Assembly (NCBI GenBank): GCA_048571035.1
Contig: CP121329.1
Coordinates: 2,978,455 to 3,042,454, forward strand
Length of the DNA stretch: 64,000 bases
From: Gammaproteobacteria bacterium
Lineage (GTDB): Bacteria > Pseudomonadota > Gammaproteobacteria > Pseudomonadales > Azotimanducaceae
Reading direction: 5' to 3'
The translations under genes were made by a program, and so were the position numbers. Each line of letters opens with the position of its first letter. Positions within the stretch are counted from its first letter, which is position 1. Under the pieces are notes generated by a model. That model saw only the letters and a list, made by a program, of their open reading frames with translations, ran no database searches and was not told where the DNA came from. Below are positions 1 to 64,000 of the stretch, piece after piece.

Positions 1-22
1 TAAACACAGTGAAGGAAACGCT

Positions 23-310
23 ATGGCAAACGAAGGCTACCACGAACCGATTGACGAGCTGAGTGATGCTACCCGAGACATGCACAGGGCGATTACATCG
101 CTGATGGAAGAACTCGAAGCGGTCGATTGGTACAATCAGCGGGTTGATGCCTGTAAAGACGACGAGCTCAAAGCAATTCTTGCGCACAACCGAGATGAAG
201 AAAAAGAGCACGCAGCAATGGTGTTGGAGTGGATCCGGCGTAAAGATCCCCGCTTCGACAAAGAGCTGAAAGACTATATTTTTACCGAAAAACCCATAGC
301 TCATAAATAG
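23..310 (+). CDS. Encapsulin-associated ferritin-like protein (EncFtn/Flp family)
   Basis: 95 aa; MANEGYHEP start, SLMEELEAVDWYNQR and AHNRDEEKEHAAMVLEW ferroxidase motifs; GAAGGA Shine-Dalgarno (SD) upstream. Confidence 0.9.
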   Translation: MANEGYHEPIDELSDATRDMHRAITSLMEELEAVDWYNQRVDACKDDELKAILAHNRDEEKEHAAMVLEWIRRKDPRFDKELKDYIFTEKPIAHK

Positions 311-351
311 CTAAACGCGAACGGGTCCGCTCAATCCAGGCTGACCGGTGC

Positions 352-2007
352 TCAGCTGGCGGTAGCAACGGTAGAGGTTGTCTCAGGGCTGGCCTGATTC
401 AGACGTTCGGCAACTTTCACGCTTTGTTCTGCAATGCGCAGAGCACTGCGAAGCAGCTCCAGAGTAGTGTTAAGGCCACTCAGGGGAATCTGGCCAACGG
501 TTGCCTTCTGCAACAGATTGCTTTTCAGATCATGCCACTGTTTACGCAGGGATTTGTATTGAGCATCAAGGCTTTCCGTGTCGATGTTTTCCGTTTGGAG
601 ATCACACGCGCGCAGCAACGCCAGGACGCTGGTCAGGTAGTGTTCGCAGATTTCCCCGGCGGCACTGCCTCGAATGTGCTGCAGATCAGCCGCCTGATGG
701 GCAATCTCTTCCGCCAGCGTGCCTACTTCTGCCAGGTAGTTGTTAACTCGCAATATTGAGGATAATTCGACGGCGGTAGCTTCGCCAAGGCGCTCTCGTT
801 CTAGTTGATTGACAAAAGATTCTACACCTTCGTTCAGTGAGTTCAGTGCCAGGTGCAGGTGTTCGATCTCGCTGACATGTGCGCCCTTAATTGCAGCTAT
901 AGCGTGTTGTTGGGAAAGGTCTGCCATGCGTCGCAGTTCAAGTCGCAACGCATCTATTGCAAGCGCTGGCGACACCATGACGTTCTTGTCCAGATGTACA
1001 GGCTGTCCGAGTTGTTCAGCGACAGTCTTGAAGCGGCCCTGTAGAAACGTGGCAAGCTGTTGGGTGTATGCCCACATGATGGCCACCCCCAGAATATTGA
1101 ATACGCTATGGAAGATGGCGAGATTGACAGCCACCATTGCCTGCAGGCCAAAGGTCTCGCTGGTCCAGGCAACCAGTTTCAGCAGGATGGGCAACAGCAG
1201 CAATGCAACCGCGCCGGTAACTACATTGAAAATAACATGGGCAGCGGCAACCCGCTTTGCGTTTGAGGTTGCGCCGATAACCGATAACGCCGCCGTCGAT
1301 GTGGTACCTACGTTGGCGCCAATTACCATCGCAGCGGCAGCATCCAAAGCCAGAACGCCGCCGGTTGCAGCGGTTAAAGTAATCGCGATCGCTGCGCTTG
1401 AGGACTGGGTTAGCAGCGTGGCCAAAAATCCCGCCACCACGTAAAGCAGGAGTCCAAGTATGGAATCGCTAGACAAAGACGTCAGATCCATGCCAGCGGC
1501 AAACCCCTGAAATGCCTCACGCAGCACATCGATACCAATAAAAAACAGGCCAAAACCCGCAATGGCTTCTCCCAGCGCTCCTAGCCTGTTTGAGGCGCCG
1601 GCAAGCCGCATCGCCATGCCGATACCTATCATTGGTAAAGCGAACAGCTCAATTTTAAATTCAAAGCCAACGACGGCGACCAGCCACGCGGTCATGGTTG
1701 TGCCGATGTTTGCGCCATACACAATGCCGAGGGCCTGCAGCAGATTCAGCAAGCCCGCATTTACAAAGCCGATTGTGGCAACGGTCACCGCGCTTGAGGA
1801 CTGCACCAGGGAGGTCATCAGAATACCGGATACAACGCCACGCAGCGGTGTCCTGGTCGAACGAGTGAGAATCTCCCGCAATGCATCACCAGCGGCGAGT
1901 TTTAAACCGTCTGTGATCATCGTAACAGCGAGCAGAAAAAGACCCAGCCCACCGAGCAGTGAACCGATGGTAAACACGAGATGTATGTTGGTCTGTTGTT
2001 CTAGCAC
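352..2007 (-). CDS. Na/Pi cotransporter family protein with C-terminal PhoU-like domain
   Basis: Repeated QSSSA and GANIGTT/GANVGTT motifs, multiple TM helices, helical soluble tail. Confidence 0.9.
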   Translation of the reverse strand: MLEQQTNIHLVFTIGSLLGGLGLFLLAVTMITDGLKLAAGDALREILTRSTRTPLRGVVSGILMTSLVQSSSAVTVATIGFVNAGLLNLLQALGIVYGANIGTTMTAWLVAVVGFEFKIELFALPMIGIGMAMRLAGASNRLGALGEAIAGFGLFFIGIDVLREAFQGFAAGMDLTSLSSDSILGLLLYVVAGFLATLLTQSSSAAIAITLTAATGGVLALDAAAAMVIGANVGTTSTAALSVIGATSNAKRVAAAHVIFNVVTGAVALLLLPILLKLVAWTSETFGLQAMVAVNLAIFHSVFNILGVAIMWAYTQQLATFLQGRFKTVAEQLGQPVHLDKNVMVSPALAIDALRLELRRMADLSQQHAIAAIKGAHVSEIEHLHLALNSLNEGVESFVNQLERERLGEATAVELSSILRVNNYLAEVGTLAEEIAHQAADLQHIRGSAAGEICEHYLTSVLALLRACDLQTENIDTESLDAQYKSLRKQWHDLKSNLLQKATVGQIPLSGLNTTLELLRSALRIAEQSVKVAERLNQASPETTSTVATAS

Positions 2008-2040
2008 GACACAGCAGGTTTGATGTTACAACTTAACAGA

Positions 2041-2649
2041 CTAACTGTATCTGTGATGTGCCGGCAGCTTCAAGGGTTTCGAATTCAGCAGGCGCGCAAT
2101 CTGGCCACGGCTGGTGAGGCGTAGGAATGCGATATCTTCATAGGTGTCAGAGTGCATCAGATTTTCGTACTTGTCGCGTGTGGGATAGTAGTGGGTGATT
2201 GACCACCAGATGATCGATTCTCTTGAAAGGAAAGCTTTTTTCAGAGATTCGCGATTGCCAGTATTGGGCCACAACTCCTTTTTAGAAAACGATCTTTTTA
2301 TGGCGCGACGCGTGACTCGATAGGTTGTGGTTAGAAAAGGGAGATCTATCCAGACAAGTAGCTGCGCTCTGTTGATCTTGATGTCGAAAGTCCGGGAGTA
2401 GTTGCCATCCAATACCCATTCTGACCGCGCAGCGACTTGTGCAACCTTAGGTAAAAACTCGTTGTCGGTGGACTCTACCCAATCTGGTTTCCAGAATAAT
2501 GCATCCATTTCAAAGCAGGGTAAATCCAGCGCTGCTGCAAGGTTGTTCGCAAAAGTAGACTTTCCACTGCCGGATGTACCGATGACATTTATGCGTTGGT
2601 ACCCAGACAGGTCAGCAAGCGAAATTGTTTCAGCGTTCAGGCTATTCAT
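2041..2649 (-). CDS. P-loop kinase, adenylate-kinase-like (topology modulation protein/FlaR-like)
   Basis: RINVIGTSGSGKST Walker A, MDALFWKPDW, WVLDGNY. Confidence 0.75.
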   Translation of the reverse strand: MNSLNAETISLADLSGYQRINVIGTSGSGKSTFANNLAAALDLPCFEMDALFWKPDWVESTDNEFLPKVAQVAARSEWVLDGNYSRTFDIKINRAQLLVWIDLPFLTTTYRVTRRAIKRSFSKKELWPNTGNRESLKKAFLSRESIIWWSITHYYPTRDKYENLMHSDTYEDIAFLRLTSRGQIARLLNSKPLKLPAHHRYS

Positions 2650-3686
2650 ATCTTGGGGTTTTGTTGAGCGTGCCGGGTAATAATCTGTTGCGCTGCCTGT
2701 TGCACAAATATCTCTGTGCTGTTGCGGCGTGCAGCTTCGATTTGGGGTTCAAGTCCCCAGCTGTGCATTGTTGCCAGCGCGGCAAAACCACCGTAAACAT
2801 CCCACAGCGGTTGATCGCTGAAGTCTAAATCTGAGTGTGCCTGGTAGTGTTCTGTGAATGCTGTCACCGCATCGGGCCCATACATGGCCATGATTTCAGC
2901 GCGGCAACAGGCAAGGTCTGACACTGGTGTGCCTGTCGCTGCATCTTCCCAGTCTATAACCGCGGCGATCTGGTTGTTGTACCAGATGATGTTCCCGGGC
3001 CAGAAATCCCCGTGCAGGATGCTCGCTGGCACATCTGTGGTCTGCCAATCTGAGATTGCTCCACGAAGTTCAGACCATTGGGGTGTACCAGGAATGTACA
3101 GCAACGCGCCTGCAACTGGGTCTTCTTGTGCCGGCAGGCCCGGCACCACAACGCTATCTGGCTCAAGTTGATGTAAGCGCAACAAAAACTCCGACATACC
3201 GTACATCGCACTTTCGACTCTGGACTGTGGAACGTCTGTGGTGCCTTCAATCATCCTCATCACTGCGTATGGTGTGGGTAGAATCTCGCAGGTGGTGTCT
3301 AACAGAATCTGTTCGGCAACGGGCAGGCCCTTCTGAAACAGCGCCTGCTGAAGCCTGAATTCGATTTCAATGGTATGTTCAGCCTGCTCCTTCCATTCGT
3401 GCTCTCCAGCACGACGAACCACGAAGCGTGTTTGTTTTCCGTCAGGCATTTCCAGCTCTAAAGCATCGATGAAAGCCGATACTCCGCCGGTCAGAGGCCA
3501 GTGTCGGCTAAGAGTGGCATCTTTGGCGATACGACGACTGATGGATTGGAAGGCGATTGAGCGCTCGACGTCATTCATTCTGATCAGATTCTTGGAGCCC
3601 CGGGAATGGGTCCATCGTAACTTCCTTTCGAGTACTGAACTACCCGAAAAAAGCAGCCTTGCGACGAACTTCGAATAGGCAGACAC
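2646..3686 (-). CDS. Aminoglycoside/choline phosphotransferase (APH) family kinase
   Basis: LHGDFWPGNI catalytic loop and VIDWEDA; true start may be downstream of the ORF-track start; stop overlaps next start. Confidence 0.75.
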   Translation of the reverse strand: MSAYSKFVARLLFSGSSVLERKLRWTHSRGSKNLIRMNDVERSIAFQSISRRIAKDATLSRHWPLTGGVSAFIDALELEMPDGKQTRFVVRRAGEHEWKEQAEHTIEIEFRLQQALFQKGLPVAEQILLDTTCEILPTPYAVMRMIEGTTDVPQSRVESAMYGMSEFLLRLHQLEPDSVVVPGLPAQEDPVAGALLYIPGTPQWSELRGAISDWQTTDVPASILHGDFWPGNIIWYNNQIAAVIDWEDAATGTPVSDLACCRAEIMAMYGPDAVTAFTEHYQAHSDLDFSDQPLWDVYGGFAALATMHSWGLEPQIEAARRNSTEIFVQQAAQQIITRHAQQNPKI

Positions 3687-3714
3687 TGAAACCGCACTTT
3701 GAAAACGGTGAAAC

Positions 3715-4467
3715 GTGATGGTTTCAGAAGCTTCAGATCAACCAGCACACCCGATGGATAACATCCCCATCAGGAACCTGCGTTTTGACACTGAGAAACT
3801 GCAAGGCGAAAGTGCATTGTGGAGCCGTAGCCAGCCTGATTTTTCAATGTTCATTAACGCGCTTGGCATTCACGTACCTTACTTTGAAAGATTTCTGGTA
3901 GCAGTTTTCCGCAATGTGCGCACTGATATTGAAGACGCGGATCTTCTGCTTGATGTGAAAGGAATTATTGGTCAGGAGGCTCATCACGCCTTCAATCTCG
4001 TTCGTTGGAATGAGGTGATGTCTGCCAACTACCCCCGAATAGGTGAGCTGGAAGCGGATGCAGATAAACATTTTTCAGACATGCTGGCAGAGCGCAGCAG
4101 ATTCTTTCGGGTTGGTTATGTTGCTGGCTACGAAACATTCACTTTTTTAGCAGGCGCCATCATTCTGGATCGGTATGAAGAAACGTTGCGCGCTTACTTA
4201 CATATGGGACGAGTAGAAGGGTTCTGGCGTCAGCCCGCCCGTGGTATTAAAGCAGCGAAGTTTTTTGCACGTTTTGCCGCAGACCTGGCTCTCTCTGCGC
4301 TAAAGCACAGTTACCACCCGCGCAGCCATCCTATCTGTAATAATCAACAGAATAAGATAGCGTTGGCGTGGCGAGAAAGATACGACGCGGGCTTGACCAC
4401 CCTGGCGATTGCGCAAGGGGACTTAACCGCTGCGTTATATTCAACAGCAGGAGACCCCGGTAAATGA
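3715..4467 (+). pseudogene. Predicted metal-dependent hydrolase (ferritin-like fold), apparently with an in-frame internal deletion
   Basis: IGQEAHH and VAGYETFT motifs and YHPR tail are present; the WHxxEExEH segment expected after ILDRYEE is absent. Confidence 0.5.
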
Positions 4468-4946
4468 GTACACAAGCCACTGCGATGGTGCGCAGAATAT
4501 TAGCGCACGCGATGCTGGTACTGATTGTTGGCCTGGTTGCTGGAGTTCTGCTGACTTTTTCGCTGCTCGGTGAAGTTGCACTATGGCCCCTGCCGGCAAT
4601 CGATTGGCAGATCTTTGGCTCTACCCGTGGCTGGCAGGCAGCACACGTGGGCGGCATTTTGAATGCAGTCATGTTGGTGGCTTTGGCCTGGACACTGAAC
4701 TGGCTCAACGTGTCCGGGCGCGCGCTTAACTGGGCGGGCTGGGGTCTTATCTACACCGGCTGGGGGAACACGGTGTTTTACTGGGCCGGGAATCTGGCTG
4801 GCAACCGAGGTCTATCTGTAACGGACACTGTTTTTGGCCCTGGCGACTTGATGGGTGCGCTGTCCTACTTTGGTGGTGCCAGTGCCATGTTTGCGACTTT
4901 CATTGCCGTCATTATTCTAGCGCGCACTGCCCTGCGCAACGAGTAG
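4464..4946 (+). CDS. Styrene-oxide isomerase (StyC)-like membrane heme protein
   Basis: GSTRGWQAAHVGGILN, GWGNTVFYW and NRGLSVTDTVFGPGD match StyC motifs (GSPEGWARAHSGPALN, GWANVGFYF, NRGLTFGPNQFGPGD, recalled from memory); 4 hydrophobic helices. Confidence 0.8.
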   Translation: MSTQATAMVRRILAHAMLVLIVGLVAGVLLTFSLLGEVALWPLPAIDWQIFGSTRGWQAAHVGGILNAVMLVALAWTLNWLNVSGRALNWAGWGLIYTGWGNTVFYWAGNLAGNRGLSVTDTVFGPGDLMGALSYFGGASAMFATFIAVIILARTALRNE

Positions 4947-4950
4947 TTCA

Positions 4951-5592
4951 TTGTCAGATCAGGTTCCAGTCACGCTGTGGGGTGCCGGCACCAGCCGGAC
5001 CATGCGACCGGTGTGGGTTGCGGAAGAGCTGGGTATTGCCTACGAACTGAAACCGATTGGACCGCGAACGGGCGAAACGCAGACACCTGAATTCAGCCGG
5101 CTGAACCCAAAACAGAAAATTCCACTGCTGGTAAAGGGCAACCTGTGTTTGTCGGAAAGCTTAGCTATCTGCCGCTATTTGTTAGCGATCTTTCCCAATG
5201 ACACTTTGTATGTACCGCAATCGCCGGAGGCACGCGCTCGAGAAGATGAATGGTGCTGTTACATCTATGGAGAGCTGGATGAAACCAGTCTTTATGTGAT
5301 GCGGCGCCATGGTGACCTGGGGCATATTTATGGTGCGGCTCCTGATGTGGTGTCTGCAGCCGGAGAGTATGCAGCGAAGCACCTTGGGGTGACCGCTGAG
5401 CGGTTGGGAGAGCAGCAATCTGTACTGACAGAAGGCTTCGGCCTGGCCGACATCATGCTGATGACATGTCTTGATTGGGCGTTAGCTTATGACCTGTTGT
5501 TACCTCCAGTACTCATGCGCTATCGCAGCTTTATCGCTCAACGTCCAGCGTACCAGCGCGCAAAGGCGGCTAATTTTGCACGCTCAATCTAG
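4951..5592 (+). CDS. Glutathione S-transferase family protein
   Basis: TSRTMRP, LNPKQKIPLL, LSESLAICRYL, FGLADI. Confidence 0.85.
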   Translation: MSDQVPVTLWGAGTSRTMRPVWVAEELGIAYELKPIGPRTGETQTPEFSRLNPKQKIPLLVKGNLCLSESLAICRYLLAIFPNDTLYVPQSPEARAREDEWCCYIYGELDETSLYVMRRHGDLGHIYGAAPDVVSAAGEYAAKHLGVTAERLGEQQSVLTEGFGLADIMLMTCLDWALAYDLLLPPVLMRYRSFIAQRPAYQRAKAANFARSI

Positions 5593-5659
5593 GCTTGCTC
5601 GCATCCAGCTAATGGCACAATAGCGCTTGTTCGTCTTGCAATAGAATGAGGAGCTAACA

Positions 5660-6424
5660 ATGAAACCAGTCTGTCTGGTAATGGGTGCCGGCGCGGGTAT
5701 TGGCGGTACGGTCGGTAAACGATTTGCGCGGGCAGGCTACCATGCGGTGTTGTGTCGACGCAGTGATCAGGAAGGCCTGGATCGTCTGGTAAATGCAATC
5801 CATGAAAGTGGTGATGAGGCGACTGGTTTTCTGCTGAATGCCGTTGAGGAAGGCAGCATAGAAGAAGCGGTTACTCAGATTGAAAAAGATATCGGCCCAA
5901 TTGAAGTCATCGTGTTTAATCTCGGTGCGCAAATCGGTGATCGATCATTAGATCAAACCACCAACAAAGCCTTTGAAATGGGTTGGCGCATGGCTACTTT
6001 CAGCCTGTTTCGCTTGGCGTCAGCGGTATGCCCGCTGATGGTTGAGCGCGGTAAAGGTACTATCCTGGTGACATCAGCGACTGCCGCAGTTCGTGGTAAT
6101 GCGGGTCAGCATTCCCACGCTGCCGCGATGGGTGGGCGGCGCATGTTGTGCCAGTCTCTAAATGCAGAGTTTTCCTCGCAGGGTATACACGTCGCTCACA
6201 TCCTGGTGGACGGTATGGTTGATGCGCCGGATACTCTGGGAAAAATGTTAGGGGCGGAAAAGTTTAATGAAGTCCGACAGGCGCGCGGGCTGGAGCACGA
6301 TGGGCTGATCCTGCCTGACAAGGTGGCCGACACTTATCTACATCTGGCGCAACAGCATCGTTCCACCTGGACGTTTGAGCTGGACCTGCGTTCTTTTACA
6401 GATCGGCCCTGGTGGAACCACTGA
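5660..6424 (+). CDS. Short-chain dehydrogenase/reductase (atypical)
   Basis: GAGAGIG Rossmann motif, VFNLGA, GIHVAHILVDG. Confidence 0.9.
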   Translation: MKPVCLVMGAGAGIGGTVGKRFARAGYHAVLCRRSDQEGLDRLVNAIHESGDEATGFLLNAVEEGSIEEAVTQIEKDIGPIEVIVFNLGAQIGDRSLDQTTNKAFEMGWRMATFSLFRLASAVCPLMVERGKGTILVTSATAAVRGNAGQHSHAAAMGGRRMLCQSLNAEFSSQGIHVAHILVDGMVDAPDTLGKMLGAEKFNEVRQARGLEHDGLILPDKVADTYLHLAQQHRSTWTFELDLRSFTDRPWWNH

Positions 6425-7269
6425 TGTCTTTATCATTAATGCAGTTGATGGCGGTACAAGCCGCTGAAGATCAGGATCATTTTCTGGGCCAGGCTGAAGC
6501 CTATGGAGTAATGGGCATCTATGGTGGACATTTTGTGGGTCAGGCCCTTGCGGCGGGTTTTGCGACAGTCGAAGCCCCTAAGCTGGCTCAGTCCTTCCAC
6601 TGTTATTTCCTGCTGCCTGGTGACCCTGGTGTGCCCATACACTATGCCGTAACAAGGTTGAGAGAGGGGCGTGGTTCAGATGTTCGCAATATCATTGCCT
6701 ATCAGAAAAATCGTCCGGTCTTTCAGATGACAGCAAGTTTCAAATTGTCCGAAGCGGGAGATGTACATCAACCTGAGATGCCTGTGGTTCGGGACGTGGA
6801 ATCTTTGCTGGAAGAGCTGAAGTCACGCGAACCTCAATTCAACCCGCCGCCGACATTAGAAGGCAGAACTGAAATGTTGATGGCATCAGATCACTTTATT
6901 CAGCCAGCATACGTGGCAGGGAGAGCTGCAAAACTTCAGCTGTGGATGCGTTGCAACAGCGATCATCCGCTATCACAGCGCGAGTCGCAGATTGCGTTGG
7001 CTTTTATGTCAGACAGCACGTTGATGTTTAACTCAGTTATTCCACATGGGTTGCCGTTTCAAACCCACCGTCTGACCAGTATTGATCATGCTGTCTGGTT
7101 TCATCGACCTGCCGACGCGACCGAGTGGATGCTGTTTGACCAGCGCAGCAGCGCTGCTGCAGACGGCCGGGGAATGAATCACGGTGAGTTGTACGACCGC
7201 CAGGGGCAACTGATAATGACAGCTGCGCAGGAATCAATGTTGCGGAAAATTGTAGATAAGAAGGAATGA
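6424..7269 (+). CDS. tesB: Acyl-CoA thioesterase II (TesB family)
   Basis: YGGHFVGQAL, SFHCYFL, SIDHAVWFHRP, QESMLR; ATG at 6424 overlaps the SDR TGA. Confidence 0.85.
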   Translation: MSLSLMQLMAVQAAEDQDHFLGQAEAYGVMGIYGGHFVGQALAAGFATVEAPKLAQSFHCYFLLPGDPGVPIHYAVTRLREGRGSDVRNIIAYQKNRPVFQMTASFKLSEAGDVHQPEMPVVRDVESLLEELKSREPQFNPPPTLEGRTEMLMASDHFIQPAYVAGRAAKLQLWMRCNSDHPLSQRESQIALAFMSDSTLMFNSVIPHGLPFQTHRLTSIDHAVWFHRPADATEWMLFDQRSSAAADGRGMNHGELYDRQGQLIMTAAQESMLRKIVDKKE

Positions 7270-7288
7270 GCGATCGCGCCAGCCAGTT

Positions 7289-9547
7289 TCAGCCTCGCGT
7301 AGTGCCGCGCGCTGTTTTACTGCGCTGCTTCGGCTTTTTATTACCTTTCAAAGTTTTCTTACTGCTCTGTTTCCAGTCGTAGCTGGACAAAGACAACCGC
7401 CACCACTTCGGGAGCGGCTGCTTGGTATGCTGATCGTAAGCTTTTATGAGAAGTTCGCGATCAGGCCATGCCAGTTTGTAACAGATGCGATTCAGGTCTT
7501 TAAAACGCATGCGCGCCTTGTTGGAAAGTGGCTTGTCGATGATCGCGCGGCCGATATCAATTAAATAGAACTCTACGTCTCCATCCCGGCAGGTCATCAT
7601 CAAATTCCCTGACGATAAATCTCTGTGGATAATGCCCCGCCAGTGCATATGGGCAACAAATTTTCCTATGCGTAGCAGCCAATCCTCTTTCTCAATACCT
7701 TGGTACTGGACCTGACCGTTCTTGAAGGCTGTGAAGACGTCGCGGCAGGAAAACGCATTTTCAATGAACTGGCAGATGTAGTAGCTGTCTGCCGCGTTGC
7801 TGCTGGTCTGTTCAAAAAACCCCAGCGGTTCAGGTGTAGTTACGCCCAATCGCAACATCTCGGTAGCATTGTTCCAGTGCCTTTTACCCTTGCTGGGTAA
7901 AAACTTGTAGGTGAACTTTTTGATGCCCTTGGCGCGGTTGAGTTTGACTGTTTGCTCGCCGGGCCCCCACCAGGGGGCCTGAATATTCCACAACTTGTTA
8001 CGTTTGTCTCGGAGGACTTTGCATTGCGGTAATGTCGGTAACAGGCCTGGGATGTCATCTCCTTCCGGCGCTTCAGCCTGCGCACCCTCAGGAAGCGTAT
8101 AGGTACCTCGCCACCGCTCACTGATGAGCGTTTGCGTCATCTTATTTGCACGTGGCCAGTAAACAACATCATGCAATGCCTCGCGGGCAATGTGCTTGAG
8201 AGTATTGACATCTGGAGCTGTCACGACGGTTGGCCAACGCGCTATCAGGGGTTGTTCTGTAATAGATCGAGGTGTTTCCTTCAACTCTTCACCTTCAGGT
8301 GTGTAGAAGGTCGCTTCTGAGAGATCTGCTGAGTTGTACAGAGTGTCCAGCGGGAAAATATTTCTATCCGCGCACCAGACTATATGCCAGTTATCCAGTT
8401 GAGAGTTTTTGAAAACAAAGTGATGCACGCCATCAATGTTTGTATGCGCGCTCAGGCATTGAGCGCCGCGTAACACTTTTATGCTGAAACGCAGCGCGTT
8501 GTAGGCTGCGGTTGGCGAGAACTTGTCGACCTCGCCGCGAATCTCGCGGTAGTAGCTGACGTTGTCTATGTCAGGATAACTGGTGTCGCCGCAGCCGATA
8601 AGACCGTCGCGCTGGCAGATCAGAGGGCCCCAGTAGACTCGATCCAGTGTGCCACCGGCAGCGGCAATAACGAGATAACGCATGAGATAGTCAGCGTTCT
8701 TTTTTTCCGGTGTGGCGGACCAGCGGGTCAGGCGCTTCCGACTCCAGCAGGTGTATGTACAGTATGTCTTTGCGATGCCGTTCTGGCGACTTATTTCCTG
8801 AAGGATGCCAGCCTTCTTGGTCAGGTTAAGGCTCAGCCATCGTGTTGCCAATTTGCTGGCAACACGATGATCGAATGCCTCCGGCTCCACGACGCGTTCA
8901 ACAAAAAGATTGTTTGTGTGAACCGAAGGCATTGAGTGCAGTTTGCCCATCGCGTTCAAGAACCCCACATTGTATACAGGTTCAAAGTCCGAGACGTTCG
9001 GTCCTGCCAATGTTCTGCCGGCTTCTTCGGCAACCTTGGCGGCTATTTGCCATGCGGCCAGATAGCTCTGGGCGCTATAGCCGGACCAGCGACCTCGGTT
9101 GGGCGTGTTACCGATTTCGATGGCGCCAAGGCGAGTACCATGAAGCCGAATAACACTCTCCACAAACTCACGCCAGCGAGACTGTGCCTGGGTATCTTTC
9201 GCCATGCCTGCCGCGTCTTGCTTAAGCGGCAATAAAGCCAGCAAGACATCGAAGCCTTCATCCAGCAAGCGTAGTAAAAACCGCTCGGTTGCTGCACCTA
9301 TGGCGTCATAGCTATAGCTGAGGCGAACGTTCTGGATATCCAGGTCGCGTAAGGCACTAACAACATAATCATCGCAGCTCGGATCATCGGACGTGGCAAC
9401 GTTGATGCCAATGAAGTCCATAGGCACGTCTGTGTTGTGTTCTATGTCGTGATGCAGTCGCAACCATTGGGGAACGCCTTTAATGGCGTGGAGAACACCG
9501 ACAGCTGTATGTCGCCAGAGGGCGGATTTTTGGAGTAAAGCTGTCAT
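7289..9547 (-). CDS. Fusion of an N-terminal GH-A clan-like TIM barrel and a C-terminal LPS kinase (Kdo/WaaP/InaA family)
   Basis: N-terminal AIEIGNTPN and TLAGPNVSDF; C-terminal GIIHRDLSSGNLM and LIDIGR. Confidence 0.75.
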   Translation of the reverse strand: MTALLQKSALWRHTAVGVLHAIKGVPQWLRLHHDIEHNTDVPMDFIGINVATSDDPSCDDYVVSALRDLDIQNVRLSYSYDAIGAATERFLLRLLDEGFDVLLALLPLKQDAAGMAKDTQAQSRWREFVESVIRLHGTRLGAIEIGNTPNRGRWSGYSAQSYLAAWQIAAKVAEEAGRTLAGPNVSDFEPVYNVGFLNAMGKLHSMPSVHTNNLFVERVVEPEAFDHRVASKLATRWLSLNLTKKAGILQEISRQNGIAKTYCTYTCWSRKRLTRWSATPEKKNADYLMRYLVIAAAGGTLDRVYWGPLICQRDGLIGCGDTSYPDIDNVSYYREIRGEVDKFSPTAAYNALRFSIKVLRGAQCLSAHTNIDGVHHFVFKNSQLDNWHIVWCADRNIFPLDTLYNSADLSEATFYTPEGEELKETPRSITEQPLIARWPTVVTAPDVNTLKHIAREALHDVVYWPRANKMTQTLISERWRGTYTLPEGAQAEAPEGDDIPGLLPTLPQCKVLRDKRNKLWNIQAPWWGPGEQTVKLNRAKGIKKFTYKFLPSKGKRHWNNATEMLRLGVTTPEPLGFFEQTSSNAADSYYICQFIENAFSCRDVFTAFKNGQVQYQGIEKEDWLLRIGKFVAHMHWRGIIHRDLSSGNLMMTCRDGDVEFYLIDIGRAIIDKPLSNKARMRFKDLNRICYKLAWPDRELLIKAYDQHTKQPLPKWWRLSLSSYDWKQSSKKTLKGNKKPKQRSKTARGTTRG

Positions 9548-9604
9548 GAAGAATCAGCGTAACACACTTGTCGCAGCGCATTCTCAAGCTTTGATCCTGC
9601 AGCG

Positions 9605-11068
9605 TCAGCCACCAAGCTTTAACAAGTTCATAAACTCTCTGCGATTTTTAGGGCCGTAAGTCTTGAAATGTGGATTAGCAACGGGCTGATAAGCAAGGCG
9701 GTCCTGAGCGACACGGTCCTGGTTAAAATGACCGGCTATTTCCAGATCAGAGATGCCGTACAGAGGCGCGGCGTTCAATCCGAACACCTGCGCGCGCATT
9801 TGCGGTGTGATCAAGCTGTAATCGTGTTTGTTGCGTAAAGACTCAGATATCTGAAAGGTCTGAAAAGCTTGAATCTGGTCCTGGGGTGAGCCGTACCAGA
9901 TGGAATCGGTACCCCACAAGACCTGGTCGCTGCCCAGATACTTAAACAATTTGCCGAGACTATGGGCCGCACTGTCCGGGTCGCGCATCAGGATGCGCCA
10001 GGTGGAGCCAAGCTCCGCGTAAACGTTCCCCTGCTCAGCCACGTCGTTTTCAAGCACACTTTTAATCAACGAATCGATGCCTTCATTTCGGTTGGGGTTG
10101 TAGGGTCCTTCAGGCTGGTCAGCTACATACCCCGAGTGGTACACCAGAAAATTCATATCCGGGTTTTGCTTTGCCGCGGGTCCGATATCATCGCACAGGG
10201 AGTGTTCATAAGACTGCGGACCGAAAGGCAGGCCTTTGTGCACACATATGTTCTTCACACCCAGTTTGCGAGCCTTTTCGATAAACGCCTGACCGGCATC
10301 GTCCATGAAAGAAAAGCCTTTACCGTCTGGACCCCATTGTGTGTAGGTTTTCCATGCCGATACTTTCCAGTGTTCGGCAAGCTCGTCCATACCTTCGAGA
10401 TCGCCATCCTGGTTAGGATTCACGCGGCCATGCACAAGCAGGCGTTTGGTACCGTCCAGGCGGGCCACAATGTCCCGTGTTGCGTGCGCCTCTTCGATAG
10501 TCAGGGGCTCTGCTGCTCTGGTCGAGGGAACAAACGACAACACCATAATGTCGGTGTCTGAATCAAGAAACACGTCTTTGACGAATTCATCTGAATCCAG
10601 GCAGTTTAAATAGCTTCGATCGCCGGCCAGTGACCCCAGATCACATGAGGCCTTCGGTAAGCCGCTGAGGGGCCTCGCCGCGGCGGGGATGTCTTTAAGC
10701 CATGCGCCTTCCGGATTAACAAAATGGCCCTGCACGTCAAGGATGAATCCAGGTTTGCTGAATGTCGCTTGGGCTTCGTTGACATCGAATGCTGCGGTTT
10801 TTTCCACATCGTAAAAGCCACCCGTTCTGCCAGCAGCTGCATAAGCAGAGTTAAAAGCCAGCAGCGTTGCCGCAGCGCCAGATGCAGACACTAAAAACTG
10901 TCTTCGCCCCACGCCGGTCTGTTTTGCATTGCGGGTTGCGCTTTGCAGCGCAAGTTCGTTCGCCAGCCTGTGCTCCTCGCGCAGCACCAGTGGCAGGTAC
11001 TCGCCATTGGATGTTGAATCCAGCTTGATGGGTAGGCGGGTACCTTCTGCGTCTTCATTGTCCAACAT
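9605..11068 (-). CDS. Amidohydrolase family protein with an internal twin-arginine-like motif
   Basis: LDVQGH, VHKGLP, VYHSG, LWGTDSIW; GRRQFLVSASGAAATLLAFN near residue 55. Confidence 0.8.
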   Translation of the reverse strand: MLDNEDAEGTRLPIKLDSTSNGEYLPLVLREEHRLANELALQSATRNAKQTGVGRRQFLVSASGAAATLLAFNSAYAAAGRTGGFYDVEKTAAFDVNEAQATFSKPGFILDVQGHFVNPEGAWLKDIPAAARPLSGLPKASCDLGSLAGDRSYLNCLDSDEFVKDVFLDSDTDIMVLSFVPSTRAAEPLTIEEAHATRDIVARLDGTKRLLVHGRVNPNQDGDLEGMDELAEHWKVSAWKTYTQWGPDGKGFSFMDDAGQAFIEKARKLGVKNICVHKGLPFGPQSYEHSLCDDIGPAAKQNPDMNFLVYHSGYVADQPEGPYNPNRNEGIDSLIKSVLENDVAEQGNVYAELGSTWRILMRDPDSAAHSLGKLFKYLGSDQVLWGTDSIWYGSPQDQIQAFQTFQISESLRNKHDYSLITPQMRAQVFGLNAAPLYGISDLEIAGHFNQDRVAQDRLAYQPVANPHFKTYGPKNRREFMNLLKLGG

Positions 11069-11260
11069 AGTACGGCTCCAGAAGTAAGCGTCTCAGCATA
11101 GGTGAACGTTTCGTGGCCAACAAGCAGGCTTAAACGTTCTAACCTCGGCGAACAGGGGGATTGCACAATCCCCAGATGTCCGCGAGCATGCAGAAATGCC
11201 AGACGATGAAGTCATCATCAGGTTTAAACAAAGCTGATTGGAAAAAGGAACGCCAACAAC

Positions 11261-12088
11261 ATGACACAGTGGATGAAGTCAGGAAACAACGCGGTGATTA
11301 CCGGCGGTGCCAGTGGTATCGGTTTAGCAGCTGCCAGGAGATTTCTGGCCGCAGACATGCAGGTCCTCATTTCCGATATTGATGAAGAAGCGCTGCATCA
11401 AGCCAGTAAGGATCTGGGTGGGCAGGTTCTTTCCCATGTATGTGACGTTTCCCAATACGACGATGTTCAAGCCCTGCAGAAGTACGCTGCTGAACACATG
11501 GGGGTTACCCATTGCCTGATGAACAATGCAGGGGCAGGCGTGAGAACGCCTTCACCCTGGAAAGAACTTGAAAGCTGGAAGAAGCAGATAGACATTAATC
11601 TATGGGGAATTGTTCATGGTTGTCATGCTTTCCTTCCGTCCATGTTGGATGCGCAACTCAGATGTGCAGTTATCAATACGGGCTCTAAGCAAGGCATCAC
11701 CAACCCGCCGGGTAACTACGCCTACAATATGTCGAAATCAGCAGTAAAGGCCTATACAGAAAGCGTTGCGCATGCGCTAAGGCAGGAAGAAGACTGCAAA
11801 GTCACCGCACATTTGCTGATTCCGGGTTTTACTTATACAGGCATGATTGCGCGATTTTTGCCAGAGAAACCGGCGGGCGCCTGGCTGCCTGAGCAGGCGA
11901 TCGACTATATGTTGTCTGCCCTTGAGCGCGATGCTTTTTACATCCTCTGCCCTGACAACGACACACCAAGGGAGCTGGATGAGAAACGTATTCAATGGGG
12001 TGTGGATGACCTTATACAGGATCGTTCAGCTTTATCTCGCTGGGACCCTGCGTATAAGGATGCGTATGATGCGTTTCTGGCGAAATGA
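11261..12088 (+). CDS. Short-chain dehydrogenase/reductase
   Basis: TGGASGIG, NNAG, NTGS, YNMSK. Confidence 0.92.
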   Translation: MTQWMKSGNNAVITGGASGIGLAAARRFLAADMQVLISDIDEEALHQASKDLGGQVLSHVCDVSQYDDVQALQKYAAEHMGVTHCLMNNAGAGVRTPSPWKELESWKKQIDINLWGIVHGCHAFLPSMLDAQLRCAVINTGSKQGITNPPGNYAYNMSKSAVKAYTESVAHALRQEEDCKVTAHLLIPGFTYTGMIARFLPEKPAGAWLPEQAIDYMLSALERDAFYILCPDNDTPRELDEKRIQWGVDDLIQDRSALSRWDPAYKDAYDAFLAK

Positions 12089-12927
12089 GTAAACCCATGC
12101 TTCAACACCACTTACTAACGGTCTTTACCCTGCTGCTTTTTACCGTCGGCTTGATCGGCTGTACCAGCATGGCGCCAAGCGAAACACAGCAACAGATTCC
12201 CGAGATCGCACCTGGGGTACTGATGGGCTATACACCGATGGATGATCCCATGCTCAGTAAAGCCTTTGTTCTGCCGGCTCCTGCGCCAGACTCTCCTCGA
12301 CAGGTGATGGATGAAGCCGTCGCGGAAGAGATGCTTGCACTTAGAGGTACGCCTAGGTGGGCGCTGGCAACCCAGGATGCGCACCTGCGGTTTCCGGATG
12401 CTGCCGAGACTTTTACCTGCGCGCTGGGCCTGCCCATTACGCAGGAAGATACACCAGAGTTATACATGTTGCTGCGCAGAACCCTGGCAGACCTGGGCCT
12501 GGCTGCTTACTCAGCGAAAAACGCTTACCAGCGTGAGCGGCCATTTATGATAAACGGGCAGCCGATCTGCACGCCTGAGGAGGAAACGATGTTGCGTGAA
12601 GATGGTTCCTATCCGTCAGGCCATACCGCAATTGGCTGGGGCTGGGCTCTGATCCTTTCGGAACTTGCGCCGGACCGCGCTGAAGCCCTTTTGAACCGTG
12701 GTCGCGCTTACGGTGAGAGTCGCAACGTTTGTAATGTTCATTGGCGCAGCGACGTCGATGCCGGACGCCTGGTTGGTGCGGCAGCCGTTGCTCGTTTGCA
12801 TACAAACGACGCCTTTCTCAAGGCCATGTCAGCCGCGCGGACGGAAATTGCAAACCTGAAAGACAAAACCCCTGCGCCGGAGTTTGACTGTGCTTTGGAG
12901 TTACAGGTGCTGGGTGCAACTGAATGA
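12085..12927 (+). CDS. Class A non-specific acid phosphatase (PAP2), lipoprotein
   Basis: KNAYQRERP, SYPSGH, SRNVCNVHWRSDV motifs; LIGC lipobox. Confidence 0.9.
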   Translation: MSKPMLQHHLLTVFTLLLFTVGLIGCTSMAPSETQQQIPEIAPGVLMGYTPMDDPMLSKAFVLPAPAPDSPRQVMDEAVAEEMLALRGTPRWALATQDAHLRFPDAAETFTCALGLPITQEDTPELYMLLRRTLADLGLAAYSAKNAYQRERPFMINGQPICTPEEETMLREDGSYPSGHTAIGWGWALILSELAPDRAEALLNRGRAYGESRNVCNVHWRSDVDAGRLVGAAAVARLHTNDAFLKAMSAARTEIANLKDKTPAPEFDCALELQVLGATE

Positions 12928-13033
12928 AATCCGGCAAGATGCTTTACGGACAATGCTTGAATTGCGGATCTGAGTCTCACTTATTCAGCCCCCTTTGTCT
13001 TAAGATCCGCGTGTATTTAAGACAAGAGAGATC

Positions 13034-13570
13034 ATGGATATGAGCAAAAATAGACTGTTGATCGCGTGCGCGTTAGGGCTGTTTATGAGCTTCCCAACAA
13101 CAGCGTTTGCTGGTTCTGAAAGTGGCTTCTATCTTGGCGCGGGTCTGGGCCAGACTGATGTGGAGATCAGCGATTTTGATGAAAGTGATTCTGCTTACAA
13201 AATCTTTGGTGGTTACAATTTTGGTGTTGTGCCTTTGATCGACCTCGCTGTTGAGGCATCTTATGTCGATTTTGGTAATCCGGAATCAGGACCGTTGGGT
13301 GTTGAGCTGACCGCGCTTAACGCATTTGGGCTGGCGGGTTTCAAGGTAGGACCAATAGGTCTTTTTGCCAAAGCCGGTATGGTTGCCTGGGATGCAGAGC
13401 TATCTGTTGGTGCGTTCCGGGAAGATGAAAACGGCACAGACTTTGCCTACGGTGCCGGCGCAAGGTTCCAGATTGGCTCGTTTGCCATTCGAGCTGAATA
13501 CGAGGTTTATGAAGTCAGCGATGTCAGGGACCTTTCGATGGCTTCTGCCAGTCTGGTTTACACTTTCTAG
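13034..13570 (+). CDS. OmpA-like outer-membrane beta-barrel protein
   Basis: Signal peptide, GFYLGAGLG, AIRAEYE, terminal YTF. Confidence 0.85.
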   Translation: MDMSKNRLLIACALGLFMSFPTTAFAGSESGFYLGAGLGQTDVEISDFDESDSAYKIFGGYNFGVVPLIDLAVEASYVDFGNPESGPLGVELTALNAFGLAGFKVGPIGLFAKAGMVAWDAELSVGAFREDENGTDFAYGAGARFQIGSFAIRAEYEVYEVSDVRDLSMASASLVYTF

Positions 13571-13603
13571 CGTGATGCGCGCAAAAAGAAACGGTCGAGT
13601 CTT

Positions 13604-14734
13604 TTGAAGCGCGCTGCGAAATATGCAGGCATAACACTTCTGTTGGTGATTGCGATGCTTGCGATTTTGATGATTCCACCGGAGCATGTTCCGGTGGGTG
13701 ATCAAAGTACGCAATGGTATGCAGAAGGATCGCACGGTGTTATCGAGACGGTCGTAGAGTTTGAGGACAGTAGCCGCCCAACCGCAGCATATAAAGATTA
13801 CCCAGGTTCTGATTCTCGATCAATGACAGGCCGGATCTGGCAGCCGGAATCACAAACGCCGGCACCCCTGGTGTTCTATAGCCACGGATTCATGTCGTCT
13901 CACAGTGAAGGTGAATACATTGGCCGTTTCCTGGCTACACATGGCTATATCACTGTTGCCGTAGACTTTCCGCTGACTGGCGCAAGTGCGCCGGCAGGAC
14001 CATTGGTCACCGATGTTATCAACCAGCCGCAGGATGTGTCATTCGTGCTTGACCAACTGCTGGTGCGAAATCGTGACCAGGATGATCCTATGTATGGAAG
14101 GATTGATCCGCTGCGTGTTGCTGCAGTGGGTTTGTCACTGGGTGGTTTGACAACCGAGCTGGTCGCATTTCACAGTCAACTTAGAGACCCGCGGATTCGA
14201 GCCGCCGCATCAATAGCTGGTCCAACGGCTAACATGACCCGAGGTTTTTTTACCAGCCGGGTGCTTCCTTTCCTGATGCTGGCAGGCAGCTCTGATCAGA
14301 TAGTGCCCTATATTGGAAACGCACTACCCATTCTGAATAAAGCGCCTGGCGCGACCCTTGTTACACTTGATGCCGCGAGCCATGCAGGATTTGCAGCTCA
14401 AGCCGCTGGAGTTTTCCGGTTTGCAAATCACCCTGATGAGTGGGTTTGCCCCAGCCTGGTCAGTAATCTCGAAAATGGAGGCGAGCAACCGCTGTTCCAG
14501 GATGATCCTGAAGCAGGCCTTGTGTCCCGAACTGGTGTATTGCCTTGTCAAACAGATAAATTTGAAAGAGCAATGCGTCCGGCTGAACAGGTCACCTTCA
14601 TGCGTCTTGTCATTTACAGTTTCCTTGAGGCTGAGCTGGCAGACTCGGACGACCGTCGCAAGTCGGCAAAACACTTTCTAATGGAGGTGTTACCGGCGGA
14701 AAATCCGGAAGTAAAGGTCGCAGTCTCAACCTAG
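13604..14734 (+). CDS. Secreted or membrane-anchored alpha/beta hydrolase (PAF-acetylhydrolase/chlorophyllase-like)
   Basis: YSHG, GLSLGG nucleophile elbow, SSDQIV, ASHAGF. Confidence 0.85.
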   Translation: MKRAAKYAGITLLLVIAMLAILMIPPEHVPVGDQSTQWYAEGSHGVIETVVEFEDSSRPTAAYKDYPGSDSRSMTGRIWQPESQTPAPLVFYSHGFMSSHSEGEYIGRFLATHGYITVAVDFPLTGASAPAGPLVTDVINQPQDVSFVLDQLLVRNRDQDDPMYGRIDPLRVAAVGLSLGGLTTELVAFHSQLRDPRIRAAASIAGPTANMTRGFFTSRVLPFLMLAGSSDQIVPYIGNALPILNKAPGATLVTLDAASHAGFAAQAAGVFRFANHPDEWVCPSLVSNLENGGEQPLFQDDPEAGLVSRTGVLPCQTDKFERAMRPAEQVTFMRLVIYSFLEAELADSDDRRKSAKHFLMEVLPAENPEVKVAVST

Positions 14735-15116
14735 AGGCGTGACCGGCAGGTCGGCTTCCCAGTTGATCTAACAATTTCTTACCATGATAAATATTATGAC
14801 TTGCTGTTGACTTCTCTCAGTAGATTCGTTTTATATACAGGTAAGTGCTGAATCGGATCAAACAGTTGATCCAGCGTACGCCGTGTGCTGAGGGGCCACA
14901 AATGCTGCGTTTCAGCTACTGCAGGAGGGGAGAGACGTGGGTTGTAGAGGCTACGCTGATCTAACGCTTTCTGGCGTAAGCCTGTTACTTTTTCAATGTT
15001 TTGAGCATAAGCCTCAAGACCTTGAGCCTGCTGGTCGTATCTGTCCTCAATTGGTGTAGTTAGTTACTACATTTTCACGCCAAGACCAATTAGTCGCGGC
15101 AAAGGGGAGAGGGTTA

Positions 15117-18100
15117 ATGACTGTTTCACTGCGTGATGCACATGTCATCGCTATTGTTTTCTGTGTAAGCATACTAATTCCGTTGGCGTTTCAGCCTGTC
15201 TACGCCGAGTCAGCTGAAGGTAGGAGAATCGAAGAAGTGGTGGTCACCGCGGAACGGCGGGAATCCACCGTATCTGATACCGCTATTTCAATATCAGCTT
15301 TTGACGAAAAATTTCTTGATGATTTCAATATAAGAAATCAGGAAGACCTGCAGAACTATATTCCAGCCACAACCATACAGCCCTACGACGCCGCCATCCG
15401 TGGTGTTGGGCGCACCGCCAGAACTTTAGGTGGTGATCCTGGTGTGGCCACTTATTTCAACGGTGTTTACTCGGAGGATTTCGGTATCGCCTCCACTGAA
15501 GGTGGTTTAAAAGATCTCGAGCGCGTGGAAGTTTTACGGGGGCCTCAGGGCACTTTGTATGGCCGCAATGCGGTAGGAGGTGCGATCAACTTCGTCTCCA
15601 AACGTCCCAGCCTGGAAGAATTTGAAGGTGAAGTAGCCGCAACCTTTGGCAACTACGATACCCGTGAGGTGTTCTATATGTTGTCTGGTCCGGTGATAAA
15701 AGACAAGCTGGCGCTGCGCTTCTCCGGCACAGATCGCCATCGCGATGGCTACATCGAAGAGACGTCCGGTCAGGGTAAAGACATCAACAACTATGGCGAT
15801 GAAAACTACACACTCTCCCTGAACTGGACGCCGACAGATCGGATATCTATTTACGCTCGCGGCAACGAACGCAGTTATCGACGCCGCTTTAATGGTGGTG
15901 CAGGCACCATGCCGATCATCGTTGCGGAAAATGGTATACAGGACAGAGACACAACCAGCCTCACTTTTGGTAAGAGAGTTATTGACAGATCTCAAACCAC
16001 AAATGCCTGGCAGTCTGACTTTTTTGATCCGACGATGGAGGTTTTTTCTTTCACCAACCCGGTAACCGGGGCAATAGTGGAAGCACAGAATGTGCGGGCC
16101 GGTGTAGATATCCGCTCTTCTCTGACTGCAGTTGCGGGTATCAATCCGGATGGATCCATTATTTACGGGAAGTCTGACCCCACTGCGTCTTCGACTTCTC
16201 CCAACTACGCCCTTGGTCTGCCGCGGAATCGGGTGCATGTTGCTGACCGGGACGACCTGACGGAAAGTGACCTCAAGATAGACAGTAATGGCCAGTACGA
16301 TGAGTTTTTTGATCAGCAGGCACTGCAGTTCAACTTCATTTATACGGCGGATAACTGGGAGCTCAAGTATCTAGCCGGATACACAGATTTTTTCTATGAC
16401 CGCAATACCGATGAAGATAAAACGGGAAATCTGCGCTTAGGCAGTTCAGATTTTTATGTACTACAGGAGAATGAAAACTGGCAGCATGAACTGCAGCTGA
16501 CATTCGATACTGAGAACCTCTCAGTCACAACTGGATTGTTTGTTTACGACTCCACCATCAATCAGCGTCTTGATCTGTATGACCCTTTTGATACTCAGGG
16601 TCGTTATCAAGCCGATGCAGATTATTCTGGTCTTACTGGTGGAATTGATGAGTTTGGTGCGGTGTTGGCTCTGCTGGGCGGGCAGTCGACCCCGTTGCTG
16701 GACATTTATGATGCGCAGGAAGCATTTGAAGCTGGCACGCCGCTTGCCGCTAACGGCAGCGTTACGCTGTTCGCGCCCTGGTTTGGGGACACGGGCACAG
16801 GCCTGCGCGGCGCACGAAACGATGGCAAAAGCACTGCGGGAACTTTCTTTGCCTGGGATAACGACATCGATACTCGAGCTTACGCAGCGTACGCTCAGGC
16901 CGAATACGATTTTTCAGAGAAGTGGGCCATCACAATGGGTGTGCGTTACGCGCGTGACGAAAAAGAGGCCAGAGAACGCTTGATCGGTATCCAGGAATCT
17001 TTAGGTTTAACTGCTTTTGCCCTGTTTGATGCGGCAGTATATTTGCCGGTGCACCCACTTTCAGTGGTGGTGCTCAGGACTATATTGACAACAATCCCGA
17101 CGGTTTTGCCGCTTGTGGATCCGGCGCCAACCTTCTGTGTTTGTATAACGCTGTCAGCGGTGCGATTGACCCGACAGGTGCTACAACCGACGGGGGTATT
17201 CAGATAGGTGACCAGGGCACAAACCCAGGCGAAACAGCGGTTCGATTCTCAGGCGTACCGATCGCTTTTAATATTTATCGACCTTTAGAGAACGACTGGG
17301 ATGTCTGGACCTGGCGTGCCAATCTTGATTACGAGCCCACACCAGATACGCTGCTGTATTTTTCGGTGACGACGGGCTGGCGTTCAGGCGGCTATAACCT
17401 GGGATTCTTTTCAACGGCGACACCGGAATATGATGAAGAAAACATTATTGCCTATGAGTTGGGCTACAAAGGTACATTGTTAGACGGCCGCCTGCAGTTG
17501 AACACCTCTGTATTCATGTATCAGTACGATGATATTCATACCATTATCTCTCAATCCGGTGGTTTGCTTGGTGTCAGCACTAACGTTGTTAATGCTCCGG
17601 AAGCGCGTACCTATGGCTGGGAAGGCGACGTGCTGTTTCTGCTGGGCGACAGATTTACCATTGGCGGTAACTGGAGTTATACAAACGCAGAGTTCACTCA
17701 GGACTTTGCAGTTGTCGACGTGAATAACCCCGAAATACCAGGGTCGATTTTTACCGCCGCAGAGCAGACCGTCAGTGGCTTTGATGGCAGCAGCCTGCCA
17801 AAAATACCTGAGTGGAAATTCACCCTCTGGGGTAACTATTCAATTCCGCTGGGCGACTCTGGCAACCTGGATTTCTTTTCCACCGTGGGTTATACGGACG
17901 ACTTTTTCTTTGCGGCGCCATTTGAACGGGAGCTGGATCGAGCACCCAGTTTTACTCGCTGGGATGCACGCGCGGTTTGGACCAGTGCAGCGGGTAATTG
18001 GGAAGTATCTGCGTTTGTTAACAATATAACTGGGGAGTTGGGGGTCCGTTCGTTAGAAACTGAAGGCGGTGAAGAGTGGAACTTCCTGCGTACTGCTACA

Positions 18101-18160
18101 ACAACTGATCCACGTGTGTACGGTCTGGGTTTGCGATATTCGTTCGGTCGACAAAGGTAA
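15117..18160 (+). pseudogene. TonB-dependent receptor split by a single frameshift near 17030-17042
   Basis: N-terminal IEEVVVTAERR and EVLRGPQGTLYGRNAVGG; second frame is open from 17030 to 18160 and carries GWRSGGYN and C-terminal barrel strands. Confidence 0.85.
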
Positions 18161-18166
18161 GCTGTA

Positions 18167-18742
18167 TTATTTTGCAAACTGATCGGTTGAGTGGTGCGGA
18201 GCTGTATGATCAACGTAAATCAGCTGATCAGTTGGAAAATTGAGGCTACTGGCCCTGTTAATCAACGATGACAGGGTCGTTGAGTCGAGTTGGGGGGAAC
18301 GGGATAATATCCATAAGTACCCCCGATCAGCGCCTGCAACTAACGCGTACTGATAGTCGTCTTCGTCTAATTCAATGATGTTGTAGCCGCCATAAAAAGG
18401 GCCGAAAAAGGATACTTTCAAACGGCCGACGTCTGTCTCCCCAACAAAGTAAGCCTTTCCCGTCACCTCTTGCCACTCACTTTTGTCGACTCTGAAGCCG
18501 CGGTTGACCACACTCACGCTACCGTCCTCCCGCATGCTGTAGGTTGCGGTCACGTTTGAGAGGCCCCGTTCAAAACGATGATCGAGTCGGGCGACTTCGT
18601 ACCATTGGCCGAGGTAGCGATCCAGTTCGAACCCTTTCACAGCTACCGTACCATCGGGAATTCCCGCGCACCCACCCTGTAGCAACAGGCCAAGCAGGAT
18701 GGCTGTTACAAAGGAAAATTTTCGTTCAGTTCCAAGTTTCAT
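18167..18742 (-). CDS. blc: Bacterial lipocalin (lipoprotein)
   Basis: FELDRYLGQWYEVARLDHRFERG, LKVSFFGPFYGGY, YLWILSR. Confidence 0.93.
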   Translation of the reverse strand: MKLGTERKFSFVTAILLGLLLQGGCAGIPDGTVAVKGFELDRYLGQWYEVARLDHRFERGLSNVTATYSMREDGSVSVVNRGFRVDKSEWQEVTGKAYFVGETDVGRLKVSFFGPFYGGYNIIELDEDDYQYALVAGADRGYLWILSRSPQLDSTTLSSLINRASSLNFPTDQLIYVDHTAPHHSTDQFAK

Positions 18743-18749
18743 GATGATC

Positions 18750-19850
18750 TCAAAATACGTAAGTTATGGCGGCGAAACCTTTGATCACGTGATCCTCGCT
18801 AACGATGGGGCTGTCAGTGATTTTGTCAGGCAGGAACTCGGCAGCGAGGTTGACAACGATCCGCCATTCTTCGGTGAGCTCAATAAAGGCGCCAAACCCC
18901 AGTTCGTAGCTGACTGAACTACCAGTGCTGTATTCTGGTCGCGCGAGTGTCGCGTCGCGTGCGGTTACACCAAAATCGTAGTTGGTGAGTTCATCACTTA
19001 GCCAGTTAACTTGTAGCTGGGGGACAAGACGCAACCAGCCGGCTTGAAAACCCTTCGATATACGAGCAGTTGCGCTTCCGCCACCAATTTTGTCAAGCGC
19101 GTCATATTCATAGTTGATGGCAAGATTTACCCCGCCTGGAATTTCGTAGCGAAATCCTAGTCCTGCCATTACGGTGCTGTCGCGATCACCCATCCCGGCA
19201 AGCGCCTGGCTGTCGTCTTCCTCATAAACGCCAATGCGATAGGATGCTGATGCGGCCAGCCGCCACCGACCTGAGCCAACAATGCCATACTGAACATTCG
19301 GACCGAGCCACTGCAGACGTTCACCATTATAAGTTATTGCCGGAATTGGATTCAGCACGGTTGAGTCAGAGCCTGCGTACGGGCTGCTTCGACCGATGAC
19401 ACCAACACCAACGCCAATACGCCCGCGTTCGCCAAGTACTTTGTAGATCTCGATATCGATCGCTGTTGTTTCGTTCTCGGCAAGGCTGAAGCTGGCACGC
19501 TCGAACGTCGGCGGTCCCTTCGGGCGATAGTTATTCGAAATGCCGAGGGCTTCTCTCGGAATACCAATAAAGTTTTTGTCGATGAGGCCGTTATCGTTCT
19601 CGTCAACGTAGACCAGCACCGCTACCTCTCCTGCTGGAACATTCTCAATAAGATAGACGGCGTTCTGACGAACATCTGTGCGCATTTCTTTTACCGGGTC
19701 GCGAAAATCGCCGAATGCGCTGGGTGAGTTGTAGACCTGGAAGACAAGCGTGCCGCTGGCTGGTGCGCCTTTCACCGTCACAGAGAGGCCTGCGGCGTGG
19801 GCAAAAGGCAGGCAGGATAGAAGAATTATTGCAGTAATGAGTCGCATCAT
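18750..19850 (-). CDS. DUF2141-like domain fused to a MipA/OmpV beta-barrel
   Basis: VDENDNGLIDKNFIGIPREALGISNN and GPPTFERASF, then a MipA-like barrel ending YVF. Confidence 0.75.
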   Translation of the reverse strand: MMRLITAIILLSCLPFAHAAGLSVTVKGAPASGTLVFQVYNSPSAFGDFRDPVKEMRTDVRQNAVYLIENVPAGEVAVLVYVDENDNGLIDKNFIGIPREALGISNNYRPKGPPTFERASFSLAENETTAIDIEIYKVLGERGRIGVGVGVIGRSSPYAGSDSTVLNPIPAITYNGERLQWLGPNVQYGIVGSGRWRLAASASYRIGVYEEDDSQALAGMGDRDSTVMAGLGFRYEIPGGVNLAINYEYDALDKIGGGSATARISKGFQAGWLRLVPQLQVNWLSDELTNYDFGVTARDATLARPEYSTGSSVSYELGFGAFIELTEEWRIVVNLAAEFLPDKITDSPIVSEDHVIKGFAAITYVF

Positions 19851-19958
19851 TGTGAGTCCGAAGAGGTGGGTCCGGAAGGAAAGTGCGGCACACTAGCAGT
19901 GGCAGGTTGTAGGAGCAATGGATTGGAGTCTATCGTTCTACGATGCGGTTATTCCCTG

Positions 19959-20789
19959 CTAATCTTTATCTTCCACTTCGTAATACACTGAAATCATCCA
20001 GTCCTGATAGTTCTCGTCCAGCGCCTTGAACTGCGCAGTCAGTTCCTTCACAAAGGTCGTCTCGATCGGCTGACCGCGATTTGGCCAAAGTCGGAACTTC
20101 ATGCGCAGAAATTCTTTCCTCGAGTCTAATTCAAGGCGTCCGATAACAGACGGATTTGAGATGAGAATGCCGGGATATTGTTTGTAGATGCCATTCATGC
20201 GCTCCGTTGCGGCCGCAACCATTTGCTCGCGAAGTTCTGTGTCTCCAGTGAGTGTGACGTCGGCAATGCAGCGGATATAACCCTTCGGATAGTTAATAAC
20301 ATTGTTCACTGTACGGTTGGGTATAAACACGCGTGCGCCCAGTGCATTTTCAAGCTCAACGAAACGCATCGTGATGCCTTTCACTTTGCCGATCTGCCCG
20401 CTGATCTCCACCAGGTCGCCAACGTCGAATAAATCGGAAAAGATAAATGTCAGGCCTGTCACAACGTCCTGCACAACACCCTGAGAACCGAAACCCACCG
20501 CCAGACCAATAACCGAGGCACTGGCTAGATAAGCGGTCAGTGAAACGCCCAATTCCCGGAGGATCAGTCCGAGGGCAAAGAAATACACACAAAACACCAG
20601 CACGCTACTGGTCAGGGTGATGATCGAGCGAAGTTTCTGATGCCTTATCTTGCCGGGAGAACCTAAAAGCGCCGCGCCTCCGCGGATCAGAAAAACAATC
20701 AGGTGTGCCAGTGCTGAAAACGCAATAAAAGCCAACAGCCGCATTGGAGTCGATAAATCTGCGAGCAGTTGGTCTATAGAGTCAAACAT
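19959..20789 (-). CDS. Small-conductance mechanosensitive channel (MscS family)
   Basis: GLAVGFGSQGVVQDVVTG, FDVGDLVEI, FIPNRTV. Confidence 0.88.
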   Translation of the reverse strand: MFDSIDQLLADLSTPMRLLAFIAFSALAHLIVFLIRGGAALLGSPGKIRHQKLRSIITLTSSVLVFCVYFFALGLILRELGVSLTAYLASASVIGLAVGFGSQGVVQDVVTGLTFIFSDLFDVGDLVEISGQIGKVKGITMRFVELENALGARVFIPNRTVNNVINYPKGYIRCIADVTLTGDTELREQMVAAATERMNGIYKQYPGILISNPSVIGRLELDSRKEFLRMKFRLWPNRGQPIETTFVKELTAQFKALDENYQDWMISVYYEVEDKD

Positions 20790-20805
20790 GTAACAGTCAG
20801 GTCAC

Positions 20806-21228
20806 TTACTGCTGCATGGTTTCCAGATGGTCAACTAACGCGTTAATTCTTGCTCGAGTTTGTTGAACAGGGTCGCGTTTATCGTTGTCTGCATGACTGA
20901 ACTTCCAGCCCCAAACAGGCATTTCACTCGACCCGTGTACCGCGCGCATATCCCGTCCATCGATCTGTCGCATAACGGCCATGCGTGGAAACACGCCGTT
21001 ATTCATGGCGCTCAAGGTGCGTAGGTCTGATGGAGTACTGTTCAGATGCGGAAGCATAGGGCCATTACCTGCGCCACTCTGACCATGGCACGACGCGCAA
21101 TTCTCTCGATACAGCCTGGCGCCATCAAAGTTGGGGTTGGGATCACCTGCCTGGGGTGCAAGGCATCCGGTTAAGCCGATAAGCAGTGCAACTGACAATA
21201 TCCAAACCGTCGTGATGCGCTTTTCCAT
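20806..21228 (-). CDS. c-type cytochrome lipoprotein
   Basis: CASCH heme motif, SEMPVWG Met ligand, LTGC lipobox; start placed at MEKRITT. Confidence 0.85.
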   Translation of the reverse strand: MEKRITTVWILSVALLIGLTGCLAPQAGDPNPNFDGARLYRENCASCHGQSGAGNGPMLPHLNSTPSDLRTLSAMNNGVFPRMAVMRQIDGRDMRAVHGSSEMPVWGWKFSHADNDKRDPVQQTRARINALVDHLETMQQ

Positions 21229-21278
21229 AGTAATTCCCTTAATGTTTGTGTTGCCGTGCATGGGCGAGTGCGACAAGC

Positions 21279-21807
21279 TCAGGGGCGTTTGTCGAGCAGC
21301 TTTTCGATACGCTCCAGCGTGGCCAGTATTTGAAGTTGAGTTTTGTCTTCGGCGGTTGTTGCGAGAGGCGTGTCTGTGTGCACCGTTTTGCGCAATCTAT
21401 CGCGTTGTTGGAGCACCTGGTCTCTGAACGACTCTGCGTTGATGATTCCTAACAATTTGACCAACGGACCCGTGGAGGATTGCCCCGCAGTTTCGACCGA
21501 AAGCTGTTTAATGCCCAGGTAACGCATCAATGGCCCTTCAACGATACCCAGATCGGTAATCTGCTCAAGAGGTACATTTTTTTGCGCACCTTGAGAAATT
21601 TCTCTCGGTCATCTCGCAGGACAGCGAGTTGTAGTACTTGTTAATCAGCCAGACAACGACTGGAATCAGCAAGATACCAAATAGCGTTATGAAAAGAACA
21701 AAAAGAAGTTGCAGCAGCATGTAGGTCTTTATCTTTGGATCGAAACTGCCGCTGAGGAGTATGACGTCGCCGGATGAAGATCCTGTATTCTGTTCGTTAT
21801 CGTGCAT
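21279..21807 (-). pseudogene. Bacterial PH-domain (bPH_2) membrane protein, disrupted
   Basis: N-terminal TM part (21565-21807) and NVPLEQITDLGIVEGPLMRYLGIKQLSVETAG part are in different frames. Confidence 0.75.
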
Positions 21808-21848
21808 AACGGGATATTAGTGAATAGGTAAGCGCTTGGCCAGAATCC

Positions 21849-22316
21849 TTAAGATCGATCCAAGCGAAACACAGCAATAGACCCTTGCGCTTCATCAATG
21901 GACGGAAAGCCGTTCACTATTTCTGGATAGTCGGGACGGTATTTGTCTACATACGCGGTAAGTACAGGCTCCCAGTCCTCGGTTAGCGGTGTTGCATAGA
22001 GCGCATAGGTATTGTCGCCTAAGCGCATCTCCACGGGGCTTCCCTGACCGATCATTTTCACCCAACCACTGTCCGTTGCGCCAACAACATGCAGCTCCCC
22101 GCCATGTTGAATAACCCAGATAATCACAACTCGCGGCAGAGTTCCTGGTACACGAAGTTTGATCTCGTCAATGTTAGCCGTTTCCATCCACTGATCTGGG
22201 GCGGGGACCTCCTTTCCTCCGATGAAAAACCCTGGCATGGGTCCAACCGGGGCTACTATTACAAGAATGGCGGCTATCAACAGTATGGCGATCAAGATGT
22301 ATTTGACTATTTTCAT
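21849..22316 (-). CDS. Hypothetical protein with N-terminal signal/anchor (possibly split-barrel fold)
   Basis: 155 aa ORF with hydrophobic N-terminus, SD (GGAACA) and compact gene spacing. Confidence 0.6.
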   Translation of the reverse strand: MKIVKYILIAILLIAAILVIVAPVGPMPGFFIGGKEVPAPDQWMETANIDEIKLRVPGTLPRVVIIWVIQHGGELHVVGATDSGWVKMIGQGSPVEMRLGDNTYALYATPLTEDWEPVLTAYVDKYRPDYPEIVNGFPSIDEAQGSIAVFRLDRS

Positions 22317-22403
22317 GATGTGTTCCTTTTGCCATCGGCGATAGTGTTGTCAGCTTTAGAGTAGACACGATACATTGCGCAATAACTAGAGAGGTTTTCA
22401 TTT

Positions 22404-22991
22404 ATGGAATCTATTTGGCCGACGATCGGCAGTTGGCTCCTAGTCAATGGGTTGCAGCTTGCTACAACTGCCGCTGTGATCGTTGCCTATGTCTTACTGG
22501 ATCGATTCGGCGCACCAAGACTTGCCGCTGGAGCAGACCGTAGTGACTTCAAACCCGATACTGGCGTGAAAGCGATTCGAGTTGCGCGATTTCTAACCGG
22601 ACTTGTGGGGTGTCTGCTGCTGATTGTTGTGTGGGGAGTCGATCTGACCTCCATGCTGGTCTTCTCTGTGACTTCAATTACATTTCTGGGTGTGGCTCTA
22701 TTTGCGAGCTGGTCGATGCTGTCGAACGTCACAGCTTACTTCGTGTTGCTGTTGCAGCCTTCGTTCAAGCATGGAAATTTCATCCGGGTAGTGAGCGCAG
22801 ACAACTACATAGAAGGCTATATTGCCGAACTGAACTTTTTTAACACCAAGCTGATGACGGAAGATAAGGAGATAGTGATCTACCCTAACAATCTTTTATT
22901 GGCGACTCCGGTATTGGTAAACCCGGAAGGACGCCTGGCGGGGATGGGTAAGTTAGTCGCGCCCGCTCCCCAAGCAAAAATGCCGGAATGA
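22404..22991 (+). CDS. Short MscS-family mechanosensitive channel
   Basis: GVALFASWSMLSNVTA, FKHGNFIRV, IYPNNLL. Confidence 0.85.
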   Translation: MESIWPTIGSWLLVNGLQLATTAAVIVAYVLLDRFGAPRLAAGADRSDFKPDTGVKAIRVARFLTGLVGCLLLIVVWGVDLTSMLVFSVTSITFLGVALFASWSMLSNVTAYFVLLLQPSFKHGNFIRVVSADNYIEGYIAELNFFNTKLMTEDKEIVIYPNNLLLATPVLVNPEGRLAGMGKLVAPAPQAKMPE

Positions 22992-23049
22992 AACTTCAAA
23001 CCTAAAAACCTGGTGACTTTTGCCAGAAATGAAAACTGAGGATAATGAC

Positions 23050-23541
23050 ATGACCGCTATTGATGATTTTCTAGCCAACAATGCTGCTTACGCTGATACC
23101 TTTGGAAAAGGCTCATTACCCATGCCACCTGCAAAGCAGATTGCAGCAGTGGTGTGTATGGATGCGCGAATGGAGACGGGTGCGATGCTGGGTCTCTCGG
23201 AAGGCGATGCACACGTGATCCGCAATGCGGGGGGTGTCGTCACTGACGATGTCATTCGCTCTTTGACTATTTCACAGCGACTGCTGGGTACCCGGGAGAT
23301 CATGCTTATTCACCATACTGATTGCGGCATGCTCACTTTCAAAGATGCTGACCTCAAGCAGGCAATTTTCGACGACATTGGCCTGAAGCCGCCTTTTGCC
23401 ATGGAAGCATTTGAGGACGTTGATGCTGATGTGCGCCAGTCTTTAGCCAGGGTAAAAGCCAGTCCGTACATTCCGCACAAAGATCAGGTGCGCGGTTTTG
23501 TCTTCGAAGTAGAGAGTGGACAGCTCAGAGAAGTGACTTAG
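23050..23541 (+). CDS. Beta-class carbonic anhydrase
   Basis: CMDAR, RNAGG, HHTDCG zinc ligands; start placed at MTAIDD. Confidence 0.92.
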   Translation: MTAIDDFLANNAAYADTFGKGSLPMPPAKQIAAVVCMDARMETGAMLGLSEGDAHVIRNAGGVVTDDVIRSLTISQRLLGTREIMLIHHTDCGMLTFKDADLKQAIFDDIGLKPPFAMEAFEDVDADVRQSLARVKASPYIPHKDQVRGFVFEVESGQLREVT

Positions 23542-24838
23542 ACGCATTGTTATCGAGAAGCACAACAGGCGCGAACCCTCCGCCTGGCGTGCGAAAATTT
23601 GTGGTCTGCCCCTGGTAGACCCTTGCCGCAAGAAGCTGTATCTCGCCGTTGTACGTGAACGCTCGGACATCATACTTAAGCGCCTTACCTGAAGCGTCTA
23701 TCCAGCGGGAAGGCGTCTGCACCATATCCTGTGCAATGTAACTGCCATCTCTGAGACCCAATATTTCATTCCAAACTCGTCGTGTCAGCTTCGCACCGCG
23801 ATAAGCGCCGCGGCCCGCAAAGCCATCTGCAGGTTTGAAAAATAACCCCTTTCGATTCAGCCAGAGGTCAGCGCTGTTATCTGCAGTGACTAACCATGTT
23901 CGCGGTATCGTGTTGAGAACAGCGTTCGCTTTGTCAGACAGACCTTTGCGCAGCAGATGCTGTTGGGCAGATAACAGCGCCAGATTGCGTTTGTCAGCAT
24001 ACTGAGCGTGGTGCGCCGGTGATGGGCTGACAACCACCGCGTCAGACAACCATGCGTCGCGTAATAATCTGTTAGCAGGATCAGCAAAATAGAAGTCGGT
24101 GAGGCGATTGTAAACCAGGCCAATGGCGGCTCCCTGGAGTGTTAACTGGTCGTTGTGAATATTCAGTTCTTCTGGGTCCGCGACATATACCTTTATGCCG
24201 TAATCCTCAAAATATTGTCGCGCGAGGACAAAGTCCGGGTGCAAGAACTGTGTCTGAGGTGCCTCATCAACGATGGCTAGTGTTCGAGGAATACCACTCC
24301 GACCTGCATGGTGCCATTCTTTGATCAGCATATTGAACATCCACGCAGGATCTGCGTGGCCGCCCCACTTGCCACCGCAGAAAGGCATATCAGATAAGCT
24401 GTTGTAGAGGTTATGAACGATAAATGCGCCGCCGGCGTTGGTGTTGATTTCTATGAGTCGTGGGCCCTCACGGGTCATATGAAAGTCGTATCCCATGAAC
24501 AGGCCGGGCGTAAATTCGCCTCGGCAAACTTTCTTCGAAATCGCCTTGTGCTGGTCGTTAGAGCGCAGGTGGATAATTTCTTCAAACTGAGGGGTACGGA
24601 AAACTCGCTCAATACTGCCAATCAGTTCCTGCATGTCTGATAAATCTGCCGGGCATAAAAACACCGGAGATCCGGCAAACATAACCGGGCGCTGTGCCAA
24701 TGAAGTTTGCAGTTCGAGGGACGCGCCAGCGATGCTCTCTGCCACTTTGTTGGAATCGATAGGCATGCAGGCGCATGTTTCATTCAGATGCTCAATACGC
24801 TCTGCGCCGTCAGGCTTGCATTGGGCGGCACAGCTCAT
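23525..24838 (-). CDS. Uncharacterised ATP-grasp ligase (glutathione synthetase/GspS-like, circularly permuted type)
   Basis: GYDFHMTREGPRLIEINTNAGG, FFKPADGFAGRG, YIAQDMV, KYDVR, TTNFRTPGGGFAPV; ATG overlaps the ArsR TGA. Confidence 0.75.
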   Translation of the reverse strand: MSCAAQCKPDGAERIEHLNETCACMPIDSNKVAESIAGASLELQTSLAQRPVMFAGSPVFLCPADLSDMQELIGSIERVFRTPQFEEIIHLRSNDQHKAISKKVCRGEFTPGLFMGYDFHMTREGPRLIEINTNAGGAFIVHNLYNSLSDMPFCGGKWGGHADPAWMFNMLIKEWHHAGRSGIPRTLAIVDEAPQTQFLHPDFVLARQYFEDYGIKVYVADPEELNIHNDQLTLQGAAIGLVYNRLTDFYFADPANRLLRDAWLSDAVVVSPSPAHHAQYADKRNLALLSAQQHLLRKGLSDKANAVLNTIPRTWLVTADNSADLWLNRKGLFFKPADGFAGRGAYRGAKLTRRVWNEILGLRDGSYIAQDMVQTPSRWIDASGKALKYDVRAFTYNGEIQLLAARVYQGQTTNFRTPGGGFAPVVLLDNNASKSLL

Positions 24839-25158
24839 TGCAATGCATCTTTGAGGGGTTGGCAGATCTGTGGGTGAGAACAGCAACAGTCTTCCATGAG
24901 GAATCCGAGGAGTCCTGTCATTTTATTGTAGTTCGCGGAGTAGATTATTTGCCTGCCCCTGCGTTCAGACTGCACCAAACCCGCGTTTTTCAACACTAAC
25001 AGTTGAGCAGATGCGGTTGTGGGTCCAATTTCAGCCTGCGTGGCCAGATCACCTGCGTTCATACCGTCTGGACCAGCTTGAATTAGCCAGCGCACCAATG
25101 TCAGGCGGCCTTCATGTGCCAGCGCGCTCAAAGTATCAACAGCGTTATCTATATTCAT
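24835..25158 (-). CDS. arsR: ArsR/SmtB repressor with C-terminal cysteine cluster
   Basis: LSALAHEGRLTLVRWLI, SAQLLVLKNAGLV, YSANY, EDCCCSHPQIC. Confidence 0.88.
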   Translation of the reverse strand: MNIDNAVDTLSALAHEGRLTLVRWLIQAGPDGMNAGDLATQAEIGPTTASAQLLVLKNAGLVQSERRGRQIIYSANYNKMTGLLGFLMEDCCCSHPQICQPLKDALQ

Positions 25159-25188
25159 ATTTCATTAATACATGGAATGATGAAATAT
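25157..25188 (-). promoter_or_regulatory. Probable ArsR operator
   Basis: Perfect 9-bp inverted repeat ATATTTCAT-N14-ATGAAATAT abutting the arsR start codon. Confidence 0.6.
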
Positions 25189-25285
25189 AGCAAGGTAAGC
25201 CCGCAATCGCGCCCGTATTCGGTTTTGTGGCGAGTGATAAACTCATCGAATAATAGCCATCCGTCCCAACAGGAAAGAGAACGCC

Positions 25286-25669
25286 ATGCGCGAATTGGAA
25301 ACGAACAAATCAAACGCTCAAGCTTTCTATGACTTGATGTTCAATGAATGCAAGCCTCGTGAAGCCATCGAATATTTTGTAGGCGAAGAATACATACAAC
25401 ATAATCCTGAAGTGGCGGATGGCAAAGAAGGGTTCATAGCGTATTTCGAGCGGATGGCAGTTGAGTACCCTGGCAAAAAGGTTTACTTCAAACGAGCGAT
25501 CGCGGAAGCCGATCTGGTTGTTTTACATTGCCACCAGGTTTGGCCTGGAGATCGGAACTATGCGGGGATTGATATTTTTCGCTTTGATAGTGACGGCAAG
25601 ATTGTCGAGCACTGGGATGTTCTCCAGGTTGTTACGATCGAATCGAAGAACGACAACGGACTGTTTTAG
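25286..25669 (+). CDS. SnoaL-like/NTF2 family protein
   Basis: YIQHNPEVADGKEG, DIFRFDSDGKIVEHWDV. Confidence 0.9.
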   Translation: MRELETNKSNAQAFYDLMFNECKPREAIEYFVGEEYIQHNPEVADGKEGFIAYFERMAVEYPGKKVYFKRAIAEADLVVLHCHQVWPGDRNYAGIDIFRFDSDGKIVEHWDVLQVVTIESKNDNGLF

Positions 25670-25803
25670 ATAGCCAAATCACCGGCTCTGGTGTGGGCAG
25701 CCTTAGTCGTAATGCAGAGCGCCTGCGTTGTCTACTGACACCATGTTGTCAGGAGCCCTGTGTAATAGTTGGGTAATACTCGAGACTATTAGGGGATTGC
25801 AAA

Positions 25804-26400
25804 GTGAAACACTATTACCATCCAATGAGCCGGGCGGTGACTACCCACTGGATGCTCACAGAACTTGATGCCGAACATGAGCAGATTGTTATCGATTTCC
25901 ATGCTGGTGAAAACAACACACCGGAATATCGTGCGATAAATCCGATGGGCAAGATCCCTGCATTGGTAGACGAAGACGTAGTGATTACGGAAACCGCAGC
26001 AATTTGCGCATACCTGGCTGACAAGTTTGCAGGCAATGGAATGGCGCCAGATGTGGGTACATACCAACGCGGCAGTTATTATCGATACTTGTTCTACCCC
26101 GGTACTACCCTGGAGCCTATGTTTACCTTCAACCAACTGGAAGTTGAAAACCTCTCGCCCCAGTCAACCGGATGGGGTGATCTTGAACGATGCCTGCAGA
26201 CCATTGAACAGATGACGCCAGAAGCTGATTGGGCGTTGGGTCCGCAATTCACCGCTGCAGATGTTGTATTTGGAGGGACATTAGACTTCGCTGTTCAATT
26301 TGGATGGTTGAAGACACCGAGTCCGAAGGTCGCATCTTATGTTGGGCGTATCAAAAAGAGGGATGCGTACCGCCTGAGTCATGACGAATCGTGGCACTAA
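25804..26400 (+). CDS. Glutathione S-transferase family protein
   Basis: PMSRA, INPMGKIPAL, TETAAICAYL, FTAADV. Confidence 0.9.
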   Translation: MKHYYHPMSRAVTTHWMLTELDAEHEQIVIDFHAGENNTPEYRAINPMGKIPALVDEDVVITETAAICAYLADKFAGNGMAPDVGTYQRGSYYRYLFYPGTTLEPMFTFNQLEVENLSPQSTGWGDLERCLQTIEQMTPEADWALGPQFTAADVVFGGTLDFAVQFGWLKTPSPKVASYVGRIKKRDAYRLSHDESWH

Positions 26401-26482
26401 CAGTTAGCGTGAGATGCTGAGATAGCTGATACGTATTTTCACTAATCACGAGTGTGATGTACGAAGTATTAGACTGGCTGAC

Positions 26483-27166
26483 ATGTTTGAGGAGTTTGCG
26501 CCATCTCTTTACGTAGCCGACGGGCCGGATGTGTCTTTTTATGGTTTTCCGTACCCTACGCGCATGGCTGTGGTCAAACTCTCGGATGGTAGTACCTGGG
26601 TATGGTCGCCTGTGGCGTTAACTGAAGAACTCTTCAAATTTGTAAACGATCTCGGGCCGGTGCGTCACATTGTCTCTCCGAATAAAATTCATCACCTTTT
26701 CCTCGCCGAATGGGCCAATCGGTCACCACAAGCTCGCATGTATGCGCCGCCTGGTCTCGCGAAAAGGCGGCCAGATCTGCGTTTTGACGCGGAACTCGGA
26801 GATGAGCCCGACGCGGCATGGGCGGCCGATATTGACCAGGTAATTTTTCGAGGCTCACTGGCAATGGAGGAAGTTGTGTTCTTCCACCGCGAGTCGCGTA
26901 CAGCGATAGTCTGTGATCTCATCCAGCGCCATCCGGAATCAGCGATGACAGGCTGGAAAGGCATGCTGATGAAATTGGATAACCTCGTCGGTGAACATGG
27001 CAGTACGCCGCGTGAATGGCGAGCCAGTTTCCTGCGCCGTAGCAAAGCTCGGTCAGCGCGTGCAAAGGTGCTGGGCTGGAATCCCGAACGCTTGTTGATT
27101 GCTCATGGCGAATGCGTAAAAACTAATGCGTCTACGATAGTTAAGGAGGCATTGAGTTGGATGTAA
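26483..27166 (+). CDS. DUF4336 family protein (metallo-beta-lactamase-like)
   Basis: YPTRMAVVKL, IVSPNKIHHLF, EEVVFFH, LIAHG. Confidence 0.85.
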   Translation: MFEEFAPSLYVADGPDVSFYGFPYPTRMAVVKLSDGSTWVWSPVALTEELFKFVNDLGPVRHIVSPNKIHHLFLAEWANRSPQARMYAPPGLAKRRPDLRFDAELGDEPDAAWAADIDQVIFRGSLAMEEVVFFHRESRTAIVCDLIQRHPESAMTGWKGMLMKLDNLVGEHGSTPREWRASFLRRSKARSARAKVLGWNPERLLIAHGECVKTNASTIVKEALSWM

Positions 27167-27184
27167 GGGGCTGCCAGTGGACAT

Positions 27185-27224
27185 AAGAGTCTAATTCGAA
27201 TAGTTGGTGATCAGAGACAGAATC
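27185..27224 (-). repeat. Distal att-like copy of the tRNA-Phe 3' end plus flank
   Basis: 34/40 identical to 34739-34778, sharing the core CAGAGACAGAATC. Confidence 0.85.
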
Positions 27225-27284
27225 AGCCGCCAATTTTTGCATAGGCTATACTGCGTTCTTCGTGTGCACTAAAAAGGGGAGATC

Positions 27285-28040
27285 ATGCGGTTTATCGCGC
27301 GATTGGTGCTTATGATCGGAGTGTTTTCCCCGGCTTGGGGAGAACTACCCGCCGAAAAACGGGTGTTGATAGTTGTGTCAAATGTCATTGATATGGGTGA
27401 TGCCGAAGCTCACGATGCCCGCAATAACCTCTGGGAGGTGGCTCCTCCATATCATGTCTTTCTCGCCCACGGCTACGAGGTCGACTTCGTTTCACCGAAA
27501 GGCGGCGCTGTTCAGTTTTCGATGGACCCTGTCGGCATCAGTAGCTACACAATAAAATACGAAGGATTCGCGGATCGAGCGAGCGCCTCACTCGGACCGT
27601 CCAAAGTAGATTCGAGCAAATACAGTGCCGTATTTATCGGCGGTGGGTACGGACCGCTATTTGACGTGGCATCAGACCCGGCACTTCTATCTTTGATTGC
27701 TGCGATCTATGAGGCTGGCGGTGTCGTAGGAGGTTGTGGTCACGGGCCGGGCGCTTTTGCAAACGTGGTTCTGAGCGATGGTCGCTTCATGGTGGCCGGA
27801 AAAAAAGTAGCGGGGTTTCCAAACTCCACAGAAAGATCGAAGTCTTGGGCCAAGCAAGGCGAGCTGTTGCCATTTCTAGTTGAAGATCAGCTGCGTAAAA
27901 ATGGCGCTAAGGTTATCAACAAAGAAAATATTGCGGACAAGACTGATGTCATCATTGATCAGCGAATCGTGTCCACAATGTTCCTGCCATCCGCGACCTG
28001 GGTCGCCAAGGAGATGATCAAGCTAATCGATGGCCATTGA
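27285..28040 (+). CDS. Secreted DJ-1/PfpI (type 1 glutamine amidotransferase-like) protein
   Basis: WEVAPPY, VDFVSPKGG, IGGGYGPLFD, GCGHGP; signal peptide. Confidence 0.85.
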   Translation: MRFIARLVLMIGVFSPAWGELPAEKRVLIVVSNVIDMGDAEAHDARNNLWEVAPPYHVFLAHGYEVDFVSPKGGAVQFSMDPVGISSYTIKYEGFADRASASLGPSKVDSSKYSAVFIGGGYGPLFDVASDPALLSLIAAIYEAGGVVGGCGHGPGAFANVVLSDGRFMVAGKKVAGFPNSTERSKSWAKQGELLPFLVEDQLRKNGAKVINKENIADKTDVIIDQRIVSTMFLPSATWVAKEMIKLIDGH

Positions 28041-28081
28041 TCTAGATGGTCCCATAACAAGTCACAAAAGACTGACTGGAT

Positions 28082-28154
28082 GTGTCCGCTTCTGGCCGAA
28101 AGCGGAATTAAATATAGCTCCTTATAACTTCCGCTTTCGACCCAAAACAGACTG
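28082..28154. repeat. Two-hairpin palindromic element, copy 1
   Basis: GTGTCCGCTTCTGGCCGAAAGCGGAA, spacer, ACTTCCGCTTTCGACCCAAAACAGAC. Confidence 0.85.
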
Positions 28155-28163
28155 ACGAGGAGC

Positions 28164-28667
28164 TTAGGTGTCAACTCCGTACCCTTTTAAAATTGAGCTT
28201 CTTTCAGCCGTATTAACCAGTACATCGACAAATTCTGTGAAATCAACTTCGTACAAATGGCGCCTTGATTCCCATAGCAGCTGACCAGAGGCGCTCGAGA
28301 AGTGAAGCCCCATATTTGCGACTAAGGGCTTCAGTTTGGCCTCATCGAGAAGACCTAGTTCAAATTGATGGTGGGCAGACTCTACCGACCTGAGAAGAAC
28401 GAGCATCCAGCTGTTGTATCGAAGCGTCTCAATCTCACTTAGCTCTCCGTTTGCTACACCCCTTTGGATGATCTCGATCAGTTCGGCGTCTCCCACCATT
28501 TGAAGCACAGCCTCATTTAAGCCGTTAGCAATGGAATCGAATGTCTGTCCTCGCACTGCCCGAGAATTTTCTCGCACCTGTATTCCCACATAGAAAAGTG
28601 ATGCCACAACTGCAATTGCTCCAGCTAACTCAGCAAACGCCCCTACCGCATCCCAATTCATATTCAT
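28164..28667 (-). CDS. Hypothetical membrane protein, MNW[DE]A-type family, paralog 1
   Basis: MNWDAVGAFAELAGAIAVVASLFYVGIQVREN; GGGGAG SD before ATG 28667. Confidence 0.75.
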   Translation of the reverse strand: MNMNWDAVGAFAELAGAIAVVASLFYVGIQVRENSRAVRGQTFDSIANGLNEAVLQMVGDAELIEIIQRGVANGELSEIETLRYNSWMLVLLRSVESAHHQFELGLLDEAKLKPLVANMGLHFSSASGQLLWESRRHLYEVDFTEFVDVLVNTAERSSILKGYGVDT

Positions 28668-28745
28668 GTATGTATCTCCCCTGTCGCCCAACGATGAATT
28701 AGACCAAAGTATGCAGCGAGTTCGACTTGCCTGCATCGAATCTTG

Positions 28746-28820
28746 ATGTCCGCAGTTGGCCGAAAGCGGAAGTAAATATCTACAGACGAAAAGGTCTGCT
28801 ATCGACCCGTACCCGACATT
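28746..28820. repeat. Two-hairpin palindromic element, copy 2
   Basis: ATGTCCGCAGTTGGCCGAAAGCGGAAGTAAATAT...GGTCTGCTATCGACCCGTACCCGACATT; 21/22 match to copy 1 over GGCCGAAAGCGGAAnTAAATAT. Confidence 0.85.
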
Positions 28821-28859
28821 TTGCATTAATGGCATACTCGCCAGAAAGTTGGAGAAATA

Positions 28860-29330
28860 GTGAACTGGGATGCATTAGGCGCCATCGGGGAGATTATTGG
28901 AGCTGGAGCTGTTGTTGCATCGCTCGTGTATTTGGCTGTTCAGATCAGAACCCAGAATAGAGAGACACGATTGAGTGCTATGCACGATCTATCGGTTGGA
29001 TTCCGGGAAGCGATCATTCCGTTTTCTGCGGAAGATATGTCCACCATTCTCGTGAAAGCGAACGAAGACTACGATTCTCTCTCTGACATTGAGGCCCAAA
29101 GGATCATTGTACTTATGGGGCAATTCTTTCGTGCATGGGAAGAAGCATTCATACAGCATCAGGAGGGACGATTAGATGAACGGCATTGGAACGCAATACT
29201 GAAGTACTACGTGAAGCTTCTAGGTGCACCTGCAATGCGAGTCGGTTGGGGGCTACGGAAAGCGTACATGGATGATGAGTTTGCTGCGTTTGTTGATAGC
29301 TTACCACTGGAAGAATACAAGACACGGTGA
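28860..29330 (+). CDS. Hypothetical membrane protein, MNW[DE]A-type family, paralog 2
   Basis: MNWDALGAIGEIIGAGAVVASLVYLAVQIR; GGAG SD before GTG. Confidence 0.78.
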   Translation: MNWDALGAIGEIIGAGAVVASLVYLAVQIRTQNRETRLSAMHDLSVGFREAIIPFSAEDMSTILVKANEDYDSLSDIEAQRIIVLMGQFFRAWEEAFIQHQEGRLDERHWNAILKYYVKLLGAPAMRVGWGLRKAYMDDEFAAFVDSLPLEEYKTR

Positions 29331-29460
29331 CAGCCGTTAGTTGCGCTAAAGAATGGTAGACGTTGTTGTCACTGAAAGTCTTGCTGACAGGATGGCTTGA
29401 TGCCGCAGTGGGCTGCCAACCGCCTGTTTTGAAGCCCTGCATCATCATGCTTGAAGACCA

Positions 29461-29530
29461 TTCCCGGGGAAGCGGTCACTCAGCCGAGCCGATTTCGTAC
29501 GACGGAAGACGACCCATTTCTACCGTTCGT
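29461..29530. repeat. Two-hairpin element, copy 3 (reverse orientation)
   Basis: AAGCGGTCACTCA (29470-29482) and CGACCCA (29510-29516) are shared with 30962-31006. Confidence 0.7.
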
Positions 29531-29581
29531 CGTTCCAGCTGTTTTGATATAGCCTTCCCCCTTCACCAGTGGAGGAAATCA

Positions 29582-30067
29582 ATGGATCATCAGACTTTCG
29601 CGGAGTTATTAGGCAACTATGGGGAATTCATTGGGTCAATCGCCGTGCTCGCGACGCTGGCTTACCTTGCAGCTCAGGTACGGAACTCCAACAAGTACGA
29701 AGCGGCCAAACACATCGACGTTCACATGGACCGAATTCGCGAGCGATTCCTCATGGTCGCGCAGAACGAAGACCTTGCCAGAATCGACCGCATTGCTCAT
29801 GAGGGAGGCAGCTTAGACCAAGATGAGAAATGGAGGTGGCGTGCACTCACCATACATCACATCCTCTGTATGCGTGACGCGTGGATGAGAGCTGACAGCC
29901 TGGGCGGTCTTCCGGGCCGGCCACCCCACTTCTACTTGGATATGCTGGCTGATCTGATCAAGCAACGGCCTGCCATGCGCGAAGTCTGGGACAAGGAATC
30001 ACCTGACAACCCGGCCTGGTCACATGAATTCGTTAGTTACGTCAATCTGAAACTGGCGCAAGAATAA
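29582..30067 (+). CDS. Hypothetical membrane protein, same family, paralog 3
   Basis: LGNYGEFIGSIAVLATLAYLAAQVR; GGAGG SD before ATG 29582. Confidence 0.75.
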   Translation: MDHQTFAELLGNYGEFIGSIAVLATLAYLAAQVRNSNKYEAAKHIDVHMDRIRERFLMVAQNEDLARIDRIAHEGGSLDQDEKWRWRALTIHHILCMRDAWMRADSLGGLPGRPPHFYLDMLADLIKQRPAMREVWDKESPDNPAWSHEFVSYVNLKLAQE

Positions 30068-30100
30068 GCGGTAGTGGCGCGCGGCAAATCTGCCTTTGAC

Positions 30101-30187
30101 GTGGCAGCTTCTGACCGTTCAGAGCCAGTTAGGTCGCGTTTATGGGTTTTCTGCATTTAATGTCGGCTTTCGGGAGAGTCGCGCCCG
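30101..30187. repeat. Two-hairpin element, copy 4 (degenerate)
   Basis: GGCAGCTTCTGACCGTTCAGAGCC...AATGTCGGCTTTCGGGAG. Confidence 0.6.
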
Positions 30188-30218
30188 AGCGAATGAAAGG
30201 AGCGGCTTTAACTGCATG

Positions 30219-30689
30219 TTAGAGATCGGCGCGCTCACAGTTCACTAATTCGCCTGGTTCGACAAATATAGCGGTCGCGATTCTCCATCGATCTGACTTA
30301 AACAATGTGTAAGTTCCACCGCTGATTGTCTCTGCACCATCCTGAAATATCCTTTTAAGCCGAAAGCTAAAAATCGCAACATTCTGGGAGAGCTTACAGG
30401 TCGAGGTTTCCCCGTATTCGCTTCTCACCCAGCCAGCTCTACCAATATCGGCGAGCATAGCCTCCATCCACTTTTCAGCATCTTGGTGAGAGCTGAAATT
30501 TAGGATCTCGGCCGGGGTTATGAACATGGCTGTCGGGTTAAAGTAGTTTCCTACCAATTCTTTAGCGCTATAGCCCTTGTTAAAGTCGACGAGGTAAGAC
30601 TTCATCGTCCCCGCAACGTCATCGCTAGCGCTTATGGTTCCGCTCTGCAGGAATAAGAAGAGAAAGACAATAAATGTGTATCTGCGCAT
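30219..30689 (-). CDS. Secreted NTF2/SnoaL-like hypothetical protein
   Basis: Signal peptide MRRYTFIVFLFLF..., C-terminal GGTYTLFKSDRWRIATA. Confidence 0.6.
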   Translation of the reverse strand: MRRYTFIVFLFLFLQSGTISASDDVAGTMKSYLVDFNKGYSAKELVGNYFNPTAMFITPAEILNFSSHQDAEKWMEAMLADIGRAGWVRSEYGETSTCKLSQNVAIFSFRLKRIFQDGAETISGGTYTLFKSDRWRIATAIFVEPGELVNCERADL

Positions 30690-30866
30690 GATGCTCCTTC
30701 TGATGTCTAACACCACTTATATGGATTCTGGGGTCCGTATAAAATGGGTCGTGAGTGATCTGATTTGAGTGCCATTCTCCTCTACCCATCAAGAACTTCG
30801 AGCACACTACACCAGTACTAGAATCCCAGCAAAAGCTTACAGAGAATTGAGAGTCAATATTTGTGC

Positions 30867-31020
30867 GCGAATGACTGAAGTTGGCCGTTCAGCGACGATT
30901 GATCACAGAGATTGAACGGCGGCTTTGTGGAATAGTTCGAGTAGATTCTAGAATATCTCCAAAGCGGTCACTCAAACCGCTTGGGCGAGCGGCAAAAAAC
31001 GACCCAGAACAGTCATTCGC
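30867..31020. repeat. Palindromic element cluster, copy 5: one unit plus an inverted two-unit element
   Basis: GCGAATGACTG at 30867-30877 and its perfect reverse complement at 31010-31020; GAATGACTGAAGTTGGCCG is 16/19 to 32524. Confidence 0.75.
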
Positions 31021-31146
31021 CAACAGACACTGAAATGGCGGGAAAAGCCTGAATAAATGCCCATACACCGCGAATTGGCTAGCTCTTTTAGCGGTCGCCA
31101 AGTGCATGTCCACGCGATAGAGTTAGCTATGTCATAGGGGATAACG

Positions 31147-32529
31147 ATGGCGGATGTCTTTGTATCATACGATTCAGACGATCGTGCACGGGTTGAGCCT
31201 CTAGTCCGCGAATTAGAGACCGCTGGGTTTGAGGTCTGGTGGGATCGACAGATAAACGCAGGGGAAAGTTTCGACAGGACTATCGAGCAGGAATTGTCTT
31301 CTGCCTCGTGCGTCCTTGTGGTTTGGTCAAAAAACTCCATCGATTCAGATTGGGTGCGCGAGGAAGCTGAAGAGGGTCAGCGCCGTGGCATCCTGATCCC
31401 CGTCCTAATCGACGAATGTCAGATTCCATTAGGTTTCCGGCGCGTTCAAGCTGAGCAGTTGATCGATTGGCCGGATAGTTCGTTGAACGCATCTAGCCTC
31501 ACCAGCCAGATAGCCGCGCTGATCCAAAAAGAGCCACTATCAGCTGCAGGTCATAGAAAGCCAAAATCTCGGCGTCGTATTCTCATCGTTGGGAGTCTGT
31601 CAGCTGTCGTACTGCTGATCGGCGGTTACCTGTACAGCGGTGCCATTATCGGTGGAGTGGTGATGAATGCACCGAAAAGATATTTCGGTGAGCCTATTGA
31701 TCAGCAACTTGGTGTCGCAACCTCTGCAGATGGCACACGGATAGCCTATGCGCTTTCAGGCGATGGTCCGCCTTTAGTCTACGTACTTGGATGGATGACT
31801 CACCTTGAAAAGGGGTTTAACAGTCCTGTTTATGACAATGAACTGCTTGTGGAGATGACCTCACGAAATCACAGATTCTTGCGCTACGACGGGCGGGGTT
31901 TCGGCATGTCTCAGCGCAGCGTTAAGGATTTTTCCCTTACGGCTCGCGTCGCGGATCTTAAGGCGGTCGTCGATGCCGCTGGTTTCAAGCAATTTAGAAT
32001 CCTGGCGGCTTCATCGGGAGGCCCTGTTGCCATCGCGTTCACCGCTCAATACCCAGACAGAGTCAACGGACTTGTATTGGGAAGCTCGTTTGCGTCCAAC
32101 TCATGGGTTACTGAAGAGGAGCGTGAAACGGCAGATCAATTTTGGAGCCTCATTGAGACATCGTGGGATATGTTCCCACCCGTCTCGGACATGTTCGCCA
32201 ATATGACGCTTGCGCCCACAGGAGATATGGTAGAACAGGGGGTTCTAGGGTCGATGTTGCGTCGCTGCTGTAACGGGCCAAACGTTGCGAACTACTTCCG
32301 AGAAACGACTCGATTGGATGTCAGGGAGCAGGCCAAGCGAATCAAAGTGCCTACGCTCGTGATACATGCTCGTGACGATCAAGCGACACCGCTAGAGGGA
32401 GGAAAAGAGTTGGCGTCCTTAATTCCTGGGGCCCGTTTCCAAATCGTGGAGGGCGGCCATCGTGAGGGGACGGCGAGCACAGCAGAAACGCGCCAGTTGG
32501 TTCTGAACTTCTTGGATGTAATTGAATGA
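31147..32529 (+). CDS. TIR domain - TM helix - alpha/beta hydrolase fusion
   Basis: DVFVSY, EVWWD, SDWVREEA (TIR); RRRILIVGSLSAVVLLIGGYLY (TM); LRYDGRGFGMS, AASSGG, HARDD, GGH (hydrolase). Confidence 0.85.
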   Translation: MADVFVSYDSDDRARVEPLVRELETAGFEVWWDRQINAGESFDRTIEQELSSASCVLVVWSKNSIDSDWVREEAEEGQRRGILIPVLIDECQIPLGFRRVQAEQLIDWPDSSLNASSLTSQIAALIQKEPLSAAGHRKPKSRRRILIVGSLSAVVLLIGGYLYSGAIIGGVVMNAPKRYFGEPIDQQLGVATSADGTRIAYALSGDGPPLVYVLGWMTHLEKGFNSPVYDNELLVEMTSRNHRFLRYDGRGFGMSQRSVKDFSLTARVADLKAVVDAAGFKQFRILAASSGGPVAIAFTAQYPDRVNGLVLGSSFASNSWVTEEERETADQFWSLIETSWDMFPPVSDMFANMTLAPTGDMVEQGVLGSMLRRCCNGPNVANYFRETTRLDVREQAKRIKVPTLVIHARDDQATPLEGGKELASLIPGARFQIVEGGHREGTASTAETRQLVLNFLDVIE

Positions 32530-32600
32530 CCGTTGTTGGCCGAATACGGCCCCTTTTGAGGGTTACTGCTAAAGTCGGTTTTCGACCCAAAACGCTCGTT
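32524..32600. repeat. Two-hairpin element, copy 6
   Basis: GAATGACCGTTGTTGGCCGAATACGG...AAGTCGGTTTTTCGACCCAAAAC; TTTCGACCCAAAAC is identical to 28135-28148; contains the TIR gene stop codon. Confidence 0.8.
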
Positions 32601-32618
32601 CAATACAGGTCGGCGCGC

Positions 32619-33533
32619 TCAGTGCTCAGCAACAAACTCTGCGAGTTCCGCTTGGAGGAACTCTTGGAGTGCGATCACTGCTGCGGTATAGCCGCGTCGT
32701 CGGGACATAACTAAATTGAGATGTGCCCGGCCCACATGCCACTCTGGCAACACTTTGATCAACTGACCGGATGCCAATTCGTCCCTGCACGTGTAAGCAG
32801 GTAGCGCCACGATACCGAGGCCTTCAGTTGCGGTTTGCTTCAAGGTGGCCATATCGTCGCTCTTTAACCTGGGTTCAATTTGAACATATTTTTTCTCACC
32901 AGATTTGTGTTCCAGTTTCCAGCGCTCGCCCGCGGCTTGCCAACCAAGGACAAGCGTCTGTTGGTTCTCGAGATCTGATGGTGTCGCAATCGATTTTTCC
33001 GTATTTGAATAGTGGGGTGAGGCAAACAAGTTCCATTCAACAACCGCTAGCGGTCTCTGTACCAGCGTTGAGTCAGGCAGTGGGTCAGTGTGTCCACGGA
33101 TCGACATATCAATACCGGCGGCGACGAGATCAACGGTCTGGTTTGTCACCTGTTGCAGCACTGTGACTTGTGGATTGTCCGCCAGAAAACGAGCCAATAA
33201 TTCTTTCAGCACGAACTGAGCAACACCGACCGAACAACTCAGGGAGACTTTTCCGGACAAGGTGTTTTTCTTACGTTTAAGTGCAGCCTCAGCAAGTTCT
33301 GTTTGGTCGACCGCAGCGCGCGCATGTTGGTAGAAGACCTCGCCAAGCTCGGTGATTTTAGATTGGCGAGTCGTCCGTTGGATCAAGATTGCATCCAGAC
33401 GCTCCTCTAGCTGTGCGATATGCCTGCTCAGTCTTGATTTGGGAATCCCTAGCGCTTCGGCTGCGCGCGTAAACCCTCCTTTTTCGACCACGTGCACAAA
33501 GTAGTAGTAGTCGTTTAAATCGATAGGTGCCAT
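32619..33533 (-). CDS. LysR-type transcriptional regulator
   Basis: GFTRAAEALGIPKSRLSRHIAQLEERL helix-turn-helix. Confidence 0.93.
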   Translation of the reverse strand: MAPIDLNDYYYFVHVVEKGGFTRAAEALGIPKSRLSRHIAQLEERLDAILIQRTTRQSKITELGEVFYQHARAAVDQTELAEAALKRKKNTLSGKVSLSCSVGVAQFVLKELLARFLADNPQVTVLQQVTNQTVDLVAAGIDMSIRGHTDPLPDSTLVQRPLAVVEWNLFASPHYSNTEKSIATPSDLENQQTLVLGWQAAGERWKLEHKSGEKKYVQIEPRLKSDDMATLKQTATEGLGIVALPAYTCRDELASGQLIKVLPEWHVGRAHLNLVMSRRRGYTAAVIALQEFLQAELAEFVAEH

Positions 33534-33650
33534 TGGAACCCCGGGCTCGATTGTTCTGAATATAGGATTATATATTCTAATACTGGCTCTACTAGCTCTA
33601 ATTGTCCTGCTTTTATACTTACTGCGAGCTTAACCAACAGGATTTAGAAT

Positions 33651-34550
33651 ATGAACGCCATCAACACCGCAGGTAATCAAAGCTTCAAATCTGGAAAAAT
33701 GGCTGCCTTATCCGAGCCATTACACGGAACAGATCTCTCGATCGGAAATGGTTTCGAAGCACAGAGTTTCCGAGCTCAAGAAGTCGGACAACTTATGGAT
33801 CCGTTAGTGATGGTCGATCATTATGTGATGACCGCACCTACTTTTGGAGCACACCCTCATGCAGGTATGTCTGCGGTGTCATTGCTGTTCGAAGACAGCG
33901 AGGGCCTTTTTCACAACCGTGATTCACTCGGCAATGATTTTGATCTGCGGCCTGGGGATCTGTATTGGCTCAAAGCAGGTAGTGGTGCTGTTCATGATGA
34001 ATCACCGCGAGTTGATGCTCGAACTCACGGATTGCAGGTATTCGTTAACGTACCTCAGGCCCAACGCTTCGAGGATCCTGAGTCGATCTTAGTTCGAGCT
34101 GAAGATATGCCGGTGATCAGCAACGAAGAATATCGTGTAAAGATCGCCTTGGGTGAATCCAATGGCGTTAGCGGTGCAATTTCTCCGTCAATCCAAATGA
34201 CCATATTGGATGGCGCTATCCAACCGGGCGGACGTTTTGCGTATGAGTCAACCTCGAATCGAGGCATTTGGATTCAAGCAGTGGCGGGAAATCTGGTTAT
34301 CGTCGTCGAGGGGGAGGTTAGGTCCTTGAATCAGGGTGAGGCACTTGCCGTCAGCGCGACCAGGGCGGCTGACATTGGGATCAATAATCCGTCCCATGAG
34401 TCCGTGCACTTTGCCTTGTTCGATGGGGAACAGATTGATGAATCCTATGTGCAAGATGGTCCCTTCGTAATGGGATCCAAAGAAGAGATCGCAGATATCA
34501 AAGTCGCTTACGAAGCGGGTCAATTAGGCTTGATCGCAGACAGCGTCTGA
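33651..34550 (+). CDS. Pirin family protein
   Basis: DPLVMVDH, FGAHPHAG, GAVHDE, QVFVN, GPFVM. Confidence 0.92.
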   Translation: MNAINTAGNQSFKSGKMAALSEPLHGTDLSIGNGFEAQSFRAQEVGQLMDPLVMVDHYVMTAPTFGAHPHAGMSAVSLLFEDSEGLFHNRDSLGNDFDLRPGDLYWLKAGSGAVHDESPRVDARTHGLQVFVNVPQAQRFEDPESILVRAEDMPVISNEEYRVKIALGESNGVSGAISPSIQMTILDGAIQPGGRFAYESTSNRGIWIQAVAGNLVIVVEGEVRSLNQGEALAVSATRAADIGINNPSHESVHFALFDGEQIDESYVQDGPFVMGSKEEIADIKVAYEAGQLGLIADSV

Positions 34551-34569
34551 CACTCTCCATTTTGATTCA

Positions 34570-34644
34570 AACGATCGCAAATAGCCGAAATCTGCCGTCC
34601 AATCCGATTTTGAGCATGACCGCTTAGAAGTGATTAGCAGTCAT
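34570..34644. repeat. Two-hairpin element, copy 7, next to the att region
   Basis: ACGATCGCAAATAGCCGAAATCTGCC...ATGACCGCTTAGAAGTGATTAGCAGTCAT (hairpin). Confidence 0.6.
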
Positions 34645-34658
34645 GCAAGTAAGAAGTG

Positions 34659-34683
34659 ATAGATGATGGGCAGAGACAGAATC
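34659..34683 (-). repeat. Proximal att-like copy of the tRNA-Phe 3' end
   Basis: ATAGATGATGGGCAGAGACAGAATC vs ATAGATGGTGGCCAGAGACAGAATC (23/25). Confidence 0.8.
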
Positions 34684-34758
34684 AACCTGCAACCGCGTTT
34701 TGGTGACACAGTGTCGACAGAAAGGCGTGCCTAAACACAAGAGTCTGATTTAAATAGA

Positions 34759-34834
34759 TGGTGGCCAGAGACAGAATCGAACTGGGGACACGGCGATTTT
34801 CAGTCGCCTGCTCTACCAACTGAGCTATCTGGCC
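34759..34834 (-). tRNA. tRNA-Phe (GAA), 76 nt, CCA encoded
   Basis: Acceptor stem GGCCAGA/TCTGGCC, D arm GCTC/GAGC, anticodon stem GGCGA/TCGCC with loop CTGAAAA, T loop TTCGATT; T stem has 2 mismatches. Confidence 0.92.
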
Positions 34835-34874
34835 ATTTACCACGTGCAGTCGCACGGGTTCTGAAGAGCGGCGT

Positions 34875-34903
34875 ATTAAAGCGGGGTGATCCGCGTGCGT
34901 CAA
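34875..34903 (-). promoter_or_regulatory. sigma70 promoter of the tRNA gene
   Basis: TTGACG-N17-TTTAAT followed by a GC-rich discriminator-like sequence. Confidence 0.7.
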
Positions 34904-34937
34904 CCGTCATGAGGCTGGAATTTGTGAGTTCTTCTGC

Positions 34938-35213
34938 CTAACCCTTTGGCGGTGCTACATATCCTTCTGCTCGATCCACTTCCTCATTGGCAAAAAACAG
35001 CCACATCTGCTCGCTGAGGTATTTGCGTGCGTCCGGGTCCAGCAGCTTCAGATGTTTCTCATTGATCAGCATGGTTTGCAGGTTCTGCCATTCAAGCCAG
35101 GCTTTTTTTGAGACTTCTTTGAAAATACGCTCTCCCGCAGCGCCTGGTATAGGCGGCTTTTCCAGGCCTTCCAGCTCTTCGCCATAGCGGCTGCACATTA
35201 CGGTTCGGCTCAT
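34938..35213 (-). CDS. yggX: Oxidative damage protection Fe(II)-trafficking protein
   Basis: [30 protein letters not shown]. Confidence 0.95.
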
Positions 35214-36283
35214 GATGTAAAAGGCTCTTTTAGACTGGCCAGTAGTTTAACCGCTGGGGCGGAAAGGCCAATGGCCTGGTTTTCGCCATTTATGTGCTCA
35301 GGATTAACCCAGCGCAGGGTGTCTTCGCCGATGTAAGAGTCTGGCAGGTCATCAAGGGTGATGTACACAGGTTCAATATCCAGGTGGAAGTGAGTAAAGG
35401 TGTGACGAAAAACGGGGGCAACGTGCTGCCGTTCAACCTGGGTTGAACGGATCTGTAGTTCGTCGAGGAATGTATCTACAGATGTCGAGATGTCTCGTTC
35501 CGGTGGCGTCCATAAGCCGCCCCATAATCCATTCAGCGGTTTCCTCTCCAGAAGCGTGACTTTGTTTGTCAGCGAAAGCACAAAAAAGCGTGCCTGGCGC
35601 ACTGGTTTTTCTTTTTTGGGTTTGCTGGCTGGGTAGTCTGCAATCGTATTGTTGATTCTGGCCATACAATTGGCTTGCAGTGGACAAATTGAGCAACCTG
35701 GATTGCGCCGGGTGCAGAGAGTTGCACCCAGGTCCATAATTGCCTGGGTGAAATCTGCTGTGCGCTCCGGGGGAGTGTGTTCGTCTGCTTGTTGCCAAAG
35801 TTGTTTGGCTACGTCGGTTTTGCCGGGATAGCCAGAAACGGCATGAAATCGGGTCAGCACCCGTTTCACATTGCCATCCAGAATGGTTGCCTGCTGATGC
35901 ATCGCTATAGCTCGGATTGCGCCGGCAGTAGAGCGGCCGATGCCGGGTAGAGCTTCAAGCTCAGACTGGGTTTCTGGGAAATGACCGTTGTGTTGTTCAA
36001 CGATTGCCTGCGCAGACTTGTGCAGATTGCGCGCACGCGCGTAGTAGCCCAGGCCGGTCCACAGATGCAAAACGTCATCAAGGGGCGCGCGAGCTAATGC
36101 TGCAACATCGGGAAAGCGCTGCATAAAACGCTGGTAGTAGTCGATGACCGTCGCCACCTGAGTCTGCTGCAACATGATTTCAGACACCCACACCCTATAA
36201 GGGTTGATGTCCTGTTGCCAGGGCAGATCTTTACGCCCGTGCTGGTCAAACCACGTCAGCAGCTGTTTCGCGAACCAATCCAT
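35210..36283 (-). CDS. mutY: A/G-specific adenine glycosylase
   Basis: [50 protein letters not shown]. Confidence 0.97.
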
Positions 36284-36289
36284 ATACGG

Positions 36290-37825
36290 TTAAGGTTGCT
36301 CTTTGTTGTCCAGTGCACGTCCGAGGATGTCCAACAGGCCGCGTGCGGTTTCTCTATATTCTTCCGGTACTTCTTCGTCGATTTTCTGTTCGAGCTTTTT
36401 CCGCAAGCCAGAGTCGTCTCCGCTTTGCAGGGCTTTGGCTACAATACTCTGCGCTGCGTTGCGGTCTAGTTTGCAGGTCGGGTCTGCAGAAGCGCCTGTG
36501 CATCGAATGGGAATAGGTGTGCCTTCCAGCAGCGGATTGATGGTGAACGGGTTGTTCTCCGGTGCGGTGTTAACCGTTACATTGGCCAGCATGTCAATGG
36601 TGTCAGCGGCATAGTCATACTTGCCGTTAGCATCGACGCTCATGTGGTCGAGGGCAAACTGAAGGCTGTGCAGTGCACCGTCGATGTTCCAGCGGCCGGT
36701 AAATTGTTCGTAGTTCCATATATCCGGCCAGGTAGCTGCACGATCTGTTTGTCGTGTAACTGCCGCGATCTGCATCAACTGAGCTTTGATCTTGGAAATA
36801 TTCAGCTGTCCCTGTCCGCCATTGAATTGGGTAGCAGCCTTAACCGAGGCCATAAGCTGTTCTTCGGTGTTGCCGCGTAGTGTGAGTTTGGAATTCATCG
36901 CGATAGGTGCAATCCACTGCAGGCGCTGATCTGTCCAGTCAATCAGGCGCTGGCTATCGACGCCAGTCACCTCAGGCAATATGGTCCACAGTGGTGCCGG
37001 TTTGGTGGCATCAATGTCGACGTCGCTTGCCAGGCTCCCGCCGAGAAAATCGTCGATATTGAGCATAACGTTCAAGCGACCAGCGGTATTGGTGATATCG
37101 ATGTGGCTGTCGGTGAAGGTTTCGCTGCCGACAACAAGCTCCGAAAGGTTGCAGTCCGCGCTGAAGTTGTAGCTTACGAGCGTCGCGAGAGGCAGTAAAT
37201 CGTCTTCGCCCTCTGCGGGCAGTTTTGCTGGCGCAAGGGGGTTGTCAGTAGCCTCTGCCTGACAAATACCTGTGGCCATGTCAGAAGTGATGTGCCCATC
37301 TTTTAAGATAATGCGCTGAGGTTGATCGGCGGTTGCAGGTGTATAGGTAACAAGGCCATTGAAACGTGCCGCGAGGGGTTCTGCGCCCGCTTCGCTGGTA
37401 TGCACAACATCTGCAAACACGGCTGCCGGTTCGCCGAGGCGGAAGTCTTTCACTTCCAGCTTGTTCAGTAGTGTGCTGGCACCATCGGCGTTGTATGTTG
37501 TGTCCAGCAGGGTCAGCTCAGTAACGCGCCACTGATTGATGTCGTTCCACATGGCAGAAAGGTCCATGTTCAGCTGTAACGTGCCTGCGGTAATGTCTTC
37601 ATCCGCAGTGCTGAGGCTCACGTCGGCTACATTCAAACTCAGCGGAGGGAACAGAGACCAGGAGACATCACCGTTAATGCGCGTGGTGTAGCCACTCTGC
37701 TCTGAGATCAATTGCTCGATCTCAGGTTTCAGTCGATTAGCGTCCTGCAGATAAAAGTAAGCGCCGATGGCCAGTGCCACCACTAGAGCCAGTAAGATTC
37801 CAAATATTCGGCCTAACACACCCAT
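36290..37825 (-). CDS. asmA: AsmA family protein
   Basis: N-terminal TM, GDVSWSLFPPL, IPIRCTG; usual position upstream of mutY. Confidence 0.8.
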   Translation of the reverse strand: MGVLGRIFGILLALVVALAIGAYFYLQDANRLKPEIEQLISEQSGYTTRINGDVSWSLFPPLSLNVADVSLSTADEDITAGTLQLNMDLSAMWNDINQWRVTELTLLDTTYNADGASTLLNKLEVKDFRLGEPAAVFADVVHTSEAGAEPLAARFNGLVTYTPATADQPQRIILKDGHITSDMATGICQAEATDNPLAPAKLPAEGEDDLLPLATLVSYNFSADCNLSELVVGSETFTDSHIDITNTAGRLNVMLNIDDFLGGSLASDVDIDATKPAPLWTILPEVTGVDSQRLIDWTDQRLQWIAPIAMNSKLTLRGNTEEQLMASVKAATQFNGGQGQLNISKIKAQLMQIAAVTRQTDRAATWPDIWNYEQFTGRWNIDGALHSLQFALDHMSVDANGKYDYAADTIDMLANVTVNTAPENNPFTINPLLEGTPIPIRCTGASADPTCKLDRNAAQSIVAKALQSGDDSGLRKKLEQKIDEEVPEEYRETARGLLDILGRALDNKEQP

Positions 37826-37867
37826 CGTGGGTCCATCTCAATAACAAGGGGCGCCTAGTATAGAGGT

Positions 37868-38191
37868 TTATGGATGACGGGTAGCTGAACGGCGAAAGAA
37901 ACGTAGGGTTGTCAGATTGCCCGGCGAACTTTTCCGTGGCGTTCCGCGTCCACGCCAGTTTCTGACTTGTTTGCGCAACGCTGCTTCCGCTGCTTCCTCA
38001 TTCGGGAACGGGCCGGCGTCCTGGTGGCCGCGTGCGCGGTAGTACCACTGACCCTCGTCCGTTTGATAAATGCGTTCGTCCACTTCCCCAGTCCTTATCT
38101 TCCGAAACGCGATATTCCGGATACTACTTGATCGGCAACGGTGTTCTGCTGACACGCTCTGTGTGATTATTATTGGATCACAGATGCGCAA
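37868..38191 (-). CDS. Small hypothetical protein (DUF6316-like)
   Basis: ERIYQTDEGQWYYRARGHQDAGPFPNEEAAEAAL; start uncertain. Confidence 0.5.
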   Translation of the reverse strand: MRICDPIIITQSVSAEHRCRSSSIRNIAFRKIRTGEVDERIYQTDEGQWYYRARGHQDAGPFPNEEAAEAALRKQVRNWRGRGTPRKSSPGNLTTLRFFRRSATRHP

Positions 38192-38307
38192 ACTCAGTGT
38201 ATTGTCTTTGTAACGGTTATATTAAAGAGCAAATGCGTCAGGTAAATAGCGCAAATATACTAATTTTGGATAAACCACTCAGGTTTTAGGCATTCTAGGT
38301 AACAAAT

Positions 38308-38700
38308 ATGACAGTTGATACGTTTGATCCATCCGCAATGGCTCAACCCCTCGATGCTCAGATGGTGGCTGCGCTTTGTGCCGCGGCGGAGATATCAGCT
38401 GATAATGAGCTGGTGTTGGCGGAGCTGGATGTTAAGCGGTTTGCGCCGATAGCGTCAGGTGGTGACTGGTCAGCGTTGGATGATCAACTGAGTGATGAGC
38501 AGGTGGCTCAGTTGATCCGTATTTTCACCCTCGGCGAGATGCAATTCAGCTCGTGGGCAGCGGGCGATAAATCGCCGGTGATTGCGTTGGTGCAACTGCT
38601 GAAACAGCGTGGTGTTTATGAGCCGGATATGACGCGCTGGATAAAAAGTAACACCACAAATCGGTTTCTACCTCATGGCAATCTGCTCAACCGTCTGTGA
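38308..38700 (+). CDS. Conserved hypothetical protein
   Basis: 130 aa; SPVIALVQLLKQRG...WIKSNTTNRFLPHG; upstream of hisB. Confidence 0.65.
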   Translation: MTVDTFDPSAMAQPLDAQMVAALCAAAEISADNELVLAELDVKRFAPIASGGDWSALDDQLSDEQVAQLIRIFTLGEMQFSSWAAGDKSPVIALVQLLKQRGVYEPDMTRWIKSNTTNRFLPHGNLLNRL

Positions 38701-38802
38701 AACGTTGCTGGAAGTGACCCAGTGCGTTGATTACGCTGCATATTTTGTGTGATCAGCGTAGAATCCGCGCTCTTTTTACAGCCATGCACACGAGAGTCAG
38801 TC

Positions 38803-39399
38803 ATGAGTGATGCGCGCACTGCTTCGGTCATCCGCGATACCACAGAAACGCAGATAAAAGTGACCATTAATCTAGATGGCACGGGTACCAGTCATTTTGC
38901 GACGGGTGTGCCTTTTTTTGAGCATATGCTCACACAGATTGCCCGGCATGGTCTGATTGATATGCACATTGAAGCCAATGGCGATCTGGAAATTGATGCT
39001 CACCACACGGTTGAAGATGTGGGCATTGTGCTTGGGCAGGCGTTCGCTCAGGCGCTATCTGATAAGTCCGGCATCTATCGCTATGGACACGCCTACGTAC
39101 CGCTTGATGAAGCGCTTTCGCGGGTAGTTGTCGACTTATCCGGCCGACCGGGTCTGTTCTATAACGTCGATTACACTCGTGCGCGCATTGGCGATTTTGA
39201 CGTTGATCTGCTGCGCGAGTTTTTCCAGGGTTTTGTGAACCACGCAATGGTGTCACTGCATCTGGACAACCTCAAAGGCCTCAACGCTCACCATCAGGCA
39301 GAAACACTTTTTAAAGCTTTTGGCCGCGCGCTGCGCATGGCAGTAACGCCTGATCCTCGGATGATTGGCATAGTGCCCTCTACAAAAGGCAGCCTCTGA
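38803..39399 (+). CDS. hisB: Imidazoleglycerol-phosphate dehydratase
   Basis: [47 protein letters not shown]. Confidence 0.97.
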
Positions 39400-39403
39400 A
39401 ACC

Positions 39404-40141
39404 ATGTTGCTGATACCGGCGATTGATCTGAAAGAAGGACAGTGTGTGCGTTTGCGCCAGGGTCGCATGGACGATGCCACAGTGTTCTCCAAAGACCCTG
39501 TGGCCATGGCCGCTCATTGGCGTGAACAGGGAGCTCGACGCCTGCACATTGTAGACCTCGACGGCGCGTTTGCCGGCGAGCCGCGTAACCGATCTTTAAT
39601 AGAGCAAATGGTTGCCGTCATGGATGGCATACCTGTTCAGGTTGGCGGCGGGATACGCAGCATTGAGGTTATGGAGGCTTATGTCGCAGCCGGTGTAAGC
39701 GGCGTAATTGTTGGCACAAAAGCCATCCAGGAGCCTGATTTTCTGATGCAGGCAGCGAAGACTTTTCCGGCAAAAATCTGGTTTGGGCTGGATGCCCGAA
39801 ATGGTCTTGTGGCAACGGAAGGTTGGGATCAGACCTCAACGTTAAAAGCTGTGGACCTTGCTCAGCAGGCGGCGCAGTGGCCGGTTGCAGGCGTGGTTTA
39901 TACAGACATCGAGCGCGATGGCATGATGTCCGGTCTTAACGTTGAGGCCACTCTCACGCTGGCGCTTGCCAGCAATCTGCCGGTAGTCGCGTCTGGTGGT
40001 GTGACCACTCTGGCTGACCTCGAAGCCTTGAAACAGGCGTTTACCGGACACGAAGCATTATTGTTTGGCGCGATTACGGGCCGGGCGATATATGAGGGGA
40101 CGCTAGACGTGGCGGCTGGGCAAGCATTGCTGGATGGCTGA
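39404..40141 (+). CDS. hisA: ProFAR isomerase
   Basis: IPAIDLKEGQCVRL, LHIVDLDGA, QVGGGIR, YTDIERDG, ASGG. Confidence 0.97.
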   Translation: MLLIPAIDLKEGQCVRLRQGRMDDATVFSKDPVAMAAHWREQGARRLHIVDLDGAFAGEPRNRSLIEQMVAVMDGIPVQVGGGIRSIEVMEAYVAAGVSGVIVGTKAIQEPDFLMQAAKTFPAKIWFGLDARNGLVATEGWDQTSTLKAVDLAQQAAQWPVAGVVYTDIERDGMMSGLNVEATLTLALASNLPVVASGGVTTLADLEALKQAFTGHEALLFGAITGRAIYEGTLDVAAGQALLDG

Positions 40142-40853
40142 ATTGAGCCTGCCGTAGGGCAAGCTCGGCGACTGCAACGAGCTTTATGTCCGTCGGTAAA
40201 TCAGCCAGGCGGGCTTCAAGATAATCCAGACTGATGTCATAAGGATGTCCGATTAAAACGGCTCTGCCGTTGCGGCGCGCGATGTGCAGCGCGCGTTCAA
40301 ACGCAAGGTGGATGGCTTGTGGCGAAGGATCATGGTCGAGGAACACATCACGCCTTACTGCGGGTACACCCTGCTCGCGCGCAACATCCAGAGCTACCGT
40401 TGCTGCGGTTGTGCGGGAGTCGAGGAAAAACAGGTCGCGCTGACGCAACAGGGTCATCAGCTGCTGCATGGGCGCACGGTGTGAGGTGAGCAGGCTGCCG
40501 GTATGGTTGGATAAGCCGATTCTGCCGGGCACAGCATCGAGCGCCGCGGCGGTCATACGGGCAAAATCCTTCTCATGCATATCCAGCATTAATGTGCGTC
40601 TTTCGCGTGATGCGTGTGCAGAGGGATGGGCCTGCATCGGCTGGTGCACGATGATGTCTTTGCCGCTGCGACTCGCCTGGCGAACCAGATAGGCGGTATT
40701 TGGTGCGTGAGGCAGAACGGCAATGGTCACCGGTCCCGGCAGTGCAATGGCGCGCATGCCTCTGATCTGATGATATCCGACATCGTCAATCACGATTGCC
40801 AGTTCACCGGCGTTTGCCCCCCCAGGCGAAAACAACAGTGCTACTGGTAGCAA
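40074..40853 (-). CDS. yibQ: Divergent polysaccharide deacetylase
   Basis: AIVIDDVG, IIVHQPMQ, SNHTGS, FFLDSRT, RRDVFLD, IGHP; may start at CTG 40883. Confidence 0.9.
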   Translation of the reverse strand: MLPVALLFSPGGANAGELAIVIDDVGYHQIRGMRAIALPGPVTIAVLPHAPNTAYLVRQASRSGKDIIVHQPMQAHPSAHASRERRTLMLDMHEKDFARMTAAALDAVPGRIGLSNHTGSLLTSHRAPMQQLMTLLRQRDLFFLDSRTTAATVALDVAREQGVPAVRRDVFLDHDPSPQAIHLAFERALHIARRNGRAVLIGHPYDISLDYLEARLADLPTDIKLVAVAELALRQAQFSHPAMLAQPPRLASPHISPGP

Positions 40854-40991
40854 CAGTGAAAGGTAAATCTGCAGCCGTCTCAGTGCGCTGCTCCCTTATC
40901 AGAATTGTTATTGTTTTTTAGTGGTCTGACTCTGCTGGTCAGTGGCGTTCAGTGTAAGTTGCGCCAGAGGGGAAGTAAACGAATGAGTGGA

Positions 40992-42170
40992 TTACAGGCT
41001 TGCGCGCAGGCTGTCTGATTCCTGTGCCTTCAGCACCGCGATGGCTTCAGCCAGCATCATTTCGTCATCGCCGTCAAAGACAATGTCCGGGTCGATGCCT
41101 TTTTTGTGTATGGAACGCCCATTGGGGGTGAAATAGTAAGCCGTGGTGATTTTCAGCGCCTGATCGTGGTCCAGCGGTAACACAGACTGTACCGAGCCTT
41201 TGCCATAGCTTGTGCTGCCCATGAGCTGGGCACGACCGTGGTCCTGTAACGCGCCGGCGACAATTTCTGAGGCGGAAGCTGAACCACTGTTTATGAGTAC
41301 CACAATCGGTAATCCCGCCAGTAAATCGCCTTTGGTCGCGCGATATTTGGCGTAGCTGGATTTGAGGCGCCCTTCGGTATAGACGATGAGCCCCTGGTCA
41401 AGGAAATGGTCAGCCACTTCCACAGAAGACTGCAGGGTGCCGCCCGGGTTGTTGCGTAAGTCGACAACCAGACCTTCCAATGGCGTGGTGGTTTCTGCAG
41501 TCAGTTCTGCCAGGGCATCGTAAACGTCATCGCCGGTGCGGTTCTGAAATGCTGAAATACGTATATAAGCGATACCCGGTTCCAGCAGGCGCGAGCGCAC
41601 GCTGGCAAATTCGATATCCGCGCGCGTCAGATCAAATTCCAGATTCGTAATGACGTCGGCGTTGTCGGTTGCACGTTCCACACCCAGTTTCACACTTGTG
41701 CCGGGTGCACCGCGCAGAGCATCGATGATGTCGGTCAGCAATAAACCTTTGACCCATTCACCGTTGAGTTTGGTGATGCGGTCTCCCGACTGCATGCCGG
41801 CCTCTGCTGCTGGTGTGCCATCGATGGGCGCAATAACTGTGAAATAACCGTCCTGCAGCCCCAGTTCAATACCAATACCACCAAAATGGCCTTCGGTATT
41901 TTCTTTCAGATAGGAGAACGCACTTCGATCCAGATAGTCTGAGTGGTCATCCAGGCGGCGCATCATGCCGTCGATAGCGTGGCTGAGCAGCTCTTCCTCG
42001 CTGATTTCTTCGACGTAGTTCTCACTCACCTGTTTCAGTGCAGCAGACAGCGTCACCGTGGTGTCTGCAGGTGTATTGTCCCGGGTCATCAGGTGTGTCA
42101 GCACACCCAGTGCGATACCGGTGACAATCGACAGAATGATGCCGATGAGTGTTAAGGGGCGAAGAACCAT
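40992..42170 (-). CDS. ctpA: Carboxy-terminal processing protease (S41)
   Basis: GIGIE PDZ, DLRNNPGG, SASASEIVAGALQD, SYGKGSVQ, YFTPNGRSI. Confidence 0.93.
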   Translation of the reverse strand: MVLRPLTLIGIILSIVTGIALGVLTHLMTRDNTPADTTVTLSAALKQVSENYVEEISEEELLSHAIDGMMRRLDDHSDYLDRSAFSYLKENTEGHFGGIGIELGLQDGYFTVIAPIDGTPAAEAGMQSGDRITKLNGEWVKGLLLTDIIDALRGAPGTSVKLGVERATDNADVITNLEFDLTRADIEFASVRSRLLEPGIAYIRISAFQNRTGDDVYDALAELTAETTTPLEGLVVDLRNNPGGTLQSSVEVADHFLDQGLIVYTEGRLKSSYAKYRATKGDLLAGLPIVVLINSGSASASEIVAGALQDHGRAQLMGSTSYGKGSVQSVLPLDHDQALKITTAYYFTPNGRSIHKKGIDPDIVFDGDDEMMLAEAIAVLKAQESDSLRASL

Positions 42171-42232
42171 TTAAGGAGTTTCGCAGTTTGCCATGGGTTT
42201 TGACAGTGGACGAATACAATAGTGTTAAGCAG

Positions 42233-43717
42233 TTAGCGTACCGGAGGTGGATTACCCATTTGCTGACTGTCTACTCTGCGTGCAGGGACAAAGCGGGCAG
42301 TCGTTTCAGAGCTGTGCACCTGCTCCAGCCAGATCACCCCATCGTAAGGTTCGCTGTTGCCGCGGGTGCCGACAAAGTCCAGGTCGCCATCGTGATCCAG
42401 ATCGAGGGCAAGCCATTTGTCATACATGCCACGTTTGCGACGCACAATATCGTGTTGTGGCCAGGGTTGTGCGTTGCTGTTCACACCCGGGTTTTCGAAC
42501 CAGCTGATGCGGCCGAGGGCATCGGCGGCGGTTATCTCATCCCCATCCTGACCGCGGGGGCCGCGACTGTATGAACCTGCAAACGCATCCAGGTCGCCAT
42601 CATTGTCGATGTCCGCCAGTCTTACGGAGACCAGCTGGTCCGGAGCGAAATCACCGATAAGGGTGGTTGGCCAGGCGCTGCCAGCATCAACCGGACGCCG
42701 CAGCCATAAAAGATAGCTGGGCCAGGCGGTGGAAATGACATCGGTGCGCCCATCTGCATTGAGGTCAGCGTAATCCATGTTGAATCCGGTCAACGCTGCG
42801 TTGGACGGCTTGTTTTCCGCTGCAGGATTGATAGCGTGGTTGGTAAATCTGAAATCACCCAGATTCTCAAGCCACATGATGCGGCCTTCACCCCGTGAAC
42901 CAGCGATAACATCCAGGTCGCCGTCAGCGTCAATATCGACAGGCTCAGAATTGATTGGAATGCGTACCTGAGCAATCACCTGCTCGCGCCACAGTTCGCC
43001 GTCGAGAGGTTTGTCCGGCAGGTGATAAATAGAAATGTTGAGTAGGTGTTGCTGCTGCGTGACGTCGGGGTTTTGTTCACCTTTATTTGGGGCGACAACT
43101 TCGGGCCTGCCGTCGTTGTCAAAATCAGCGAAGAAAACCCGGATGTAAGAACCTCTATTCTGTGTGATGGCTGGAATTGTCCGCGCCCAGGTTTGTGTGC
43201 GTGCGGTTTTACCCGGGTTTTCGAAGTAGATCAGATGAGCCAGTTCTGCAGCTACAACAATGTCCGGATAGCCATCGTTGTTGGCGTCGGCAATGGAAAC
43301 GTCTTCAGCTGCGGCAGCTTCAGTGCCGGAAGCCAGGGTTGTCAGGCTCCACTGCTCAGGGTTACTGCTGCCCCAGGCGATGCGCACGTGACCGATGGGT
43401 TTGCCGTCATAGATGGTGTCAGATTCATGCACAGACACAATGTCCGGCCAGCCGTCGAGATCCAGGTCTGCTACCGCCAGACCGTCGCTGCCACTCAAGT
43501 CCATCTGCGCGAGTGCCGGATCGTCGATGATATGTTCGCGCCAGCTGATGTACTGGCCATTGCTGTGTCGTACCTGAGCAGGTCTTTCGCCGACAGGCAA
43601 ATCCGCGTGGCTGTTTGTGTCGGCGGGAGCCGACAGCGGAGCAACACAGAACATGCAGACCAACAACCTCGCAGTTATGTTAGCGCGCCACCCAGCTGAT
43701 CGGATCTTTGGCATCAC
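42233..43717 (-). CDS. Secreted FG-GAP/VCBS repeat beta-propeller protein
   Basis: Repeated DLDLDGWPDIV, DANNDGYPDIV, DFDNDGRPEVV, DIDADGDLDVI, DLNADGRTDVI, DIDNDGDLDAF, DLDHDGDLDFV. Confidence 0.88.
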   Translation of the reverse strand: MMPKIRSAGWRANITARLLVCMFCVAPLSAPADTNSHADLPVGERPAQVRHSNGQYISWREHIIDDPALAQMDLSGSDGLAVADLDLDGWPDIVSVHESDTIYDGKPIGHVRIAWGSSNPEQWSLTTLASGTEAAAAEDVSIADANNDGYPDIVVAAELAHLIYFENPGKTARTQTWARTIPAITQNRGSYIRVFFADFDNDGRPEVVAPNKGEQNPDVTQQQHLLNISIYHLPDKPLDGELWREQVIAQVRIPINSEPVDIDADGDLDVIAGSRGEGRIMWLENLGDFRFTNHAINPAAENKPSNAALTGFNMDYADLNADGRTDVISTAWPSYLLWLRRPVDAGSAWPTTLIGDFAPDQLVSVRLADIDNDGDLDAFAGSYSRGPRGQDGDEITAADALGRISWFENPGVNSNAQPWPQHDIVRRKRGMYDKWLALDLDHDGDLDFVGTRGNSEPYDGVIWLEQVHSSETTARFVPARRVDSQQMGNPPPVR

Positions 43718-44849
43718 CTTTGTGTCTCACTTCAAAGTAAATTCCAGTGTCCTGGGTGCCGCCGCTATTGCCGGCGCCAGCAATGACCTCGCCGCTTTCC
43801 ACCCAGTCACCCACCTTCTTATACAGGACGTCCGCGTGCCCATACAACGTCATATAGTCGCTACCGTGGTCAACAATGGTCAAAAGACCAAAGCCGCGCA
43901 GCCAGTCTGAAAAAATGATTCGTCCGCGAAACACTGAGGTCACGGGTGAGCCTTGCTCAGCGGCAATATCAATACCATGCCAGCGCAGCCGGCCGTCGGC
44001 GCGAGAGGCGCCAAACGCGTGGCGGATAGGTCCTACTGCAGGCATCGGTAAAGTGCCTTTAGCCGCGGTGAAAGCACTGCCATCCAATTCAGTATCGCGA
44101 CGGCGCAGCTCAACGAGCAACTGCTCCAATCGATTGCGGTCCTTTTTCAGTTGCTCGTAATCGAGGGTTTTCGATTCGGTTTCCGCATCGAGTTGATCTA
44201 TCAGGGCAGAACGTTTGTCGCGCTCCTTTGCCAGCACCTGTTGTTCACCAACAAGTTGTTTCTGCTGGCTGCTTTGTGTCGCCTGCTGCTCGATCAGTTT
44301 TCGATTGTTGGTTTCGAGCTCGGCGAGGGTCGCCTGGTATTGGGCCATTACTTCGAGGCGTGATTCACTGAAGTACCGGTGATAGCGGATCATGCGCGCA
44401 AATGTATCCGGCGATTCCTGGTTCAACAGTTGTTTCAGAAAGTCCTGTCCGGTTAGGCGATAGGCCGCACCGACGTGTTCAGCGATCAGTCCTGCCTGGG
44501 TACGGCGTTGTTCGTTGAGTTCTTCCTGATGTTTCTGCAGGTCCTGCAATGCGTTGGAGGTTACCTGTACCTGACTGCGAATATCTGCCACCTGAAGATT
44601 AACCGCCGCAATCTCGCGGTCCTGACGCTGCAGTTCTACCAGCCATATAGCGCGTTGCTGCTCTGCGTCATTGAACCATTGGTCCAATGCGTTGAGACGT
44701 TCGACTGTAGATTTAAGTTCAGCGGCGGTGGTTACCGAGTCGGCTTGTGCGGCGTAACTGGGTTGGCCAAGTGCGCAGAGTAGACCGATGCTGAAAAGAC
44801 TCAGGCCAACCAGCCAGAAATCTGCAAAACTTTTGATCCCTCGCTGCAT
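43680..44849 (-). CDS. envC: Murein hydrolase activator (coiled coil plus degenerate M23 domain)
   Basis: Long coiled coil, WHGIDI, WLRGFG, YMTLYGH, YFEVR. Confidence 0.93.
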   Translation of the reverse strand: MQRGIKSFADFWLVGLSLFSIGLLCALGQPSYAAQADSVTTAAELKSTVERLNALDQWFNDAEQQRAIWLVELQRQDREIAAVNLQVADIRSQVQVTSNALQDLQKHQEELNEQRRTQAGLIAEHVGAAYRLTGQDFLKQLLNQESPDTFARMIRYHRYFSESRLEVMAQYQATLAELETNNRKLIEQQATQSSQQKQLVGEQQVLAKERDKRSALIDQLDAETESKTLDYEQLKKDRNRLEQLLVELRRRDTELDGSAFTAAKGTLPMPAVGPIRHAFGASRADGRLRWHGIDIAAEQGSPVTSVFRGRIIFSDWLRGFGLLTIVDHGSDYMTLYGHADVLYKKVGDWVESGEVIAGAGNSGGTQDTGIYFEVRHKGDAKDPISWVAR

Positions 44850-44863
44850 TTACAGTTTTAGGA

Positions 44864-46417
44864 CTAAGCGCTGCGCTGGGTTTTAATTTTTGCCAGCGAG
44901 TGGCCTGTCATTTCAGCTGGGATTTCAATGTGCATCAGATCCAGCAAAGTCGGTGCTATGTCGGACAGGGTGCCGTTTTCGCTGAATTCCAGTGACTGTT
45001 GACCTACATATACAAGCGGCACAACATTTTGCGTGTGGGCGGTGTGCTCCTGCTGGGTGGTGGTGTCTTTCATCTGCTCTACATTGCCGTGGTCGGCGGT
45101 TATCAACATCTGTCCGCCGGTGGCATTGATAGCATCGGTGAGTCTGGCCAGGCAGGCGTCCAGAGTTTCTACTGCTTTTTTCGCGGGTTCGAGCTGGCCT
45201 GTATGTCCAACCATGTCGCCGTTGGCGTAGTTACAGATGATCACGTCGTAAGCGCCAGACTCAATCGCCGCTACCAGTTTATCGGTGACTTCAGCGGCGC
45301 TCATTTCAGGTTGCAGATCATAAGTGGCTACGTCCGGGGAAGGTATCAGCACCCGGTCTTCACCGTCGTACGGGGTCTCGACACCGCCGGAGAAGAAAAA
45401 GGTCACATGGGCGTATTTTTCAGTTTCTGCGATGCGTAACTGGGTCTTGCCAAGTTTGGCCAGATACTCGCCCAGGGTGTTGCTGAAATGCTGCTGGTCG
45501 AATGCACAGGGTACGGTAATGTCGTCTGCGTAACGGGTGAGGGTGACAAATTCGGTGACCGGCACAAAACTGCGTCGTTTAAACCCATCAAATTCTGCGT
45601 CGGTCATAGCGCGCGTGAGTTGTCGCGCTCGATCAGAGCGGAAGTTCATGAAAATCACTGCATCTTCAGGCTTTAAGGCAATTGGCACTTCGTCTGCGTT
45701 GTGAATCGCGGTGGGTTGGATGAATTCGTCGTTTTCACCTCTTTTATAACCTTGTTTCAAGCCATCTAACGCATTACTGGCATGAAAAGGGGCTTCGCCG
45801 CGGACAATCAGGTTGTAAGCCTGTTCCTGTCGATCCCAGCGATTGTCGCGATCCATAGCGTAGTAGCGACCGACAATACTGGCGATCTGGCCGACACCCA
45901 TAGTCTTAAACAGTGCCTGAGCGGCCCGGATAGATGGTTCTGCGCTGCGCGGGGGGGTATCGCGGCCGTCTAAAAAGGCATGCAGGTAGATTTTTGTTAT
46001 GCCGCGCTCTGCAGCACCTTCTAACAAAGCGAAAATCTGGTCTTCGTGACTGTGCACACCGCCAGGAGACAGCAAGCCCATGACATGAAGGGCACCGCCA
46101 GATTGATCGAGTTTTTTAAATGCAGCATTAATACTGCGATTATTCACGAACTCACCCTGTTCAATGGCTCGATTGATACGGGTGAAATCCTGATAGACCA
46201 CGCGTCCAGCGCCCAGATTCATGTGGCCGACCTCTGAATTACCCATCTGGCCCGCGGGTAAACCCACATCTTCGCCGGAGCCGGAAATCAGGGTATGCGG
46301 CTGGTTGGCCCACAACGCATCCCAGGTGGGCGTGTCTGCCAGGGCAATGGCGTTGTGGTCGGTGGCTTCGTTGTAACCAAATCCGTCAAGAACTACGAGT
46401 AAATTCACTTGGCGCAT
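44864..46417 (-). CDS. gpmI: 2,3-BPG-independent phosphoglycerate mutase
   Basis: [41 protein letters not shown]. Confidence 0.98.
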
Positions 46418-46521
46418 ATTTCAACTGGTGTCATTTTTGACGCGCAATTCTAACAAATATCCCTTGCTACGGTGTGTATAATCGCGCCCGTTAAAATATT
46501 GCTATTACCTGGAATTCTCGC

Positions 46522-46938
46522 ATGGAGCAGCTGTTTGCGTTTATCAGCAATCATCCCTTTCTTGTTGGTACCTTTGCGGTGCTGCTGGCGTTGTTTATAC
46601 GTAATGAAATGAGTCGCGGTGGTGCCGCTGTCAGTGCCCAGGAGCTGGTGCAACTGGTAAATAATGAGGGCGCTGTGGTGGTGGATCTACGCGACAAGGC
46701 TGAATTTGACGCGGGCCATATTGTCGATGCGATCAATATCCCGTTTGCCGCGATCGAGACGCGCATGGACGAACTGAACCCGCACAAAGGTAAACCGATT
46801 GTACTGGCCTGCAAAATGGGTCAGCACTCCGGTTCAGCGGGTACACAATTGCGCAAAGCCGGGTTTGAACAGGTGAGCCGCCTCCGCGGTGGTATCGCCG
46901 ACTGGCGCGCGCAGAACCTGCCGGTAGTGAAAAAATGA
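46522..46938 (+). CDS. yibN: Rhodanese-domain protein
   Basis: N-terminal TM, DLRDKAEFDAGHI, LRGGIADW. Confidence 0.9.
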   Translation: MEQLFAFISNHPFLVGTFAVLLALFIRNEMSRGGAAVSAQELVQLVNNEGAVVVDLRDKAEFDAGHIVDAINIPFAAIETRMDELNPHKGKPIVLACKMGQHSGSAGTQLRKAGFEQVSRLRGGIADWRAQNLPVVKK

Positions 46939-47414
46939 GCGAAACAACCAACGAAGACGCCGCACAGCAGCCACAACTGCGCATTGAGCGCTTATATTTA
47001 AAAGATGCGTCTTTTGAATCACCCGGTGCGCCCAGCATATTCAGCGAACAGTGGCGGCCTGAAACACAGGTCGACATCAACACCACGGTGAATAACCTCG
47101 GTGATAACCGACACGAAGTGGTGCTGGCAGTGACCGTCACCTCCAAGCGCGAGGGTGATCGGGTGGCCTTTGTTGCCGAGGTGCACTACGCCGGCATATT
47201 TGTGATCAACGGTCTTGATGCGCAGCAGCTGCATCAGGTTATTGGTATTGCCTGCCCGAACACGCTGTTTCCTTATGTGAGGGAGAACCTGGATAGCCTG
47301 GTGGTTAGAGGTGGCTTCCCTGCCATGCAGCTGGCCCAGGTGAATTTTGAAGCGCTGTATGCTCAAGCCATGCAGAAAGCTAATAAATCTGATTCTGCTC
47401 CCGTACAGCACTAG
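46935..47414 (+). CDS. secB: Protein export chaperone
   Basis: ERLYLKDASFESP, CPNTLFPYVRE, GGFP, VNFEALY. Confidence 0.96.
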   Translation: MSETTNEDAAQQPQLRIERLYLKDASFESPGAPSIFSEQWRPETQVDINTTVNNLGDNRHEVVLAVTVTSKREGDRVAFVAEVHYAGIFVINGLDAQQLHQVIGIACPNTLFPYVRENLDSLVVRGGFPAMQLAQVNFEALYAQAMQKANKSDSAPVQH

Positions 47415-47453
47415 AGCACCTGATATTCGGGCGCACCAGCCGGCGGCCCTGCC

Positions 47454-47921
47454 TCAGGCGCCGCCGCTGAAATCCACCTGCCGCCAGGCTTCATAAAGAA
47501 TTATCGATACTGCGTTGGCAAGGTTCAATGAGCGGGATTGCGGTTGCATGGGAATGCGGATCTTCTGCTCTGCACTGATGTCGTTCAGTAGGCTGTCCGG
47601 TAAGCCTCGGGTTTCGGGGCCAAACATCAAGGCATCGCCAATACGATAGTCTGGCTGGGTGTGCAGGGTCTGGCCTTTGGTTGTGCAAGCAAACAGGCGC
47701 TGGGGATCTACCGCCGCGATAAAGGCAGGGTAGTTGTCGTGTAACGATACCTTTGTCAGTTCGTGGTAGTCGAGGCCTGCGCGCCGCAGGCGGCGGTCGT
47801 CCCATTCAAACCCGAGTGGTTTGATCAGATGCAGTCGCGCCCCGGCATTTGCACAAAGACGGATGATATTGCCGGTATTCGGCGGGATTTCGGGCTCAAA
47901 CAGGACAACGTCAAAAGGCAT
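47454..47921 (-). CDS. trmL: tRNA (cytidine/uridine-34 2'-O)-methyltransferase
   Basis: [36 protein letters not shown]. Confidence 0.96.
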
Positions 47922-48003
47922 GACGGCATTGTACGAGAGCCTAATCCTGTGCGCCTGCGAAATGTGAAAACCTTTCTATACTCAATTCACGACATTCCAT
48001 TTT

Positions 48004-49062
48004 TTGCCGGAGACGTCTGTGAATTCAGCAGTTGCATGGATGCAACAACTTAAATCCCGCTTCTCCCAGGCGGTTTCGACACACCTGCCTGGGAGTGAGC
48101 AGATCGCTGTCTATCTTTCTCCGCGCGGCGTTGCAACCGCCTGTGGCCGTGTTGATGGACAAATGGCGGTAGCGCTGCGGTCTGACCCGATCGCTCAGCT
48201 GAGCGACATTCACTCGATGCTTGCACAACAGATCATCTCACTGGATCTACAGCGCAGTCCTGCCCGTAAGCACGTCAATCTGGTGTTGGCGCCGGAGCTG
48301 TATAACGTGTCTCTGATTGACCGTCCTGAAGTTGATGATGCGGAGCTGAAAGATGCCGTTCGATGGGCCATTCAGGAGCAGGTGGATTATCCGGTTGAAA
48401 AGGCCACGCTGGATGTTTTTGAGTTGCCCCGGAGTGCCTCGCGTGAACGCCCGATGGTTTTTGTGGTGTCACTGAAAACAGAATTGCTGAAAACGCTGCA
48501 ATCTCAGGTGCAGGCCGCTGGTTTACAACCCGCGAGCATTGACGCCGCAGAGCTGTGTTTGAGAAATCTTGCCTGGCAGTGTTTTCCTCAGGCGGATCAG
48601 AGTATTGCGATGTTACGCCTCACCAGAAACAGCGGTCTGGTGAATATCTCTCGTGGAGACGAACTGTATCTGGCGCGCCGGGTTTCCGGTTTGCCCGATG
48701 AGTTTTCCGAACCTAAGTGGGCTGATTTTCGCGAACGTATGGTGCTGCAGGTTCAACGTTCTATCGATTACTATGAAAGCGCCATGAATCAGCCGCATTG
48801 CAATATGCTGGTGGTGGCCTGCACCCATGACTGGTCGCAACGTGTGACTGAGTTTCTAACCGAGATGTTACCGATTCCGGTCCGTTCCATTGCTGAGGTG
48901 CTGGCAGGGGAACTAACCCTGCAGCTATACAACCCTGATGCGCAGCCGATAGATTGGCTCGCGCTTGAGCCAGCGCAGGCAAACGCCATAGCGGCAGGTT
49001 TACCGGCTCTGGGTGGGGTTCTGCGCCATCACATTGCTCAAAGTGTTGAGCAGGCGGCCTGA
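48004..49062 (+). CDS. mshI: MSHA biogenesis protein, MshI N-terminal/PilM-like
   Basis: LKDAVRWAI, IDAAELCLRNL, LQVQRSIDYYE. Confidence 0.8.
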   Translation: MPETSVNSAVAWMQQLKSRFSQAVSTHLPGSEQIAVYLSPRGVATACGRVDGQMAVALRSDPIAQLSDIHSMLAQQIISLDLQRSPARKHVNLVLAPELYNVSLIDRPEVDDAELKDAVRWAIQEQVDYPVEKATLDVFELPRSASRERPMVFVVSLKTELLKTLQSQVQAAGLQPASIDAAELCLRNLAWQCFPQADQSIAMLRLTRNSGLVNISRGDELYLARRVSGLPDEFSEPKWADFRERMVLQVQRSIDYYESAMNQPHCNMLVVACTHDWSQRVTEFLTEMLPIPVRSIAEVLAGELTLQLYNPDAQPIDWLALEPAQANAIAAGLPALGGVLRHHIAQSVEQAA

Positions 49063-49650
49063 ATGCAACAGGTCAACCTTCTGGATGCAAGCCTTGCCCC
49101 GAGCAGGAAAAAATTAGGTGCAAATCAGCTGGTCCTGTCCTGGGTTGGCTTCGCAGTATTTCTGGTGCTGATCAGCATCTGGCAGAGTGCCTCCTTGTGG
49201 TGGTTGCAGGACGAAGAAATGATGACCCGTGCAGAAGTGGAACGGGTCCGTGAGGCGAATCAATTGCATCGCGCAAACACCGCGTCGCCAATCGCTTTAG
49301 AAGCACAGGTTGCGGAGCTATTGATGCAACAGGATCAGCAGGCGTTGTTGGTCACCTTGTTAAGGCAGCAGCAGAGCCTGAGTTTTTCACCTTATCTGGC
49401 AGCGCTCAGCGAGGCGCGTGTTGACAACCTGTGGTTGAGTGAAATTTCCATCTCACATGGCGTCGAGCGTGAAATTAATCTGAAAGGCGCTACCTCAGAT
49501 GCTGCTCTTGTGCCGGTTATGTTGCGCAACCTCTCCGAACAGGATCAGTTTCGCGGGCAGCGTTTTAAACACGTTGAAATTACCAGGCAGCCAGGGGCGT
49601 CCCTGTCTGAATTTGTCATTGTCAGTCCAGACGGAGCAGTATCCGGATGA
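49063..49650 (+). CDS. MSHA biogenesis PilN-like protein
   Basis: MQQVNLL, single TM, LWLSEI, FRGQRF. Confidence 0.78.
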   Translation: MQQVNLLDASLAPSRKKLGANQLVLSWVGFAVFLVLISIWQSASLWWLQDEEMMTRAEVERVREANQLHRANTASPIALEAQVAELLMQQDQQALLVTLLRQQQSLSFSPYLAALSEARVDNLWLSEISISHGVEREINLKGATSDAALVPVMLRNLSEQDQFRGQRFKHVEITRQPGASLSEFVIVSPDGAVSG

Positions 49651-50336
49651 AAGATTACATAGCTCACCTGATAGGTCGATTTGAGAGCTGCAGTTTGCGA
49701 GAACGCATTCTGATCAGCATGACGTTGTTTACCTTTACCGGGGGCCTGTGGTTCACCCTGCTCGGCGGCGTTGTTGTCGACAAGAAAGTAGCTGTGATCA
49801 AAAGTATCGACAGCCTGACCCGCGATATGCGAAACCAGAGCGCTGAACAGATACGTTTGCTTGCAGAGGATAAAACACCGGCAAAAATTGCGTTGCAACA
49901 CAAGCAGGATCAGCTGAAAGCAGTGATTGTAGAACAGCAGGAAGAGCTGGATGCATTGCTTGACCGCTTTATTGCACCTGAGCAGGTACCAGATCTTCTG
50001 GAAGACGTGCTGGATGGATTTGAAGATCTGCAACTTGTTCGATTGGCCAGTCGGCCCTCTGAGCCGGTTGTGCTGCAGGCGGCTTCCAGTGAAGCGGATT
50101 CTGATGAAGAAGCAGCTACACAGGCGTCTCCGCAGGTCACGATTTATCGGCATCCCGTCGAAATTGAATTTGTCGGTGGTTACCTGGACGTGCTTGCCTA
50201 TCTGAGTGCGCTGGAAGCCGCTGAATGGCAGTTTTCATGGCGGCGATTCGACTATGTTGTTCAGGAGTATCCCAGTGCCCAGGTACGCATTGAAGTGGAA
50301 ACTCTAAGCCGCGAAAAGGAGTGGTTGGGTGTTTAG
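49647..50336 (+). CDS. mshJ: MSHA biogenesis protein MshJ
   Basis: SLRER, IYRHPVEIEFVGGYLDVLAYL, IEVETLS. Confidence 0.85.
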   Translation: MKDYIAHLIGRFESCSLRERILISMTLFTFTGGLWFTLLGGVVVDKKVAVIKSIDSLTRDMRNQSAEQIRLLAEDKTPAKIALQHKQDQLKAVIVEQQEELDALLDRFIAPEQVPDLLEDVLDGFEDLQLVRLASRPSEPVVLQAASSEADSDEEAATQASPQVTIYRHPVEIEFVGGYLDVLAYLSALEAAEWQFSWRRFDYVVQEYPSAQVRIEVETLSREKEWLGV

Positions 50337-50655
50337 AATTTTCTTTATTGCTGGTTTGACAATTTTTACGGCCGTCTGCGCCTGGGGAATTGAAGATCCA
50401 ACTCGACCGCCTGTAGACGTCATCGTTCCAATTGAGGGCGCTGTCAAACAACAGGTGCCTGTACTCAGTTCAATCGTCTACAGCGATCAGCGGCGACTTG
50501 CGGTGATCAACGGACAGGTTTTTCTCGAAGGCCAGAGTAAAGGCGGCCTAGCTCTGATTGAGGTGTTGGCGGATAACGTGCTAGTGCGGATTGGCCCTGA
50601 AGAACAGGTCACGCTGCATCTGGGATCCGGCCAGATAAACAAGGATTTGAAGTGA
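50329..50655 (+). CDS. mshK: MSHA biogenesis protein MshK
   Basis: DPTRPP, LSSIVYS, AVING. Confidence 0.85.
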   Translation: MFRIFFIAGLTIFTAVCAWGIEDPTRPPVDVIVPIEGAVKQQVPVLSSIVYSDQRRLAVINGQVFLEGQSKGGLALIEVLADNVLVRIGPEEQVTLHLGSGQINKDLK

Positions 50656-52346
50656 ATTATCGACTTTTTTTGCTGACGGCAGTTTTGCTTAACGGTGCTT
50701 GTGCCACGCTTGAAGGCCCTGTGGGACCGCATCTGGCTAAATCTACGGATAGTGCAGACGAGGCTGTTGAGGTACTGAATGAAGGTGCCAGCGCACCGCC
50801 CGTGCCGAAGGTCACTGCGGAGGTTGTGCCGATCAAACCTGAAGACCTGCCTGTATTAGCGCGTGAGGATGAACCCACCTTCGATCTGCATGTTGAAAAT
50901 GCGGATGTTGCAGATTTTTTTCGCAGTCTCGTAGCAGGCACCCCCTACAATCTGGTGTTGCATCCCGAAGTGAGCGGAGTGGTTACTCTCTCACTGAAGG
51001 ACGTCACCGTCAGCGGCGTGATGCAGGTGATGCGGGATGTCTATAACTATGACTTTGTGCTCAAGAACGATGTCTACCAGATTTTTCCAGACGTGCTGCG
51101 CACCCAGATCTATCATGTGAATTATTTGAATGTTGCCCGCAGTGGTCGATCTGAGACCCAGGTAAGTGCAGGGAAAGTGAGTGATACCGCCAATAACAGC
51201 GGCAGCAACAACTCAGACAACAACAATAACAACACATCAGGCGGTGATAACAACGCTGGTAGCCAGAGTGTTGTAGGCACAATTGTAAACACCACCGGTG
51301 AGGCTGACCTCTGGAAAGAACTGGAGTTAACGCTGGTTAATATCGCCGCTATGGATGAGGGCAGCAACGTCATGGTCACCCCTCAGGTTGGCCTCGTTGT
51401 TGTTAAAGCAAAGCCGCATACCCTGCGCGCGATCGAAGACTATCTGCAGCGTGTGGAGAACGCGCTGTCGAGACAGGTAGTCCTGGAAACAAAAATTATT
51501 GAAGTCACTCTGAACGAGGGCTTTCAAGCAGGCATCAACTGGAACACTTTTGGTGAAGACTCCGGGGGTACATTTGCTCCGGTGACGACCGTGCTCGAAG
51601 ACGGGACAGTGGTAACCACTCAGGGTAGTGAACATTCGGTTGCCGGTGAGTTCATTTCCGGTCAAAACAACATTTTTAATCCGCTGGGTACCACATTTTC
51701 GCTCAGTGCTGCGTTCAGTGATTTCGAAGCTACTCTGGACCTGTTGGCCACCCAGGGCAGTGTGCAGGTTCTGTCCAGCCCGAGGATTGCGACGGTAAAT
51801 AACCAGAAAGCGGTGATCAAAGTGGGTAGCGATGAGTTTTTTGTTACCGATATCTCATCAAACACGATAACTGCAGGCAACTCGATCAATATTAATGATT
51901 CACCGGAACTGACACCTTTTTTCTCTGGTATTGCTTTAGATGTTACGCCGCAGATCAGCTCAGAGAATGAGGTGATTCTGCATGTACATCCAACGGTCAG
52001 CGAAGTCACAGAACAGCTCAAGTTCATTGGCGGTCAGCTGGTGCCTCTGGCATCCAGCACAATTCGAGAATCAGACAGTATTGTTAAGGCGTCCAGTGGC
52101 CAGATTGTTGTCATTGGTGGCCTGATGCAGAACAGCAGCCGTGACCTGAATGCCGGTGTGCCCTGGTTCAACCAGCTGCCTATGGTTGGTAATCTGTTCA
52201 AGCAGAAGAACCAGAGTTCGATAAAGAGCGAGCTGGTGATTCTGCTCAAACCTATTGTGGTGGAGTTGGGCACACAATCGACGCTGCTTCGAGAAAGTGC
52301 TAATCGAGCCGCGCTGCTCCGCGATCAAATGCGTCGTCGAGGTTAA
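50652..52346 (+). CDS. mshL: MSHA secretin
   Basis: Lipobox LNGAC, YHVNYLNVARSG, RQVVLETKIIEV, VLSSPRI, PFFSGIALDVTPQI. Confidence 0.93.
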   Translation: MNYRLFLLTAVLLNGACATLEGPVGPHLAKSTDSADEAVEVLNEGASAPPVPKVTAEVVPIKPEDLPVLAREDEPTFDLHVENADVADFFRSLVAGTPYNLVLHPEVSGVVTLSLKDVTVSGVMQVMRDVYNYDFVLKNDVYQIFPDVLRTQIYHVNYLNVARSGRSETQVSAGKVSDTANNSGSNNSDNNNNNTSGGDNNAGSQSVVGTIVNTTGEADLWKELELTLVNIAAMDEGSNVMVTPQVGLVVVKAKPHTLRAIEDYLQRVENALSRQVVLETKIIEVTLNEGFQAGINWNTFGEDSGGTFAPVTTVLEDGTVVTTQGSEHSVAGEFISGQNNIFNPLGTTFSLSAAFSDFEATLDLLATQGSVQVLSSPRIATVNNQKAVIKVGSDEFFVTDISSNTITAGNSININDSPELTPFFSGIALDVTPQISSENEVILHVHPTVSEVTEQLKFIGGQLVPLASSTIRESDSIVKASSGQIVVIGGLMQNSSRDLNAGVPWFNQLPMVGNLFKQKNQSSIKSELVILLKPIVVELGTQSTLLRESANRAALLRDQMRRRG

Positions 52347-52348
52347 GC

Positions 52349-54151
52349 ATGCGCGGCGGCCCAAAAATTCGTATCGGTGACCTGCTGGTAGCCAGTGGTG
52401 ACATCTCTGAGAGCCAGTTGAGTGTTGCTCTGTCCGAACAGAAGGAATCCGGCGTAAAGCTCGGCCGTATTCTGGTTGAAAAAGGTTTTGTTGAGGAAGA
52501 GCGATTGCTCGGCTTTTTGTCCGAGCAGTTGGGCGTACCGTTTATTGATCTGAAAGATTTTGAGTACGATGAGGCGCTGGTGGCCTTACTGCCAGAAACC
52601 TATGCGCGGCGATATCGAGCCATTGTCTTGCGTGAGCAGGGTGATCAGCTTTTAGTCGGTATGGCCGACCCCATTGATATTTTTGCGTTTGACGAAATAC
52701 AGCGTCAGCTTCATCGGGCTATGGCAGTGGCCGTAGTGCGGGAATCCGAGCTGTTAACTTTGCTCGACAGCGCTTATCGTCGGACCAGCGATATTGTCAG
52801 CTTTGCCAGCGAGCTGGATGGCGAGTTGAGTGTTGATGAATTCAGTTTGTCTAACTTTGATGCGCAAGAAGACGAAGATTCACCCGTGGCGCGCCTGTTG
52901 CAGTCGATTCTGGAAGACGCCGTCCAGGTCCGCGCCTCTGATGTGCATATTGAACCGGATGAGAACGTGCTGCGCCTGCGACAGCGGGTAGATGGTGTTC
53001 TGCACGAACAGATTCTGAATGAACGACGAATATCTGGTGCCCTGGTCAGTCGCTTGAAGCTGATGGCCGGCTTAGACATTTCTGAGAAGCGGTTGCCACA
53101 AGATGGCCGCATTGAAATCAAACTGAAGAACAAAAGCATCGATATTCGCCTGAGCACCCTGCCGACAACTACGGGTGAGTCTGTTGTCATGCGTCTGGCG
53201 GATCACAGTAGCGGCCAAACCCGCCTGGATCAGATAGGTATGCCGGCAGATATGCTGGAACGATTTCACTGGTTGATAAATCGACCGAACGGCCTTGTGC
53301 TGGTTACCGGCCCGACTGGTAGCGGTAAAACAACCACACTCTACGGCGCACTGAATGATCTCAATTCACCGGAGAAAAAAATCATCACGGTTGAAGATCC
53401 GGTGGAATATCAGTTGGAGCGCATAAACCAGGTTCAGGTGATGTCAAAGATCGGTTTCGATTTTGCGCGCGTCCTGCGCTCTACACTCAGGCAAGACCCG
53501 GATATCCTGCTGGTTGGCGAAATTCGTGACAGTGAAACAGCAGATATTGCTCTGCGTGCAGCAATGACAGGACATCTGGTTCTCTCAACCCTGCATACGA
53601 ATGATGCTATTTCCTCGGCGCTACGTCTGATCGACGTAGGCGTTGAAGGTTATATGGTGGCAGCATCAGTGCGTGCAATAGTTGCCCAACGCCTTGTGCG
53701 CAAGCTGTGTGATCGATGCAGTGCGCCATACCAGCCTGATGGGCATGAACTGGCCTGGTTGCAGGTGGCTGCATCCGGGCTGAGCGAAGAAAAGTATACC
53801 TTTGCAAAAGGAAAAGGCTGCAACCAGTGTAATCGAACCGGTTATTACGGCCGCCTTGGTGTTTTTGAGCTGTTGGAAATTGATGGCCAAATGGCTGACG
53901 CGTTACGTGCGGACGACACCGCAGCATTTACCCGATTAGCCCAGGCGCAACCTGACTTTGCACCGTTAGTGCAATGTGCGCTGCAGTATGCGTTGCAGGG
54001 TGAAACCTCACTTGCGGAGGTGATGGCGCTGTCCGGGCAGGAAGAAGAGCTTTGGGATGCCGAACATACTAATCTGGAAGATAGTCTGCGTCAGGCGCAT
54101 GAGTTGCATGCCAATCCAGTGTCGGAAATTGGACTGGATCCGACACATTAG
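52349..54151 (+). CDS. mshE: MSHA extension ATPase with MshEN c-di-GMP-binding domain
   Basis: RIGDLLVASGDISESQLSVALSEQ and KLGRILVEKG tandem motifs, GPTGSGKT, LRQDPD, TLHTN. Confidence 0.95.
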   Translation: MRGGPKIRIGDLLVASGDISESQLSVALSEQKESGVKLGRILVEKGFVEEERLLGFLSEQLGVPFIDLKDFEYDEALVALLPETYARRYRAIVLREQGDQLLVGMADPIDIFAFDEIQRQLHRAMAVAVVRESELLTLLDSAYRRTSDIVSFASELDGELSVDEFSLSNFDAQEDEDSPVARLLQSILEDAVQVRASDVHIEPDENVLRLRQRVDGVLHEQILNERRISGALVSRLKLMAGLDISEKRLPQDGRIEIKLKNKSIDIRLSTLPTTTGESVVMRLADHSSGQTRLDQIGMPADMLERFHWLINRPNGLVLVTGPTGSGKTTTLYGALNDLNSPEKKIITVEDPVEYQLERINQVQVMSKIGFDFARVLRSTLRQDPDILLVGEIRDSETADIALRAAMTGHLVLSTLHTNDAISSALRLIDVGVEGYMVAASVRAIVAQRLVRKLCDRCSAPYQPDGHELAWLQVAASGLSEEKYTFAKGKGCNQCNRTGYYGRLGVFELLEIDGQMADALRADDTAAFTRLAQAQPDFAPLVQCALQYALQGETSLAEVMALSGQEEELWDAEHTNLEDSLRQAHELHANPVSEIGLDPTH

Positions 54152-54153
54152 TT

Positions 54154-55374
54154 ATGCCGCGCTATTTGTTTAAAGCTAAATCTTCCTCTGGAGAGGTAAC
54201 TTCAGGTTTCAGGGTTGGACTGAATCCAGGTGCTGTCGCTCAGGAATTGAGTGCCGCCGGCATGTTGCCGCTGAAGATTGAAAGTGCTGAAGAACCGGAA
54301 AACGCGCCTAAGAAAGCGGGCTGGCTCGGCTTGAAACCAACCGTAAAAAGCAATGAACTGGTGGTGTTTTCACTACAGATGGCGAGCTTAACCAAGGCCG
54401 GTATATCGGTGGTAAAGGCAGTAAATACGCTGGGTGAATCGAGCAAAAACGAATACTTTGCGGAAGTTCTGCAGGATGTGGCGAATCATCTTGAGTCCGG
54501 TATGGATGTTGCTTCGAGCCTCGGGCGTCACCCCCGTGTGTTTAATGAGTTGTTTGTGGCGCTTATTCACGTCGGCGAAAACACAGGTCGTCTGGATTCT
54601 GCATTCCGTCAAATAGCCAGTTATCTGGAATTGGAACGAGAGACCCGGCAGCGCATCCAGGCTGCAACAAGGTATCCAATGTTTGTCATGGTAGCGATTT
54701 CCATCGCTATTGTGATCCTGAATATGTTTGTTATCCCTGCTTTTGCCAATGTTTTTGCTAAATACGGCGCGGACCTGCCCTGGCAGACTCAGGCCATTCT
54801 GGCAGTCAGCGATTTTTTTGTACGGTTCTGGCCGCTACTTCTGCTGGCAGGCATAGCTGTCATATGGGGTTGGTTGGCTTATCTGAATACCCCTGCCGGT
54901 CGTTTGCGGTGGCACAGTATGAAAATTCGGATCCCCATCATAGGCAGCATTTTCGAACGCATATACCTGTCCCGGTTCTGCCATACATTTGCGATGGTGT
55001 CGCGCGCGGGTGTGCCTCTCAATCAGGGTTTGAAGATCGTTGCCAAGGCCATAGGCAGTGATTACTTTGCGCAGCGTATCGATGGTATGCGCCAGGGCAT
55101 TGAGCGTGGGGAAAGCATTACTGCAACGGCGCGACAGGCGAAACTGTTTTCGCCTGTGGTGCTACAGATGATGGCCGTTGGAGAAGAGACCGGCACAATG
55201 GATGAGCTTTTAGATCAGGCGGCGTCTTTTTACGAAGAAGAAGTGTCCTATGCGTTAAAAGGTATGACGGATGCGCTGGAACCCGTTCTTATTGTCGGCA
55301 TAGCGGGTTTGGTGCTGATCATGGCGCTCGGAGTGTTTTTACCCTTGTGGGATTTGAACAGCGTCGCAAACTGA
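54154..55374 (+). CDS. mshG: MSHA inner-membrane platform protein
   Basis: GENTGRLD, RYP, GEETG, ALEPVLI, FLPLW. Confidence 0.93.
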   Translation: MPRYLFKAKSSSGEVTSGFRVGLNPGAVAQELSAAGMLPLKIESAEEPENAPKKAGWLGLKPTVKSNELVVFSLQMASLTKAGISVVKAVNTLGESSKNEYFAEVLQDVANHLESGMDVASSLGRHPRVFNELFVALIHVGENTGRLDSAFRQIASYLELERETRQRIQAATRYPMFVMVAISIAIVILNMFVIPAFANVFAKYGADLPWQTQAILAVSDFFVRFWPLLLLAGIAVIWGWLAYLNTPAGRLRWHSMKIRIPIIGSIFERIYLSRFCHTFAMVSRAGVPLNQGLKIVAKAIGSDYFAQRIDGMRQGIERGESITATARQAKLFSPVVLQMMAVGEETGTMDELLDQAASFYEEEVSYALKGMTDALEPVLIVGIAGLVLIMALGVFLPLWDLNSVAN

Positions 55375-55501
55375 TTGTGACACCTTGCCGATTGAACTCG
55401 CAAAAATGGAAATTGCGTCTACGCTTTAAACAGAGGTTCTGGATAACACAGGAACTCACCGTGAACTGCTTGTGATAGATGCTTTGTTTAAAGGAGCCCA
55501 A

Positions 55502-56050
55502 ATGAAAAAGAATATTTCCCGGCAACAGGGTTTTACGATTGTAGAACTGGTTGTTGTCATAATTTTGCTTGGCATTCTTGCCGCCACTGCCCTGCCACGC
55601 TTTATTGATATTGACGATGATGCGCACGCAGCTGCTTTTGAAGGCGTGTTGGGTGGTTTTTCTACAGGTGTGGCGCTGTATCACGCGCAGTGGATTGCCG
55701 AAGGTCAGGCCTCAGCGGGCACTCAAGCTCCGGATTTTGATAACCTGCGTACCACACCGCAAGGTTACCCCTACAGCACAGTAAGCCAGGCGGGTAACGT
55801 ACCCACCGACTCTGCTGACTGTGCAACAGTATTCACCGGTTTACTGCAGAGTGCGCCTACCATTGGTAGCGCAGCCAGTCTGGCAGGAATTGCTGGTAGT
55901 GGCACAGATTACACAGCGGTCCGTAATGGCGTTGATTGTGAGTTTTACTACACAGCTCAGAGTAATGCCTCTGGCGAAACGGTTGCCTTTTTCACCTATG
56001 AATCTGATACAGGTCTGGTGACTCAGAACACCCCTGTTGCTATTCCCTGA
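55502..56050 (+). CDS. mshB: MSHA-type pilin (MshB-like)
   Basis: [12 protein letters not shown] prepilin site, [14 protein letters not shown]. Confidence 0.7.
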
Positions 56051-56073
56051 GCAGGTGGGCTGAATTCAGCCCA

Positions 56074-56586
56074 ATGAGTGTGATCACCTGGCGACGAGGT
56101 CGAGGCTTTACGGTTGTAGAACTTGTCGTTGTGATCATTCTTTTATCGATTCTGAGCGCAACAGCGCTCAGTCGATTTTCCAAACCTGATGTATTTGCCG
56201 CCAGCGCGCTGGCTAAGACCCTCACAGCTCAAATTCATTTTGCAGCTCAAGCGGCTCAGACCCGCAGTACACCCGTTACGTTGAATGTCACACAAGCCGG
56301 CGGTCTCCTGCTTATGCAGGTTGCCAGTGCTGCTGTGATGATACGCGAGACTGAGGCTTCCCTTGCGAATGTAAGCCTTAGCCTCACCAATAACGGTATG
56401 GATTATCCCGTTTCGGAAGGCGCCGTGTGGCAGATGACCTTCCTGGGTAAAGGTGATCTTGTTGCCGCCTCTCTTGATGCAGACGTACTCGACCCGGATA
56501 TGGGTGTTACCGCTCATTTCAGTGGCGATACGGAACGGTTTCTGTGTGTTCAGCCGATAGGATATGTCAGTGAACAAGCTTGTTAA
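56074..56586 (+). CDS. mshC: Minor pilin MshC
   Basis: [25 protein letters not shown]. Confidence 0.75.
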   Translation: MSVITWRRGRGFTVVELVVVIILLSILSATALSRFSKPDVFAASALAKTLTAQIHFAAQAAQTRSTPVTLNVTQAGGLLLMQVASAAVMIRETEASLANVSLSLTNNGMDYPVSEGAVWQMTFLGKGDLVAASLDADVLDPDMGVTAHFSGDTERFLCVQPIGYVSEQAC

Positions 56587-57088
56587 TCAGGGTTTTACAT
56601 TAGTAGAAACTATTGTGGCCATGTTGATCATCAGCATTGCTGCGCTGGCCATGGCCAGTGCCCTGGGTTTCGCATTTTCACGTTCTTCTGATGGTTTACT
56701 GGAAGCCAAAGTGGTGTATATCGCACAGGGGTATCTCGAAGAAATTCAGGCTCGCCGTTATGATGAGGCAACCCCTTCTGGAGGTACACCACCCTGTCAA
56801 ACCATTACACCTTGCAGCGCCCTGGGTCCGGATTCAGAAAGTCGTGAGAACTATGATGACGTTGATGACTATAATGGTTTGTTGGATGCGCCGCCTAGAG
56901 ACTCCCTGAACCAGGTCATGTCGGAGTTCAGTGGTTTCTCTGTAGCGGTTACTGTGGATTATGCAGACGCTGCGCAAATATCGGCCTGGAATCTGGATGA
57001 TGCAACGGACGCAAAGATAGTTGCCGTTACGGTTACAACACCCGATGGGCGATCACGCCCTTTCATTATGATTCGGGGAAATTACTGA
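56564..57088 (+). CDS. mshD: Minor pilin MshD
   Basis: GFTLVE, YLEEIQARRYDE, YDDVDDYNG. Confidence 0.88.
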   Translation: MSVNKLVNQGFTLVETIVAMLIISIAALAMASALGFAFSRSSDGLLEAKVVYIAQGYLEEIQARRYDEATPSGGTPPCQTITPCSALGPDSESRENYDDVDDYNGLLDAPPRDSLNQVMSEFSGFSVAVTVDYADAAQISAWNLDDATDAKIVAVTVTTPDGRSRPFIMIRGNY

Positions 57089-57864
57089 TGAGGGTCTCGC
57101 GACCCAGTTCTGGCTTCACGCTTGTTGAGATGGTGGTGGTGATTGCAGTCCTGGGCGTTTTGTCCCTGGGATCAGTGTACTTCATCAGTCGCTCGAGTGA
57201 GGGTTATGCAGACGTTCAGGATCGTCAGGCAGTCGCCCAGCGGGCCCGCTTTACTCTGGAGCGGATGGCAAGGTCGGTGCGCAATGCGCTACCGGGGAGC
57301 GTGCGGGTCAACGCCGGTTGTCTTGAGTTTGTTCCTGTTATTGCAGGTTCTTCTTATCTGGATTTGCCGGTTGCGGCGCCGGCGTTGACCATGCGTGTAG
57401 TACCTCCTGACGCAGGAAATCTGAACGGTCTGCGTGTTGCTGTGGTCGGTGATGCAGGTGTATATGCTTTAGGCACTTCGAGCGTGATCAGCTCGCCGGT
57501 GACAATAGCGCCGCCAGATGTGTCGGGCGAAGTGGAGGTGACATTTGCAAGTGCCCACCAGTTTCCGGCTGCCTCCGCCGGTAATCGTGTGTTCTGGGTT
57601 GATGAACCGGTGAGTTACTGTGTCGATGCAGGCAATCTCTATCGTTACAGTAACTATGGATTCCAGGTGACTCAGGTCTCGTCGGCGGGTCTGCCGGCAA
57701 CCTTGCCGGGGCGCAGCCTGATGGCTACCTCTGCGTCTGTAGCATTTAATCTGACCCCGGTTTCTTTACAGCGTAACGCTCTGGTGCAGCTCAATTTACA
57801 GCTCGGGGTCGGCGATGTAGCGTTTGATGTTGCCGCGAATGTGCAGGTGCGAAATGTTCCTTAG
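57088..57864 (+). CDS. mshO: Minor pilin MshO
   Basis: GFTLVEMV, RNALPGSVR, CLEFVP, VQVRNVP. Confidence 0.9.
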   Translation: MRVSRPSSGFTLVEMVVVIAVLGVLSLGSVYFISRSSEGYADVQDRQAVAQRARFTLERMARSVRNALPGSVRVNAGCLEFVPVIAGSSYLDLPVAAPALTMRVVPPDAGNLNGLRVAVVGDAGVYALGTSSVISSPVTIAPPDVSGEVEVTFASAHQFPAASAGNRVFWVDEPVSYCVDAGNLYRYSNYGFQVTQVSSAGLPATLPGRSLMATSASVAFNLTPVSLQRNALVQLNLQLGVGDVAFDVAANVQVRNVP

Positions 57865-58255
57865 TCAGCCGAATAAGTCTACTGGGGCGGGGCTGGTTGC
57901 AGCGATAGCGCTGATAACAATAGTTGCAGCTCTAACGGTTGCAATTACCCGCAGCGTGCAGCTTGGCGCAGGTAGTCTTGCGATAGAAACTCTGAATCAG
58001 CGCGCCTTACTTTCTGCAGGCAACGGGGCGCAACTCGGTTTGAATAGGGTCTTTGCTCCCCAGGGTGCTGGTGCCTGTGTAGACCAGGTGTTCGATTTTG
58101 CCAACACCCCAGGTTTACCAGCGTGTCAGGCGAATGTGACCTGTGCCAGCGAGATCGTAAGGGGGCGGGTCTACTACACCGTTAACAGTATGGGCAGCTG
58201 TGCTGCTGGAAGTCTGGTTGCAGAGCGAGAGGTGCTGGTTCAAGCAACACCCTGA
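57854..58255 (+). CDS. mshP: Minor pilin MshP
   Basis: GAGLVAAIALITI, RALLSAGNGAQLG, AEREV. Confidence 0.85.
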   Translation: MFLSQPNKSTGAGLVAAIALITIVAALTVAITRSVQLGAGSLAIETLNQRALLSAGNGAQLGLNRVFAPQGAGACVDQVFDFANTPGLPACQANVTCASEIVRGRVYYTVNSMGSCAAGSLVAEREVLVQATP

Positions 58256-58266
58256 TGGCCTGACGC

Positions 58267-59655
58267 TTACATCTCCAGTTCCTGCATCTTTCTGGTCAAC
58301 GTGTTACGACCCCAACCCAGCAGTTCTGCGGCGTCTTTCTTGCGTCCACCGGTTTTGCCCAGGGCTGCGGTAATCATGATGCGCTCGAAACGCGGCATGG
58401 CTGCGTCAAGCAATGGTATGCTCTCAGCGCTGTCGAGGAGCTGTGTCGCCCACAGTTCCAGACCGCTTTCCCAGTCTGCATCTGCGCTACCGGTGCTGGT
58501 CTGTTGCAATTCTGATGGGAGGTCTTCTACCAGAATGATGCGGGAGCTGGCCATGACATGAAGCCAGCGACAGGTATTTTCAAGCTGGCGAACGTTGCCC
58601 GGCCATGGTAACAGGGTAAGGTAGTCTTCAGTTTCAGGCGCCAGGCGTTTGCTTTCGTCGCCCAGTTCGCGGGCTGCTGCCTCAAGAAAATGGCGCGCCA
58701 GAACGGGGATGTCTGTCCGACGCTCAGCAAGCGCAGGAACGTGAACGCGGATGACGTTGAGACGGTGGTACAAGTCTTCACGAAACTTGCCCTGGGCAAC
58801 CAGCGCTTCCAGGTTCTGGTGGGTAGCTGCAATGATGCGTACATCAACCTGTACGGATTGATGACCGCCAACTCGATAAAACTCATTTTCCGCCAGCACT
58901 CTAAGCAATCTTGTCTGAGCAGTAGAGGGCATATCTCCAATTTCATCAAGAAACAGGGTGCCACCATCGGCTTGCTCGAAGCGGCCGACGCGGCGTGCGT
59001 TGGCGCCGGTAAAGGCGCCCTTTTCGTGCCCGAACAATTCGCTTTCGATGAGCTCATCAGGGATAGCGGCAACATTCAAGGCAATAAATGGACTGCTGGC
59101 ACGCGGGCTATGGCGGTGCAGAGCTTTGGCAACCAGCTCTTTGCCTGATCCAGACGGACCGTTGATGAGCACAGATACATTGGAAGATGAGAGCCTACCG
59201 ATGGCGCGAAAAACTTCCTGCATCGCCGGTGCCTGACCAATGATCTCAGGCGCAGGTTCACTGTCGGGAATGTCCTGTGCACCAGCTTCCTGAGAATGGG
59301 CAATGGCACGCTGCACGACCGCCACCGCCTCATCAACATCGAACGGTTTGGGTAAATACTCAAAAGCACCCTGTTCGAAAGAGGCCACCGCGCTCTGCAG
59401 ATCGGAATGTGCAGTCATGATGATGATGGGTACAGACGGATGGGTGGATTGCACCTGCTCGAGGAATTCCAGGCCCGACATGCCAGGCATACGCACATCG
59501 GTGATGATGGCCATGGGTGCATCATTGTGCAGGTGGTGCATGGCCTGGTCCGCAGTATTGAAAGCGGTAATGGGAATACCCGCTTGGCTTAAAGCGCGGT
59601 CGAGCACCCATCGTATTGACCGGTCGTCGTCGATTACCCAAACGTTGTCATTCAT
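58267..59655 (-). CDS. ntrC: Nitrogen regulator NtrC (sigma54 activator)
   Basis: DDDRSIRWVL, TDVRMP, GPSGSGKE, GAFTGA, WPGNVRQLEN, LGWGRNTLTRK. Confidence 0.97.
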   Translation of the reverse strand: MNDNVWVIDDDRSIRWVLDRALSQAGIPITAFNTADQAMHHLHNDAPMAIITDVRMPGMSGLEFLEQVQSTHPSVPIIIMTAHSDLQSAVASFEQGAFEYLPKPFDVDEAVAVVQRAIAHSQEAGAQDIPDSEPAPEIIGQAPAMQEVFRAIGRLSSSNVSVLINGPSGSGKELVAKALHRHSPRASSPFIALNVAAIPDELIESELFGHEKGAFTGANARRVGRFEQADGGTLFLDEIGDMPSTAQTRLLRVLAENEFYRVGGHQSVQVDVRIIAATHQNLEALVAQGKFREDLYHRLNVIRVHVPALAERRTDIPVLARHFLEAAARELGDESKRLAPETEDYLTLLPWPGNVRQLENTCRWLHVMASSRIILVEDLPSELQQTSTGSADADWESGLELWATQLLDSAESIPLLDAAMPRFERIMITAALGKTGGRKKDAAELLGWGRNTLTRKMQELEM

Positions 59656-59676
59656 TTTGCGTATCCATCGTAGTGT

Positions 59677-60765
59677 TCACGACTCCTTGGCAGGTGACGC
59701 CACCGTTTGTTGAAAAGGCAGGTAAATCGAGAAGCAAGTCTGCCCCGGGCGCGAATTCACCTGGATCGAACCATGATGTTGAGAAATTATGTTCTGTGTG
59801 ATGGCCAGTCCCAGACCCGAACCGTCGGGTCGGCCGCTGATCATGGGGAAAAAAATTCGCTCTTCGAGATCCTTGTCAATGCCAGGTCCGTTGTCGGCTA
59901 TATCCAGCTGCATGACCATGCGGTGTCTGCAGGCGCCAATGGTGAACTGTCTGACAACTCGTGAGCGCAACAGAATTTGCGGTTCGTCTGTATTTTGCAG
60001 TGCCTGTGATGCATTGCGCAGGATGTTAAGGATTGCCTGAATGATCTGCGGCTCATCGGCTTCAACGTCCGGCAGACTTGGATCGTAGTCCCGTATCCAT
60101 GTGATGGTGTTGGGTCGTTCCACTTCAATCAACTGGATGACGTGCTCAAAGACTTTCAGAATGTTCACCGGGGTGATGGTGAGTTCACGCTGCGGGCCCA
60201 GCATCCGGTCCACGAGTTCTTTAAGACGATCAGCTTCACTGATGATGACGCTGGTATATTCTTTTAAATCTTCCTCCGGCAGTTCGCGCTCAAGCAGCTG
60301 GGCCGCGCCGCGAATGCCACCAAGTGGATTTTTTACCTCGTGAGCCAGCCCGCGTATCAGTTGCCGAGCAGTTTCCTGGCGGGCCACAGAAGCGCCATCT
60401 TTATTGATGCGTTTCAGGCGGGCAAGGGCTTGTAGTTCCAGTACCAGTGAGCGCGGACCATCAGGGGGGCGATTCAGTATTGAGACGGTGAAATCAACAT
60501 CCTCGGTGACGTTGTCAGGCAATCGCAGGGTGGCTTCCCGCTCAGTGTAGGGTTGGCCCTCTTCCAGCGCATTCTGCAGCGAGGGGATAATCTCGTCAGC
60601 GCGCATGATCAGCTGATGTAGCGGCAGACCTATCGCGTGTGCCGCTGATGTATGCAGCAGGTTCTCTGCTGCGGAATTCACATTTTCAATGCGCAGGTTT
60701 TCGTCAATGACCAGTACCGCGGTCATCATGTTGTCGAGTATTTGTTTATAAGTATCCATCGACAT
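59677..60765 (-). CDS. ntrB: Nitrogen regulation histidine kinase NtrB
   Basis: PAS domain, GLAHEVKNPLGGIRGAAQLL, DNGPG, FFPMISGR, GSGLGL; start placed at MSMDTY. Confidence 0.95.
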   Translation of the reverse strand: MSMDTYKQILDNMMTAVLVIDENLRIENVNSAAENLLHTSAAHAIGLPLHQLIMRADEIIPSLQNALEEGQPYTEREATLRLPDNVTEDVDFTVSILNRPPDGPRSLVLELQALARLKRINKDGASVARQETARQLIRGLAHEVKNPLGGIRGAAQLLERELPEEDLKEYTSVIISEADRLKELVDRMLGPQRELTITPVNILKVFEHVIQLIEVERPNTITWIRDYDPSLPDVEADEPQIIQAILNILRNASQALQNTDEPQILLRSRVVRQFTIGACRHRMVMQLDIADNGPGIDKDLEERIFFPMISGRPDGSGLGLAITQNIISQHHGSIQVNSRPGQTCFSIYLPFQQTVASPAKES

Positions 60766-60977
60766 AACAGCTTGCCCCCAATCAGGCACTCCCCAACCCA
60801 TTACTCTCCAATCCAATCCATTGCGTACCAATCCATAGACTAAGCAACATTCGGGCCGCTTTTTTGTAATTGAGTTAGTAAATACCTACTTCGCCTTAAA
60901 GCTATATAAAATAAGCTTTTTAGGGCTTAATTTCAGAGTGCTTGCGAGGCAGACACACAAAATTGCGAGCGCCCATT

Positions 60978-60994
60978 CGCACCAAAATAGGGCA
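60978..60994. promoter_or_regulatory. NtrC-binding site upstream of ntrB
   Basis: CGCACCA-AAA-TAGGGCA vs consensus TGCACCA-N3-TGGTGCA. Confidence 0.65.
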
Positions 60995-61041
60995 TGCACT
61001 GTTTTGGGTCAATAGGGAAGGGCGATTGGGGAGGGGGAGGT

Positions 61042-61668
61042 TTATCCCTTGGGCTGTTTACGCGGAGGAGCGTTGAGTATCGAGTAGCGTTGCAGGTGCA
61101 CGACAACGGCGCTGGAACTGGCCAACACGCTGTTGTTTGCGTCGATAACCTGGGCGACCAATGAGTGGGTGCCGCGATCGATGTTCTGCAATAATACTGT
61201 TGCACTTGAAGCTTCTCCGGCAACCTGCCCATCTACCAGCACCTGCACACGATGCCCGGAGGACGTATCGAGTGCCGGGTCCATGGTTACGCTTACGGAT
61301 ATATTGCCGGTGTTTTCCCTCAGTGCTTCGTCATGCACCGGTGAGGTGATCGCAACCTTACTGTAACCAGCCACTGGGGCGTCCTCAGCGTTTTCGTCTG
61401 CTTCATCTGCTGCGACCGGTGCTGTGTTCGCAGGCGTTGGGGTCTCCGGGCGATATGTGTTTCCCTGGTTGAGCTCCAATGACTTGGCGTCATCCTTTGG
61501 GGGCACATCGGTGAATACCACGTTGCCTTCAGCGTCAGTTGTTTTGTAGATAGCACTCTGTGCACTGGATGCCCAGGTGAGGCTGGCGGCTGTGACCAGA
61601 AGTAAGGCCAATAGCAGGTACCTGTTGGGATTCAATATGGATGCGTACATGGTGTCAGTCTGCCTCAT
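61042..61668 (-). CDS. DUF4124 domain protein
   Basis: Signal peptide, IYKTTDAEGNVVFTDVP, IDRGTHSL; usual gene between glnA and ntrB. Confidence 0.88.
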   Translation of the reverse strand: MRQTDTMYASILNPNRYLLLALLLVTAASLTWASSAQSAIYKTTDAEGNVVFTDVPPKDDAKSLELNQGNTYRPETPTPANTAPVAADEADENAEDAPVAGYSKVAITSPVHDEALRENTGNISVSVTMDPALDTSSGHRVQVLVDGQVAGEASSATVLLQNIDRGTHSLVAQVIDANNSVLASSSAVVVHLQRYSILNAPPRKQPKG

Positions 61669-61706
61669 AAGAGCGTTCCAGTTACGTTATTGGACCACAA
61701 ATATGT

Positions 61707-61736
61707 AAAAAAAAGCCCTGCTATTAGCAGGGCTTT
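61707..61736 (-). terminator. Rho-independent terminator after the glutamine synthetase gene
   Basis: AAAGCCCTGCT-ATT-AGCAGGGCTTT hairpin with a T8 run on the minus strand. Confidence 0.88.
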
Positions 61737-61764
61737 GTAACCGAACCGTAAAATGTCTCCAGAC

Positions 61765-62778
61765 TTAGCTGGCGAGACCTTCTTTGGTGGTTTTGACGAT
61801 CGCAGCCGCCACCTTGTAGGGATCAGCATTGGATGCGGTTCGACGATCCTCCAGTCGACCCACCCAACCATCGGTCATGGTGGTGATAGGAATCCGGATA
61901 GAAGCGCCGCGGTCAGATACCCCGTAACTGAACATATCGATGGACTGAGTTTCGTGCTTACCGGTCAGGCGTTGATCATTAGCCTCACCATAAACACTGA
62001 TATGACGTTCGATATTGCGTCCAAAAGCTTCACAAATCTTGGTGAATGTTTCTTCTTTTCCAGATTCGCGCATAGCACTGTTGGAGAAGTTGGCGTGCAT
62101 ACCGCTACCATTCCAGTCAGTGTCGCCCAGCGGTTTGGGGTGCCAGTTGATGGAATAACCGTAACGTTCACCGGTACGCTCCAGGAGGTATCGGGCTATC
62201 CAGGTTTCATCACCCGCGCGCTTGGCGCTTTTTGCAAACACCTGAAATTCCCACTGTCCCGCGGCAACTTCAGCATTGATGCCTTCCAGATTAAGGCCCG
62301 CTTCAAGGCATAGATCCATGTGGTCTTCGACGCAATCGCGACCGTAGGCATTTTTTGCACCGACTGAACAGTAGTAGGGGCCTTGTGGTGGTGGATAGCC
62401 GTTATGTGGGAAACCTGGAGGCAGGTTGGTGTCCTCATCCCACAGGAAGTATTCCTGCTCGAAACCGAACCAGAAATCGTCATCGTCATCGTCGATGGTT
62501 GCGCGACCGTTGGACGGATGCGGCGTGCCATCTGCGTTCAATACTTCACACATGACCAGGTAGGCACTCTTGCGGTCCGGATCAGGGCAGATGAAGACGG
62601 GCTTCAACAGGCAATCTGAATCGCCACCTTCGGCCTGCTGTGTTGAACTGCCATCGAAGGACCACTCCGGGCACTCTTCAAGGGTGCCGCCGAAGTCTTT
62701 ACGAACCTGGGTTTTGCTGCGCAGGCTTTGGGTTGGGCTATAGCCGTCGAGCCATATGTATTCTAATTTTGATTTCAT
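61765..62778 (-). CDS. glnII: Glutamine synthetase type II (337 aa)
   Basis: LEYIWLDG, LRSKT, WSFDGSST, FGFEQEY, QGPYYC, NAEVAAGQWEFQ, WNGSGMHANFS, RLTGKHET, DRGASIRIP, EDRR. Confidence 0.93.
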   Translation of the reverse strand: MKSKLEYIWLDGYSPTQSLRSKTQVRKDFGGTLEECPEWSFDGSSTQQAEGGDSDCLLKPVFICPDPDRKSAYLVMCEVLNADGTPHPSNGRATIDDDDDDFWFGFEQEYFLWDEDTNLPPGFPHNGYPPPQGPYYCSVGAKNAYGRDCVEDHMDLCLEAGLNLEGINAEVAAGQWEFQVFAKSAKRAGDETWIARYLLERTGERYGYSINWHPKPLGDTDWNGSGMHANFSNSAMRESGKEETFTKICEAFGRNIERHISVYGEANDQRLTGKHETQSIDMFSYGVSDRGASIRIPITTMTDGWVGRLEDRRTASNADPYKVAAAIVKTTKEGLAS

Positions 62779-62866
62779 TGTGTTGTGTGTCTCCTTCTCT
62801 ACTCGAAGATAAAAAGTTCGCAGCTCATGCGTTGAACCGTGTGCATTATGGTGCGCGTTGTGAAGA

Positions 62867-62881
62867 GCAAGAAGTGTGCCA
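62867..62881 (-). promoter_or_regulatory. sigma54 (-24/-12) promoter for the glutamine synthetase gene
   Basis: TGGCAC-ACTTC-TTGC on the minus strand, about 90 nt upstream of the ATG. Confidence 0.88.
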
Positions 62882-62930
62882 CGGAGATGCGGCCAATATA
62901 AGGGGCTTTAAGGGCGTTTGTTCGTAAAAA

Positions 62931-62947
62931 CGCACCAACTTGAGGCA
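62931..62947. promoter_or_regulatory. NtrC enhancer site
   Basis: CGCACCA-ACT-TGAGGCA upstream of the sigma54 promoter; a further half-perfect site at 63035-63051. Confidence 0.65.
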
Positions 62948-63183
62948 TTTTCTGTCGATACGCCCTGTTTTGGCGCTAAAGGGGGTGGTTTAGGACCCGG
63001 GCGCGGTATGGGTTGTACTGATCATGCACCCTGATGACAATAAATGGTGCAGACTTAAGTCTCCCTGGTTTTATCGCCGCTGAAATTCTCTTCAAGATTG
63101 GCGCGACAGCTCGACATTGTTCCGCCATAATCGCCGCCGTTTTTATCCCCCCACCGCAAACCTTAAAGAGGCCACGTAGTCCA

Positions 63184-64000
63184 GTGTCTAACCCTAACGT
63201 AAGAAACGTTGCGATCATCGCCCACGTAGATCACGGTAAAACCACCCTTGTCGACAAACTGCTGCAACAGACAGGTCTATTGGCAGCTCATGGTGCGGAA
63301 CGTGTCATGGACAGTAATGACCTCGAAAAAGAGCGCGGCATTACGATTCTGTCAAAAAATACATCGATCGATTACAACGGCACGCGTATCAATATTGTCG
63401 ACACACCCGGACACGCCGACTTTGGCGGCGAGGTTGAGCGCATTCTCTCTATGGTTGATGCGGTCATACTCCTGGTGGATGCAGTGGACGGCCCAATGCC
63501 ACAGACACGATTTGTAACTCAGAAAGCCTTTGGTTTCGGGCTCAAGCCCATTGTTGTGGTGAATAAAATTGACCGGCCGGGCGCTGAACCCTATCGCGTG
63601 ATGGATGAAGTGTTTGACCTCTTTGATAGCCTGGGTGGTACTGAAGAGCAGCTGGATTTCAGTGTCATCTACGCTTCCGCACTGCAGGGTGTCGCCGGTA
63701 CCGAGCTCGATCAGATGTCCACGGACATGGCGCCACTACTGGATCTGATCGTTTCTGAAGTGCCACCCCCGGATGTAGACAGTGAAGGCGGCCTGCAAAT
63801 GCAGATTACCTCATTGGGTTACTCCACTTACGAAGGTGTCATGGGTGTTGGCCGGGTCACACGCGGTTCTTTGCGACGCAATCATCCGGTTATGGTGGTT
63901 GATCGAGAGGGTAATCAACGCAAAGGAAAAATTATGACCGTTTATGGCTACAGTGGCCTGGAACGGGTGGAGCAGGAAACGGCTGTGGCCGGGGACATCG
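63184..64000 (+). CDS. typA: Translational GTPase TypA/BipA (5' part, runs off the window)
   Basis: GTG start, [39 protein letters not shown]. Confidence 0.96.

Follow-up and report, generated by a model that had tools for sequence, protein, structure and literature searches.

A probable relic of site-specific integration: an integrase-less genomic islet beside a tRNA-Phe gene in a gammaproteobacterium

Analysis of a 64,000-nucleotide stretch of DNA (the window) led to an accessory block of ca. 7.5 kb near its tRNA-Phe gene, which is probably a genomic islet that has decayed and lost its integrase at a tRNA-Phe-linked attachment site; its modules would have been reshuffled later, and it is probably immobile by now (Table 1). 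The block is apparently an ordinary residue of site-specific integration that is no longer mobile, and the locus is a further instance of a feature type that is already known. Read in the orientation of the tRNA, the order is mutY, yggX, tRNA-Phe, trailer F, spacer S, the middle copy M of the tRNA 3′ end (M* in the window), the cargo, the distal copy D, its flank F', and the DUF4336 gene. The GC content of the cargo is not distinct.

Table 1. Features of the tRNA-Phe locus (positions in the window)
Feature	Position	Strand	Remarks
DUF4336 gene	26483..27166	+	Pfam; distal-side chromosomal flank
F', trailer-like flank of D	27178..27204	-	ACTATTCGAATTAGACTCTTATGT...; adjoins 3′ end of DUF4336 gene
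Distal copy D, core	27205..27224	-	GATTCTGTCTCTGATCACCA; 18/20 versus tRNA end
Cargo	27225..34663	.	7,439 bp; missing from empty-site relative L173 (blastn of L173 versus window; three-way junction alignment)
DJ-1/PfpI family gene	27285..28040	+	Pfam; module 27272-28043 adjoins pirin in L168 and L172
e element, copy 1	28083..28153	+	ca. 70-nt imperfect palindrome; fold z -4.0
Small N-terminal-TM protein, paralog A	28164..28661	-	mechanical ORF to 28835; probable start 28661
e element, copy 2	28747..28817	+	contains left breakpoint of paralog-B module (28801)
Small N-terminal-TM protein, paralog B	28860..29330	+	module 28801-29516, 99% identity on foreign-flanked contig, run X48
Small N-terminal-TM protein, paralog C	29582..30067	+	mechanical ORF start 29363
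165-aa protein, function unassigned	30219..30716	-	signal-peptide-like N-terminus; module 30134-30887 adjoins LysR-pirin in L170 and L171
TIR, hydrophobic (putative TM) stretch and alpha/beta hydrolase domain protein	31147..32529	+	Pfam
e element, copy 3	32526..32599	+	contains left breakpoint of LysR-pirin module (32571-32581)
LysR-family regulator	32619..33533	-	Pfam; divergent from pirin
Pirin (bicupin)	33651..34550	+	Pfam
Middle copy M*	34659..34690	-	core 34664-34683, GATTCTGTCTCTGCCCATCA, then TCTAT; proximal limit of variable DNA
Spacer S	34691..34734	-	between trailer and middle copy; in four genomes; 87-96% identity among window, L001 and L002
Trailer F	34735..34758	-	24 nt directly 3′ of CCA, TCTATTTAAATCAGACTCTTGTGT; repeated beside distal copy
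tRNA-Phe(GAA) gene	34759..34834	-	ARAGORN; sole tRNA in window; last 20 nt (34759-34778) are tRNA-proximal repeat core
yggX and mutY anchor	34938..36283	-	yggX 34938-35213, mutY 35210-36283; conserved, upstream of tRNA-Phe

The initial annotation had placed three copies of a 13-nt core from the tRNA 3′ end at 27212-27224, 34671-34683 and 34766-34778. All three are exact matches to CAGAGACAGAATC and are the only exact sites in 64 kb. With one mismatch allowed, a fourth site is added (29073, opposite strand); 0.10 matches are expected at this setting, and none of 100 shuffles gave four. In tRNA orientation the 13-mer reads GATTCTGTCTCTG and covers the T-loop's 3′ half, the 3′ strand of the T-stem and the first part of the acceptor 3′ strand. 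Both M* and D repeat the final 20 nt of tRNA-Phe, from the T-loop on, directly and in the same orientation. The tRNA gene scores 54.3 bits with the Rfam tRNA model (gathering score 29), so an intact target gene is present at one end. Its T-stem is weakened, with two non-standard pairs. The distal match, given earlier as 34/40 with ca. 20 bp beyond the CCA, holds: the D region (27178-27224) agrees with 34732-34778 at 38 of 47 ungapped nucleotides, or alternatively at 84% over 44 nt (repeat family D3), and the match extends ca. 24-27 nt past the CCA. An nhmmer profile of the tRNA 3′ end plus trailer from the window, L001 and L002, from which D was left out, recovered D at an E-value of 1.9e-10 and the middle copy at 7.9e-4. 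Trailer F also occurs in L001 and L002 (73-87% identity), and a relative in run X49 has a tRNA-Phe end with trailer to which the D core and F' are 37/40 identical. The bases directly after M* are the beginning of F, and D is followed by a complete F-like trailer.

Only over the 13-mer are all three copies (tRNA, M* and D) exactly identical. The arms beside it (GGCCACCA, CCCATCA and ATCACCA) differ, D and M* each at two of seven positions from the tRNA end and at four from each other, as is expected for hybrid attL/attR sites. Judged by their sequence, the repeats are genuine att-type duplications of the tRNA-Phe 3′ end. That they are instead chance matches or decayed tandem duplicates of tRNA-Phe is scarcely credible. 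Scrambled tRNA-like pieces (CTGTCGACAC, CGTGTC) do lie inside spacer S, and the additional pieces of the S-M unit (CCGTGTCG and inverted CTGTCGACAC) could be taken for the degraded remains of a second tRNA copy, but chance is ruled out by the expected number, the shuffles and the profile E-values; both fragments comprise only the 3′ part from the T-loop in direct orientation, D consisting of the last 20 nt and the trailer only; a presence/absence polymorphism coincides with the copies; and no relative has tandem tRNA-Phe genes here.

This polymorphism emerged from comparison with a set of four genus-level genomes. A look at relatives for an empty tRNA-Phe site had been proposed, and L173 has one: DUF4336, 9 nt, a single perfect core copy, S, F, tRNA-Phe, yggX and mutY follow each other in this genome. 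It is colinear with the window at 19423-27180 and 34689-42640 (82-91% identity) and lacks 27181-34688, so that the ends of the polymorphism coincide with the repeats; one core at the empty site versus two around the insert is the signature of att-site integration. The earlier description of the 7.5-kb cargo as an insertion is thereby borne out, whereas its proximal limit is M and not the tRNA. The ca. 29-nt F' present after D in the window is also missing from L173, which is therefore not the exact pre-insertion state, so that one additional small indel has to be assumed.

The unit of tRNA, trailer, spacer and M was found in all four related genomes examined, with M 95-109 bp from tRNA-Phe, which marks M as an old scar. 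Synteny from the mutY side through the tRNA ends at 34664 in L001 and L002 and at 34689 in L173, inside or at the end of M. Position 34664 is the last base of M; beyond it, these first two species have different cargo, with 5-6 kb of genes that are not related: among them are HipBA and a sulfatase in L002, and in L001 a methyltransferase, LysR and an amidohydrolase. The M and D events differ greatly in age, M not being recent. Each of the two copies calls for an integration event of its own, which makes at least two, as the initial annotation had also concluded. In L006, a tyrosine integrase gene (DUF6538 plus Phage_integrase) lies 78 nt downstream of an identical tRNA-Phe 3′ end, so this end is a live integrase target in the clade.

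In agreement with the earlier finding of no recombinase ORF between the copies, a Pfam search of the eight cargo ORFs detected no recombinase. Integrase, transposase and relaxase families had no match among all ORFs of at least 180 aa in the 64-kb window, the L006 integrase used as tblastn query had none in the window, and excisionase, mobilisation and phage genes are absent from the island and from the whole 64 kb. Relaxase, T4SS, coupling protein and oriT-associated genes were not found among the cargo proteins, whose plasmid likeness is single-gene only, and on this ground an integrative conjugative or mobilisable element was rejected. A prophage or phage satellite remnant was also rejected: the cargo has no phage Pfam families, no match in 50,697 phage records and no attP-like match in IMG/VR. 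Similarity to known plasmids and phages is limited to single housekeeping-type genes. With PADLOC, only the TIR domain of 31147-32529 matched TIR-containing models (best PDC-S66, 5.6e-13, residues 3-74), and no complete defence system was found, there being no partner gene and no match for the 7 other cargo proteins; such a lone TIR-domain match does not make an anti-phage defence island of the Thoeris-like or another TIR type.

The suggestion that the cargo is serviced in trans found no support. A satellite still moved by a tyrosine integrase encoded elsewhere, with M* and D as attL and attR, is highly unlikely: the 13-nt common block could still contain the crossover region, and integrases target the same tRNA end in the clade, but the repeats have only these 13 exact nucleotides in common and diverged arms beside them, the islet encodes neither an excisionase nor any other element-borne factor, and the cargo was not met as a unit elsewhere. 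Most likely the islet has no mobility now.

The cargo genes with Pfam matches encode DJ-1/PfpI, TIR plus alpha/beta hydrolase, LysR and pirin proteins, and four ORFs are without a match. Sharply bounded modules (LysR-pirin, DJ-1, the unassigned gene and a small membrane-protein gene) recur in other contexts in close relatives at 92-99% identity. The LysR-pirin module (32571-34583) is found in three different contexts (93-94% identity), and a second contig of L002's own genome carries LysR-pirin-DJ-1. The segment with the TIR-hydrolase gene (30888-32570) is an indel versus L170 and L171, with the 8-bp sequence GTTGGCCG at both ends. The whole cargo was not found as a single unit in the relatives or in the plasmid and phage comparisons. 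None of the public runs is of this strain, the highest share of 31-mers being 0.17. Since its genes are scattered as separate modules, the cargo is a mosaic and not one element minus its integrase. The earlier proposal that it had merely lost an integrase is thus right in that none is present, but wrong in treating the cargo as one element. To go by these sequence comparisons, the present content may have arrived other than via the att sites.

This raises an alternative in which tRNA-F-S-M and D with F' are old scars and no integrase acted on the present cargo, which would have entered, or been exchanged one module at a time, by homologous recombination through conserved flanks (tRNA-S-M on one side; DUF4336/GST on the other) or through palindromic repeats inside it, in the manner of 'flexible genomic islands'. 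We consider this unlikely, even though the mosaic of sharp modules fits it, as do several other observations. LysR-pirin and DJ-1 are 92-93% identical, above the 88% of the core flank versus L002, where they lie on another contig, and three of eight module breakpoints fall within copies of the ca. 70-nt palindrome. DUF4336 retains 80-87% nucleotide identity even in unrelated contexts and could provide recombination homology. In runs X48 and X8, D and F' are kept beside DUF4336 and the inner neighbour is M-type spacer, not DJ-1, with the breakpoint 5 nt from the core, an observation that also favours integration at the att site. Alone, however, such replacement does not account for the one versus two core copies around the L173 indel, nor for the fact that in three genomes the variable DNA begins at the last base of M, and it still requires earlier site-specific events for M and D.

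The palindrome, here called the e element, has only three clear copies, which within the window are confined to the island; in L170 and L171, three to four copies fall within 6.4 kb. Folding of the copies is no better than that of shuffles in two of four tested. Integron cassette arrays include attC clusters without an integrase, and attC sites have the geometry RYYYAAC...GTTRRRY. Similar to such arrays, the islet has single-gene-sized modules which are parted by a repeated imperfect palindrome and vary in order between genomes, and an 8-bp box at both ends of the TIR-hydrolase indel. Unlike them, its palindrome has GTT at the 5′ and AAC at the 3′ end on both strands, gene orientations are mixed, clear copies number three, and no intI is found in the window; an integron or attC array was rejected. 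M agrees with the tRNA-Phe 3′ end at 20/20 positions and is perfect in three species in which the surrounding non-coding DNA differs by 4-38%. It seems improbable that M is a conserved 'decoy' att site that receives the insertions and so spares the tRNA from re-cutting, combined with non-integron cassette shuffling in which single-gene modules are exchanged at the palindrome with GTTGGCCG as crossover box.

Under the preferred reading of integration followed by decay, the remnant of an old integration at tRNA-Phe would survive as F and S, ca. 72-86 nt that terminate in M, itself a piece of the tRNA 3′ end displaced from the gene. A tyrosine integrase with its crossover within the 13 nt common to all copies would later have reused M as attB, for which the regenerated tRNA end is an equivalent choice, and this event would have placed DNA between two cores, M* then serving as attL and D as attR. 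Loss of the integrase and of any mobility genes would have followed, and the content would have been reshuffled module by module, several breakpoints lying in the palindromic repeat. What remains would be a fixed accessory patch of a LysR-pirin pair, a DJ-1/PfpI protein, a TIR-hydrolase membrane protein, three small membrane proteins and one unknown. For the order of events there are two alternatives: the integration may have occurred at M, or a newer element at the tRNA may have displaced an older island outward.

Among known systems, the Islander catalogue covers genomic islands that target tRNA or tmRNA genes and are integrated by tyrosine integrases; their ends are marked by a regenerated tDNA and a displaced fragment, T-stem-region sites are a common class, and an integrase is demanded in each island of an array (PMC4383910). 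Like islands of the T-stem-region ('J') sublocation class, the locus has an intact tDNA at one end and a direct displaced 3′ fragment at the other, a duplicated block from the T-loop/T-stem past the CCA, a relative with an empty site, and two fragments in tandem. Unlike them, the islet has no integrase or other mobility gene, its proximal limit is the secondary fragment M instead of the tRNA, and its cargo is pieced together from modules that relatives also carry in other places. Marine gammaproteobacteria provide a second parallel, the additive 'flexible genomic islands' beside tRNA genes described for example in work on Alteromonas. The present locus resembles these as a tRNA-adjacent hot spot with small gene sets that vary by species or strain and have no evident common function, but no integrase is left here and the limits are still marked by recognisable att copies.

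Three features are of most further interest: the secondary att copy that has been kept perfect, the gene modules bounded by palindromes, and the weakened T-stem of the tRNA-Phe. The current understanding of integrative elements is unchanged by this locus. For annotation, it means that integrase-less repeats of tRNA fragments still mark real insertion limits, and that such a limit may be a secondary fragment. In four related genomes this site is empty once and, at the same base, filled in three different ways; on a small scale the locus neatly illustrates how a tRNA-linked site becomes a permanent hot spot for accessory genes after decay of the mobile element.

The sole tRNA gene of the window, tRNA-Phe(GAA), is followed in its own direction by a trailer (F), a spacer (S), a middle copy of the tRNA 3' end (M, or M* in the version of the window), the cargo and a distal copy (D) with a trailer-like flank (F'). 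The initial annotation had read this region as an integrase-less island with three copies of the tRNA-Phe 3' end, and its description of the copies and of the extent of the distal one was accurate. Exact copies of the 13-mer CAGAGACAGAATC (GATTCTGTCTCTG on the tRNA strand) start at 27212, 34671 and 34766 in the 64-kb window. They run from the T-loop (3' half) through the 3' strand of the T-stem into the beginning of the acceptor 3' strand. With up to one mismatch, four occurrences were found versus 0.10 expected, the fourth being a one-mismatch copy on the opposite strand. Only this 13-mer is common to all three copies; as far as the CCA, the next seven bases read GGCCACCA, CCCATCA and ATCACCA, respectively different in each. 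Over 47 ungapped positions, D agrees at 38 with the tRNA end and some 25 nt of its 3' trailer (84% over 44 nt in a second comparison), and a profile made without D recovers D with an E-value of 1.9e-10 and M with 7.9e-4.

Several further candidates were rejected. The segment 28355-28379 on the minus strand (TCTGCCCACCATCAATTTGAACTAG) matches the tRNA end and trailer at 21 of 25 positions (E 0.003). This match was put down to chance: it falls in the reading frame of paralog A, where the protein sequence is conserved with paralog B. A metagenome scan with GGYTGATTCTGTCTCTG, a 17-mer specific for M and D, gave more than 120 loci, none with a CCA-type continuation, and all were considered chance matches. 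A search for attP in IMG/VR with the 20-nt core gave no match, and RNAalifold analysis of F-S-M in four genomes as a conserved RNA structure gave no compensatory pair.

Features of the tRNA-Phe locus and of the cargo (window coordinates unless another contig is named)
Feature	Position	Strand	Remarks
mutY	35210-36283		first in tRNA-direction order
yggX	34938-35213		between mutY and tRNA-Phe
tRNA-Phe(GAA)	34759-34834	minus	sole tRNA gene in window
Trailer F	34735-34758		directly after tRNA-Phe
Spacer S	34691-34734		after F
Middle copy M*	34664-34683 (core)		GATTCTGTCTCTGCCCATCA, then TCTAT, the first bases of F
Cargo	34663 down to 27225		7,439 bp
Pirin	33651-34550		divergent pair with LysR
LysR	32619-33533	minus	divergent pair with pirin
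Palindrome, copy 3	32526-32599		about 70 nt, imperfect; same orientation as other copies
TIR-hydrolase protein	31147-32529		TIR, hydrophobic (putative TM) stretch, alpha/beta hydrolase
Palindrome fragments	31000-31016, 30871-30887, 30153-30172
Unknown protein	30219-30716	minus	165 aa
Small protein, paralog C	29582-30067	plus	about 160 aa, N-terminal hydrophobic helix
Small protein, paralog B	28860-29330	plus	about 160 aa, N-terminal hydrophobic helix
Palindrome, copy 2	28747-28817		about 70 nt, imperfect; same orientation as other copies
Small protein, paralog A	28164-28661	minus	about 160 aa, N-terminal hydrophobic helix
Palindrome, copy 1	28083-28153		about 70 nt, imperfect; same orientation as other copies
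DJ-1/PfpI	27285-28040		Pfam
Distal copy D	27205-27224		GATTCTGTCTCTGATCACCA
F'	follows D		ACTATTCGAATTAGACTCTTATGT...; DUF4336 stop codon 14 nt further
DUF4336 gene	26483-27166		then GST, SnoaL, ArsR and further genes
Palindromes in L170	2857-2921, 3662-3734, 6293-6364
Additional palindrome in L171	5802-5867

An unoccupied site was found in L173, a 1.56-Mb metagenome contig of a relative retrieved by a DUF4336 protein search. The gene order in this contig is MipA, MscS, further genes, ArsR, SnoaL, GST, a 149-aa ORF, DUF4336, tRNA-Phe, yggX, mutY and asmA. It aligns with 19423-27180 and 34689-42640 of the window at 82-91% identity and holds no counterpart of 27181-34688, so the empty tRNA-Phe site that the initial annotation had proposed to look for in relatives does exist. 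Between DUF4336 and the tRNA, L173 contains 9 nt, one perfect copy of the core (M), S and F. It therefore presents a single core where in the window two, D and M*, flank the extra DNA, the classical mark left when DNA inserts by recombination inside a short shared core. Since F', which occupies about 29 nt after D, is missing from L173, one further small indel must be assumed.

None of the public sequencing runs contained more than 17% of the sampled words of the strain, which is thus absent from them. Relatives occur at low depth in the marine-sediment runs X48, X8 and X49. In X48 and X8, contigs of close relatives agree with the window over DUF4336, F' and D as far as 27229, which is 5 nt beyond the 13-mer, and then continue as GCAGG(T/C)GCGTTGTGGCGAC..., an M-type spacer instead of DJ-1. 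The 1.7-kb X48 contig is absent among the longest X48 contigs listed at the tRNA, so it probably stops short of that gene; it represents another filling, not a second empty site. In a 372-bp contig of run X49 the end and trailer of a relative's tRNA-Phe are identical to D and F' of the window at 37 of 40 positions, and F' is therefore a genuine variant of the tRNA-Phe trailer. A relative in X48, which is 97% identical over GST and the start of DUF4336, lacks 90 nt compared to window 26474-26565; this deletion, of in-frame length, is close to where the DUF4336 gene begins (5' end).

A MutY scan yielded 47 loci and showed that the mutY-yggX-tRNA-Phe synteny holds across the order; L001-L008 all have the same tRNA-Phe 3' end, GATTCTGTCTCTGGCCACCA. 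L001 and L002, the two closest genomes (MutY 89%), both possess the tRNA, F, S and M, where M repeats the final 20 nt of the tRNA without mismatch and lies 95 bp downstream. Their alignment with the window extends from 46000 down and breaks off precisely at 34664, the final base of M. Beyond M, L002 carries HipA/HipB, a transporter fragment and an alkyl-sulfatase before the match resumes at GST (26403), and L001 carries a different 5.8 kb, with the match resuming only at 22330. None of the cargo genes of the window is present at the tRNA-Phe locus of either genome, and three different fillings use the same junction base. The 50 nt or so that directly follow M (11619-11665 in L001, 11621-11668 in L002) are common to both genomes, after which they diverge; they therefore have an element end in common but not the cargo. 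This stretch holds a perfect palindrome, GTTTTCCGC-AA(A)-GCGGAAAAC, of which the window has no copy. Additionally, L002 harbors at 14824-14866 a decayed sequence resembling core plus trailer (TTCTGTCGTTGATACACCTTCAAATTGATGTGACTCTTGTG), in tRNA orientation, 3.2 kb past M and just upstream of the sulfatase gene; its identification as an old attR or decayed distal copy is only suggestive (nhmmer E 0.3).

M is identical to the tRNA 3' end at 20 of 20 positions in L001 (11599-11618), L002 (11601-11620) and L173 (8695-8714). Around it, the three species show 62-77% identity in F, 67-96% in S and 79-88% in the coding flank; M* of the window has two substitutions. The perfect M suggests that gene conversion by the tRNA, or recombination that re-created it repeatedly, has kept it intact. 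An integrase gene adjoins the tRNA in another relative, L006, where a tyrosine recombinase (DUF6538 and Phage_integrase domains, 11567-12724) starts 78 nt past an identical tRNA-Phe 3' end. Its stop codon is followed at once, at the contig end, by an inverted copy of the tRNA end with about 66 nt of flank (12725-12846), which is probably an assembly artefact.

No recombinase, mobility or phage protein was found among the cargo genes by Pfam analysis or among the ORFs of at least 180 aa across the 64 kb, and tblastn of the window with the relevant integrase gave no match, which bears out the earlier statement that no recombinase lies between the copies. The GC content of the cargo is not distinct, and the cargo resembles plasmid records in single genes only and phage records not at all; look-ups of the window YggX and pirin gave no exact-protein record. 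The tandem paralogs A, B and C are 27-55% identical over aligned stretches and belong to an uncharacterised small-protein family that has over 5,000 representatives when clustered at 50% and no Pfam or PADLOC match. Other members occur beside pirin in L170 (5740-6246) and in L010 (about 14350-14604), 1.2 kb downstream of tRNA-Phe. PADLOC matches of the TIR-hydrolase protein are confined to its TIR domain. Homologs of this protein retain the hydrolase and have the N-terminal domain exchanged for a PF00211 class III nucleotide cyclase or a PF00486 winged-helix DNA-binding domain, which suggests a sensor-like hydrolase fold coupled to varied cytoplasmic outputs. Elsewhere in the window, a TonB-dependent receptor is divided over two overlapping ORFs (15117-17207, plug and first part of the barrel; 17141-18160, rest of the barrel) and resembles either a pseudogene with a frameshift or the product of a sequencing error.

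Parts of the cargo were found in other contexts. The 90% cluster of the pirin has three other members. L168, L169 and L172 share the order P450, LysR, pirin, 172 nt, DJ-1, HTH/2TM gene and IS3 orfA in a cysNC/TRAP neighbourhood and match the window at 32581-34583 (93%) and 27272-28043 (92%). L168 and L002 are separate contigs of one MAG, so in that species LysR-pirin-DJ-1 sits away from tRNA-Phe. L170 and L171 carry, in sequence, a 207-aa ORF, the unknown gene, LysR, pirin, a member of the small-protein family and APH; these contigs match 30134-30887 (the unknown gene) at 93% and 32571-34581 (LysR-pirin) at 94% and lack the TIR-hydrolase segment. The paralog-B module (28801-29516) is 99% identical in X48, with foreign flanks. 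Module ends are thus sharp and recur from one context to another, the modules move independently of each other, and the island is not a single element merely lacking its integrase. The proposal that the cargo had lost its integrase stands as to the absence of the enzyme, not as to a single element that simply lost it. The gap between pirin and DJ-1 in L168 and L172 was also considered as an attP-like circle junction, since these two genes stand at the ends of the island in the window, where the end spacers sum to 173 nt; this evidence for circular permutation was rejected, as only the 60 nt preceding DJ-1 gave an alignment, and a weak one (p about 0.02-0.04). A core-plus-trailer search in L168 and L170-L172 gave no excess over shuffles.

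The module breakpoints at 28801, 30887 and 32571 lie inside copies of an imperfect palindrome (left arm ...GTTGGCCGAAAGCGGAAGT, right arm ACTTCCGCTTTCGACCCAAAAC), and the TIR-hydrolase indel has GTTGGCCG at both ends (30880-30887 and 32534-32541). L170 and L171 have three to four copies in 6.4 kb, between almost every gene. Outside the island no copy was found in 56 kb of the window or in L001, L002 and L173, and a REP element general to these genomes was rejected. An integron attC was rejected for its wrong geometry, because the palindrome reads GTT...AAC and not AAC...GTT. There is no Rfam match, and folding is better than that of shuffles in only two of four copies. We regard the palindrome at the module edges as a lead. 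Under a rival explanation, which we hold to be rather unlikely, the present cargo would have come by flank-guided or palindrome-guided recombination and the att copies would be older scars.

The account we favour, and consider moderately probable as a whole, begins with integration at tRNA-Phe before the common ancestor of the four compared genomes, which would have left F-S-M. A later integrase-mediated event with crossover within the common 13 nt would have placed DNA between M* and D. Its site may have been M or, if it came earlier, the tRNA, in which case the F-S-M remnant was a subsequent addition. The recombinase would then have been lost and the content reworked by module exchange, giving a remodelled islet that is now fixed. 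Three observations speak for fixation: the arms have diverged, no recombinase is present and the content is a mosaic. Continued mobility with a recombinase supplied in trans is very improbable. The island proposed in the initial annotation is thus essentially right, with the corrections that its proximal boundary is M, that M is ancient and that the cargo is a patchwork.

Among the tDNA-targeting islands catalogued by Islander, the ends are marked by a regenerated tDNA and a displaced fragment of it. T-stem-region sites form one of the two main site classes there, and for a tandem array to be recognised every island must bring a fragment and an integrase (PMC4383910). The islet resembles these tDNA islands in its tDNA, fragment, orientation and empty site but, unlike them, has no integrase, so it is a remnant and not a strict member of the class. 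By Pfam, PADLOC and the plasmid and phage records, it is neither an ICE/IME nor a prophage, integron or recognisable defence system.

The tRNA-Phe gene of the window is itself altered. At 34785-34786 the 5' strand of the T-stem reads CCCAG versus GACAG in L001-L008 and L173, and this GA to CC change, just beyond the repeated block, breaks pairs 49:65 and 50:64. The Rfam tRNA score is 54.3 bits compared to 72.1 in the relatives, and the cloverleaf takes 4.5% of the ensemble compared to 53%. Independently of this, one G-C pair of the anticodon stem has become C-G, a compensated change. The islet as a whole is a real feature and adds a new example to a well-known kind. Three points could raise its interest: the weakened T-stem, the maintenance of M in three species while F and S diverge, and the palindrome-bounded gene modules.

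Follow-up and report, generated by a model that had tools for sequence, protein, structure and literature searches.

Co-oriented two-unit palindromic elements between accessory gene modules of a tRNA-Phe-bounded island: probable recombination sites of a cassette system outside the integron family

The island and its elements

The window, by which we mean the whole 64-kb stretch of DNA that was analysed, contains a tRNA-Phe-bounded island that holds seven gene modules and all of the window's copies of the element described here (Table 1). The direct repeat at its left border is 84% identical to positions 34735-34778 (repeat families D4 and D8). Modules 2, 3 and 4 read as paralogues when their translations are compared by eye, and the N-terminus of module 5 reads as a signal-peptide-like stretch; both are visual readings and not the output of an alignment or prediction tool.

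Table 1. Features of the island and its borders, in positions of the 64-kb window
Feature	Position	Strand	Remark
Distal direct repeat, tRNA-Phe 3' end and downstream bases	27181..27233		Island left border
Module 1, DJ-1/PfpI family gene	27285..28040	+	Family match
Element e1	28076..28152 (R1 match 28074-28159)	+	R1 65 bits
Module 2, 167-aa protein, uncharacterised family	28164..28667	-	Without family match
Element e2	28746..28818 (R1 match 28738-28824)	+	R1 63 bits
Module 3, uncharacterised 156-aa protein	28860..29330	+	543 homologues
Element e3, degenerate	29446..29531	+	R1 17 bits
Module 4, ~161-aa apparent paralogue of module 3	29583..30067	+	ORF translation
Junction e4, decayed remnant	30100..30190	+	Without R1 match
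Module 5, 156-aa protein	30219..30689	-	ORF translation
Element e5, ~100-nt spacer	30863..31021	+	R1 21 bits
Module 6, TIR domain and alpha/beta hydrolase fusion	31147..32529	+	Domain match
Element e6	32518..32604	+	R1 61 bits
Module 7, divergent LysR (32619-33533, -) and pirin (33651-34550, +)	32619..34550		Family match
Element e7, degenerate	34563..34649	+	R1 16 bits
Partial tRNA-Phe 3' end, second copy	34659..34692		Repeat family D4
tRNA-Phe (GAA)	34759..34834	-	Island right border

The elements were located with a covariance model of structure and sequence (R1), trained on window copies together with copies of other genomes. The scan of the window, of the kind proposed in the first-pass annotation, recovers six copies at 16-65 bits, all on the + strand and all internal to the island. 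That annotation had seen an element at every junction except the LysR/pirin promoter, which goes too far: three are intact, three are weak, and the one at 30.1 kb (e4) is unrecognisable, with no R1 match in the window scan. A clear unit (AAACGTCTGATTTCGACCCTTTCCGACC; unit B) is present at the equivalent junction in related contigs, and for that reason we judge the window e4 to be decayed. The pieces noted at 30867 and 31020 are, by R1, a single element (e5), the outer arms of which, GCGAATGACTG and CAGTCATTCGC, form an 11-bp stem. The four exact blocks quoted earlier were all found: GGCCGAAAGCGGAA at 28094 and 28758, TTTCGACCCAAAAC at 28135 and 32580, AAGCGGTCACTCA at 29470 and 30962, and GCGAATGACTG at 30868, matched by its complement at 31010. 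Unit A of e1 occupies 28085-28106 (TCCGCTT-CTGGCCGA-AAGCGGA) and its unit B motif, TCGACCCA, 28137-28144; in e2, motif A lies inside 28756-28763 and motif B (ATCGACCC) at 28801-28808; motif B of e3 (CGACCCA) is at 29510-29516; e5 has motif A at 30880-30887 and motif B (CGACCCA) at 31000-31006; and e6 has motif A (GTTGGCCG) at 32535-32542 and motif B (TCGACCCA) at 32582-32589. The stop codon that had been seen to fall within an element is that of the TIR/hydrolase gene (32527-32529), inside the outer arm of e6.

R1 finds no copies across the 56 kb of the window flanking the island, as the first reading had it; with filters off and E<0.01, the single further match is an ordinary terminator hairpin (61706-61785) without the family motifs. 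A search for TTGGCCGAAAGCGGAA at up to 3 mismatches gives 4 matches, where 0.62 are expected and 0 shuffles attain 4. Folded as single-stranded DNA and compared with shuffles, e1 is the sole window copy to fold better (z -4.2); the other window copies lie between -0.35 and -1.5, and a canonical Noviluteimonas copy reaches -7.05. Because of this weak folding, about half of the window copies are called degenerate. The array looks like a decaying relic, not an active platform.

Anatomy of the element

Each element is an imperfect palindrome of 70-90 nt, composed in order of outer arm, CTGGCCGA, inner arm, variable spacer, inner arm, TCGACCCA and outer arm, with the four arms mutually complementary; direct reading gives (AT)GTCCGCTT and AAGCGGAC(AT) as arms around a centre of 8 nt. 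Alignments of 18 and 36 copies, taken from seven other genomes as well as the window, keep TGGCCGA and TCGACCC with little or no change, in contrast to the variable arms. Arm pairing is nevertheless retained in 73% of cells, a share that drops to 31-39% if the partners are slid; 12-15 pairs have changed on both sides, showing that the arms covary, and some pairs persist through G-U-type changes. A two-hairpin and a long-hairpin pairing fit the alignments equally well. Identical stretches common to different copies measure roughly 16-25 nt. Conserved “spacer” motifs between freely varying arms invert the plan of a classical double-stranded core site; this, like the poor folding of most window copies, counts against the recombination-site reading set out below.

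The hairpins stand right behind stop codons, in one case overlapping one, which together with the pairs that persist through G-U-type changes would suit a role in RNA: conserved hairpins serving as terminators or mRNA stabilisers, or small RNAs from gene ends, with positions that mark transcription-unit boundaries; REP-type hairpins do stabilise upstream mRNA (PMC3733652). We consider such a role improbable, as the elements of an array keep one orientation whichever way the flanking genes face (+ throughout the window, although modules 2 and 5 read from the - strand), no T-run lies 3' of the hairpins, and Rfam contains no family matching the elements, even at E=10. It would, moreover, leave unexplained both the nested recombinase gene and the breakpoints at the motifs that are described below.

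Arrays and module changes in other genomes

Single-strand arrays of the element, lying between accessory genes, occur in Xanthomonadales, Pseudomonadales and Burkholderiales, and a loop variant is found on plasmids of Pantoea and other enterobacteria. The Noviluteimonas array (L010) has 13 copies or half-copies in 6.1 kb, each 3' of a small orphan ORF, and further one-strand arrays have 6 (L007), 4 (L026) and 13 copies (L109). On the complete 163-kb Pantoea plasmid NZ_CP155068.1, all 23 copies are on one strand, and 20 of them lie inside a 61-kb cargo segment (37.8-99.2 kb) that makes up 37% of the plasmid. Clustering on one strand thus holds for the window, eight other loci and one complete plasmid; in the sequences covered, the elements are not dispersed in the manner of REPs, a pattern that would have told against the first-pass annotation. 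The genome-wide scan gives one locus per genome among the matches listed; it used strict criteria and yielded at least 40 loci, so that copies may be dispersed in some genomes. In L109, some of the genes next to the elements (a sigma factor gene and one of the undecaprenyl-diphosphatase family) may belong to the core genome.

Gene order between the elements varies, as would be expected of the gene-capture system proposed in the first-pass annotation: modules are gained, lost and reordered among relatives, with the breaks at the motifs. The module 3 block (28801-29516) recurs in contig L047 at 98.9% identity between unrelated flanks, the homology starting at the first base of e2 motif B and stopping at the last base of e3 motif B; a copy of module 4, only 70% identical, precedes it there, so the order is reversed with respect to the window. 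The whole TIR/hydrolase module 6, and exactly that, is missing in L138-L141 and in run X3, where homology stops at the last base of e5 motif A (30887) and resumes past the next element; the module 5 block (30134-30887) is 93% conserved in L138-L141. In L131-L133, the DJ-1 block (27272-28043, 92% identity) adjoins the LysR-pirin block in another chromosomal context, homology beginning at e6 motif B (32581), and the LysR-pirin block itself (32581-34583) is found in other contexts at 93-94% in both L131-L133 and L138-L141. At e7, three related contigs part from the window and from one another at 34581-34583, and between the Pantoea loci L041 and L043, 90% identical over 6 kb, homology stops just past motif A. 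Seven homology breaks lie close to the 8-nt motifs, no more than a few bases away, and not at the element ends. Which motif it is, A or B, differs between comparisons, and the DJ-1 block of L131-L133 stops at 28043, short of e1 and not inside an element; both irregularities weigh against the cassette reading. The comparison sequences are mostly metagenome contigs, in which misjoins at repeats are possible, although both main arrangements were assembled independently 3-5 times.

The leading alternative, which we regard as unlikely, is that the elements are selfish, non-autonomous repeats of REPIN or MITE type: an autonomous form would carry the recombinase between its ends, short forms would have been copied into intergenic DNA and tolerated in accessory regions, and module differences would reflect homologous recombination or independent insertions. 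The architecture is that of a REP doublet, with 20-40-nt imperfect palindromes as two inverted units plus a spacer (PMC3337134, PMC3116915), the copies are intergenic and near stop codons, and a recombinase gene between two ends parallels the RAYT gene between REPs (PMC3116915, PMC3337134, PMC3733652). Many arms begin CGTC or TGTC, like the CGTC-tagged REPs, which have 4-5-nt loops, 8-9-bp stems and no known transposase (PMC3733652); here these letters are base-paired, GTAG is absent, and the loops are 8 nt long and conserved. REPs are dispersed, whereas the present copies form one-strand clusters (none in the 56 kb of window flank, 20/23 in 37% of the plasmid). Their co-orientation could stem from a replication-strand bias of insertion. 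A bias of this type is seen in IS200/IS605.

A DDE-type MITE would have terminal inverted repeats and a target duplication of fixed length. The elements do have inverted ends, and an 8-bp direct repeat, AGACTGAC, stands on both sides of e1; the flanks of e2, of e6 and of the copies in L010, read by eye, show no such duplication. The DJ-1 block that stops before e1 looks as though e1 came later. The candidate recombinase has the integrase fold, in contrast to the IS200-like HUH/Y1 transposase of REPIN-RAYT systems, and a Pfam scan of ~60 selected ORFs from the island region and element-bearing loci found no IS200-like transposase. To our knowledge, copy-and-paste movement is not a property of integrase-fold tyrosine recombinases. 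The breaks near the motifs, instead of at element ends, also speak against simple insertion of repeats, and in L047 a 98.9% module stands beside a 70% neighbour, a sign that the module was exchanged and not the repeat alone.

A candidate recombinase and the proposed cassette system

The candidate enzyme is a conserved protein of ~200 aa with the Pfam Phage_integrase domain, whose closest solved relatives are XerD, XerA, XerC and XerH. Its gene has an element half on either side in Pantoea, on an E. coli IncF plasmid and on a Polaromonas plasmid; in genomes other than that of the window it lies antisense between the two halves of one site. An arm plus motif upstream and the inverse downstream are present at 18 of the 55 metagenome loci with sufficient flank, as opposed to 26 of 597 windows that served as controls. 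For the Polaromonas-like loci (L051-L068), the distance from the gene to the element half is ~150 nt on the upstream side and ~105 nt on the downstream side. At L109 the gene has a complete unit B on one side and a complete unit A on the other, both inverted, within the 13-element array, which is of the window's type, and L048 retains a recombinase pseudogene remnant within another such array. The first-pass annotation had proposed an enzyme supplied in trans and had named a tyrosine recombinase or an HUH family as what to look for. By tblastn the 64-kb window has no tyrosine recombinase of this or any detectable type, and the candidate is found elsewhere. The complete Pantoea plasmid, too, lacks the gene despite its 23 sites, and because of these two cases we describe the link between enzyme and sites as an association. 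From sequence, the small Xer-like protein is the likely enzyme acting on these sites.

On this basis, we believe that the elements are probably recombination sites of a gene-cassette system which works like an integron and belongs to a different family. The ~200-aa recombinase would swap strands at or beside the 8-nt motifs, on double-stranded units or on a folded single strand; two co-oriented sites would recombine to excise the gene or genes between them, presumably as a circle, with one reconstituted site, and run backwards the reaction would place this cargo at any further site. In essence, the modules open to exchange would be single genes, or a regulator gene together with an enzyme gene, facing either way. 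The exchange would be site-specific; homologous exchange is disfavoured because the shared identical stretches are so short. Lengths of 16-25 nt are at or below the minimum for efficient RecA-dependent exchange. The window is best read as an orphan array of seven modules, resembling an integrase-less attC cluster, in which about half of the sites have decayed. The original gene-capture interpretation is thereby supported in part, through the non-attC sites, the clustering, the module exchange and a candidate enzyme that lies outside the window, with the correction that the array looks decayed. More tentatively, and with somewhat less than even confidence, we suggest a second, integron-independent cassette system widespread in Proteobacteria, in which a minimal ~200-aa recombinase, encoded inside its own hairpin-forming two-unit site, would recognise 8-nt centres and shuttle single genes, or a gene with its regulator, facing either way, among plasmids, chromosomal islands and the cargo regions of ICEs. 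If so, its range would take in marine Gammaproteobacteria, Xanthomonadales, Burkholderiales and large plasmids of Pantoea, Klebsiella and Enterobacter. We found no published description of this system.

The likeness to integrons and integrase-less attC clusters lies in co-oriented imperfect palindromic sites, one per gene module, in a structure more conserved than sequence, in module presence and order that vary between relatives, and in the existence of orphan arrays without a recombinase. Divergent but genuine attC sites, in a cluster without an integron integrase, are still a very remote prospect. The co-oriented L010-type arrays behind small orphan ORFs do resemble a sedentary chromosomal integron, and the folded strand has the attC geometry of stem, partly unpaired centre, stem and variable end. 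The RYYYAAC/GTTRRRY boxes are, however, replaced by the two conserved 8-nt central motifs, the R-box AAC and GTT triplets being missing from the consensus and the invariant columns. The recombinase reaches 15 bits with integron-integrase models that require 265-435 bits, is too short for the IntI-specific insertion, and is encoded inside the site, whereas IntI lies beside attI and a promoter; the modules face either way and include regulator-gene pairs with their own regulators, unlike promoterless cassettes. Canonical attC sites were accordingly rejected on the 18- and 36-copy alignments, where TGGCCGA and TCGACCC are the invariants and an AAC...GTT pair is absent, in line with the first reading; Rfam, which holds no attC family, is silent on this point.

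Arrays of small orphan genes with conserved repeats between them and a tyrosine recombinase at the array head make up rAID-1, the recombinase-associated immunity-gene arrays of Bacteroidales. Ross et al. (2019) are said to have described them as integron-like. The present arrays share the orphan genes, repeats and tyrosine recombinase, and differ, by description only, in phylum, in the repeats and in the recombinase position at the array head.

Finally, the dif consensus is 28 bp long, with XerC and XerD arms (such as TTATGTTAAAT) around a 6-nt centre. Read directly, the elements have different arms and an 8-nt centre, and were rejected as Xer/dif sites. The dif (pdif) modules of Acinetobacter plasmids, moved by XerC/XerD (PMC6449649, PMC13141974), likewise consist of accessory genes in either orientation between ~28-bp sites of arm, short centre and arm in inverted pairs, and are shuffled between replicons by an enzyme in trans, to which the Xer-like candidate here corresponds. 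In contrast to them, the elements have two identical arms without resemblance to those of XerC/XerD, two units per junction and a dedicated small recombinase in place of chromosomal XerCD, and are spread over many proteobacterial orders.

Anatomy of the element and its copies in the window

The junction element consists of two units, A and B, each composed of an outer arm, an 8-nt centre (motif A or motif B) and an inner arm. The consensus of 36 copies reads GAATGTCCGCTT-CTGGCCGA-AAGCGGACAT, then a spacer of 4 to ~100 nt, then GTCCGCTT-TCGACCCA-AAGCGGACATTCG. Unit B is an inverted, slightly altered form of unit A. With all four arms mutually complementary, a strand has two ways to fold: into a pair of small hairpins, or into a single long hairpin with an outer stem, a centre complementary at 5/8 positions, an inner stem and a variable end. 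Neither folding is better preserved than the other, with paired cells at 73.5% and 73.2% (31–39% in slid controls) and both-side changes at 12 and 15 pairs, respectively. A change in one arm is matched in its partner (the 32.5-kb copy, for example, has CCGT/ACGG for the consensus CCGC/GCGG), and the 8-nt centres are the invariant part of the element in both the 18- and the 36-copy alignments. The first-pass annotation had described the elements as lacking attC-type ends and the GTAG tag of REPs, and both descriptions hold, with AAC/GTT boxes absent from the alignments and GTAG present in none of the elements. Since the boxes are missing, the elements are not canonical attC sites, an identity that the integrase type contradicts as well.

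A covariance model, R1, was built from 18 copies, supplied by the window (three) and by other genomes (fifteen). Its six matches in the window all lie on the plus strand and inside the island (Table), and with all filters off the only additional match at E<0.01, at 61.7 kb, is a plain terminator hairpin without family motifs, in agreement with the earlier statement that none was noticed outside the island. An element had been claimed for every junction except the LysR/pirin divergent promoter; this stands for the six matches, while the 30.1-kb junction was missed by R1, though related contigs show a clear unit there. The exact sequence blocks picked out in the annotation were all found in the window. 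The pieces reported at 30867 and 31020 are likewise both present, but as the two ends of one element with a ~100-nt spacer, the outer arms of which are paired over 11 bp. As single-stranded DNA, the first window copy alone beats shuffled sequence by a significant margin in folding (z −4.2), and we therefore regard the array as partly decayed; a canonical copy from another genome, folded as a single long hairpin, reaches z −7.05. Rfam searches of the window, at gathering thresholds and at E=10, returned tRNA only.

The island spans 27.2 to 34.8 kb; beyond its right border, the tRNA-Phe, follow housekeeping genes (Fe(2+)-trafficking protein, mutY, asmA). The 3' end of this tRNA gene is present in three direct copies, which suggests that integration took place here twice in succession. 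The island's seven modules hold a DJ-1/PfpI gene, three paralogous ~160-aa proteins, a ~156-aa protein, a TIR plus alpha/beta hydrolase protein, and a divergent LysR–pirin pair. The three paralogues, the kinship and N-terminal hydrophobic helix of which were read from the translations by eye, belong to a family with 543 homologues in metagenomes and a constant length. The TIR/hydrolase protein bears a weak likeness to Thoeris and retron TIR proteins, and its gene, which is present or absent among relatives as a whole-unit module, is by sequence a possible anti-phage defence gene. Elsewhere in the window, internal repeats of ~350 nt (families D1–D3) lie within a large gene at 42370–43470 and are likely a repeated protein domain.

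Features of the island, the remaining R1 match and a related array (window coordinates unless L048, a locus from outside the window, is named)
Feature	Coordinates	Strand	Remark
tRNA-Phe 3'-end direct copy with 24 downstream bases	27181-27233		left border of island
8-bp direct repeat AGACTGAC	28068-28075 and 28151-28158		immediately on both sides of first element
R1 matches, 61-65 bits	28074-28159, 28738-28824, 32518-32604	+	elements
R1 matches, 16-21 bits	30863-31021, 29446-29531, 34563-34649	+	elements
Paralogous ~156-167-aa protein	28164-28667	-	one module; no match in Pfam, NCBIfam
Paralogous ~156-167-aa protein	28860-29330	+	one module; no match in Pfam, NCBIfam
Paralogous ~156-167-aa protein	29583-30067	+	one module; no match in Pfam, NCBIfam
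TIR_2 domain fused to alpha/beta hydrolase	31147-32529		apparent membrane-spanning stretch between (sequence read by eye)
Further partial copy, tRNA-Phe 3' end	34659-34692
tRNA-Phe 3'-end copy with downstream bases	34735-34787
tRNA-Phe	34759-34834	-	right border of island
Terminator-like hairpin AAAAAAAGCCCTGCTATTAGCAGGGCTTT	61706-61740		between convergent ORFs; not a family member; only R1 match outside island
Accessory-gene array	L048 9745-15411		holds homologue of module 3 (an uncharacterised paralogue)
Recombinase pseudogene remnant	L048 15096-15233

Clustered arrays and exchange of modules

A strict pattern scan of one genome per species listed, as true relatives among its matches, Noviluteimonas caseinilytica, Agrilutibacter niabensis, Ralstonia condita, one Chromatiales MAG, two Pseudomonadales MAGs and one gammaproteobacterial MAG, with one element locus per genome; the window's own genome was not among the matches listed. 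The viral contigs searched gave no match, and exact look-up of the window proteins in the assembly index returned nothing. The Noviluteimonas locus, 8 kb in size, has 13 copies or half-copies in 6.1 kb, all on the same strand and each following a small ORF without a family match. Another locus, L007, has six copies between globin, SnoaL-like, TetR plus metallo-beta-lactamase-fold, tannase and P450 genes, which lie in both orientations. A variant with the same arms and other centres (CTGGCACA, ATGAGCGAA) is found in 328 plasmid records, mostly of Pantoea, Klebsiella and Enterobacter; the Pantoea eucalypti plasmid pEuc1 carries ~14 copies in 30 kb, between GNAT, GST, VOC and LysR-plus-enzyme genes. 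In Agrilutibacter niabensis (L025, 5752–6990), the elements lie ~2.5–4 kb from a P4-type integrase with an arm-binding domain; here too they are in an integrative island.

We searched a complete plasmid, that of Pantoea sp. BRR-3P (163,397 bp), with a second covariance model, R2, and found 23 copies, all on one strand: 20 at 37.8–99.2 kb, in a cargo segment between ICE-type transfer genes, and three at 132.5–138.8 kb, in the ~64 kb left over, which hold small hypothetical and signalling genes. The R2 search gave no copies in the replication, partition and transfer regions. The first-pass annotation had taken REP-like scatter over the genome to speak against its reading; clusters were seen instead in the window, in other loci and in the complete plasmid, chromosomes being sampled by the listed matches of the strict scan. 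At these loci and in this one complete plasmid, the clustering is the opposite of ordinary-REP dispersal. An ordinary genome-wide REP was dropped as the main reading after the one-strand clusters of Noviluteimonas (L010), L007, a further locus, L109, and the complete Pantoea plasmid.

Comparison material for the window modules came from public metagenome assemblies. Contig L047 has only 28801–29516 in common with the window, at 98.9% identity and between unrelated flanks, and this block runs from the first base of one element's motif B to the last base of the next element's motif B. Upstream of it lies a 70%-identical copy of the window's next module, with homology likewise beginning at motif B; the module order is therefore reversed relative to the window. 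Four contigs from independent assemblies (L138–L141) and sequencing run X3 pass from window 30134–30887 through a stretch peculiar to them, of 28 nt (BLAST) to 61 nt (reading by eye), to window ~32597–34581. Here the TIR/hydrolase module is absent as a unit, homology ends at the last base of motif A, and the junction is a single hybrid element. In contigs L131–L133, the DJ-1 block (27272–28043, 92%) directly adjoins the LysR–pirin block (32581–34583, 93%), in surroundings that differ from those of the window (P450, TRAP transporter, cysNC). The LysR–pirin block has its start in motif B, but the DJ-1 block departs from the pattern and stops short of the element, three bases past the stop codon. 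From the window and from each other, the three kinds of relative all split at 34581–34583, the start of the last element, and two Pantoea plasmids have 6 kb at 90% homology that ends directly after motif A. Seven independent breaks thus fall within a few bases of the 8-nt motifs.

Invariant gene order between the elements had also been named as evidence against gene capture; both order and content vary in L047, L138–L141, X3 and L131–L133. Chimeric assembly at the repeats is a possible source of such arrangements, against which stand the identical stretches common to different copies, which appear shorter than the 31-nt assembly words, and the recurrence of the main arrangements in several assemblies.

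A nested recombinase and the proposed mechanism

In pEuc1, an element is interrupted by the antisense gene of a 200-aa "site-specific integrase", which takes the place of the inner arms and spacer and has the outer arm plus motif of unit A on one side and the motif plus outer arm of unit B on the other. The same nesting is seen for an 85%-identical gene in an E. coli IncF plasmid, in quite different surroundings, and for a 63%-identical gene in a Polaromonas plasmid, there with the window's own motif (TCGGCCAGAAGCGGACATTC). This small recombinase family is strongly conserved and spans many orders, with 443 plasmid records. It belongs to Pfam Phage_integrase and retains the usual catalytic residues; among solved structures, the catalytic domains of XerD, XerA, XerC and XerH are nearest to it (E ~1e-6), and only ~35 residues stand ahead of the catalytic domain.

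Scanning metagenomes with the family alignment gave 80 loci, 55 of them with enough flank. An arm-plus-motif is present upstream of the gene in 24/55 and its inverse downstream in 33/55; both occur in 18/55, compared with 26/597 control windows. A generic inverted-repeat search around the genes was swamped by noise in GC-rich DNA, and the counts rest on the motif test. The arms vary by locus, with the outer arms remaining inverted copies of each other, and the inner arms too; in the Polaromonas-like loci (L051–L068), the distances are ~150 nt on the upstream and ~105 nt on the downstream side. In 15/19 loci, nearby elements run antisense to the gene. At L109, the gene is embedded in an array of 13 window-type elements ~1 kb apart, all on the strand opposite to it, and has a complete inverted unit B on one side and a complete inverted unit A on the other; unit B is near-identical in all copies of this array and unit A often degenerate. 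The junction element of L048 is a longer variant of ~130 nt that begins GTTGGCCG and ends TGTGCCCAnAGCCGAC. When enterobacterial plasmids were searched for an "empty site" of the recombinase-bearing element, the only shorter variant was an IS26-mediated deletion, uninformative on this point.

The main rival explanation, a REPIN/MITE-like selfish repeat with the small recombinase as its "RAYT", has much in common with a cassette system and draws on the doublet architecture, the nesting of the recombinase gene in an element, and the 8-bp direct repeat around the first window element, which could be a target duplication or chance and has no similar counterpart at the other copies read by eye. It fits poorly with copies that are clustered, with breakpoints inside the elements rather than at their ends, and with neighbouring modules 98.9% vs 70% identical. 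Action of the elements at the RNA level is disfavoured, as it leaves unexplained why they keep one orientation whichever way the genes run, why a gene is nested in them and why breakpoints fall at the motifs.

A site-specific cassette system is the simplest account of anatomy, arrays, module exchange and nested gene together, and we lean toward the elements being recombination sites served by the small recombinase family. The enzyme would act on the two-unit sites, with strand exchange at or beside the 8-nt centres; two co-oriented sites that recombine would release the intervening DNA together with one reconstituted site, and the reaction run backwards would place it at any other site. Because the A and B centres differ at 3/8 positions, A×A and B×B exchange would be expected and A×B not, which would explain breaks at either motif. 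The covariation of the arms around conserved centres, and a recombinase without a normal core-binding domain, fit recognition of a folded structure, which might be the hairpin loops or, in the long hairpin, the mismatched centre. A possible alternative substrate is a pair of ordinary double-stranded core sites of 10+8+10 bp.

The first-pass annotation had proposed integron-like, orientation-independent gene capture with the enzyme supplied in trans. Exchange at the motifs, modules in both orientations and a window without an enzyme gene agree with this; the role of the enzyme is drawn from association and held with moderate confidence. No integrase or transposase was found in the island, and tblastn with four members of the small recombinase family found nothing in the 64-kb window. 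About half of the sites are degraded. The window array is most plausibly an ageing orphan, carried as cargo by a tRNA-Phe island that has lost its own integrase.

Relation to known systems

Integrons are the textbook route by which bacteria stockpile and shuffle single genes, and Xer-dependent dif modules are a second, narrower example of gene shuffling. The system described here would work like an integron, and the long-hairpin layout parallels a folded attC (R box, unpaired spacer, L box, variable end), but it failed the integron membership tests on the boxes and the integrase type. It would also resemble in its working the dif modules that depend on Xer enzymes in Acinetobacter plasmids (PMC6449649, PMC13141974), where membership tests failed too, as did those of the elements and small recombinase for REP/RAYT. 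Many arms start with CGTC or TGTC, the former a likeness to CGTC-tagged REPs, whereas an unpaired tag, 8–9 bp stems and 4–5 nt loops are the REPs' own (Di Nocera et al., PMC3733652); membership was rejected on stem and loop sizes.

Open-access full text, searched by sequences, protein accessions and keywords, yielded no published description of the element or the recombinase, and within that literature the elements appear to be a previously undescribed system among site-specific gene-cassette systems. If so, this would be a third gene-shuffling system, with its own small recombinase and its own type of site, and would explain the assembly and exchange of many small accessory genes in islands and megaplasmids. 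Such a cassette system has no need of cassettes that lack promoters and share one orientation, and its range includes plasmids of Enterobacterales that matter in the clinic and in agriculture. Annotation pipelines would gain a new marker of variable regions from it, and genome engineering a compact recombinase-and-site pair. For palindromic repeat families without a known transposase, the CGTC-tagged REPs among them (PMC3733652), it might provide the enzyme.

Finally, on the E. coli plasmid pERB9a1 (L044, 6630–6800), a ~160-nt fragment with a unit-B-like hairpin adjoins IS26. It recurs at ~98% identity in several hundred plasmids of Klebsiella, Enterobacter, Salmonella and others, and has probably spread with IS26.
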